Positions 1-35,518 of a stretch of 35,518 nucleotides of DNA are shown piece by piece. The translations under genes were made by a program, and so were the position numbers. Within the stretch, counting starts at the first letter, position 1. Every line of letters begins with the position of its first letter. This stretch comes from Candidatus Aenigmatarchaeota archaeon (lineage in GTDB: Archaea; Aenigmatarchaeota; Aenigmatarchaeia; Aenigmatarchaeales; JACQIB01): the NCBI GenBank assembly GCA_043799675.1, contig JAZDNN010000009.1, positions 1-35,518 on the forward strand, read 5' to 3'. Under the pieces are notes generated by a model, which was given only the letters and a program-made list of their open reading frames with translations, searched no databases and was not told the origin of the DNA.

Positions 1-411
1 AGCCCGCTGATTTCCCTCGGGACCGCCGACCTGATAATCGGGCTAGAAAGGCTGGAAACCGTAAGGGCACTTGATTTCTCCGGGAAGAAGACAGCGGTGC
101 TGATGGACCCGCGCTCGGCAGTACCGACAATAATGTCAATCAGGAAGCAGAAATACCCTAGCGAGGCTGAGGCAATCAGGACGATAAAGAAGTTCACGAA
201 AGGAAAGGTGGTTTCTTCCGCTGCAACTGAGGAAGTGAAAAAGCTCGGCGCAGACCCGATTGCAGCCAACATCTACCTGCTTGGAAGGGCTTCTGCCCTC
301 AAGATGCTGCCGCTGAAGGAAAATGAAATTATCGCAGGGATAAGGGACGTCGTGCCCCCTGCCGTGTTCGAACTGAACAAACGACTGTTTGAAGCGGGAC
401 TGAAAGGCTAG
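1..411 (+). CDS. iorB: Indolepyruvate/2-oxoacid:ferredoxin oxidoreductase beta(gamma)-type subunit, 5'-truncated by window
   Basis: Frame +1 is open from base 1: SPLISLGTADLIIGLERLETVRAL...AANIYLLG...ELNKRLFEAG, typical IorB/PorG motifs. Confidence 0.75.
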   Translation, partial: SPLISLGTADLIIGLERLETVRALDFSGKKTAVLMDPRSAVPTIMSIRKQKYPSEAEAIRTIKKFTKGKVVSSAATEEVKKLGADPIAANIYLLGRASALKMLPLKENEIIAGIRDVVPPAVFELNKRLFEAGLKG

Positions 412-444
412 CTCCTTATAAACTATAGGCGGGAATGAGCCCTC

Positions 445-1773
445 ATGAAATTCGAAGAGCTCAAGCTGAGGTCGGATCTTCTGAAGGGGCTGAAGGAAGC
501 GGGCTTCGAGGAGACGTTCGCAATCCAGGAGAAAGCAACCCCGATTGCACTTGAAGGGAAGGATGTCATAGGAAAGGCCCAGTCAGGCTCTGGCAAGACG
601 CTGGCATTTCTCATCCCTGTCATCGAAAGGGTCCACAAAGGCAAGGGGACGCAGGCGCTGATTATCGCACCGACCAGGGAATTAGCCATGCAGATAGAGG
701 ACGTGTTCAAGATAATCGCGAAGTACACGGGCATCCGCTCGGTTTCGGTCTATGGCGGCAAGTCCATAGACGTGCAGGCAAGGGCACTCAGGGCGGGAGT
801 CGAGGTGATAATGGCGACCCCCGGCAGGCTGATGGACCACATGGAGAGAAGGAACGTGGACCTCTGCAACACGCAGATAGTGGTTCTGGATGAAGCGGAC
901 CGGATGCTGGACATGGGTTTCATCGAGGACATCGATCACATATTGAAATACACCCCGTGCGGCAGGCAGACCATGCTTTTTTCGGCCACACTGCCGGATG
1001 AAATCAGGCGGATTGTGCACAGGTACATGCATGATCCCGTGACAGTGGAACTTAACAGGGAAGCACCCACCGTAACGACGGTCGTCCATGAGGCATGGAT
1101 AGCGATGGACGGAGACAAGGTGGCGTGCCTGAAGCACGTGATTGACAAGGAGAAGCCTTCGGCCTGCATCATTTTCGTCGAGATGAAGAGGGAAGCGGAC
1201 ATGCTTGAACGGATACTTTCGAGATATTACAGCGTGGCTGCAATCCACGGGGACCTTTCGCAATCACAGCGAGAAAACGTATTACACAATTTCCGGGACA
1301 AAAAGATCCCTTACCTCATAGCGACCGACGTCGCGGCAAGGGGGCTGGACATCCCGCTGGTCAGCCACGTGTTCAACTTCGACCTGCCAAAGGACGTGGA
1401 GACATTCATACACAGGGTCGGAAGAACGGGAAGGGCCGGATTACACGGGCGGGCAATTCACATAGCCCTTCCGGGCGACTACAACCAGATTGCCGCAATC
1501 GAGCACCTCGCAAAGGTGAAGATACCGCATTTCCAGTTCCACGGCACACTCTCCTCTGAAGAGGCGATGAAACTGTCGGAAATGATGACCTCGCGTGACA
1601 CAATAATCCCGAAGTGGGGCAAGCGGACGGGCGGAAGAGGCGGCAGCAGGAGAGGACCTCCAAGATTTGTAAGAAGGGGCAGCGGCAGTTACGGTAATCG
1701 CGGGCGCAGCGGCGGCGGTGGCGGTTTCAAGGGCGCAGGGCCCAGATGGAGACGTCACGGCAGCGGACGGTAA
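445..1773 (+). CDS. DEAD-box ATP-dependent RNA helicase with RGG-rich C-terminal tail
   Basis: AQSGSGKT, PTRELA, TPGR, DEAD, SAT, HRVGRTGRAG; TATA-like TTATAAA about 25 nt upstream. Confidence 0.97.
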   Translation: MKFEELKLRSDLLKGLKEAGFEETFAIQEKATPIALEGKDVIGKAQSGSGKTLAFLIPVIERVHKGKGTQALIIAPTRELAMQIEDVFKIIAKYTGIRSVSVYGGKSIDVQARALRAGVEVIMATPGRLMDHMERRNVDLCNTQIVVLDEADRMLDMGFIEDIDHILKYTPCGRQTMLFSATLPDEIRRIVHRYMHDPVTVELNREAPTVTTVVHEAWIAMDGDKVACLKHVIDKEKPSACIIFVEMKREADMLERILSRYYSVAAIHGDLSQSQRENVLHNFRDKKIPYLIATDVAARGLDIPLVSHVFNFDLPKDVETFIHRVGRTGRAGLHGRAIHIALPGDYNQIAAIEHLAKVKIPHFQFHGTLSSEEAMKLSEMMTSRDTIIPKWGKRTGGRGGSRRGPPRFVRRGSGSYGNRGRSGGGGGFKGAGPRWRRHGSGR

Positions 1774-1775
1774 AG

Positions 1776-2243
1776 CTACAGGTTTCTTTCTAGGCACGCG
1801 TTGTAATCCTCAAAACCGTTTCTTCTATAGAAATCTATCGCTCTCGAATTCTGTGCAGAAACAACTACACGGACCCTGTTAACTTTCATCCTTTTGCACC
1901 AATCAAAGAACGCATCAACCAGTTTTGTCCCTGTACCGGCGCTCCTGTATTTTTCAAGTACAATCATGTTTTCCAGTTCTGCTATCATCATTCCGTTCCT
2001 GTAAAGTTCCGGATTAACCAACCCACCGACTGCATACCCAACCACTTCCTTTCCAGCCGTTGCCACAAAAGCAAATCCTTTATTGATTCTTTCCTCAAAA
2101 TACGTCCTTCCTTCAGGTCTCAGCGGCCAATCAGGATTTATCGTCTGGTCGAAATTTTCGTACTCCTTCTTGCAGAGTTCGTGATTCAAGCCCTGTATAC
2201 TCTTCAAATCGCCTGAAGTTGCGATGCGTATCTTAACGTCCAT
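1776..2243 (-). CDS. GNAT family N-acetyltransferase
   Basis: Motif A VLEKYRSAGTGTKL and motif B NSRAIDFYRRNGF. Confidence 0.9.
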   Translation of the reverse strand: MDVKIRIATSGDLKSIQGLNHELCKKEYENFDQTINPDWPLRPEGRTYFEERINKGFAFVATAGKEVVGYAVGGLVNPELYRNGMMIAELENMIVLEKYRSAGTGTKLVDAFFDWCKRMKVNRVRVVVSAQNSRAIDFYRRNGFEDYNACLERNL

Positions 2244-2275
2244 GATAAGAGATTACTTTCCGGTACTTTAAGCTT

Positions 2276-2545
2276 TCACTTCTTTTCCTTCTTCATGTAC
2301 GGCTTGCAGACCTTCCAGGCCTTGTCAACTTCCTTCTTCCCTTCATACAACAAAATCCCGGCATTGCGAAGGTGCGCGGAGACAACTGGCCTTCCTCTTC
2401 TCTCGTCGCTGATGCCGTCTTCCGACAGGCAATCCGACATGCAACCGATGAAATAAGCGGTCCGCTCATAGCTCATGTTTACAATTGCCCTGGCAAGCTC
2501 CTTCAACGTACCGTCATAACCTTCAACGGTTTGCGGGTGCTTCAT
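2276..2545 (-). CDS. Small hypothetical protein (helical)
   Basis: 89-aa ORF packed between rfcS and the GNAT gene on the same strand. Confidence 0.7.
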   Translation of the reverse strand: MKHPQTVEGYDGTLKELARAIVNMSYERTAYFIGCMSDCLSEDGISDERRGRPVVSAHLRNAGILLYEGKKEVDKAWKVCKPYMKKEKK

Positions 2546-2549
2546 CGAA

Positions 2550-3494
2550 TCACTTAACCATCGCGCTGAGCTGAGCCAAAAGAGCTTCTATCTGTATCTG
2601 CGGGGTGCCTCCGGAAGCTATCCTGTACTCGTATTCACCGACCTTCTCGATGAGCTCTATCTTTTCCTTCTCCGGGAGCTGCAACTCGAACACCTGCCTG
2701 CCGGCCTCGCGGATTATGTCCTCTCCCGCCACTCCGTCGGCCAGCAATTGAAGTAGAAGGGCGCGGGACTGAGCGAACCTTCCGACCACCGCTTCCTGCA
2801 GCATCTGCCTGACCTGATGCGGATGGGCGGCGGCAGCTATCTCATAAATGACCTCCTCGTTGATGGGCTGCTTCGAAGCTGCTGCTTGCAGGATATTGAC
2901 TGCCCTCCGCATGTCGCCCTCGGAAAGGTGGAGGACCGCCGGAATCGCATCGCCGTCGAGCTGCAGCTTCTCGCCCTCGGTTATCCGTTTGAGGAAGCCC
3001 TCCGCCTGCTGTTCGGTCAGGGGCTTGAACCGGAAAACGGCGCACCTGCTCTGGATGGGTTCGATTATCTTGCTCGAATAGTTCGCTATCAGGATGAAGC
3101 GGGTCGTCTCGCTGTAGCGTTCCATGGTCCTTCTCAGGGCATGCTGTGCCTCGGATGTCAACGAATCCGCTTCATCAAGGCAAATCAGCTTGCATTCCAC
3201 CGCTATCGGTTTTGTCCGGGCAAAATCCTTTATCTTGGTGCGGACAACATCGATTCCCCTCTCATCGGAGGCGTTCAGTTCAAGGTAGTTGGAGTGCCAA
3301 TTAGGGCCATACAGCTCGTGGGCTATCGCCAAGGCGGCAGTGGTCTTGCCGCAGCCGGGCGGACCGGCAAAAAGCATGTGCGGAAGGCCCCTGGTCAGGA
3401 AGGACTTGAGTCTGGCCAATATCTCGTCCTGCCCGACTATCTCGTCAAGCCTCGAGGGGCGGTACTTCTCGGTCCAGAGTTCGAAATCCGTCAT
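2550..3494 (-). CDS. rfcS: Replication factor C small subunit
   Basis: WTEKYRP, GPPGCGKT, ELNASDERGI, DEAD, IQSRC; no intein. Confidence 0.97.
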   Translation of the reverse strand: MTDFELWTEKYRPSRLDEIVGQDEILARLKSFLTRGLPHMLFAGPPGCGKTTAALAIAHELYGPNWHSNYLELNASDERGIDVVRTKIKDFARTKPIAVECKLICLDEADSLTSEAQHALRRTMERYSETTRFILIANYSSKIIEPIQSRCAVFRFKPLTEQQAEGFLKRITEGEKLQLDGDAIPAVLHLSEGDMRRAVNILQAAASKQPINEEVIYEIAAAAHPHQVRQMLQEAVVGRFAQSRALLLQLLADGVAGEDIIREAGRQVFELQLPEKEKIELIEKVGEYEYRIASGGTPQIQIEALLAQLSAMVK

Positions 3495-3529
3495 ATCGGT
3501 TTTATAATGCAGCGAACCGATTTAAACAT

Positions 3530-4057
3530 GTGAGAGCTTCAGTGATAGCCTTGACCGGGACGCCCGGAACGGGGAAAACCACGGTCGCCAAAATAGTGGC
3601 AAAGAGGACCGGGTGGACCCATCTCGACCTCAACAAGGAGATAGTCAGGAGGAAGCTTTACTCCGGTTATGACCACAAAAGAAAGAGCTACATAGCGGAC
3701 ATGAAGAAAGTGACCGCTTTCGTCAAAGAATTTGTCGCAAAGGAGAACGGCGTGATAGTTGACGGACACCTTTCGCATAATCTCCCCGCAAACGTCGTCG
3801 ATGAAGTCATAATCCTCAGGTGCAGCCCGGCAGTGCTGAAAAAAAGGCTGGAAGGGAAGAAATGGCCGAAGGAAAAGGTGGCGGAAAACGTGGAGGCCGA
3901 AAGGATAGGAATAGTGGCGTGGGAGGCACGGAAGAACCACAGGAACATAACCGAAATTGACACGACGCGGGCCGGCCAGGAAGCCGTCGCGACCAAGATT
4001 GAAAAGGCTTTAAAAGGTCGGCCACCGAAAGGTAAGGACATCGAATGGTTGAAGTGA
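3530..4057 (+). CDS. Archaeal adenylate kinase AK6/Fap7 family
   Basis: ITGTPGTGKTT-like P-loop (LTGTPGTGKTT), IVDGHLSH, LRC..L.KRL..K.W...KV.EN. Confidence 0.9.
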   Translation: MRASVIALTGTPGTGKTTVAKIVAKRTGWTHLDLNKEIVRRKLYSGYDHKRKSYIADMKKVTAFVKEFVAKENGVIVDGHLSHNLPANVVDEVIILRCSPAVLKKRLEGKKWPKEKVAENVEAERIGIVAWEARKNHRNITEIDTTRAGQEAVATKIEKALKGRPPKGKDIEWLK

Positions 4058-4061
4058 TTTC

Positions 4062-4238
4062 ATGCCAAAAGTCAAAATACCGGCTGCAATGAACAGGATA
4101 TACGAAAGGATGTGGATATGCATGCGCTGCAACAGCCACATAAGGGCCAACGCGGATGCGGTAGCCGAAAAAAGAGTGAAATGCCGGCGCTGCGGGTACA
4201 AGGGATTGCGGCCGAAAAGCAAGGAACGAAAGGTCTGA
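4062..4238 (+). CDS. rpl40e: 50S ribosomal protein L40e (58 aa, absent from the ORF track)
   Basis: Manual translation MPKVKIPAAMNRIYERMWICMRCNSHIRANADAVAEKRVKCRRCGYKGLRPKSKERKV; ICMRC...KCRRCGYKGLRPK signature. Confidence 0.92.
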   Translation: MPKVKIPAAMNRIYERMWICMRCNSHIRANADAVAEKRVKCRRCGYKGLRPKSKERKV

Positions 4239-5066
4239 GTGAGCAACTTGCTGCCATACATGGAACTTCTTAGACCGGTCAACGGGGCAATGGCCATAGC
4301 GGGCGTAATCATAGGGGCGGCGCTCGGAGGAGTAGGATTCATGCCCCCGCCGACGGAGCTCCTGATTGCGGCACTGGTCTCGTTCCTGATATCCGGCGCG
4401 GGGATGACGCTGAACGATTACTTCGATTTCAGGATAGACTTCATGAACCGCCCCAACCGGCCGCTGCCCAGCGGCAGGATAAGCACGAACGCGGCAATGT
4501 CCTGGGCCGCAATACTGTATGGCACCGCAATAGGGTTCTCGGTGTTCGCGCTGCCGTGGCAGCTCACGTCCCTGGCAGCCATGAACATACTGGCCACCTT
4601 CCTGTACGCGTGGTGGCTGAAACGGACGGCAGTGGGAAATTTCATGGTCTCGTGGCTAGTTGCATCGACGTTCATCTTCGGAGCCATGCTCGGGGTCATA
4701 AACCCCGCGGTGGTCGCGGTTGCCGGAATGGCGTTCACCATCAACCTCTCAAGGGAGATAATCAAATCCCTTGAAGACGTCAAGGGGGATAAGGTGAACG
4801 GGGCGAAGACGTTCGTGGTCGCAATCGGAAGGGACGCAGCCGAGTGGGCATCTCTGTCGTTCCTGTTCATCGGGATAGGGATGTCAATCGTGCCGTACGT
4901 ACTGGGGCAGCTCAAGTTCGGCTACCTGCTGCTGATAATCCCCTCGGACTTGCTTGCCGCATGGGCAGGCTGGCAGACGTTTGAAAACACCGGAAAGGCG
5001 CAAAAATACGTGAAATATGCGATGATACTGGCACTAGTGGCCTTCGCACTCGGCCTTGTGTTTTAA
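4239..5066 (+). CDS. Digeranylgeranylglyceryl phosphate synthase (UbiA prenyltransferase family)
   Basis: LLRPVN, NDYFDFRIDFMNRPNRPLPSGRI, REIIKSLEDVKGD; multiple TM helices. Confidence 0.88.
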   Translation: MSNLLPYMELLRPVNGAMAIAGVIIGAALGGVGFMPPPTELLIAALVSFLISGAGMTLNDYFDFRIDFMNRPNRPLPSGRISTNAAMSWAAILYGTAIGFSVFALPWQLTSLAAMNILATFLYAWWLKRTAVGNFMVSWLVASTFIFGAMLGVINPAVVAVAGMAFTINLSREIIKSLEDVKGDKVNGAKTFVVAIGRDAAEWASLSFLFIGIGMSIVPYVLGQLKFGYLLLIIPSDLLAAWAGWQTFENTGKAQKYVKYAMILALVAFALGLVF

Positions 5067-5954
5067 CGCCCCGCCGATTCCTTCCTCATACCTTACCTTG
5101 GGCTGCCAACCGAGCTCGCGCTTCGCCTTCGTGCAATCGAAAATACGGTCAGCTGCGATGGTATCCACGGCAGAGCTTTTCACAAAGAGCCTTCCCACCG
5201 TGCGGAGCAACCAAAGCGGAACATGCAGCTTCGGGGGTTTCACCCCCTGCACACGGGCTATTACGCCGAGGAGCTCCTCCTGCGTCCTCGCGTCATCGCT
5301 GACAATATCATACGCCTCGCCCGGCCTCCCTTTGTCCTTTGCCAGAACGAGAGCGGATACCAGATCATCGACATGGGTCCACTGCAGACGGTTCTTTCCC
5401 GAGCCGGCTATGACCGCTTTCATCCGTTTCACCATTCCGAACAGCTTCAGGAAACCCTCGTCACATCCCGGACCATAAACAAGAGTAGGCCTCAGCACAA
5501 CGGCTCCCAACTCACGGGCCAGCTTATCCGCCGCCGCCTTGCTCTCGCCGTAGACATCCGTTGGCACGAAAGGTGTCTTCTCGGTTATCGTAGAGCGGGA
5601 ACCCTTTCCGTAAATCTTGCCGTAGACCGAAGAGGAGCTGAGGTAAACCAGCCTCTTTCCGTGCCCGGCTTCCAGGATATTGCGGGTCCCTTCCAGGTTT
5701 ATCCTGAACATCTCCTTGCGCGGGGCGTTTGAAACCTGAGCAGCCAAATGATAAACGACATCGATTCCCTTCATTGCCTCGAACACGGCGCTCCGGTCCA
5801 TGATATCCCCGTGAATTATCTGCACGGAGCCGCCCCAAAGCCCCCTTGCCTTGTCCTGGTCGCGGACAAGGACGCGCACCTTCTCCCCTTTCTTCAACAG
5901 GGCCGGAACAAGGTGCCTGCCTATCCTGCCGGTCGCACCGGTGACCAATATCAT
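5034..5954 (-). CDS. NAD-dependent epimerase/dehydratase (extended SDR)
   Basis: ILVTGATGRIG, YHLAA, SSSSVYG, YGESK; start chosen at MILVTG (alternative 5963). Confidence 0.9.
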   Translation of the reverse strand: MILVTGATGRIGRHLVPALLKKGEKVRVLVRDQDKARGLWGGSVQIIHGDIMDRSAVFEAMKGIDVVYHLAAQVSNAPRKEMFRINLEGTRNILEAGHGKRLVYLSSSSVYGKIYGKGSRSTITEKTPFVPTDVYGESKAAADKLARELGAVVLRPTLVYGPGCDEGFLKLFGMVKRMKAVIAGSGKNRLQWTHVDDLVSALVLAKDKGRPGEAYDIVSDDARTQEELLGVIARVQGVKPPKLHVPLWLLRTVGRLFVKSSAVDTIAADRIFDCTKAKRELGWQPKVRYEEGIGGALKHKAECEGH

Positions 5955-6003
5955 GAAGAACATTCTATCGGGAGCCTTTAATAATGGAACGGGAATCATA
6001 TCT

Positions 6004-6471
6004 ATGCACAAGTACGTCCGATTGGCAATTTCGATAATCATATGCCAGATGGCAGGGATAATCGGCGCGGTGTTCACCACGCCGAACATAGCGACCTGGT
6101 ATGCCACACTGAACAAACCGATGTTCACACCGCCCAACTGGGTATTCGGTCCCGTCTGGCTGACCCTCTACACCTTGATGGGAATCGCACTCTGGTTGAT
6201 ATGGAGCAAAGGCATAGGCAAGGAAACGAAACCTGCTCTCTATCCGTTCGCGGCCCAACTTGGACTCAACACCATATGGTCGATAATGTTCTTCGGATTG
6301 CAAAGCCCGTTGCTGGGGCTGGTGACAATAATACCGCTCTGGCTGCTCATCGCCTACACGATATTCAAATTCTACAAACTGGACAGGAATGCAGCTTACC
6401 TGCTGATTCCGTACATACTCTGGGGCACGGTAGCCACATACCTGAACATCGGAGTATTCCTCCTGAACTGA
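6004..6471 (+). CDS. tspO: TspO/MBR tryptophan-rich sensory protein
   Basis: WYATLNKPMFTPPNWVFGPVWLTLY...LNTIWSIMFFG...LIPYILW; start at MHKYV. Confidence 0.93.
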   Translation: MHKYVRLAISIIICQMAGIIGAVFTTPNIATWYATLNKPMFTPPNWVFGPVWLTLYTLMGIALWLIWSKGIGKETKPALYPFAAQLGLNTIWSIMFFGLQSPLLGLVTIIPLWLLIAYTIFKFYKLDRNAAYLLIPYILWGTVATYLNIGVFLLN

Positions 6472-6519
6472 GCTTCCGGGGACACATTTCTTTAAAAATC
6501 ACAACAAAGAACACTTTGC

Positions 6520-6819
6520 ATGGCAGGCGAGATTGACAGGATAATCAAGGAGAAGAACCTGAAGGCGGGGGATGCGGGCTACCACACCCTCCGGCCGCTT
6601 GAGAACAACGGCAGGATACGTGCCCTTGTAATCAAAGGGGAGAACCAGGCGCACATCGAATACACCTGCCCGAGTTGCGGGCATTCGGGATACAGACAGC
6701 AGGCATGGACGGTAGCAAGCAAAGGCTCGAAGTTCCGTTTCATGACAAAATGCGACAAGTGCGGGTTCGAGATAAAGATATCGAAGCTGAAGGGCGAGAA
6801 AAAGAAGAAAGAAAAATGA
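6520..6819 (+). CDS. Basic Zn-ribbon hypothetical protein
   Basis: CPSC and CDKC pairs, Lys-rich C-terminus; TTTAAAAA upstream. Confidence 0.7.
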   Translation: MAGEIDRIIKEKNLKAGDAGYHTLRPLENNGRIRALVIKGENQAHIEYTCPSCGHSGYRQQAWTVASKGSKFRFMTKCDKCGFEIKISKLKGEKKKKEK

Positions 6820-6849
6820 GCATTTAACCTTTTCCGGCGAATCATCTGC

Positions 6850-7002
6850 ATGGCACCGCTCTACCGGTCCGAACATCACAGGCTCCAGACGACGTTCGAC
6901 CCGAAGGACGTGGAACCCGGCTACATTTTCGGCGGCGATAAAATCTGGACGGCTGTACGACAACGGAAATACGAAAGAAAGGGCGGTAACCTGCTCGGAT
7001 AG
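6850..7002 (+). CDS. Possible 50-aa small protein
   Basis: Manual translation MAPLYRSEHHRLQTTFDPKDVEPGYIFGGDKIWTAVRQRKYERKGGNLLG; fills the gap exactly; TTTAA at about 6823. Confidence 0.4.
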   Translation: MAPLYRSEHHRLQTTFDPKDVEPGYIFGGDKIWTAVRQRKYERKGGNLLG

Positions 7003-7008
7003 ACGCAA

Positions 7009-7779
7009 TCAGACCTTCATCTTCTTGAAAGCGTACGTGCCGACCATGATTATTCCGATAGTAAATGCACCCAAGACGCTGATGTCAAATAACACTGGGA
7101 AGCGCGCGACACCCACAAGGACCGAGCGCAGTGCGTCAACGCAATAGGTCAATGGATTCAGCAGGGTGAGCGGCTCGAACCATGCGGGCAGGTTGCTGAT
7201 TGAGAACAGGGCGCCCGAGAGAAGGAACATGGGGAAAACCACGAAACCGGAAATCATCTGGAAGCCCTCGGGACTTTCCATCCGGGAGCCGATTATCAAG
7301 CCAAGACTGACCATCGAGGCGGTCGAAAGAAATATTATCAGTACCGCGGAGGCGATTGACAGCGGGGTGAACAGCAGGCCTGGTATGATCCCGGAAAAGG
7401 TCAGCACCATTCCGAGAACCAGGAGTATCATCGACTGCAGCAGGGAATCGGTGGCCCCGCCAAGGACCTTTCCGAAAAACACCGAGGTCCGCGAGATGGG
7501 GGCAACCAGCACTTCTTTCAGGAAGTCTATCTTCCTGTCCCACACGATATACGCGCCGAAATAAATCGAACCGAACAGAAGTGTCATTGCGATCATTCCG
7601 GGGAATATGAACGCCTGGTAAGTGGTTCCGGGGACCTCCACGCTCGCCCCGAGACCGCCGCCAAACACAACCAACCAGATTATCGGTGTCACTACGGAAG
7701 ACACTATTCTTGACCGCTCGCGCAGGAAGACCTTCACTTCCCGGTACCACATCGCATAGATGCCCGTGATATTGCTCAT
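7009..7779 (-). CDS. ABC-2 type transporter permease (DrrB-like)
   Basis: FIFPGMIAM, FLKEVLVAPISR, LSGALF, LNPLTYCVDALR. Confidence 0.93.
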   Translation of the reverse strand: MSNITGIYAMWYREVKVFLRERSRIVSSVVTPIIWLVVFGGGLGASVEVPGTTYQAFIFPGMIAMTLLFGSIYFGAYIVWDRKIDFLKEVLVAPISRTSVFFGKVLGGATDSLLQSMILLVLGMVLTFSGIIPGLLFTPLSIASAVLIIFLSTASMVSLGLIIGSRMESPEGFQMISGFVVFPMFLLSGALFSISNLPAWFEPLTLLNPLTYCVDALRSVLVGVARFPVLFDISVLGAFTIGIIMVGTYAFKKMKV

Positions 7780-8744
7780 TTGTTCGACCTCACGTTCATC
7801 ACCCGCTGCGCCCAGCCGCCTTCGGGGGTGTTGTCGCGGATTTCCTTTCCGGTATAATGGATGAAAACGTCCTCCAACGTAGGCCTGTGCACCTGTACGG
7901 ATTCCACGTCACCCACAACTTTCAGGATTTCATTCAGGTGTTTGCTGGCGTCGGTCACCGTAAGCAGGAAGGAGCCGTCCTTGGCCTCGACCTTCTTCAC
8001 AAACGGAAGTTCCTTCAGTCTGCCGGAATCGCATCCCTTGCATTTGAGTTCTATGACGTCGCCGCCGACCACGCGCTTGAGGTTGTCCGGAGTATCCAGC
8101 GCGACTATCTTCCCGAGGTCTATTATCGCGATGCGGTCGCACAGCCTGTCGGCCTCGTCCATGTAGTGCGTGGTGATTATGACGGTCATTTTCTCCTCGC
8201 TTGAAAGTTTTTCTATGTACTTCCAGATGTTCTCGCGCGCCTGCGGGTCCAGCCCCAGCGTGGGCTCGTCCAGGAAAAGCACCTTCGGATGGTGCATCAA
8301 TCCTCGGGCAAGCTCGAGCCTCCTGCGCATCCCGCCGGAGTAGTTCTTCACCCTTTCGTTCCTGCGCTCGTACAGGTCGACAAGTTCGAGCACCTCCTTG
8401 ATCCGCTTCTCGCGCAGCTCGGCCGGCATCCCGTACAGAAGGCCGTGCAGCTTGAGGTTTTCATAGCCCGTAAGCGTGTCATCGGAGCTGGGGTCCTGAA
8501 ACACTATGCCGATGGATTTTCTCACCTTGCTCGAATCCTTCAGCACATCGAAGCCGTTCACCGTAGCGGAACCCGAGGTAGGCTTTCTGAGGGTCGCAAG
8601 CATGAGAAGCATGGTGGATTTTCCCGCTCCGTTCGGACCCAGCAGGCCGAATATCTCCCCGTCCTCAATCTTCAAATCTACATCGTTAACGGCGGTCAGT
8701 TCCTTGTATTTCTTGGTCAGATTCTTGGTTTCTATGATAGGCAT
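7776..8744 (-). CDS. ABC transporter ATP-binding subunit (DrrA-like)
   Basis: GPNGAGKST, YSGGMRRR, LFLDEPT, TTHYMDEA; 4-nt overlap with the permease. Confidence 0.95.
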   Translation of the reverse strand: MPIIETKNLTKKYKELTAVNDVDLKIEDGEIFGLLGPNGAGKSTMLLMLATLRKPTSGSATVNGFDVLKDSSKVRKSIGIVFQDPSSDDTLTGYENLKLHGLLYGMPAELREKRIKEVLELVDLYERRNERVKNYSGGMRRRLELARGLMHHPKVLFLDEPTLGLDPQARENIWKYIEKLSSEEKMTVIITTHYMDEADRLCDRIAIIDLGKIVALDTPDNLKRVVGGDVIELKCKGCDSGRLKELPFVKKVEAKDGSFLLTVTDASKHLNEILKVVGDVESVQVHRPTLEDVFIHYTGKEIRDNTPEGGWAQRVMNVRSNK

Positions 8745-8797
8745 CCGATAACACGGCGTTCCGTCTTTTTTAAAACAAAAGGACTTGCAGGTGAGAC

Positions 8798-8868
8798 TGG
8801 AGCCTCGGGCGAGAGTTTCGCCAACCTCCCTTGTGCACCTTTGGGAAGTGCATCGAACTCGCGACCTT
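8798..8868 (-). pseudogene. Orphan 3' half of a tRNA-Thr (variable loop, T-arm, acceptor 3' strand, CCA) with a 37-nt T-loop intron at 59/60 (8815-8851)
   Basis: Minus strand AAGGTC-GCGAG-TTCGAT[GCACTTCCCAAAGGTGCACAAGGGAGGTTGGCGAAAC]T-CTCGC-CCGAGGC-T-CCA; acceptor strand identical to the tRNA-Thr at 9567; BHB central helix TTCG/CGAA with ATG and ACT bulges; no D-arm or anticodon arm adjacent. Confidence 0.8.
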
Positions 8869-8871
8869 ATT

Positions 8872-9507
8872 TTAACACGAGAATCTTTTTATCAAATCAA
8901 CCTTTTCTGGATTCTTGAGAGGAATGCAAGCAATGATTTTTGCAGCATCCCGCCTGTGAACGTATATCTGATGATAGGTATGGCCCTTGTATAACCATGG
9001 GCATGATTTGAAAGGTATTTTATTTCTTTTGAACATATCTTTACAAAACCTACCAAGTTCGGCACTCGCAGTACAAAGACCGAATCCTGAACCTTTCTTG
9101 CCGCCGTCAGTATCCAGAAGGCCGGCAAGAAAATGAACATGATATTTATCAGGCATTTCTGGAACAGATGCGATCCTTGCTTTCCTGCCCACTGTCATGC
9201 CAAGACCCTCCAAGAATTTATAAATCTGTATCGATTCTATCCGGCTGACATATAATATTTTTCTACTCTTCCTGTCCCTGGGAACAACATTAGGTTCAAC
9301 ATGAAATAGTCTTTGAAATATGGAACCGTAAAATCTGCAAAACCCTTCGAACTCGCATAAAAAATAAATCATATACCTTTGCTGCAATTTCCCGTTTGGT
9401 CTTCTGGAAGCTGTTTTGGGCATGCTGCCGTCACCGGTTATTAGACCGCAAAGGTATGCCAAATCAGCACTCCATTTCTTAGGTAAAGAAACATCGTACA
9501 TCATCAT
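8872..9507 (-). CDS. Free-standing two-motif LAGLIDADG homing endonuclease-like protein
   Basis: AYLCGLITGDGS and HFLAGLLDTDGG motifs; no intein splicing termini; visibly AT-richer than the flanks; TTATATT about 20-25 nt upstream. Confidence 0.88.
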   Translation of the reverse strand: MMMYDVSLPKKWSADLAYLCGLITGDGSMPKTASRRPNGKLQQRYMIYFLCEFEGFCRFYGSIFQRLFHVEPNVVPRDRKSRKILYVSRIESIQIYKFLEGLGMTVGRKARIASVPEMPDKYHVHFLAGLLDTDGGKKGSGFGLCTASAELGRFCKDMFKRNKIPFKSCPWLYKGHTYHQIYVHRRDAAKIIACIPLKNPEKVDLIKRFSC

Positions 9508-9566
9508 ATTACAGTATTCTCGAATATAAGCTTACTACAGGTACGCTCTAACATCTATTACAAGGA

Positions 9567-9663
9567 TGGAGCCTCGGGGGGGAATCGAACCCCCGACCTT
9601 GTCCTTACCAAGGATTAGCGGGCTGCACTGAGCCTCACGCTCTACCGACTGAGCCACCGAGGC
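9567..9663 (-). tRNA. tRNA-Thr(GGT) with a 21-nt non-canonical intron at 28/29 (9615-9635)
   Basis: GCCTCGG acceptor, GCTC/GAGC D-stem, anticodon stem TG|TCC/GGACA, loop TTGGTAA, T-arm GGGGG-TTCGATT-CCCCC, encoded CCA; BHB AGCG/CGCT with TGA and AAT bulges and inner helix GGCT/AGCC; TTTTTAAG upstream. Confidence 0.93.
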
Positions 9664-9741
9664 AAAGACAGATGGTCTCCGCTCTTAAAAAGGATTCCGC
9701 AAAGAGGAAGCAATTTATCCTTGTGAAAGCGTTGTTGATGA

Positions 9742-11106
9742 ATGGTATCATCAAACGTGCATTACATCGACCAGCGGAAGGCGATGGAAGGATTGAGCGA
9801 GCTTGGTGCCTGCAAGACCAGATTATACGAGGGCGGATGGGGAAGGGTTACCGTGGAATATCGCGGCAAAGTGTCGATGGATGATGTGCTAAGAGTGATG
9901 GAATACACCGAAAAGTTTCCAGGCAACGGTACGGGAGGAAAACTCACCGGAACAAAAAAGTCCGGCTACCACCTTATCATGGACGGGGACGGAATAATGC
10001 TGTCGTTTTCCAGAAAGACCGATAATAAACGTGATATAGGAGCGTATTTCGAAAACAACCCCGAAATGCGGGTCACCATAACTGCCGACAAAACCGGTGT
10101 CTATCCGCAACGAATAGGTCATGCTTGGGGTATCTGGCAGATGCTGGAAACGAAGAAAAGCCTGACCGCAAAAGACGCAATCTACCAGTTCTGCAAATCT
10201 CTCGTCCGCCGGGAGCTCCACGACATCAACAAAAGCGACATAGGCGGGCTCGACAGGGAGTTTGAGGAAATAATGTCCTCGACGGACATGCAATTATTCA
10301 ATCCGGCCGCATGCAGATATTTTGGCCTTGAAAAGACGAACGGCATCCTGCTGGTCGGTCCCCCGGGAAACGGTAAAAGCATCATGATGGCGGCAATAGC
10401 CAAGGAAACCGAAGCGAACGTCCTGCTCCTCGACCCGAACGATGTGGCAAGCTATTTTCACAATGAAACCGAGGCAAACATACACAAGCTGTTCATCGAG
10501 GCCGAACAGATGTCGAAGGACACCGACAGACCCGTGATAATGATGTGCGACGAGGCAGAGAGGCTCATGTACGACAGGGCAAAGACCAACCAATGGGACC
10601 TGCTGGTGACAAACGCCATGCTTCGCGAGTTTTCCTCGCTGGGGACGGACAAGAACATAACGTTCCTCGGAGCCACGAACATGCCGTGGGAGATAGACCC
10701 GGCATTCTACCGACAAGGAAGGATAGAGAAAGTCATATATGTGCCATCGCCCGGCAACGATGCCAAAAAGGCGATACTGAAGGCACAGACCAGGGCGATG
10801 CCGATAAAGGACGTCAACCTGGATGAGATTGCCGACAGGACCGACGGATGGTCCGGGGCCGACCTGAAAAGCCTGTGCAACCAGGCGGCAAAATTCGCCG
10901 TAGAGAGAATCGCGGGCGACAGGAAAAAATTCCGGAAACTTGACGTGAACGAACTGATAAGGAACAATGAAGGGGTAATGCAACAGGACTTCGACAAGGC
11001 GCGCCCGATTGTCAAGGTGAACGAGCAGCAGCAGAAAGAATGGGAAAAGAATTACGATATGTGGAAAGGAAAGGGAATCAAACCGCCGGAAAATCTGTAC
11101 CGTTAA
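9742..11106 (+). CDS. AAA ATPase (single classical AAA module, CDC48/PAN-like) with an unrecognised N-terminal domain of about 170 aa
   Basis: GPPGNGKS, MMCDEAE, ATNMPWEIDPAFYRQGR, TDGWSGADL. Confidence 0.88.
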   Translation: MVSSNVHYIDQRKAMEGLSELGACKTRLYEGGWGRVTVEYRGKVSMDDVLRVMEYTEKFPGNGTGGKLTGTKKSGYHLIMDGDGIMLSFSRKTDNKRDIGAYFENNPEMRVTITADKTGVYPQRIGHAWGIWQMLETKKSLTAKDAIYQFCKSLVRRELHDINKSDIGGLDREFEEIMSSTDMQLFNPAACRYFGLEKTNGILLVGPPGNGKSIMMAAIAKETEANVLLLDPNDVASYFHNETEANIHKLFIEAEQMSKDTDRPVIMMCDEAERLMYDRAKTNQWDLLVTNAMLREFSSLGTDKNITFLGATNMPWEIDPAFYRQGRIEKVIYVPSPGNDAKKAILKAQTRAMPIKDVNLDEIADRTDGWSGADLKSLCNQAAKFAVERIAGDRKKFRKLDVNELIRNNEGVMQQDFDKARPIVKVNEQQQKEWEKNYDMWKGKGIKPPENLYR

Positions 11107-11921
11107 ATTGAGGAAAGTACAGAGCGCACCGATTCCGCCGCCCTGTCCATGACGGCCTTCTGCTCCTTGGTCAGATTGACCTTCTCAATCCTTTCCATAC
11201 CGTTTTTCCCGACAACGCAGGGAACGCTCAGGGCGACATCGGAATAACCGAACTCGCCGTGCAGCGAGCAGGACAACGGAATCAAGGCCTTCTCATCGTT
11301 GACTATGGCGGCGACGACCCTCCTGACTATGGAGGCAACGGTGAACCATGTTCCGCCCTTGAGTTTGACCACATCCAGACCGGCCTGCTTCACCTGTGCG
11401 TCATCGAACTCCTCGTTCCCTATGGCAAGCATGTTTTTGCCGTGCTCACCGATTATATATCCGGGACCCTCCATGCGACTCATGTCGGTCAAGGTGGATA
11501 TTCCAAGTACGCGATGACGGTCCCTTATCAAATTGACCGCAAACTGGGTCATCACATCGACAGGATTGGTGATTATCACGAAAACCGAACGGCCGTCGTC
11601 AAGCCTGCCCAGCGTATCCTTCAGTATTTTCCCGTTCTCCCTGGCAAGCGAATTCCTGTCCATCGTTCCGGCCTTGCTCAGCGGCAGGCCTGCTACAAAA
11701 ACAATCACATCGGCCCCACGGCACTCCTCAAGGCTCGCTTCTTTGACGTGCAAACGCTTGCCCAGCGCCCTTGCGGCATGCTGAAGGTCCATGACCTCGC
11801 CCTTAACGCCGTCAACGATATCGTAGAGCTGCAGTCTTTCAATCGGTATTGTGCTGGATGCCAGGGCATAGGCTATCTGGGAACCCACCCTTCCCGCACC
11901 GCCTATCACCGCTATCCGCAT
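11103..11921 (-). CDS. Short LDH/MDH-family 2-hydroxyacid dehydrogenase
   Basis: IAVIGGAGRVG, ITNPVD, DMSR, IGEHG, SVPCVVGKNG; start at MRIAVIG. Confidence 0.85.
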   Translation of the reverse strand: MRIAVIGGAGRVGSQIAYALASSTIPIERLQLYDIVDGVKGEVMDLQHAARALGKRLHVKEASLEECRGADVIVFVAGLPLSKAGTMDRNSLARENGKILKDTLGRLDDGRSVFVIITNPVDVMTQFAVNLIRDRHRVLGISTLTDMSRMEGPGYIIGEHGKNMLAIGNEEFDDAQVKQAGLDVVKLKGGTWFTVASIVRRVVAAIVNDEKALIPLSCSLHGEFGYSDVALSVPCVVGKNGMERIEKVNLTKEQKAVMDRAAESVRSVLSSI

Positions 11922-11970
11922 GGCCAGAATGGCAATCATGCATTTTAAAAGCTGCCGCACAATCCGTTGT

Positions 11971-12885
11971 ATGCGTGCCTTTCTCGCGGTGCTAGGGATA
12001 ATCGTTGTTTCAGGTTGCATAGCGCAAGATGCATGGACAGGCAACGGCAATTACATCCCGACCGTGCACCCGTCGGAAGGCGTCCATGCGAACGTATCAA
12101 GCGGGATGCTTTTCCCCAACCTCCGATGGATGCTGCCGATAAAATACTACCTCAATCTCAGCGAAGCCGGCGTATTTGACGAGGAAAATTTCATCATATC
12201 CGTGCAGATGTGGGAAAACTGGACGGACGGTACCGTAACCTTTGCGAGGGCCTACAGTCCGGAAGAAGCGGGCGTGTACGTGCACTGGAAAAGGACCACG
12301 GACACGACCGAACCCGGAACGGTAAACCTGGGAATGGCCGGTCCGAACAGGGTGGTCGATACGAGCCTTTACAACTTCTCCAGCCACGCGGACCTGCTGC
12401 TGGCTCCCAACTACCTCAGCACCTGCCCGCGGTACCTCGTGATAGCGCATGAGATAGGGCACGTTCTGGGACTGAGTCACTCCAATGACTCGGACAGCCT
12501 GATGTACCCTATGCTTTACTGCTGGCAAAAACTTACGGAAACGGACAAGGAAAAACTCAAGACAATCTACTCGACCGAGGAGCTTCCTGACCTGGAGTTC
12601 CGGAACGTCAGCGCGAGCAGATCGGACAACACGCTCGAAGTGTATTTCGAGCTCCATAACCGCGGAATCATGGATTCCCCAAACACCGCCGTACAATTGT
12701 CGGACGGGAACAAAATCCTGTGGGAGGCCGAAATCGCCCCCATCAACCCTATACGCTTCGGCTGGTGGCGCGTCACGGTGCCAGGAGCCTTCCCAAAAAC
12801 GCTTGTGCTGAAAGTGGACCCGGACAACACCTTCCGTGAACTGGACAAAGGAAACAACATGTTCACCCTCGGTGCAAACGGTTAA
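11971..12885 (+). CDS. Lipoprotein-anchored matrixin (M10/metzincin) metalloprotease with a C-terminal CARDB-like domain
   Basis: Signal ...IVVSGC, HEIGHVLGLSH, Met-turn SLMYP, LPDL...VDPDN.FRELDKGNN. Confidence 0.88.
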   Translation: MRAFLAVLGIIVVSGCIAQDAWTGNGNYIPTVHPSEGVHANVSSGMLFPNLRWMLPIKYYLNLSEAGVFDEENFIISVQMWENWTDGTVTFARAYSPEEAGVYVHWKRTTDTTEPGTVNLGMAGPNRVVDTSLYNFSSHADLLLAPNYLSTCPRYLVIAHEIGHVLGLSHSNDSDSLMYPMLYCWQKLTETDKEKLKTIYSTEELPDLEFRNVSASRSDNTLEVYFELHNRGIMDSPNTAVQLSDGNKILWEAEIAPINPIRFGWWRVTVPGAFPKTLVLKVDPDNTFRELDKGNNMFTLGANG

Positions 12886-12909
12886 ATATCAGAATGGACA
12901 GCTCGGTGC

Positions 12910-13194
12910 ATGGTAACACAGGTGCATGCGGCGCACATATTGGTGAAGACGGAGCAGGAAGCAAAGCAGCTCCTTGAGGAAATCAGGAGCGGCAAGATGG
13001 ACTTCGGAAAGGCGGCCCAACTGAAATCGATATGCCCGTCCGGAAAGAAAGACGGTGACCTTGGCTGGTTCGGCCATGGTGCCATGGTAAGGGAATTCGA
13101 ACAGGCGGCATTCAACACCCCGAAGGGCCAGATAGCGGGGCCGTTCAAGACCCAGTTCGGCTGGCACATCCTGAAGGTCCTGGAGACCCGTTGA
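12910..13194 (+). CDS. ppiC: Parvulin-type peptidyl-prolyl cis-trans isomerase
   Basis: AAHILVK, SICPSGKKDGDLGWF, MVREFEQAAF, KTQFGWHI. Confidence 0.95.
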   Translation: MVTQVHAAHILVKTEQEAKQLLEEIRSGKMDFGKAAQLKSICPSGKKDGDLGWFGHGAMVREFEQAAFNTPKGQIAGPFKTQFGWHILKVLETR

Positions 13195-13219
13195 GCCGGC
13201 CTTAAACCCAAGAAAGCGC

Positions 13220-14014
13220 CTAACTGACGGTGATGAAACTCTCCGGGCTGAAATATTCGACTCCGGCAACGGTCGCCCTGAGACGGATATACACGGTCTT
13301 GCTGCCGGCGGAAGGAGCCACCATGCTTATGGCAAACTTCTGCGGACATATGCCCGCCTGGGTCTCCGTACCGGACGTGTATTGCCCGGGAGAAGTCCCC
13401 CAATCGACGGAAGTGTAATCAATTTCAGCAGCAGAGCAACCGCCCACTTTCCATTCGACCGTGAAGGCAGAATCCGGAGAAACGCGGGACGGCGCAGAAA
13501 TCAGCATCACCGCCGGTTCATTAGACTCTTCCGTTCCCACATACTCCTCGTTTGACCAGTAACCTATCCCGTTGACCACGCAATACGTCCTGAAGTATGT
13601 TTTTTCGCTTTCAGGCATCGATATCACATCGGCATTGAAATCAGCAGGAACCGAACCGGACTGTGCAGCAGTGACGCTCCTGTAGCCGGAATCATCGGTA
13701 TCGGATCCGGGCTGGAAGTTTCCCGGATGCGAAACAGCGTCATAGAAAACACGGGTATCGTTCGTGGAAGAGCCCAACGGACCCTTGACCCGCCAACCGA
13801 CATTGAACGTCTTTCCCTCCATCGCGCTGGAAGGTGCGGCTATTATAGAAACGGAAACCTGCGTCCCGGTCCCCGTTTGATTGGTCGGAACCTGGCCGCC
13901 CTGTCCGAACAGCCGCCCGACCAACGCCGGATTCTGAGCCAGATAATATCCGACGGCCAAGAATGCAATAATCAACAGAGTGATATACGTCGTTCGCATG
14001 AGAGGTGTTATCAA
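13220..14014 (-). CDS. Membrane-anchored/secreted protein with two tandem beta-rich (Ig-like) repeats
   Basis: N-terminal TM helix, Thr/Gly linker; repeats VSIIAAPSS..TFNVGWRVKG...YFRTYCVVNGIGYWSNE and VMLISAPSR..AFTVEWKVGG...YIRLRATVAGVEYFSPE. Confidence 0.75.
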   Translation of the reverse strand: MITPLMRTTYITLLIIAFLAVGYYLAQNPALVGRLFGQGGQVPTNQTGTGTQVSVSIIAAPSSAMEGKTFNVGWRVKGPLGSSTNDTRVFYDAVSHPGNFQPGSDTDDSGYRSVTAAQSGSVPADFNADVISMPESEKTYFRTYCVVNGIGYWSNEEYVGTEESNEPAVMLISAPSRVSPDSAFTVEWKVGGCSAAEIDYTSVDWGTSPGQYTSGTETQAGICPQKFAISMVAPSAGSKTVYIRLRATVAGVEYFSPESFITVS

Positions 14015-14032
14015 AACCCGTACTTATAGCTT

Positions 14033-14656
14033 CTACCTGACATCGACCAGCTCGGCCTTCCTGACCGCGTTCCTGACAAGCCCTTCAACATTTATCGCTT
14101 CCTCCATCTTTCCTATGAACTCCGGCTCCGCACGGGTTTCCGGCCGCTCGGCGATCATGAACGTGCAACAATCCGAGTAAGGGAGGATGCTGAGCTCAAA
14201 CGTCCCTATTTTCTTTGCCGTATTGACGGTCTCGTTCTTCTCAGCCCCCAGAAGTGGCCGCAATATTTTCATCGTGGTCGCCCTGCCTATCACGTACATG
14301 TTTTCCAGCGTCTGGCTGGCGACCTGGGCAAGATTGTCGCCGGTGACAAGGGCCGCCGCCTTTTCCCTCTTCGCTATCTTTGCAGCTATCCTGAGCATGA
14401 ACCGGCGATATACTATCATCCTGTACTTGGCGGGGACGTATTTCACAACCTCGGTCTGCGTCTCGGCAAAAGGCACCATGTACAGCCTGCCTCCGCCAAG
14501 CACCTTCACCAAGTCGATTATCTTCCGGCGCACACCTGCCTGCTGCGGGGTGTAATTGTGGAAATGGACGAACTCCACCTTATGTCCCAGGTTCTTCATC
14601 CGCCAGGCCGCGACCGGGCTGTCTATGCCGCCGGAGAGCAAGGCAAGAAGCTTCAT
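14033..14656 (-). CDS. thiI: ThiI-type tRNA sulfurtransferase, catalytic PP-loop domain only
   Basis: LLSGGIDSPVA, YRRFMLRIA, TGDNLAQVASQTLEN, LRPL, PYSDCC; start at MKLLALL. Confidence 0.82.
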   Translation of the reverse strand: MKLLALLSGGIDSPVAAWRMKNLGHKVEFVHFHNYTPQQAGVRRKIIDLVKVLGGGRLYMVPFAETQTEVVKYVPAKYRMIVYRRFMLRIAAKIAKREKAAALVTGDNLAQVASQTLENMYVIGRATTMKILRPLLGAEKNETVNTAKKIGTFELSILPYSDCCTFMIAERPETRAEPEFIGKMEEAINVEGLVRNAVRKAELVDVR

Positions 14657-14706
14657 GGAACAGATTTCCTCGCAGCCTTTATATCCACGACAACAAAATA
14701 GTCGGC

Positions 14707-14883
14707 ATGGGGCTGAACTACGCAATCCTCATGACCATGCAGGTCATCACGGTAATGATACTCATCTTTGGCGGCTATGCCTCCCACAACAACTGGATGT
14801 ATCTGTTCGCTGTGCTTGTGGTAGTGGCGATGGTCGGGAGCGCGCGCCTGATGGGATACGTAAGGTCTTCAACGAACGGTTAG
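14707..14883 (+). CDS. Small two-TM membrane protein (58 aa, not in the ORF track)
   Basis: MGLNYAILMTMQVITVMILIFGGYASHNNWMYLFAVLVVVAMVGSARLMGYVRSSTNG; TTTATAT at 14678-14684. Confidence 0.6.
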   Translation: MGLNYAILMTMQVITVMILIFGGYASHNNWMYLFAVLVVVAMVGSARLMGYVRSSTNG

Positions 14884-15927
14884 CTTCGACACCCGCAGAC
14901 CTATCAGCCGTATTTTTCGCGAATCTTCCAAGAAAGGTTTTAACAGCTCCTTTGCCGTCTCCAACGCGACCGCAATATCGTCGGTAGGGGCATCAACCGT
15001 CCTGCTCTTGTCGTGAGTATCGAAATTCTCAAAACGTATTACAAGCGTAACCGTTCTGTAAAGGTAACGGCCTTCATCGAGCTGTTCCTTTACCTCCTTG
15101 GCCATGCCTTCCAGCGTCCTGTGAAGGAGCGCGCGGTCCCTCGTATCCTTCTCAAACGTGACGTGTCTCCCCATGCTCTTCGGTTCCCACTTTTCAACCA
15201 GCGGGCTGTCATCAATCCCGCGCGCGGACTCCCACATCGTCGCGCCGAACTTGCCGAACATTTCCGTGAGCTGGTCCTTCCTCAGCTTGCGGAGCTTCCC
15301 TATCGTCGTTATCCCCATGCCTTTCAGAACATCATACGTCTTCGGACCGATTCCCGGCAGTTCCCTGGGTTCGAGAGGCCGCAGGAAAGCCAGCACATCA
15401 TCAGGTCTCACGAGGGTCAGGCCGTCAGGTTTCCTGAAATCGCTCGCAATCTTCGCGACCAGCTTGTTTGGAGCAATCCCTATGCTGCAGGTGAGCCTTT
15501 CCTTTTCCCGGATTTCCTTCTTTATTTTCTCGGCGATATCCAACGCCTTTTCCCAGCTGCCCGCCTTCTTGCTGACTTCTATATACCCCTCGTCTATTCC
15601 GGCGGGCTCGAATGCATCCCCAAATCCGCGGAGGATTTCCATGATGCTGGCTGAGATGCGGAGATAGAGCTCGAAATTGACGGGCAGATAAATGCACGGC
15701 CCGGCCGGGGGGCCCGGACACAGCTTCCAGGCGCGCGATATGGGCATCCCGGAACGGATGCCGTATTTTCTTGCCGCATAACTTGCAGTGCTTACCACTC
15801 CCCTTCCGCTGCCGCCCTTCGGGTCGGCACCTACCACAAGAGGCTTTCCCTTAAGCTCCGGTCTCTCCCTCTCCTCAGCCGAAGCGAAAAAGGCGTTCAG
15901 GTCCATGTGCATGACGATGCGGGGCAT
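14869..15927 (-). CDS. dinB: DNA polymerase IV (Y family)
   Basis: HMDLNAFFAS, TASYAARKYGIRSGMP, GIDEGY, AKIASDFRKPDG; start 15927 or 15936; the longer ORF extension runs into tRNA-Arg. Confidence 0.95.
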   Translation of the reverse strand: MPRIVMHMDLNAFFASAEERERPELKGKPLVVGADPKGGSGRGVVSTASYAARKYGIRSGMPISRAWKLCPGPPAGPCIYLPVNFELYLRISASIMEILRGFGDAFEPAGIDEGYIEVSKKAGSWEKALDIAEKIKKEIREKERLTCSIGIAPNKLVAKIASDFRKPDGLTLVRPDDVLAFLRPLEPRELPGIGPKTYDVLKGMGITTIGKLRKLRKDQLTEMFGKFGATMWESARGIDDSPLVEKWEPKSMGRHVTFEKDTRDRALLHRTLEGMAKEVKEQLDEGRYLYRTVTLVIRFENFDTHDKSRTVDAPTDDIAVALETAKELLKPFLEDSRKIRLIGLRVSKLTVR

Positions 15928-15956
15928 ACTATCCATTCGGAACGGCGAAATAAAGC

Positions 15957-16087
15957 TGGCGGACGCGCCGCGAACTTCGAGCACAAACAGCCTTCGGCTG
16001 TCAATGTATTCGAACGCGGGTCTAAGGCTCTCTCCTTGATTTCGATATTCGGAGGCCCCAATTCTATCCAAGCTAAACTACGCGTCC
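15957..16087 (-). tRNA. tRNA-Arg(CCG) with two introns: 19 nt at 37/38 (16030-16048) and 35 nt at 59/60 (15974-16008)
   Basis: GGACGCG/CGCGTCC acceptor, anticodon loop CT-CCG-A|A with BHB CTCC/GGAG; T-arm CCGCG-TTCGAA|T-CGCGG with BHB TTCG/CGAA; encoded CCA. Confidence 0.92.
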
Positions 16088-16139
16088 GCTTTTCACTAAG
16101 CCGCCTGAAGCTTAAAAGGAAGCCAAGCAAATTCTGCTC

Positions 16140-16709
16140 ATGATACCGAAAATCAACATCTACTATTCTTACATCTATGACCAAGCCGTCCATGTACTAT
16201 CGGGCAAGAAGTACAACAATAAATGTGTTGACGGCGGGCGCAAGTTCGTATGCAGGCTCAAAGGCAATTCGGCAAAGATACTGCCGAAGGCGCTCAAGGC
16301 CTATGAGGAGGTATCCGGCCTCCGATGGAAGGATCCTTGCATAGAGGTGTTTGCAGTACACGGTATTCCGTGGGACTTCAGCTGGCCGGTGACCATCAAG
16401 GTAAGGGAGAACGAGAAAGATGCGGTGGAGACCCTGATACACGAACTGGGACACCTGCTAACGTTCAGGAACGAGGAAAGAATCCGATGTAACAACCGTA
16501 TCTCAATCAAATACAGAAAGGAGAACCAGACGGTCAGGGAACACCTCCTCCTGCATGCGATGCTTTGGAAACTATATACAAAGCTTTTCGGCGAGCACGA
16601 GCTCCACAACATGATAATCGGCTATGAGAAATGGACGGACCATTACCGCGCCTGGCAGATAGTCAAGAAGGAAGGGGCGGACAATATAATCAAGGCTTAC
16701 ATACGCTAA
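16140..16709 (+). CDS. Hypothetical protein with a zincin-like HExxH motif
   Basis: ETLIHELGHL and a downstream REHLLLHA. Confidence 0.65.
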   Translation: MIPKINIYYSYIYDQAVHVLSGKKYNNKCVDGGRKFVCRLKGNSAKILPKALKAYEEVSGLRWKDPCIEVFAVHGIPWDFSWPVTIKVRENEKDAVETLIHELGHLLTFRNEERIRCNNRISIKYRKENQTVREHLLLHAMLWKLYTKLFGEHELHNMIIGYEKWTDHYRAWQIVKKEGADNIIKAYIR

Positions 16710-16737
16710 CTTAAAAGAAGCGCCGAGGAACCTTCAT

Positions 16738-16813
16738 GGGCTCGTAGTCTAGCTTGGTAGGATCCGAGGTTTGGGACCTTGAGACCGGTGTTCGAATCAC
16801 CGCGAGCCCACCA
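16738..16813 (+). tRNA. tRNA-Pro(TGG), intronless
   Basis: GGGCTCG/CGAGCCC acceptor, CGAGG-TTTGGGA-CCTTG, CGGTG-TTCGAAT-CACCG, ACCA. Confidence 0.96.
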
Positions 16814-16848
16814 CGAGAACTTTTAAACAGGCTTGCACAACCCGTTGT

Positions 16849-17697
16849 ATGGCAGTTGTCGGGCCTTCCATTCTGAAAGAGGCATATAAACCAAGACCGG
16901 AATGGGCGCACAAGGGGCAGTTCGGGAAGCTCCTGATGGTTGCGGGCTCCGAAAGGCATACGGGTTCCCCGGTTTTCTGCGGTCTGGCGGCGAGCAGGGC
17001 AGGCTGCGACCTTGTGTATCTGGCGTCCCCGAGACGGCCGGCCGACATTGCGGCACTTCATCCTTCAATCATAACCGAGCCGTTGGGCGGCTCGATGCTC
17101 AAGCTGGAGCACGTGCACCGCATCCTCGACCTTGCAAAAGAGGTAAGGGCGACGGCCATCCTGATAGGACCCGGGCTGTGGAGGGAAAACGAGACCTTCC
17201 AGGCGATACTCCAGATAATCGAGCAGACGGACCTTCCGATGGTCATAGACGCGGATGCCATCCGGGCGGTGGGAACGAATCCCATAGTGCTGGCTCACAA
17301 GAACATCGTCCTTACTCCGCACGCGGACGAGTTCAGGGCTCTCACCGGGAACACCCCGAGCCAGGAAATCAAGGAAAGGACCGAAAAAGTCAGGTTGGCT
17401 GCAAACGAGCTTGGGACGACCATATTGCTGAAAGGGGCGGTCGACATCATTTCCGACGGCGATTTTGTCGCGCTTAACAGGACGCACACGAACCTGATGA
17501 CCAAAGGCGGGATGGGAGACACGCTTGCCGGAATCTGCGGCGCTCTGCTGGCGCGCGGCATGGAACCTTACATGGCGGCGCAGGCGGCGGCCTACATCAA
17601 CGGAAAAGCGGGAATGCTGGCCGCAAGCGAGTTCGGCGAAGGGATGATGCCCAAGGACCTGATAGAACGCATACCGAAGGCAATCAAGAGCAAATAA
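16849..17697 (+). CDS. nnrD: ADP-dependent NAD(P)H-hydrate dehydratase (stand-alone)
   Basis: HKGQFGKL, IGPGL, VIDADA, LTPHADEF, LLKG, GGMGDTLAG. Confidence 0.93.
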   Translation: MAVVGPSILKEAYKPRPEWAHKGQFGKLLMVAGSERHTGSPVFCGLAASRAGCDLVYLASPRRPADIAALHPSIITEPLGGSMLKLEHVHRILDLAKEVRATAILIGPGLWRENETFQAILQIIEQTDLPMVIDADAIRAVGTNPIVLAHKNIVLTPHADEFRALTGNTPSQEIKERTEKVRLAANELGTTILLKGAVDIISDGDFVALNRTHTNLMTKGGMGDTLAGICGALLARGMEPYMAAQAAAYINGKAGMLAASEFGEGMMPKDLIERIPKAIKSK

Positions 17698-17721
17698 AAC
17701 GTCCGGATTCCAACTGCTGGC

Positions 17722-18885
17722 ATGCTTCACCTGTTCATCAAGGGCAAGAATCCGGAACTGTCAAGCGCCGAGCTTCGTTCGATGGTAAACGGAAAGCTGG
17801 TCGACTCAACCGATTCTTTCGATGTCTACGAGATCGAAAAGCCGCCTGCCGCGGCCCAGCTCGGGGGAACACTGAAAATCGCGGCCGTCAAAGCGGAGAT
17901 ACCGGCAGGGTCGGATGCCGGAGAACTGGAGGCTGCGGCCGGCAGAGCGATACCCGAAAACACCCCCAAGAAAATGCTGTTCGGGGTCAGCGTCTACCCG
18001 TTGAAGTTGCCTGCTTACAGGACCCAAAAGGCCGTCGGGATGGCCGTCAAGCATGCCCTAAAGGAAAAGGGAACAAAAGCGGCGTTCATGGGATTTCCCA
18101 AGCAAAGGATAGTCCCGGAGCTTACGAACGTGGAAGTCATCAAACGCGGGCTTGTGAAGGACGGCTTCGAGCTGCTGGTATGCGAGTCCGAAACCAGGAT
18201 TTATTTTGCGCTGACAACCGACGTCCACGACCCGTTCGAGTTCCAGAAAAGGGACACCGGAAGGCCGGTACAGAGGACGATATTTTCGATTCCACCGAGG
18301 CTGGCCAGAACCATGGTAAATCTGGCGCTTGAGGGAAGGAATGGAACGCTGCTGGACCCGTTCTGCGGGATAGGGACCATACTGCAGGAAGCGGCGCTGG
18401 GAGGAGCAGACATCCGGGGAACGGACATCGATGCGGAGGCAATCAAGGGCTGCCTGACCAACCTGAAATGGCTTGAGAAGGAAAACACGCTGGAAATCGA
18501 AGAGCCGGAAAAGAAAATGTTCCGTTGGGACGCCGCGGAGCTCTTCAAGGTGTTTGCCAACGGCAGCATCGATGCAATCGCAACGGAACCCTACCTCGGA
18601 CCGCCCCTGAAGAAACCGCCCGAGGAACAGGAGGCGGAAAAGCTGGTGAATGAACTTACAGCCTTCTATGAGAAGATGTTACCGTCCATCCGGGACACGC
18701 TCAAACCTGGCGGGAAGATGGCAATAGTGATACCTGCCATCAGGACCGCAGAGGGCGGAGAGATGGCGGTCGATGCACGGGCGCTTGCAGAGAAGAACGG
18801 CATGGAGATACTCGGCATCTACAAGGACGCAGAACCACGGCACCTAACCGTCAGGCTGATAACCGTCCTGAAAAAATCAGCGTAG
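17722..18885 (+). CDS. Trm11/TrmG10-like tRNA methyltransferase (THUMP-like N-terminus plus class I MTase)
   Basis: SIPPRLARTMVNL, LLDPFCGIGTILQEA, IATEPYLG. Confidence 0.8.
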   Translation: MLHLFIKGKNPELSSAELRSMVNGKLVDSTDSFDVYEIEKPPAAAQLGGTLKIAAVKAEIPAGSDAGELEAAAGRAIPENTPKKMLFGVSVYPLKLPAYRTQKAVGMAVKHALKEKGTKAAFMGFPKQRIVPELTNVEVIKRGLVKDGFELLVCESETRIYFALTTDVHDPFEFQKRDTGRPVQRTIFSIPPRLARTMVNLALEGRNGTLLDPFCGIGTILQEAALGGADIRGTDIDAEAIKGCLTNLKWLEKENTLEIEEPEKKMFRWDAAELFKVFANGSIDAIATEPYLGPPLKKPPEEQEAEKLVNELTAFYEKMLPSIRDTLKPGGKMAIVIPAIRTAEGGEMAVDARALAEKNGMEILGIYKDAEPRHLTVRLITVLKKSA

Positions 18886-19434
18886 TATCTTCATGGTCAC
18901 TTTCTTGGATTCGGTATCAATCATGGCATAGCTCTTCTCGGCTATTGAGCCTGCATTGACCACGACCGTCTTTCCTATGTCAAAGACCCCGCGGCCTTCG
19001 TGTATGTGCCCGCACAGCCAGAACTGCGGCTTGAGCCTTTGAGCCGCTTTTCTGAATTCCCTGTTACCGACCGGCCCGACCCACGAAAGGTCGCCCGCAC
19101 CAAAAGGGGGTTCGTGGGTGACGAAAATCAGCTTATCGGAATGCTCCACATCAGGAACCTCCTGGCCGAAGCCGACACCGACCCATTTCCAGCCGGCGAT
19201 ATCGAGCACACGACCACCTATGTCGAAAGGCTCCAGAGCCTCCAGGACATCGGGTCCTTCGTAGAAGTTCCCATGAACCGCAATTACCGGAACCTTGACG
19301 TGCTTTAGCGGCTCGACATCCTTCAGGCGCTCGAAATCGCCCGTCACGACCAGCACATCGAACTTCTCCTTCTCGATGACGCGCTTGAAGGCAGCGGACG
19401 CGCTGTGAATATCCGACACGTGAAGTATCCTCAT
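18877..19434 (-). CDS. Calcineurin-like metallophosphoesterase
   Basis: SDIH, TGD, HGN, THEPP, CGHIHE, VNAGS. Confidence 0.9.
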   Translation of the reverse strand: MRILHVSDIHSASAAFKRVIEKEKFDVLVVTGDFERLKDVEPLKHVKVPVIAVHGNFYEGPDVLEALEPFDIGGRVLDIAGWKWVGVGFGQEVPDVEHSDKLIFVTHEPPFGAGDLSWVGPVGNREFRKAAQRLKPQFWLCGHIHEGRGVFDIGKTVVVNAGSIAEKSYAMIDTESKKVTMKILR

Positions 19435-19485
19435 GGCCTGAACCTCGACACAAATCGGTTCATCGCAACGTAAAAACGCAACGGT

Positions 19486-21726
19486 TCAGTCAAAGTCAAA
19501 CCCCTTCTTAACGGTGCCTGCTTCCAGCTGTTCCCTTATGCCTTTTGCCACCGCCGGACCGACCAGTTTTGCCAGGTCAGGTGCAGGCAATGCACGGAGC
19601 TTCCGTGTATCGGTAACCCCAGCATTGAACAGCAACCTTGCCCTGACACGTCCGATTCCCTTTATGCGCACCAAGGGGAGCAGCTCCTCCTTTATCCCGT
19701 ACTTTGCCCTCAACCTCAGCTTCCTTATTTCCGGCTGTGCTATGCGCTTGCCGGAGAGCTCAGCAAGCTGGTCCAACGCATACAAGAGCCAATCGACGTT
19801 CTCCAAGCGGACATGCAGCTCGCCGGGGCTCATCTTGTACTTCGCAAGCAATGCGTCCTCACCCACTTCATGCACCCAGTTCTCCAGAACAATCGCAATC
19901 TTGACCGCCCCGACAAAGTTCTCGAAATCGACATCCCATTGCTCCGGCACCTCGCCCATTATGAACTGTCCGCGCTTTTCCAGAGCGGACTCGATGTCCG
20001 GCATCTCCCTGTCCGAAACGGACGGCTGCGGAGCCATCTCCGGGGTGGAGGCCATCAACTGCAACAAACCGAACGGGGAGACCTTGTAGTTTTCCAACGC
20101 TTCGATGAAGATGTGGGCGGTATCGGGGTCTATGTACAATTCGCTCACCCTCTTTCCGAGCTGGGTGGGTTTCAGCTCGCGACCCGTCCGGACAACAAAC
20201 CCCCAATCGGCAAGCTCCGCCAATATCTTCCGGGTCATTTCCGAGATGTGATCCGGGTCGTTGAACTGATGACCCCAGAAAGTGGTCAGATAGAAATCAA
20301 GCAGCTCTTTCTCTGTCCTCACGTCCTCGGTCGCCACCAAGGCAAGCGTATGCATGCGCAGCACCGGTTCGACCGCAAGCTTGCTGGTTATTTCCTCCGG
20401 CTCGCTCATCACGAAATGCTCAATCAGCTCGTCGGTCTCGCGGCGGTTATGCGAGACCAGGATGCTTTCTCCCTGCGTGTCCCAGCGCGGCCTGCCGGCC
20501 CTTCCCCTCATCTGCTCGTACTCCAGCACGGGTATGTAGGCATAACCGTAGCCGGCGGCGAAACGCTTGGCGTCCCTGATGATTACGCGGTATGCCGGCA
20601 AATCGACTCCCATCGCAAGCGTCGGGGTCGCGGCGATTATCTTCACAAGCCTGTCGCGGAAAGCATGCTCAAGCAGGCTGCGCTGCCTGCCTACCAGACC
20701 CGCATGGTGGAAAGCGGAACCGTCCCGGACCATCTTTGCAAGCCTGCGGCACTGTTTTGTCGGGCTGTCGAGCACATTTTCAAGGTCATGCGCAAGCTTT
20801 TCGAGCTTTTCCTTCTCTTCCGGTTTGAGATGCTTCTTCACGGCCCCGCCCGCCTTTTCGGCTATCGCCTCGGCGTTCCGGCGCGTGCCCGCAAAAATCA
20901 GCGCCTGCTTCCCCATCTCGGCGGTCTGATCGACCAGAACGATTTCCGGCGGTTCGCCGTCGCAGGGCATCGGAATGCCGTCGTTATCTTCAACCAGTTC
21001 GGCGGCGCTGACAAAATCATCCTCCTTCTCCGGGTCGATGGGCTTCCTGGGTTTGCCCTTTTCCACAAAAGTAAGCTGCTCCCCGTCATACACGCCCTCC
21101 TTCAGTTTCACGGGCCGCCAGTCGCTGCGAATCAGCTTGGCGCCAATCCAGTCGGCCAGCTCGTTGGCGTTGCTGATGGTCGCGCTGAGGAAAAGGAAAC
21201 GCATGACAGGATTGAGATGCTTCAGGCGCGCAATGGTCACTTCTAATGTAGGGCCCCGGCCGGGGTCGTTGAGCAAATGCACTTCATCTATCACGGCAAC
21301 ACCTATCTGGTTCATCCAGGGAGCCTTGTGCCTCATGAGGGAATCGGCCTTCTCGCTGGTGAGGATTATGATGTCGTAGCGGGAGAGCCACTGGTCGGTG
21401 GAATCGAAATCACCGGTGCTCATGCCCACGTTTATGCCCAACCTGCCGTAGCGTTCCTTGAAAGATTCATACTTCTCGCTGGCCAATGCACGGAGCGGGA
21501 CAACATACACCGCCTTTTGCTTCTTCTGAAGGATGCTCTTTACCATCACCAGCTCGGCAAGCAGGGTCTTGCCGGAAGCGGTGGGAGCGGAAACCACCCA
21601 GCTGGAATCAAGATTCAACAATCCTGCCTCGATTGCCTGGGCCTGCAGAGGGTTGAATTTCTGTATACCGGCATCGCGCAATACCTGCCTGAAGCGGGTT
21701 TGAATGTCGGCAGAATCAAGGTCCAT
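19486..21726 (-). CDS. hel308: Ski2-like DNA helicase Hel308/Hjm
   Basis: APTASGKT, PLRALASEK, DEVH, SAT, FHHAGL, QMRGRAGRP, GIGRVRAR; start 21726 (alternative 21741). Confidence 0.95.
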   Translation of the reverse strand: MDLDSADIQTRFRQVLRDAGIQKFNPLQAQAIEAGLLNLDSSWVVSAPTASGKTLLAELVMVKSILQKKQKAVYVVPLRALASEKYESFKERYGRLGINVGMSTGDFDSTDQWLSRYDIIILTSEKADSLMRHKAPWMNQIGVAVIDEVHLLNDPGRGPTLEVTIARLKHLNPVMRFLFLSATISNANELADWIGAKLIRSDWRPVKLKEGVYDGEQLTFVEKGKPRKPIDPEKEDDFVSAAELVEDNDGIPMPCDGEPPEIVLVDQTAEMGKQALIFAGTRRNAEAIAEKAGGAVKKHLKPEEKEKLEKLAHDLENVLDSPTKQCRRLAKMVRDGSAFHHAGLVGRQRSLLEHAFRDRLVKIIAATPTLAMGVDLPAYRVIIRDAKRFAAGYGYAYIPVLEYEQMRGRAGRPRWDTQGESILVSHNRRETDELIEHFVMSEPEEITSKLAVEPVLRMHTLALVATEDVRTEKELLDFYLTTFWGHQFNDPDHISEMTRKILAELADWGFVVRTGRELKPTQLGKRVSELYIDPDTAHIFIEALENYKVSPFGLLQLMASTPEMAPQPSVSDREMPDIESALEKRGQFIMGEVPEQWDVDFENFVGAVKIAIVLENWVHEVGEDALLAKYKMSPGELHVRLENVDWLLYALDQLAELSGKRIAQPEIRKLRLRAKYGIKEELLPLVRIKGIGRVRARLLFNAGVTDTRKLRALPAPDLAKLVGPAVAKGIREQLEAGTVKKGFDFD

Positions 21727-21780
21727 GGACCCTATCAGCATCGCCGACTGATATAAATATCGGGGAGCCAAAAACAGGCC

Positions 21781-22449
21781 ATGCGCGGGAAACTCATAGT
21801 GTTCGAAGGGACGGATTCTTCGGGAAAGAGGACACAGGTGAACCTGCTCGAGCAAAGGCTGAGGGCGGACGGAAGAAAAATCGAAACGATGAGCTTTCCG
21901 AGTTACAGTAAGACAAAACTGGGTGATCTCGTAGGCCGCTATCTTTCCGGTGAGTTCGGTACGAAGGAAGACGTCGGGCCTGAAGTGGGCTCAATGTTCT
22001 TCATGATGGACCGCTACCAATTCAAGAACAGTATAAAAGGCATACTTGAAAGCGGAAACACGCTTCTGATGGACAGGTACACGACCTCGAACATCTTCCA
22101 GGCGGCGGAAATGGAAGGCGACGAACGCTTCAGGGTATGGGAATGGATAAAGTCAGTTGACTCAAGGTTGCCCAAGCCCGACGTGGTTGTTTTCCTGAAC
22201 GTCGACCCCAAGATAAGCGACAGGCTGTTCGCCGCTAGGGATGTGAAAAATGTCCACATAGGAAAGGGAAGCCAGGACATGCTGGAAAGGGACAAAACAT
22301 ACCAGGAGAAAGTGAGGCTGCTCTATCTTGAGATAGCGCGGAAAGAGGATTGGATAATCATAGAATGCTGCAAGGGGGGCATGATGAGGAAGCCCGATGA
22401 AATACATGAGGAAATCCACAGGAGACTCAAGGAAAGGAACATACTTTAG
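21781..22449 (+). CDS. tmk: Thymidylate kinase
   Basis: IVFEGTDSSGKRTQ, SFPSY, MDRYTTSN, PKPDVVVFL. Confidence 0.9.
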   Translation: MRGKLIVFEGTDSSGKRTQVNLLEQRLRADGRKIETMSFPSYSKTKLGDLVGRYLSGEFGTKEDVGPEVGSMFFMMDRYQFKNSIKGILESGNTLLMDRYTTSNIFQAAEMEGDERFRVWEWIKSVDSRLPKPDVVVFLNVDPKISDRLFAARDVKNVHIGKGSQDMLERDKTYQEKVRLLYLEIARKEDWIIIECCKGGMMRKPDEIHEEIHRRLKERNIL

Positions 22450-22488
22450 TCGGATAAATATTAGATTCGGATAAACTATTCGAACGTT

Positions 22489-23964
22489 ATGGCCCAGAAT
22501 GAACAGACGATACTGGATTACTTCTTCACCAATCCGGACAAGCCCATATTCGCCCTGCGGAACGTGCCGACCCCGCTGCAGAACTACATCTACATGGGCA
22601 TAAGCAGGTTCCCTAATGTGCGGGAGAGGTTCCTCAAGGTCCTGGGCGAGCACTGCGACATCGGGGAAGTCGCGAAGGCGATAAACGGCAGCAGGATAGA
22701 AGCGGCGCTGGCGCCTGCCATGGAATTCGCGGCCGAGCGCAACAACGACATGTACTTCAACATCAAGCACGGCTCAAGCGCGGAGGGGGCTTCCGCTTTC
22801 GTGGTTGCGGAGAACTGCCCCATCTATGCCACCGAGAACCTGCAGGACTTCTACTGGCCGATGACCACCATGGAGTTCTCGACAAGGTACGCGAAGAGGT
22901 TCGACATCAACCACGTCTATTGGGACCCGAAACTGATGGTATCGGAGTTCGCTGAAGAGGCCAGGGCGGTGATAGCAAGGAACTTCGACCTGTACGAGAA
23001 AGGGTTCGAACCGGTGATGGAGATAGTGAGGCAAAGGCTGCAGGGAGCCGAACTCAAGGAAACCGTTTCTGCGCTGGACGCGGTAAGGTGCTGCATACCG
23101 ATTGCCGCCCAGACGACAATACTGCTTGGAGGAAACAGGCGGGCCGTAGGGGAGCACTTCGGAAAGCTTCTCTCGACCGATGACAGCTACGTGAAGGAAT
23201 ACGCGAAGGAATCCCTTTCCGAACTGTCAAAGGCTAGCCCCGGATTCTTCGAGAACATCCAGCCGGATGCGCACCTGATGGTCCGAAACAACCGCCTCAG
23301 GGAATATTCCAACCAGCTGTTCAGGGGGAGGTTCGAACCGGTCGAGGAAACCACCACGCTGTGCTACAATTATCCCCTGGAGGAGACGGCGATGGCCCAG
23401 ATACTCTATCCGTATTGCTTCGTACCGTTCCGGAAGGTCTTTGACAAGGTGTCCGGCTTCAACGAGACCGAACGGAAAGAGCTGTTCGGCATCGCGACCG
23501 AAGGAAGGGAGAACAGGAAACCCGCGATAAGAGGGTTCGAGACCAGGCCGCTGATTTATGAGATAGAAACCGGATGGAGGCTGTGGAAGGACTTCAAACG
23601 GAACCGGATGAACCTGCGCTTCCACCAGGACATCAGAGGGCTTGCCGGATGGGAAACCCCGGACCTCATTGCGGAATCGAGCGTGGCAAAGGAATACCAG
23701 GAAACCATGAAGAGCACCTCGAACCTGATGGAAAAGATAAACGACAGGCACCCCGGACTTGCAAGGACGGTCGCGGCACAGGGCTCTAAGAAACGCTTCC
23801 TGCTGTGCATGGGACCGAGACAGTTCACGTACATAGGAGAGCTCAGGACCATCGGTGAAGGGGACAGAGGCTACAGGAAGATAGGCAGCAGGATGATAGA
23901 GCTCGCAAAGAACGAGAATCCCAGGCTGTTCGGGCATGTCAAGGACAGCTACAGGGCGGCATAA
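22489..23964 (+). CDS. thyX: Tandem-domain (long-form) ThyX-like flavin-dependent thymidylate synthase, with divergent motifs
   Basis: YFFTNPDKPIFALRN N-terminus, HGSSAE, MEFSTRY, DAVRCCIP, DFKRNRM, ELRT...G...YR; lies between tmk and glyA. Confidence 0.7.
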   Translation: MAQNEQTILDYFFTNPDKPIFALRNVPTPLQNYIYMGISRFPNVRERFLKVLGEHCDIGEVAKAINGSRIEAALAPAMEFAAERNNDMYFNIKHGSSAEGASAFVVAENCPIYATENLQDFYWPMTTMEFSTRYAKRFDINHVYWDPKLMVSEFAEEARAVIARNFDLYEKGFEPVMEIVRQRLQGAELKETVSALDAVRCCIPIAAQTTILLGGNRRAVGEHFGKLLSTDDSYVKEYAKESLSELSKASPGFFENIQPDAHLMVRNNRLREYSNQLFRGRFEPVEETTTLCYNYPLEETAMAQILYPYCFVPFRKVFDKVSGFNETERKELFGIATEGRENRKPAIRGFETRPLIYEIETGWRLWKDFKRNRMNLRFHQDIRGLAGWETPDLIAESSVAKEYQETMKSTSNLMEKINDRHPGLARTVAAQGSKKRFLLCMGPRQFTYIGELRTIGEGDRGYRKIGSRMIELAKNENPRLFGHVKDSYRAA

Positions 23965-25248
23965 ATGCTGAAATTCCTGAAAGGTGCGGACCCGGAAATA
24001 TATCAGGCCGTCATGTCCGAGCTGGGGAGGCAAAGGAACACCATCGAACTCATCGCAAGCGAGAACTTCACAAGCCCGGCGATCATGGAGGCATGCGGCT
24101 CCTGGCTCACCAACAAATATGCGGAAGGCCTCCCTGGCAAGCGCTACTACGGCGGGAACAAGTTCATAGACGTCTGCGAGGACCTCGCAAGGGAGAGGGC
24201 GAAGAAACTGTTCGGTGCGGAGCATGCGAACGTACAGCCTCATGCAGGTTCGCAGGCGAACATGGCCGCGTATTTTGCACTGCTGAACACCGGTGACAAA
24301 ATACTGAGCGTGGAACTGGATCACGGAGGACATCTTTCGCACGGGAGCAAGGTCAACTTTTCAGGTAAATGGTACACCATATGCTGGTACCCCCTGGACA
24401 AGGAAACGGAACAATTGGATTACGACAAGATAAGAAAATTGGCGGAAAAAGAAAGACCCAAGCTGGTGCTGTGCGGGTATTCCGCCTATCCGAGGGCGAT
24501 AGACTTCAAGGCGTTCAGGGAGGCGGCGGATGCCGCAGGGGCATACCTCATGGCCGACATAGCCCACATAGCGGGCCTCGTAGCCGCAGGCGTGCACGAG
24601 AGTCCGGTACCCTATGCGGACGTGGTCACCACCACCACCCACAAGACCCTGCGCGGACCGAGAGGGGCAATCATACTATCAAAGGAAAAGGACAGGCTGA
24701 AACCAGATGCGGAAAGGACGCTGGCTCAAAGAATTGATTCGGCCGTGTTCCCGGGGCTTCAGGGAGGCCCGCTCGAGCACATAATCGCGGCAAAGGCGGT
24801 CTGCTTCAGGGAAGCTATGAGCTACGAATTCAGGGAATACCAGAAGCAGATAGTGAGGAACGCGAAAGCGATGGCCGGTGAACTGATGAACGAGGGATTC
24901 AGGCTGGTGAGCGGAGGGACCGACAACCATCTCATACTTGTCGACCTCACGAACAAGGGCATTGCCGGCAAGGAGGCACAGACCATCCTGGACGAGGCCG
25001 GGATAACGGTCAACAAGAACATGATACCGTATGACATCAGGAAACCCACCGACCCGTCGGGAATAAGGATAGGAACGCCGGCCGTGACAACTCGCGGGAT
25101 GAACGAGGATGACATGAGACAGATTGCCAGATGGGTCGGAAAAGTCATATCGAGTCCGAAAGATTCCTTGATGCGGGAGAAAATCCACAACGACGTGCAG
25201 GAACTCTGCAACAGGTTCCCGCTATATCCGGAACTGGAAATGCAGTAA
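23965..25248 (+). CDS. glyA: Serine hydroxymethyltransferase (bacterial/THF type)
   Basis: [51 protein letters not shown]. Confidence 0.97.
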
Positions 25249-25266
25249 TCAAGGCTTAAATGATTT

Positions 25267-25935
25267 GTGATGCCTCCATCGGGCATGAAATCACGCAAGG
25301 AAGGACATGTCCTGGTAGTGGAGCTGGAAAAGCGCAAATTATCGAAAGAGATAGATGATACCATCCGGCACATGGAAGGTCAGGGTATTTTCAATTCGCC
25401 GAACATACTGCGCTACGTTTACATGGGAAACACGGACATAATACTGGAGCACGGCACGGACCGGCACAAAGAGCGTGATTTCGATTTCTGGGCCGGCACG
25501 AACCCGTTGAGCAAAGAAGCGGTAGAAGTGTGCAGGAGCTGCATCAAGACACACAAGTTCGAGGATGTTGCAGAAGCTTCCGAATGGCTTCACCATTACG
25601 ACAAGAACGGGAAACCCCACTTTTCCAAGCGGCTGAACATAAGATGTCCGAGCCAAGACAAGACCCAACTTGACAACCGTTACCTGAACCACTGGCAATG
25701 CGCGCTGTACATGCGGCTTTCCGACGGGCCGAGAGTGTTCTACGGGTCCGAAGACGCGGGCAGGATTCCACAGGAAAGCATGCTTGGCTCTCTCAGTCTT
25801 CTGAAATATGACGAAAGGACCAACCTGCTTGTCTACGACAGGAGCAAAGTGGAACAGTTCGACTGTGAAAAATACATCTTCAGGGAAGGTGTGAAACCGA
25901 AAGAAGCGCTGAAATGCGTCGTGTCAAAATACTAA
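25267..25935 (+). CDS. Hypothetical protein
   Basis: ORF of about 220 aa filling the gap, TTAAA upstream; no recognisable motif. Confidence 0.65.
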   Translation: MMPPSGMKSRKEGHVLVVELEKRKLSKEIDDTIRHMEGQGIFNSPNILRYVYMGNTDIILEHGTDRHKERDFDFWAGTNPLSKEAVEVCRSCIKTHKFEDVAEASEWLHHYDKNGKPHFSKRLNIRCPSQDKTQLDNRYLNHWQCALYMRLSDGPRVFYGSEDAGRIPQESMLGSLSLLKYDERTNLLVYDRSKVEQFDCEKYIFREGVKPKEALKCVVSKY

Positions 25936-26462
25936 GGCATCTTCCAGAGCTGCCAGCTGCTCCATGCCGCCACTGCAAGCCCTATCAGGAACACCGCCGA
26001 AGCGGGGCTTACCAGGTCCGGCGGGAGCATGGGCTGCGGAGGAACGGAAAGAATGTTGTTCGGAACGGCCTTCACGTTCTCAGAAGGAGCGGTAACGGGT
26101 CCTCCGGCAGAACCCGCGGACATGTATGCAGGGGAATAAAGGACGTTCAGGCTCGAGAAGATGAGCAGGACTCCCAGGCCGAGTATCACGGCAAACTGGA
26201 CGGGCCACTTCGGGGCCGCCAGGTTCTTTCCCTTCTCCGAAAGCTCGTAATATATCCACTTGTGACCGGTCTCCACCTTCCTTACCAGCCCGGCCTTTTC
26301 CAACGTGCTCAGGTGCTCGACCACGGTGGAAGGTGCAAGATTGTGCTCGCGCGCAAGCTCGCTGGGCATCTTTCGCCTTTCACCCAACGATTTCAGGATG
26401 GCCACCCGCGTATCGGAAGCCAGCGCCCTTATCGAGTCGCGATCAAGCTGGGACATATACAA
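25932..26462 (-). CDS. ArsR-type winged-helix regulator with C-terminal transmembrane segments
   Basis: RALASDTRVAILKSL...PSELAREHNLAPSTVVEHLSTLEKAGLV...KWIYYEL, then two hydrophobic helices. Confidence 0.85.
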   Translation of the reverse strand: MYMSQLDRDSIRALASDTRVAILKSLGERRKMPSELAREHNLAPSTVVEHLSTLEKAGLVRKVETGHKWIYYELSEKGKNLAAPKWPVQFAVILGLGVLLIFSSLNVLYSPAYMSAGSAGGPVTAPSENVKAVPNNILSVPPQPMLPPDLVSPASAVFLIGLAVAAWSSWQLWKMP

Positions 26463-26558
26463 CCTATCCCGCGGACACGCTTTAAATCCGTTGTAATCGT
26501 TTGGTCGCCACCGAACAAAAAACGGGGCGTTTAAATTCAGGTTCCGAGAGTAAAGGTT

Positions 26559-28670
26559 ATGCAGAAAGATGAACGCATAAGCGTGATAGGGATGCTGGCA
26601 ATCGTGAGCGTAGTGTTCCTTCTCATCACGCTCAAGCCCTCGGTGCCGACGTATCAGGCAAAAACGTTCGCATCCTATCAGGAACTTTCGGACTTCCTCA
26701 ACGAAAGGAGCGAGTCACAGTATTACGGTGGAACATTCATGGACGCGCGAGCAACAGGAGAACTTGCAGTCGCACCGACAGCCGCACCCGGGGAATCGAC
26801 CGGAACGGCAAAAGCTACCGATTACTCCACGACAAACATCCAGGTAGAAGGGGTGGATGAGCCGGACATCGTCAAGAACGACGGGAAATACATCTACACG
26901 ATTTCTTCGAACAACATAACGATAGTGGACGCATACCCTGCTGAAGGCATGAAAATCAGCTCCAGGATAAGCGTCGACGGGACGATCTCGAACATCTTTG
27001 TAAACGGCGACAAGCTGATCGTTTTCGGAAATAATTACAATTACTGGGGCGGGCCGTATGCGATAGACGAATCAGTTGTAAAGGCCGAGGCCGGTATCTC
27101 AATCTCCGGCATGGTGGCGCCCCGATATTATTCGCACCCCAATTCATTCATCTACGTCTACAACATCGCCGACCGGGCTAATCCGGTCCTTGTGAGGAAC
27201 CTTACATTGGACGGTTCATACTACGACGCAAGGATGATAGGCGGCTACGTTTACGCCATAATCCAGCAACCGGTACAGATGCTGGATAACGGACCGGTAC
27301 TGCCTTTGATGTCCGTCGGGTCCCAGGCAAGGGAAATCGCCGCATCCGACATAACCTATTTTGACGAATACGACACCTCGTTCACCTACACGTTCGTGAT
27401 AGCGCTGAACAGCCAGAACGATGCGGAGCAACCGACCGAAAAGGTGTTCCTGCTGGGTTACAGCCAGAACCTGTACGTTTCGCAGGACAACATATACACG
27501 GTCTACACGAAGTACCTCTCGCAGACCGAACAGAACAGAAGGCTAATCGAGGCAATCATTCCGAACCTTCCGATGGAACTCCAAAGCAAGGTCAATGTGG
27601 TCTGGAACGGCCATGACATGACATCTTACGAGAAAATGAATGCGATCGGAACGTTGATGCAAGATTATACGGAAAGCCTGGGTCCGGAAGGAGGGGCGCG
27701 GTTCATGCAATCCCTTGAACAGAAGATGCAGAGCGTGGTGATTGAATTGCAAAAAGATATGGAGAAGACCGTGATACACAAAATAGCCGTCTCCGGACCT
27801 TCGGTGGAATACAGGATAAGCGGCGAGGTACCGGGAAGGGTGCTGAACCAGTTCTCAATGGACGAATACAACGGGAACTTCAGAATCGCAACTACCACAG
27901 GCAACAGCTGGGACCAAAGCTCTATGAACAACATGTACGTGCTCGATTCAGGACTGGGAATAACCGGTAGGCTGGAAAACCTTGCGCAAGGGGAACAGAT
28001 TTACTCCGTCCGCTTCATGGGGGAAAGGGCATACATGGTGACCTTCCACAGGACAGACCCGCTGTTCGTGATAGACCTCTCGAACCCGTCCTCACCGGCG
28101 GTCCTCGGGGAACTGAAGATGCCGGGCTTTTCGGACTACCTGCACCCGGTCGATGTGAACCACCTCATAGGCGTCGGGCAGATGGCGGACGAGAACGGAA
28201 GGCTGACGGGGCAGGTCAAGCTGTCATTGTTCGATGTATCGGACGTGGCACACCCGATAGAAACATCGGGCTACCTCATAGGGGGCAACGGGGACTGGGC
28301 GTACTCGGAAGTGCTGAACGACCACAAGGCATTCCTGTTCAGCAGCGCAAAGGGCCTGCTTGCAATCCCGGTAAGCATCAACAACTGGCAGGCGAACAGG
28401 TACTTCCAGGGGGCGTACGTGTTCGACTTCTCCGTTGAGAACGGGTTCAACCTGAAAGGCACGGTGACGCACCAGATCACCAACGCATCCGAGGAACAGA
28501 CCTATTACGATTACCAGGGCGCGGTGCGCCGCTCACTGTACATGGACAACGTGTTCTACACGATCTCGGACACCATGATAAAGGCGAGCAGCCTGACGGA
28601 CTTGGGCGAGATAGCAAAAACGGTCCTGCAGGAACCGAACACCGGAATCATCTACCCGGTTGTTTACTGA
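26559..28670 (+). CDS. Secreted beta-propeller domain protein
   Basis: N-terminal TM; YSTTNIQVEGVDEPDIVKNDG, LNQFSMDEY, IYSVRFMG, DPLFVIDLS, GELKMPGFSDYLHP. Confidence 0.88.
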   Translation: MQKDERISVIGMLAIVSVVFLLITLKPSVPTYQAKTFASYQELSDFLNERSESQYYGGTFMDARATGELAVAPTAAPGESTGTAKATDYSTTNIQVEGVDEPDIVKNDGKYIYTISSNNITIVDAYPAEGMKISSRISVDGTISNIFVNGDKLIVFGNNYNYWGGPYAIDESVVKAEAGISISGMVAPRYYSHPNSFIYVYNIADRANPVLVRNLTLDGSYYDARMIGGYVYAIIQQPVQMLDNGPVLPLMSVGSQAREIAASDITYFDEYDTSFTYTFVIALNSQNDAEQPTEKVFLLGYSQNLYVSQDNIYTVYTKYLSQTEQNRRLIEAIIPNLPMELQSKVNVVWNGHDMTSYEKMNAIGTLMQDYTESLGPEGGARFMQSLEQKMQSVVIELQKDMEKTVIHKIAVSGPSVEYRISGEVPGRVLNQFSMDEYNGNFRIATTTGNSWDQSSMNNMYVLDSGLGITGRLENLAQGEQIYSVRFMGERAYMVTFHRTDPLFVIDLSNPSSPAVLGELKMPGFSDYLHPVDVNHLIGVGQMADENGRLTGQVKLSLFDVSDVAHPIETSGYLIGGNGDWAYSEVLNDHKAFLFSSAKGLLAIPVSINNWQANRYFQGAYVFDFSVENGFNLKGTVTHQITNASEEQTYYDYQGAVRRSLYMDNVFYTISDTMIKASSLTDLGEIAKTVLQEPNTGIIYPVVY

Positions 28671-29238
28671 CAGGTTCAAAAAAACGTTTCCTATGCTCCC
28701 AGTGCTTCAGGCTTTCCCAAATATTGACGGTCTCCCTGTCGAAAATCAGCAAACCTGTTTTGGACAGCATGTAATTACCGTCCTCCAATTTCATCAGCCC
28801 GGCATCATGCAGCCGATTAAAAGCGATTTCCTCGTAACTGTTATAGAACCCTTCATTTGGTTTAATGCCTTGCTGGACATTATGGAGCAGCTTAACGGAT
28901 GCGCATGTCACACCTGCACCGCATATTTCATAATAAGGCCTGATGAAAAAACGATTGTCGGCATCGACGACCACCCTTGTTTGCGGCTTGATTGTACCGG
29001 ATATGTGAATTCCGTCGCGCGAACCCACCGATCCCCAATGGCCGGCAAGCTTTTGCATCACCCTTTCGACCTGTTCCGTGCGGAAGTACGTTTGCAGTCT
29101 ATTGCCCGCGGCCGCCTTCGTTATCGGGTTTTTGCTGACATCGTGATAATAAGCGCACATTAATTCTGGTGCCAGGAGCCCGACCTTCAGATACCGCTTC
29201 ACGTCATCGTTGTCGTTGAGCCACTGCAATATGTCCAC
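28648..29238 (-). CDS. Hypothetical protein, possible C-terminal winged helix
   Basis: 196-aa ORF; AFNRLHDAGLMKLEDGNYMLSKTG resembles a wHTH wing. Confidence 0.6.
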   Translation of the reverse strand: MDILQWLNDNDDVKRYLKVGLLAPELMCAYYHDVSKNPITKAAAGNRLQTYFRTEQVERVMQKLAGHWGSVGSRDGIHISGTIKPQTRVVVDADNRFFIRPYYEICGAGVTCASVKLLHNVQQGIKPNEGFYNSYEEIAFNRLHDAGLMKLEDGNYMLSKTGLLIFDRETVNIWESLKHWEHRKRFFEPVSKQPGR

Positions 29239-29262
29239 AGATGCTGAACGAGAGAAAAGTAT

Positions 29263-29805
29263 TTAAGGAGATGTCGCTTCCTCGGGTTCCTTCTTCTCAG
29301 GCTCCGCGGGGATGCTCTCGAACAGCTTCTTTGCATCCTCCGGGCTGTTGAGACCGAAGTAATCCGCAAAGCCCTTTGTTGTCACCAGGGCCTTGCTCCT
29401 GCCGGACTTGATAGCACGCAGCATCCCTCTCCGCTCCAGCTCTTTCACATACTCGTAGGTCCGGTTGCCGATGACCTTCACTATCTGGCTCTGGGTGATG
29501 GGCTGCTTGTAGGCAACCAAAGCCAGGACCCTCAGGAGACCGCGGCTGAGGTCATGGAAAGGCGTCAAGCCCCTGACTGCCGAAACATACTCGGGCTTGA
29601 CCCTGAACTGCCATCCCGTTTCCGTGTTAAACAGTTGGACACCATGCTCTTCGCCTGCATAGAAATCCTGAACTTCCTTGAGCATCACTTCCACCTTGTC
29701 GGGACTGGTGCTGCCTATCAGCCGCATTATCTTGTCCAGATGCAGCGGTTCCGCTGCCTGGAACAGAACGGCTTCCAGCATCGCCTTCTTGCTACGCTTT
29801 TCCAT
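29263..29805 (-). CDS. scpB: Segregation and condensation protein B
   Basis: LEAVLFQAAEPL, VLALVAYKQPITQSQI, TTKGFADYFGL. Confidence 0.93.
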   Translation of the reverse strand: MEKRSKKAMLEAVLFQAAEPLHLDKIMRLIGSTSPDKVEVMLKEVQDFYAGEEHGVQLFNTETGWQFRVKPEYVSAVRGLTPFHDLSRGLLRVLALVAYKQPITQSQIVKVIGNRTYEYVKELERRGMLRAIKSGRSKALVTTKGFADYFGLNSPEDAKKLFESIPAEPEKKEPEEATSP

Positions 29806-30520
29806 CCTTCACACCTTCGCCAACCTGATGGCTTTTCCGTTTAATAACGATGTCCTCGAACAGCACTGGCTGCTCATGGGATATCTTGCCCTCTTGGGTT
29901 AAATGAAGCATGGGCATGAGGGTCCTCACTATGTCCCTGCGGTCCCAGTTCTTCACCAGACTCTTGAACGTGGTGCTTCCCTCGACGTCGGCTATTGCCG
30001 CATTGATGTTGTCGAGCAGTTTCTGGATTCGGTCGGTTATGTCCTCGGTGTCCTTCGGCAGCACGAGCTCCACATGGTGCCTTATCCTCTCCTTCCGCAT
30101 CTCCCTCCGTTCCTTGACCTCGAACGCCTTCCTCAGGGCGGTGAGAAGCTCCTCAAGGGTCACGCTGCCGACGGGGACCCTCTTGACCGGGGCCTGAAGC
30201 GGCGGAATCGAGGCAAGCAACCGGATGAGCTCGGCGTCCTTCTGCTCGGTCGGGCCCTCGGCTATCAACTTTCCCGGCTGCTTGTTAGCGAGAATATCGG
30301 ATTTCATCCTCAGAAGGATTGCAGCTATCAGGATGAAACGGGCGGGCATCCTAAGGTCCATATCGTTCAGCTTGGCGACATAGGTTGCAAAGGTGTCAGC
30401 CAGCCTGACCAGGTCCATCGCCCACGGGTCCATCTGTTCCTCGGCAACTATCTTGACTATCACGTCCTCCCAGCTCGGTTCGTTCACCATGAGGTTGATG
30501 AGGTCGCTGTCAGAAAGCAT
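29792..30520 (-). CDS. scpA: Segregation and condensation protein A (kleisin)
   Basis: MDPWAMDLVRL, AAILLRMKS, VTLEELL, LHL.QEGKI..EQ..LFEDI. Confidence 0.92.
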   Translation of the reverse strand: MLSDSDLINLMVNEPSWEDVIVKIVAEEQMDPWAMDLVRLADTFATYVAKLNDMDLRMPARFILIAAILLRMKSDILANKQPGKLIAEGPTEQKDAELIRLLASIPPLQAPVKRVPVGSVTLEELLTALRKAFEVKERREMRKERIRHHVELVLPKDTEDITDRIQKLLDNINAAIADVEGSTTFKSLVKNWDRRDIVRTLMPMLHLTQEGKISHEQPVLFEDIVIKRKSHQVGEGVKDGKA

Positions 30521-30544
30521 GACTACATTTTCGTCGCGACGCTT

Positions 30545-30859
30545 TTAAACGGCCTTGGTATCGACCTTGTATCCGAATTCTCTCAGCTTTTCAACCAAAT
30601 TTTCAAAGTTGAAAGATTGCACCATGAAAACACGGCCGTCTTTTTTGGAAGTGATATATACAACATCCCAAACGATATTGAATCTCCCTTTTTTCATGGA
30701 AATTATATCTTTTTTCAACAATTCGTTCGATGAGAACAACGAACTGAGAACTATCCTGTCCCTGTACACCGCTATTTTGGCAAACGGCCATCCGGCACGG
30801 CGATAAAAGACCCCTTCTTTGTACCTTATCGCCAAGTGCTCTTTGTATACATCCGGCAT
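30545..30859 (-). CDS. Small AT-rich hypothetical protein (PH-like beta pattern)
   Basis: 104-aa ORF, WPFAKIAVYRDRIVL; base composition differs from the flanks. Confidence 0.6.
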   Translation of the reverse strand: MPDVYKEHLAIRYKEGVFYRRAGWPFAKIAVYRDRIVLSSLFSSNELLKKDIISMKKGRFNIVWDVVYITSKKDGRVFMVQSFNFENLVEKLREFGYKVDTKAV

Positions 30860-30980
30860 AATTATTATTGCCCTGTTGCGATATAAACCTTATTGCCAAT
30901 GCAGACCGTCACATCCCCCGAGAAACGGTCTTACGTTCCCGGCTTAGGAAGTTATTAAGTATGATTGCGGAATAACTCCC

Positions 30981-31517
30981 GTGGAGAACATCGAGGCCGA
31001 GGTCAGAAGCTTCATAACCGAGGAGCAATACCGCAGGTTGCTTGATTTCTTCAGGCAGAATTCCAAGCCGGTAAAGGAGGACTACCAGGAATCATATTAC
31101 TTCGCTGCACCGATTGACCTCAGGATACAGAAGAACAGCAAAGGGGCCAAGCTCTGGGCGAAGGCCGGTAAAATCCATGACGACTCGAGGGAGGAAACGG
31201 AGGTATGGTTCGGCGCAGAGGAATTCGGCAAGCTTGAGATGCTGTTCAATTCCCTGGGTTTCCCGACAAGCGTGAAGTGGTTCAGGCACAGGAAGCAGTT
31301 CGACTGGAACGGAATCAAGGTGTGCCTGGATGACACGAAAGGCTATGGAAGAATAATCGAGCTCGAAAAGATGTGCGACGAGGGCGGCAGGGAAAATGCA
31401 CTGAAACTGCTGAGGGAAAAAATGGCGGAACTGAATGTCATGGAAACTCCGAGGGAGGAATTTGACGCGAAGTTCGAGCATTACAGGAAGAACTGGAAAG
31501 CTTTGACCGAGGTTTAA
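30981..31517 (+). CDS. CYTH-domain protein (class IV adenylate cyclase/triphosphate tunnel metalloenzyme)
   Basis: IEAEVR, DLRIQ, REETEV, KVCLDDTKGYGRIIELE. Confidence 0.85.
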   Translation: MENIEAEVRSFITEEQYRRLLDFFRQNSKPVKEDYQESYYFAAPIDLRIQKNSKGAKLWAKAGKIHDDSREETEVWFGAEEFGKLEMLFNSLGFPTSVKWFRHRKQFDWNGIKVCLDDTKGYGRIIELEKMCDEGGRENALKLLREKMAELNVMETPREEFDAKFEHYRKNWKALTEV

Positions 31518-31533
31518 AAGTTATATAGCGGGC

Positions 31534-32880
31534 ATGGCTACAATTACCATGCCAAAGCGCAACGTCCTGATTCTGGGGGCGGCCGGAAGGGACTTCCACA
31601 ACTTCAACACGTTCTTCCGCGGGAACAAGGATTACAACGTCCTGGCGTTCACTGCGGCGCAGATTCCGGGGATAGCGAACAGGAAGTACCCTAAGGAACT
31701 GGCGGGCAAAGGATACCCCAACGGAATACCGATTTATCCTGAAGAAAGGATGGCCGAGCTCATCAAGAAACTTAATATCAACGTTGTCGTGATTTCATAC
31801 TCTGACCTACCGCATACCGAGGTGATGCACAAGGCCAGCATAGCGAATGCCGCAGGAGCGGATTTCTGGCTGCTCGGTCCCGAGAAGACAGAGTTGAGAA
31901 GCAAAAAACCGGTGATAAGCGTCTGCGCGGTGCGGACGGGCGCAGGAAAGAGCCCGACCACGCGGCATGTGATTGATTTGCTGCACAGGCTGAGGTCGGG
32001 CCTGCAAATAGTCGTAGTGAGGCATCCGATGCCGTACGGGGACCTTGCAAAACAGGCGGTGCAACGGTTCGCAAGCATGGAGGACATGAAGAAGGCGAAA
32101 TGCACCATTGAGGAAATGGAGGAATACGCGCCGCACATCGAACGGGGAACGATCGTTTACGCGGGCGTGGATTATGAGAAAATTCTCAGAGCGGCGGAGA
32201 AGGAGGCGGACATAATCATCTGGGACGGCGGCAACAACGATCTTCCGTTCTTCAAACCGGATTTGCAGATAGTGATAGCCGACGCGTTGCGACCGGGGCA
32301 CGAGATGAGCTACTATCCCGGCGAGACCAATCTGCGCGCTGCGGACGTCGTCATAATCAACAAGATAGGGGAAGCCAGCCCGAGCAGCGTGGACATGATA
32401 ATGAACAACATCAACATGGCAAATCCACGCGCACAGGTCATCAAGGCAGACCTCACGGTCTCACTGGAGAACGGGACCGACCTGAAGGGAAAGAGGGTCC
32501 TTGTGATAGAAGACGGGCCGACCATCACCCACGGAGGGCTGAGCACGGGAGCGGGGATGGTGGCTGCGGAACGCGGCGGGGCGTATGTTGTCAATCCCCG
32601 ACAGCATGCGGTCGGAAGCCTGCAGAAGGTCTACAGCAACTTCCCGCACATCGGGGCGGTCCTGCCCGCGATGGGCTACAGCACCGAACAGGTGAAAGAA
32701 CTGGAAGAAACGATAAATCAATCTCCGGCGGACGCCGTGGTGATAGGTACGCCTGTGGACCTGAGAAGGTTCCTGAAGCTGAACAAACCGGCTGTCCGGG
32801 TCATCTATGAACTCAAAGAACTGACCAGGCCCGGGTTGGAAGAGATCCTGCGTGAATTCCTGAGGAAGGGCGGGAAGTAA
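31534..32880 (+). CDS. P-loop 'GTPase' of the cyclic 2,3-DPG synthetase-like family; candidate arginine synthetase
   Basis: LGAAGRDFHNFN, AVRTGAGKS, RHPMPYG, WDGGNND, EDGPTITHG, LPAMGY. Confidence 0.8.
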   Translation: MATITMPKRNVLILGAAGRDFHNFNTFFRGNKDYNVLAFTAAQIPGIANRKYPKELAGKGYPNGIPIYPEERMAELIKKLNINVVVISYSDLPHTEVMHKASIANAAGADFWLLGPEKTELRSKKPVISVCAVRTGAGKSPTTRHVIDLLHRLRSGLQIVVVRHPMPYGDLAKQAVQRFASMEDMKKAKCTIEEMEEYAPHIERGTIVYAGVDYEKILRAAEKEADIIIWDGGNNDLPFFKPDLQIVIADALRPGHEMSYYPGETNLRAADVVIINKIGEASPSSVDMIMNNINMANPRAQVIKADLTVSLENGTDLKGKRVLVIEDGPTITHGGLSTGAGMVAAERGGAYVVNPRQHAVGSLQKVYSNFPHIGAVLPAMGYSTEQVKELEETINQSPADAVVIGTPVDLRRFLKLNKPAVRVIYELKELTRPGLEEILREFLRKGGK

Positions 32881-32925
32881 CCACCATACAGTGGATATTT
32901 AAAGATTTGCAGGCATCAAGCGGAC

Positions 32926-34008
32926 ATGAAAGAATTTGTGGGCGAAAACGTCGGCTGGAGCTACGAGACGGGAAGGATCGTCGGGTACAAGGCCCTCAAC
33001 ATGGGTCTTGCCATAAGGCAGAAAATACACTCCCTGCCAAGGCACGTTCTCGGGGACGAAGATGATGCAATTCTCAAGCCCGGCAGCAAGGCCAAGAGAG
33101 CGGATGCCGAGGGGGAAAAGGTCGGAATCGAGCACCTGAAAGGAATATCACATTTCATCGGAAAGAACATACGGCTGGTCGTCGACCCGATAAAACAGAC
33201 GACCTACGACATAGGAAATTACGGCTCTTCGGAAGTCATCTGGGGGTACTTCGATGCCATAGACGGGACGATGAAGGTGGCAGGACTCGGCAGCGACCCG
33301 AAGAACAAGACATACCGCCTGGGAAACAACGGATGCTGGGCGACCGGGATAGCTTTCACCCCCCCGACAAAGAAGGACCTTTCCGAGCTGACCATCGGGG
33401 ACTTTGACGTGGCAACGATAGTGGACGGCAACCCGACCGTCAGCAGGGCATACCCGACCAACGCCGTCGCCTACCGCTCCTTCAGTCACGAACTTTTTAC
33501 TGAGGAAATCAATGAGGACGAATGTAGCATATCATTGAGGACCTCCACCCAGACCAACCTGGGCCAGGCGACGGTGGTCCTTGACAACTTCCAGGCGTTC
33601 GACCGCAAATCGGCGGCCTCAGGGAGCGAAAAGCTGGCAGGTGAGGTTTACAAGCGGCTTGCGAACCGCAATGAGGGCGGGGCATTCGACATAGTCAGGC
33701 TGTACGCGAACATGGGGGAACTACTCAGACAGACGCTCGACCAGGGTATTCTAGAACAGGGTGCCCCTCCGGGTTACATAGAGCCACAGGGCGTGGGTCA
33801 CATTACAATCAACGAGAACATGCCGAACCTCATCCCCATCACTCCGGTGGCAGAGGGAGCGGGCGGAATAGTCATTGACTTCGACGGCAATCCGATAAGG
33901 GAAAGAAAAATCAACGCAGGAAGGCCGAACGTGATAATTGCCGCCAACGAGACCATCAAGGAGCAACTTCTGAGAATAGTGCATGAGGCTCGGGATTCTG
34001 CCAAGTAG
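32926..34008 (+). CDS. Divergent inositol monophosphatase/FBPase (FIG superfamily)-like protein
   Basis: YFDAIDGT (DPxDGT-like) and EGAGGIVIDFDGNP...IIAAN C-terminal motif. Confidence 0.65.
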   Translation: MKEFVGENVGWSYETGRIVGYKALNMGLAIRQKIHSLPRHVLGDEDDAILKPGSKAKRADAEGEKVGIEHLKGISHFIGKNIRLVVDPIKQTTYDIGNYGSSEVIWGYFDAIDGTMKVAGLGSDPKNKTYRLGNNGCWATGIAFTPPTKKDLSELTIGDFDVATIVDGNPTVSRAYPTNAVAYRSFSHELFTEEINEDECSISLRTSTQTNLGQATVVLDNFQAFDRKSAASGSEKLAGEVYKRLANRNEGGAFDIVRLYANMGELLRQTLDQGILEQGAPPGYIEPQGVGHITINENMPNLIPITPVAEGAGGIVIDFDGNPIRERKINAGRPNVIIAANETIKEQLLRIVHEARDSAK

Positions 34009-34051
34009 GCGAACTGAAACGAAGCGCTTCTTGCAACCACCTTTCGATAAG

Positions 34052-34069
34052 TTTATATACTATATAGTA
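34052..34069 (+). promoter_or_regulatory. TATA box TTTATATA overlapping a perfect 12-bp palindrome TACTATATAGTA
   Basis: Seen directly, 11-29 nt upstream of the ATG at 34081. Confidence 0.55.
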
Positions 34070-34080
34070 GTAAATAATGT

Positions 34081-34404
34081 ATGCCTGCACCGAAGAACGA
34101 TGACTTCAGGGAATTCGTTCTTGCCTATGTGAATCAGAACCCGGGAAAATTCGCCTGGGAAGTTTACAAGGGACTTCACGATATTTTTCCAGAGATGAAG
34201 GCCTATGATACAAGATATCATCTGGATGTTCTGGCGACACCTGGCGCCGAGCAGGAACTTACACGAATCGGTGGAATATACTACCCGAAAGACGGGAAAA
34301 TCGAGCCTGCAGTAGCCAGAGAAACTACATTCAGGACAGCAAGGAAACACAGATTTCACAGCCCTTCGTTGGAAAATAAGGATGCTAATCGTGATATGGC
34401 ATGA
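34081..34404 (+). CDS. Small hypothetical protein, winged-helix-like
   Basis: VLAYVNQNPGKFAWEVYKGL...TRYHLDVL...GGIYYP pattern. Confidence 0.6.
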   Translation: MPAPKNDDFREFVLAYVNQNPGKFAWEVYKGLHDIFPEMKAYDTRYHLDVLATPGAEQELTRIGGIYYPKDGKIEPAVARETTFRTARKHRFHSPSLENKDANRDMA

Positions 34405-35444
34405 TAACCCGTTCCGTGCGGCCAAACCTGACTATACCGACCAGATGGGGAGAGGTCTACGTCTTTGGTTACGACAGGAGAAAACACGAGCCACCGTGCA
34501 CTTACTATTTTGACCGCTGGATGCGCAAATACAGGGTGCATTCGAAACTGTCGGGAAAATACGAAAAGGGCCCTAGAACAGCATATGCCACCACCGAAGG
34601 CAAGGAACTGCTTGTGGACACGCTCGGCTGGAAGCGCATCTTTGGGACCTTCCAGCACCAGAGCAGGCTCTCGAGGATTGCCACCCCGATAGGAGAAGGC
34701 ACGGAGGGAAAGGTATACAAGTTCGACCTGAACGGCAAGGCGTTTGCAGTCAAGGTCTACGACCGGCGCAAGCAGGCCATCGCAGACTTCGCAGGAAACA
34801 TGTCCTACCTTCTCTTCAGCGAGCCGGATTTCCGCGACCATTTCCTGTATTCGAGGTACGTGGCCGGCCAGCTGAACCAGTTCCCCAGGAGGCATGTGCG
34901 GTTCCGGGGGGTCAAGGACTACCTGGCATCCCAGAGGTTCATAGTTGACGAATATGTCCCCGGAATCCAGCTGAACGACATCTACAATGCAACCGGGGCC
35001 GAAAATGGAAAGCTTCCAATACGCAGGCAAAGAAAGGCGAAGGCACTGCTGGAGAGGGACAATATCGAAAGACGGCACGTCGATGAGCTTAAGGCAGAAA
35101 TGGAAAATGTTAAAAACCTGGCCGAAATGAAATCAATGGCCGTCAGGAACTCGCTTGTCCGGATGAGCCTGCACCCCTCGAACATGATGGTCAGTGGCTT
35201 CGACGCGGACGATGAAAGGTTCGAACTGGTAGTGATAGACCAGGGCGAGGCGCCACCCCGGGAATATGCAGGTAGGGAAGACATGGGGAAAGATTTAAGG
35301 CTCTGCACATGGTACAATGAACATCTGGACGAATTCAGAGAAGATCCGTTCTATGCGAGCTACGTCTCGGGCTTCAGGAAATCAGAAATCCGTGATGATG
35401 TGGTCGTGAAATGGCCCTGTATGGCACGGCGGAACCATGCGTAG
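34401..35444 (+). CDS. Protein-kinase-like fold protein (probable pseudokinase)
   Basis: IGEGTEGKVY Gly loop, FAVKV, DEYVPG hinge, MSLHPSNMM catalytic loop, VIDQG; ATGA overlap with the upstream gene. Confidence 0.72.
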   Translation: MITRSVRPNLTIPTRWGEVYVFGYDRRKHEPPCTYYFDRWMRKYRVHSKLSGKYEKGPRTAYATTEGKELLVDTLGWKRIFGTFQHQSRLSRIATPIGEGTEGKVYKFDLNGKAFAVKVYDRRKQAIADFAGNMSYLLFSEPDFRDHFLYSRYVAGQLNQFPRRHVRFRGVKDYLASQRFIVDEYVPGIQLNDIYNATGAENGKLPIRRQRKAKALLERDNIERRHVDELKAEMENVKNLAEMKSMAVRNSLVRMSLHPSNMMVSGFDADDERFELVVIDQGEAPPREYAGREDMGKDLRLCTWYNEHLDEFREDPFYASYVSGFRKSEIRDDVVVKWPCMARRNHA

Positions 35445-35518
35445 TTACTCCGGCATCTTGATTCCGACGAGCTTTGATTCGCCTTCTTCCATGCTGACGC
35501 CGTAGACGCAATCCGCCG
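35445..35518 (-). CDS. smc: C-terminal end of chromosome segregation protein SMC (continues beyond the window)
   Basis: Manual translation ...ADCVYGVSMEEGESKLVGIKMPE*, matching the SMC C-terminal AD.xxGV.M..G.S.xV motif; same strand as scpA/scpB. Confidence 0.75.
   Translation of the reverse strand, partial: ADCVYGVSMEEGESKLVGIKMPE

Follow-up and report, generated by a model that had tools for sequence, protein, structure and literature searches.

A probable tRNA-Thr(GGT)-specific, free-standing LAGLIDADG homing-endonuclease cassette that would keep its archaeal host tRNA gene whole by half replacement

Endonuclease genes that carry a replacement end for the gene they invade are described for fungal mitochondria. 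In these mobile ORFs (mORFs), a LAGLIDADG or GIY-YIG gene travels together with a foreign 3' end of the host gene, and the native end is left behind the ORF. The excerpted text of the source gives as 'gene hybrids' atp6 of Allomyces macrogynus and atp6, atp9, cox2 and nad3 of Glomus sp. (PMC3630166). A second related case is SegB of phage T4, a free-standing GIY-YIG homing endonuclease encoded in the phage tRNA gene cluster. Its 27-bp recognition site includes a conserved motif of the tRNA T arm, and the excerpts of that study report cleavage and homing as well as the SegB-driven inheritance of the gene itself and its flanking tRNA genes (PMC2330249). For endonuclease genes at archaeal tRNA genes, our search of the full-text literature, with subscription-only papers outside its scope, returned no description. 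LAGLIDADG genes occur in archaeal rRNA introns, and the genes of the archaeal monomeric double-motif endonucleases I-DmoI, I-Tsp061I, PI-PfuI and TliVMA lie within rRNA BHB introns or inteins. Integrase-type integrative elements classically leave a duplicated tRNA 3' end as their scar. How the disrupted tRNA genes of archaea arose is a long-standing question.

The locus described here lies in a 35,518-nucleotide stretch of archaeal DNA, which as a whole is called the window. An earlier sequence-only reading had listed a tRNA, a 59-nt spacer, an ORF and a second tRNA 3' half that begins 3 bases past the ORF stop codon. All of these parts are confirmed on the minus strand where they had been placed. 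The features are as follows.

9664..9700, minus strand: putative tRNA promoter region with a TATA-like box ~28 nt before base +1, read from the sequence
9663..9567, minus strand: complete tRNA-Thr(GGT), positions 1-42 at 9663..9601 and positions 43-76 plus CCA at 9600..9567, by Rfam tRNA
9635..9615, minus strand: BHB intron of 21 nt in the 5' strand of the anticodon stem, by BHB geometry
9566..9508, minus strand: spacer of 59 nt between tRNA and ORF
9530..9555, minus strand: decayed tRNA-Thr(GGT) 5'-half relic, from the D-arm 3' strand to the anticodon loop, by local alignment
9508..9530, minus strand: putative TATA-like box and short run-up to the ORF start codon, by comparison with homologous loci
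9507..8872, minus strand: intact two-motif LAGLIDADG ORF of 211 aa, by Pfam, alignment, structure model, fold search and GC
8869..8889, minus strand: linker of the final ORF codons, the ORF's own stop and 3 nt, by ORF 3'-end comparison
8868..8798, minus strand: displaced tRNA-Thr(GGT) 3' half, positions 43-76 plus CCA, with intron, by exon identity, BHB and direct repeats D2 and D3
8851..8815, minus strand: BHB intron of the displaced half, 37 nt, at 59/60, by BHB geometry
8760..8797, minus strand: putative oligo-T terminator run 3' of the displaced half, read from the sequence

The insert has a size of ~730 nt and contains one gene. With a GC content of 0.404, the ORF is an AT-rich island in a window of 0.539 and among neighbouring genes of 0.52-0.55. 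These neighbours are housekeeping genes according to a Pfam scan of window positions 445 to 18885, and the genes flanking the cassette include an AAA ATPase and an ABC ATPase. The oligo-T run is likely the original tRNA terminator, which would now terminate the ORF transcript. By eye, a 7-bp complementarity is seen between the promoter region and the linker; it is absent from the inverted-repeat list, for which the minimum length is 10.

The assembly is a metagenome bin of 45 contigs with a completeness of 83%, in which no match to RNase P RNA (RF00373) is found. Such a bin could in principle fuse two strain variants of one tRNA locus, and the contigs of two public runs do break near tRNA sequences. 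Only these two sediment metagenomes are listed as public runs with part of the stretch (shares of 0.11 and 0.05), and no RNA run is listed. One of their contigs (X2, 609 nt, 89% identical) runs without gap through the tRNA, the 59-nt spacer and the start of the ORF, so that a second organism also has the left junction. The right junction between ORF and distal half is known from the assembly alone, as no contig bridging ORF, distal half and ABC gene is present in the two runs. The arrangement with a second 3' half is limited to the window and the partly seen X2 relative. In addition to this independent contig, the linkage of ORF and tRNA is repeated in 7 other assemblies and the two halves differ in a structured, covarying manner, so that we regard an assembly artefact as highly improbable.

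The complete tRNA scores 49.7 bits against the Rfam tRNA model (gathering score 29). ARAGORN leaves its anticodon unnamed because a 21-nt intron splits the 5' strand of the anticodon stem; once this intron is removed, GGT is found in the loop. The BHB motif of the intron has a central helix of 4/4, an outer helix of 1 and an inner helix of 4. The sequence-only reading did not contain this intron. Its site is also occupied in seven other loci (L002, L004, L022, L041, L042, L056 and L057). The 5' part of the resident tRNA is of the lineage type, and its exon positions 1-48 are those of the relative G017. The TATA-like box ~28 nt before base +1 would be the tRNA promoter; the A/T box of the tRNA genes of ORF-less relatives is found at the same distance upstream.

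The proximal and the distal 3' half agree in 30/34 exon bases. The four differing bases are positions 50, 52, 62 and 64, which form two covarying T-stem pairs. While the proximal half is intronless, the distal half consists of 34 exon bases and a 37-nt intron at T-loop position 59/60, whose BHB motif has a central helix of 4/4 and uses the 5-bp T stem as outer helix. The stranded distal half shows no sign of decay. In its exons it agrees fully with the tRNA-Thr(GGT) 3' halves of G001, G004 and G017 (34/34, compared to 30/34 for the proximal half). It is therefore not a chance resemblance, as its exons equal functional halves of these genomes. Among eight ORF-less relatives, the T stem of tRNA-Thr(GGT) is of the distal type in 6/8; the proximal GGGGG/CCCCC type, whose presence in empty-site relatives had been named beforehand as refuting the first reading, is found in 0/8. 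G004, which belongs to the same family, carries an intron at the identical 59/60 site. Comparison with these relatives supports that the displaced half is the lineage's own, ancestral type, in line with the earlier reading. An empty site of a close relative could not be defined, because the ±1.5-kb loci of the family share no neighbours and five same-family genomes offer only paralogue-level matches (~30-44% identical) to the flanking AAA ATPase and ABC ATPase. As for the proximal half, the genome's remaining Thr tRNAs (CGT, TGT) carry a different T arm and are therefore ruled out as its donor.

With its duplicated tRNA 3' end, the locus fits the scar expected from an integrative element, and the two halves share identical stretches of 7 nt and 11 nt. 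The duplicated end would then be the attachment site of a virus or plasmid that has since lost almost all of its content, and the endonuclease gene a passenger. However, Phage_integrase (PF00589) gives 0 matches in the whole 83%-complete assembly and none among the scanned neighbours, as the sequence-only reading had stated for integrases; serine recombinases are covered by the Pfam scan of the neighbours only. No viral or plasmid genes are located nearby, the insert measures just ~730 nt, and the ORF family sits at tRNA-Thr(GGT) in 8/8 loci without integrases. A full integrative element with integrase between the same two halves is not seen in any related genome. An origin from such an element is extremely improbable.

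The 211-aa protein matches Pfam LAGLIDADG_3 with an E-value of 3.5e-7. Its AlphaFold model (pLDDT 84.6, pTM 0.85), together with the fold search, contains two pseudo-symmetric alpha-beta-beta-alpha-beta-beta-alpha domains. The best PDB fold matches by Foldseek are the endonuclease domains of TliVMA and PI-PfuI, and I-DmoI, I-Tsp061I and I-SceI. For the first four of these, the E-values are 1e-9 to 3e-7, with a TM-score of ~0.7 normalised to I-DmoI and sequence identities of 14-19%. By sequence, the best PDB match is an I-DmoI/I-CreI chimera at an E-value of 0.38. In the alignment, both motif aspartates are kept in the window protein and in 6/7 homologues, and L022 has a Tyr in motif 2. Based on the modelled fold, we assign the ORF as a free-standing monomeric double-motif LAGLIDADG homing endonuclease of the I-DmoI-like type. 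As the L042 homologue is frameshifted and the L022 homologue lacks one motif aspartate, activity is predicted not to be universal in the family.

Homologues of the ORF, 51-58% identical, are found at seven further distinct loci (L022, L037, L040, L041, L042, L056 and L057), where L037 is counted once for the identical L038, L039 and L043. Including the window, the ORF family is linked to tRNA-Thr(GGT) in 8/8 distinct loci. The arrangement in the seven others is the mirror image of the window: in 7/7, the ORF passes directly into a complete tRNA-Thr(GGT) at its base +1, and in 5/7 a 5'-half relic is located upstream of the ORF. The expectation that homologues would repeatedly be flanked by a tRNA and a duplicated 3' half thus holds for the tRNA and fails for the half, which is duplicated in 0/7. 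L023, a 31%-identical relative, has a 5' half upstream of its ORF that matches 31/32 of the first bases of the complete tRNA downstream, and by this match it appears to be a fresh case of 5'-half duplication. A possible relic upstream of a tRNA-Gln cassette (L020) is unconvincing by eye. The distribution of the ORF is patchy, with 4/371 genomes of the class in 4 different families; the search at phylum level covered the same 371 genomes and added nothing. The ORF tree, built from 11 rows (8 family members, with L042 joined across its frameshift by an X, and 3 distant outgroups), is a star and gives no order of events between the two forms. The identity of ~55% among all members equally fits old vertical descent with losses and transfer.

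The window shares the relic of its homologues. Its spacer does have the 59 nt and the TATA-like box that had been described, but it is no plain spacer, since a decayed tRNA-Thr 5' half lies inside. In the local alignment to the intronless tRNA-Thr 5' half, 21/2000 shuffles reach the score of the window relic with eight loci tested, which on its own is of modest significance. The relic upstream of the L057 ORF is clearer (0/2000), and the window relic is homologous to it with a p of 0.008. The relic element is common to L056 (p 0.0005), L040 (0.009), L037 (0.086) and L041 (0.098). Given this shared relic, the window cassette would be derived from the form of its homologues, in which the ORF precedes a complete tRNA, and the single clean insertion proposed at first gives way to a more complex history. 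Downstream of the relic, an A/T box is found ~25 nt ahead of the likely ORF start, similar to the TATA boxes ~29-32 nt ahead of the ORF ATG in the homologous loci. With its own start codon and TATA-like box, the ORF would have its own promoter, and its mRNA is probably leaderless.

We consider it likely that the locus is a tRNA-Thr(GGT)-specific, free-standing LAGLIDADG homing-endonuclease cassette at position 42|43, which keeps the tRNA whole by half replacement. This explanation joins the observed anatomy, the lineage-typical stranded half, the tie to tRNA-Thr(GGT), the shared relic and the lack of a detected integrase gene. Because the host would not survive the splitting of such a tRNA gene, the cassettes of the family would bring along a spare tRNA half with which the gene is made whole again. 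In the usual form, the ORF and a new 5' half would be placed before the resident 3' half, and the old 5' half would be left upstream to decay. In the window form, an imported 3' half, intronless and recoded in its T stem, would be attached to the resident 5' part, which retains its promoter. Next would come the old relic, then the promoter of the cassette and the ORF, with the resident 3' half stranded behind them. The cassette could spread when an unoccupied tRNA-Thr(GGT) gene suffers a double-strand break and is repaired with an occupied copy as template, in which the tRNA halves would act as homology arms, and the recoded stem beside the junction would protect the resident gene.

The junction 42|43 is marked in three ways, by the end of the L057 relic at 42, by the start of the orphan half in the window at 43 and by an intron in the L057 tRNA. 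This BHB intron of 31 nt sits exactly at 42|43. The insertion point between anticodon stem and variable loop, as first proposed, is thus marked independently in L057 by relic end and intron. The same intron, together with the precedent of rRNA introns, could suggest a giant BHB intron with an ORF inside, which would fill the whole segment from position 42 to the distal half, or a split tRNA in which the distal half is joined to the 5' part in trans. At the true junctions only 1/4 central pairs form. Among offsets of ±3, two give 4/4 central pairs with <=1 flanking pair and wrong exon joints, and no offset in this range forms the full motif across the cassette. With a 3' half and CCA of its own, the upstream tRNA is a complete gene already, and we hold either form of this alternative for very improbable indeed. 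A Nanoarchaeum-type split tRNA, in which separate half genes without an intact copy are joined by complementary flanks, is contradicted in particular by the complete gene and by the junctions, which have no BHB-forming complementarity.

The full mechanism of the sequence-only reading goes further than half replacement at 42|43. The enzyme would cut the ancestral T-arm allele, and the recoded 3' half, spacer and ORF would be a mobile unit that homes repeatedly into naive genes; one homology arm would be the 5' part of the tRNA in use, the other the stranded half. A donor of the window form would indeed supply well-matching sequence to either side of a 42|43 break, positions 50 and 52, both recoded, are 8 and 10 nt from the junction, and the 89%-identical X2 relative has an identical left junction. 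Recognition of tRNA T-arm DNA by a homing endonuclease is known from T4 SegB, according to the excerpts of that work (PMC2330249). Against this mechanism stand the absence of a duplicated 3' half in the other seven family loci, the 5'-half relic that the cassette bears from the usual form, and G038, which has the T stem of the supposed target beside its own motif-damaged endonuclease gene. The T-loop intron is 17 nt from the junction. LAGLIDADG sites are typically ~22 bp long, and the intron is too distant for such a site and probably lies outside it. Resident and ancestral allele differ in only two of ~22 bases around the junction, which may be insufficient for immunity. We judge this full mechanism to be rather unlikely.

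Alternatively, a cassette of the usual form, with relic, promoter, ORF and complete tRNA, could have recombined a single time with the resident tRNA gene. For example, a circle and a single crossover would give two complete hybrid tRNAs around the ORF, of which the downstream copy would then lose its first 42 bases. This route accounts for the relic in the spacer and for the hybrid nature of the upstream tRNA. It also agrees with the 3' end of the ORF, which can be aligned with its homologues up to their tRNA base +1 and is followed in the window by six unrelated bases and then by position 43. On the other hand, a further deletion must be assumed, with its end precisely at the independently marked 42|43, and the stranded half lacks any decay. 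This sequence of events is possible, although we tend to doubt it. Within the preferred half-replacement reading too, the 3'-half form of the window may be a one-off rearrangement and not the form that spreads.

If half replacement is correct, archaeal tRNA genes would be homing sites for free-standing endonuclease genes, in addition to the established rRNA introns and inteins. Insertion into an essential gene would be made tolerable in the same manner as in the fungal mitochondrial mORFs, by supply of a spare gene end; half-swapping cassettes are known there, and we found none described for archaeal tRNA genes. Since the window keeps both the imported and the displaced half, it provides a testable target, the 22 bp around 42|43 in ancestral and recoded form. 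It also offers an experimentally approachable mechanism for separated tRNA halves and for introns at odd positions. With orphan halves, the intron at 42|43 and the kept relic in mind, half-swapping cassettes might even drive the disruption of tRNA genes generally in archaea with small genomes, which we put forward as speculative and unlikely. If true, stranded orphan halves would be raw material for split tRNA genes, the cassettes would mark a single phosphodiester, 42|43, and the 31-nt intron of L057 at this point would either shield the gene from the enzyme or be the trace of a cassette since lost. The 5'-half relic, still recognisable despite ~55% protein identity, would then be kept for a job, either as homology arm or as a promoter or operator of the cassette to which the cassette's own enzyme binds.

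In comparison with known systems, tyrosine-integrase elements likewise duplicate a tRNA 3' end and leave the tRNA gene whole after insertion. The cassette in the window differs from them in that no integrase gene is detected in the assembly, in its ~730 nt with a single gene and in ends that are distinguished by covarying pairs and an intron. I-DmoI, I-Tsp061I, PI-PfuI and TliVMA share the predicted fold and two motifs with acidic residues; the window ORF, in contrast, is free-standing and not spanned by a BHB motif. T4 SegB is, like the window ORF, a free-standing endonuclease gene among tRNA genes. It belongs to another enzyme family and to a phage genome, the excerpts of the SegB study report no half-tRNA duplication, and its cleavage and homing are shown, where those of the window ORF are predicted. 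The closest likeness is to the mORFs, as far as the excerpted description extends. In both, the inserted end of the host gene lies upstream of the ORF and the displaced native end downstream, no integrase is involved, and the displaced end is nearer to relatives than the inserted one (34/34 versus 30/34 in the window). The differences are that the host gene is an archaeal chromosomal tRNA and not a mitochondrial protein-coding gene, that the window ORF has a putative promoter to itself and shares no reading frame with the host gene, that its endonuclease family mostly replaces the 5' half, and that recoding occurs through covarying stem pairs instead of synonymous codons. By this analogy, the window cassette may be regarded as a tRNA counterpart of the mORF 'gene hybrids', one that would work alike without being a strict member of that class.

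On the minus strand of contig C31, part of a 0.75 Mb assembly (45 contigs, 83% complete) of a small-genome archaeon, four elements follow each other:

9663..9567, minus strand: complete tRNA (Rfam tRNA, 49.7 bits)
between tRNA and ORF, minus strand: spacer of 59 nt (read from the sequence)
9507..8872, minus strand: ORF of 211 aa (Pfam LAGLIDADG_3 match)
8868..8798, minus strand, three bases past the ORF stop: second copy of a tRNA 3' half (read from the sequence)

The anticodon of the complete tRNA is left unnamed by ARAGORN. The 5' side of its anticodon stem is interrupted by a 21-nt intron that has the geometry of a bulge-helix-bulge (BHB) motif with a fully paired central helix (4/4); without this intron, the loop is that of Thr(GGT). 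In the distal half behind the ORF, the T loop is split at position 59/60 by a 37-nt intron whose central helix is likewise 4/4 and whose outer helix is the T stem. This half is identical at 30 of 34 exon bases to the proximal half, the 3' half of the working tRNA; the four mismatches, at positions 50, 52, 62 and 64, make up two T-stem pairs that covary. With a GC content of 0.40, against 0.54 for the window, the ORF stands out as AT-rich. The neighbours scanned, from window position 445 to 18885, are housekeeping genes (ABC transporter, AAA ATPase, malate/lactate dehydrogenase, RFC, ThiI, Y-family polymerase and others), and no tyrosine-recombinase domain was found across the whole 83% complete assembly. 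This anatomy and the assembly-wide domain search bear out the sequence-only reading of an integrase-free array of tRNA, spacer, LAGLIDADG ORF and second 3' half. An integrase scar is unlikely as its origin because of the unfound recombinase domain, the housekeeping neighbours and the behaviour of the endonuclease family described below. A giant BHB intron across the cassette and a split tRNA were both rejected, since a BHB spanning the junctions is absent and the upstream gene is complete. Genome-wide, only 16 tRNA matches exceed the Rfam threshold, and 15 of these are longer than 76 nt, so that introns are the rule; archaeal RNase P RNA gave no match in the 83% complete assembly.

The two 3' halves were compared with eight tRNA-Thr(GGT) genes without an ORF from relatives of the same order. 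Six of them (L002, L003, L004, L005, L006, L011) share their T stem with the distal half, the remaining two have other T stems, and the T stem of the proximal half, which is the one in use, occurs in none of the eight. The distal exons match their counterparts in the relatives G001, G004 and G017 exactly, and in G004, a member of the same family as the window genome, an intron likewise interrupts the T loop at 59/60. The proposal that the distal half is of the ancestral type is thus upheld. Exon bases 1-48 of the window tRNA are those of G017, with the anticodon-stem intron at the same place. Because the T stems, the exon identities and the comparison with G017 and G004 all point to the distal half as native, the working tRNA-Thr(GGT) is, judged by sequence, a hybrid whose 5' part is of the lineage type and whose 3' half is deviant, with the lineage-type 3' half stranded behind the ORF. 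The Thr(CGT) and Thr(TGT) genes of the same genome were rejected as donors of the proximal half, since their T arm differs.

Parts of the stretch are also present in two sediment-metagenome runs, X1 and X2. A 609-nt X2 contig (89% identical) runs gap-free from the tRNA through the 59-nt spacer into the beginning of the ORF, so a second organism has this left junction too. From X1, a 481-nt contig (89% identical) covers 8876..9171 of the ORF and a 254-nt contig with one difference covers 8522..8775. None of the X1 and X2 contigs links the ORF to the stranded half; this right junction rests on the present assembly. A 1950-nt X1 contig carries the window tRNA with its intron (one difference; cf. 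window 9640-9663) at its extreme end, and its other 1860 nt show no match to the window upstream of the tRNA, which indicates a near-identical tRNA gene in a different 5' context, from another organism or strain.

Close homologues of the ORF (51-58% identity) are found at seven further distinct loci (L022, L037, L040, L041, L042, L056 and L057; L037 is identical to L038, L039 and L043 and is counted once). L022, L056 and L057 belong to the genomes G038, G328 and G213, and the other four are from metagenomes. Homologues had been expected to be flanked by a tRNA and a duplicated 3' half. The tie to one tRNA holds, as the seven homologues and the window all sit at tRNA-Thr(GGT) (8/8), but in 7/7 homologues the parts are arranged in mirror image to the window: the ORF continues directly into a complete tRNA-Thr(GGT) at base +1, and its stop codon falls within the tRNA. 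At these loci a TATA box lies ~29-32 nt before the start codon. The ORF-less tRNA genes have theirs at the same distance ahead of base +1 (~28-34 nt in relatives), a fixed spacing reminiscent of the leaderless transcription of Nanoarchaeum tRNAs. In L041 and L042 the gene that precedes the cassette, about 60 nt before the ORF start, is a large-intron tRNA, Leu(TAA) by eye, so these cassettes sit within tRNA gene clusters. The family is distributed patchily: of 371 genomes in the class, 4 carry it, and these belong to four families. The L042 homologue is frameshifted, and that of L022 has lost one motif aspartate. Patchy spread and damaged copies are typical of homing-endonuclease genes. The window protein keeps both motif aspartates, and its model (pLDDT 84.6) matches the fold of I-DmoI, I-Tsp061I and the PI-PfuI and TliVMA endonuclease domains. 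The locus L023, whose ORF is less closely related (31% identity), shows the usual form in a fresh state: of the first 32 bases of the complete tRNA behind the ORF, 31 recur in the sequence ahead of the ORF.

The window genome contains other LAGLIDADG ORFs at tRNA genes. At C10:21928-22590 (L020 1153-1815) and the next ~130 nt, such an ORF leads directly into a multi-intron tRNA-Gln(CTG) at base +1. At C6:13686-12711 (minus strand), a tRNA and 19 nt precede an ORF that reads in frame through an entire tRNA-Pro, giving the layout tRNA-ORF-tRNA as in the window; ARAGORN calls the upstream tRNA Thr(GGT), which is doubtful because its acceptor stem is unlike Thr tRNAs. At C10:53201-53965, an ORF lies tail to tail with an opposite-strand tRNA (Phe(GAA) by eye, Leu(gag) by ARAGORN), and its stop codon overlaps the 3' end of that tRNA.

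The stretch upstream of the ORF in L057 aligns to the 5' half of an intronless tRNA-Thr(GGT) from the D arm to position 42, with a score reached by 0 of 2000 shuffles. The window spacer aligns to the same part of the tRNA (21 of 2000 shuffles). Under mononucleotide shuffles, homology to the L057 element gives p values of 0.008 for the window spacer, 0.0005 for L056, 0.009 for L040, 0.086 for L037 and 0.098 for L041; the upstream regions of L042 and L022 show no homology in this test. These relics depart from the tRNA sequence in common ways, which argues that the relic had already decayed in the common ancestor of the cassettes and travels with them. The L057 relic stops at position 42, the stranded half of the window starts at position 43, and precisely between these two positions a 31-nt BHB intron interrupts the complete L057 tRNA (L057 2199-2229, G213:C74). 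Because these three marks agree, they point to a single phosphodiester, 42|43 at the junction of anticodon stem and variable loop, as the putative insertion point of the family. A BHB intron at 42|43 occurs in one of seven occupied loci of the usual form (L057) and in none of the eight ORF-less loci.

We infer that the enzyme would cut the unoccupied tRNA-Thr(GGT) gene near 42|43, the occupied copy serving as repair template, and that the cassette would be tolerated since a spare half comes along and restores a whole tRNA gene. In the usual form the spare would be the 5' half after the ORF, with the old 5' half decaying upstream; in the window it would be the 3' half ahead of relic and ORF, with the old 3' half left stranded. 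LAGLIDADG sites typically span ~22 bp. Two recoded positions of the T stem, 50 and 52, are 8 and 10 nt away from the junction and would fall within such a site, and the changes at 62 and 64 would compensate for them. The T-loop intron, 17 nt from the junction, is probably without a role. The window form may be a self-propagating element, as the sequence-only reading proposed, although a second full example is lacking. It may instead stem from a single event in which a cassette of the usual form recombined with the resident gene, after which the redundant downstream copy lost its first 42 bases; this route, however, requires an extra deletion that ends precisely at the marked junction. We conclude that the window locus is a genuine and well-preserved half-swapping cassette of a putatively mobile homing endonuclease, with predicted cleavage activity, in an archaeal tRNA gene.

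Archaeal 16S rRNA genes harbour distant homologues of the ORF, with 25-27% identity (L026 641-3458, L032 2153-3087), and rRNA introns are the classical setting of the LAGLIDADG family. Full-text literature searches returned no paper describing endonuclease genes located at tRNA genes of archaea. In its excerpted text, a paper that covers split tRNAs and homing endonucleases places the latter in rRNA introns only (PMC10714607). SegB of phage T4 is described as a free-standing GIY-YIG enzyme of a tRNA cluster whose site takes in the T-arm motif (PMC2330249). By analogy, the closest known system is the mORF of fungal mitochondria. According to the excerpted account, a LAGLIDADG or GIY-YIG gene moves there with a foreign 3' end of atp6, atp9, cox2 or nad3, which supplants the native end, and the native end, behind the ORF, is closer to near relatives (PMC3630166). 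As an example of a half-swapping cassette, the window locus contributes the native 3' half left stranded, a 5'-half relic that is conserved, and a defined junction open to bench tests. As far as that account extends, the window shares the structural features of the mORF, a foreign 3' end in use and a native end behind the ORF, and differs in that its host gene is a tRNA and its ORF is unfused to the host gene.
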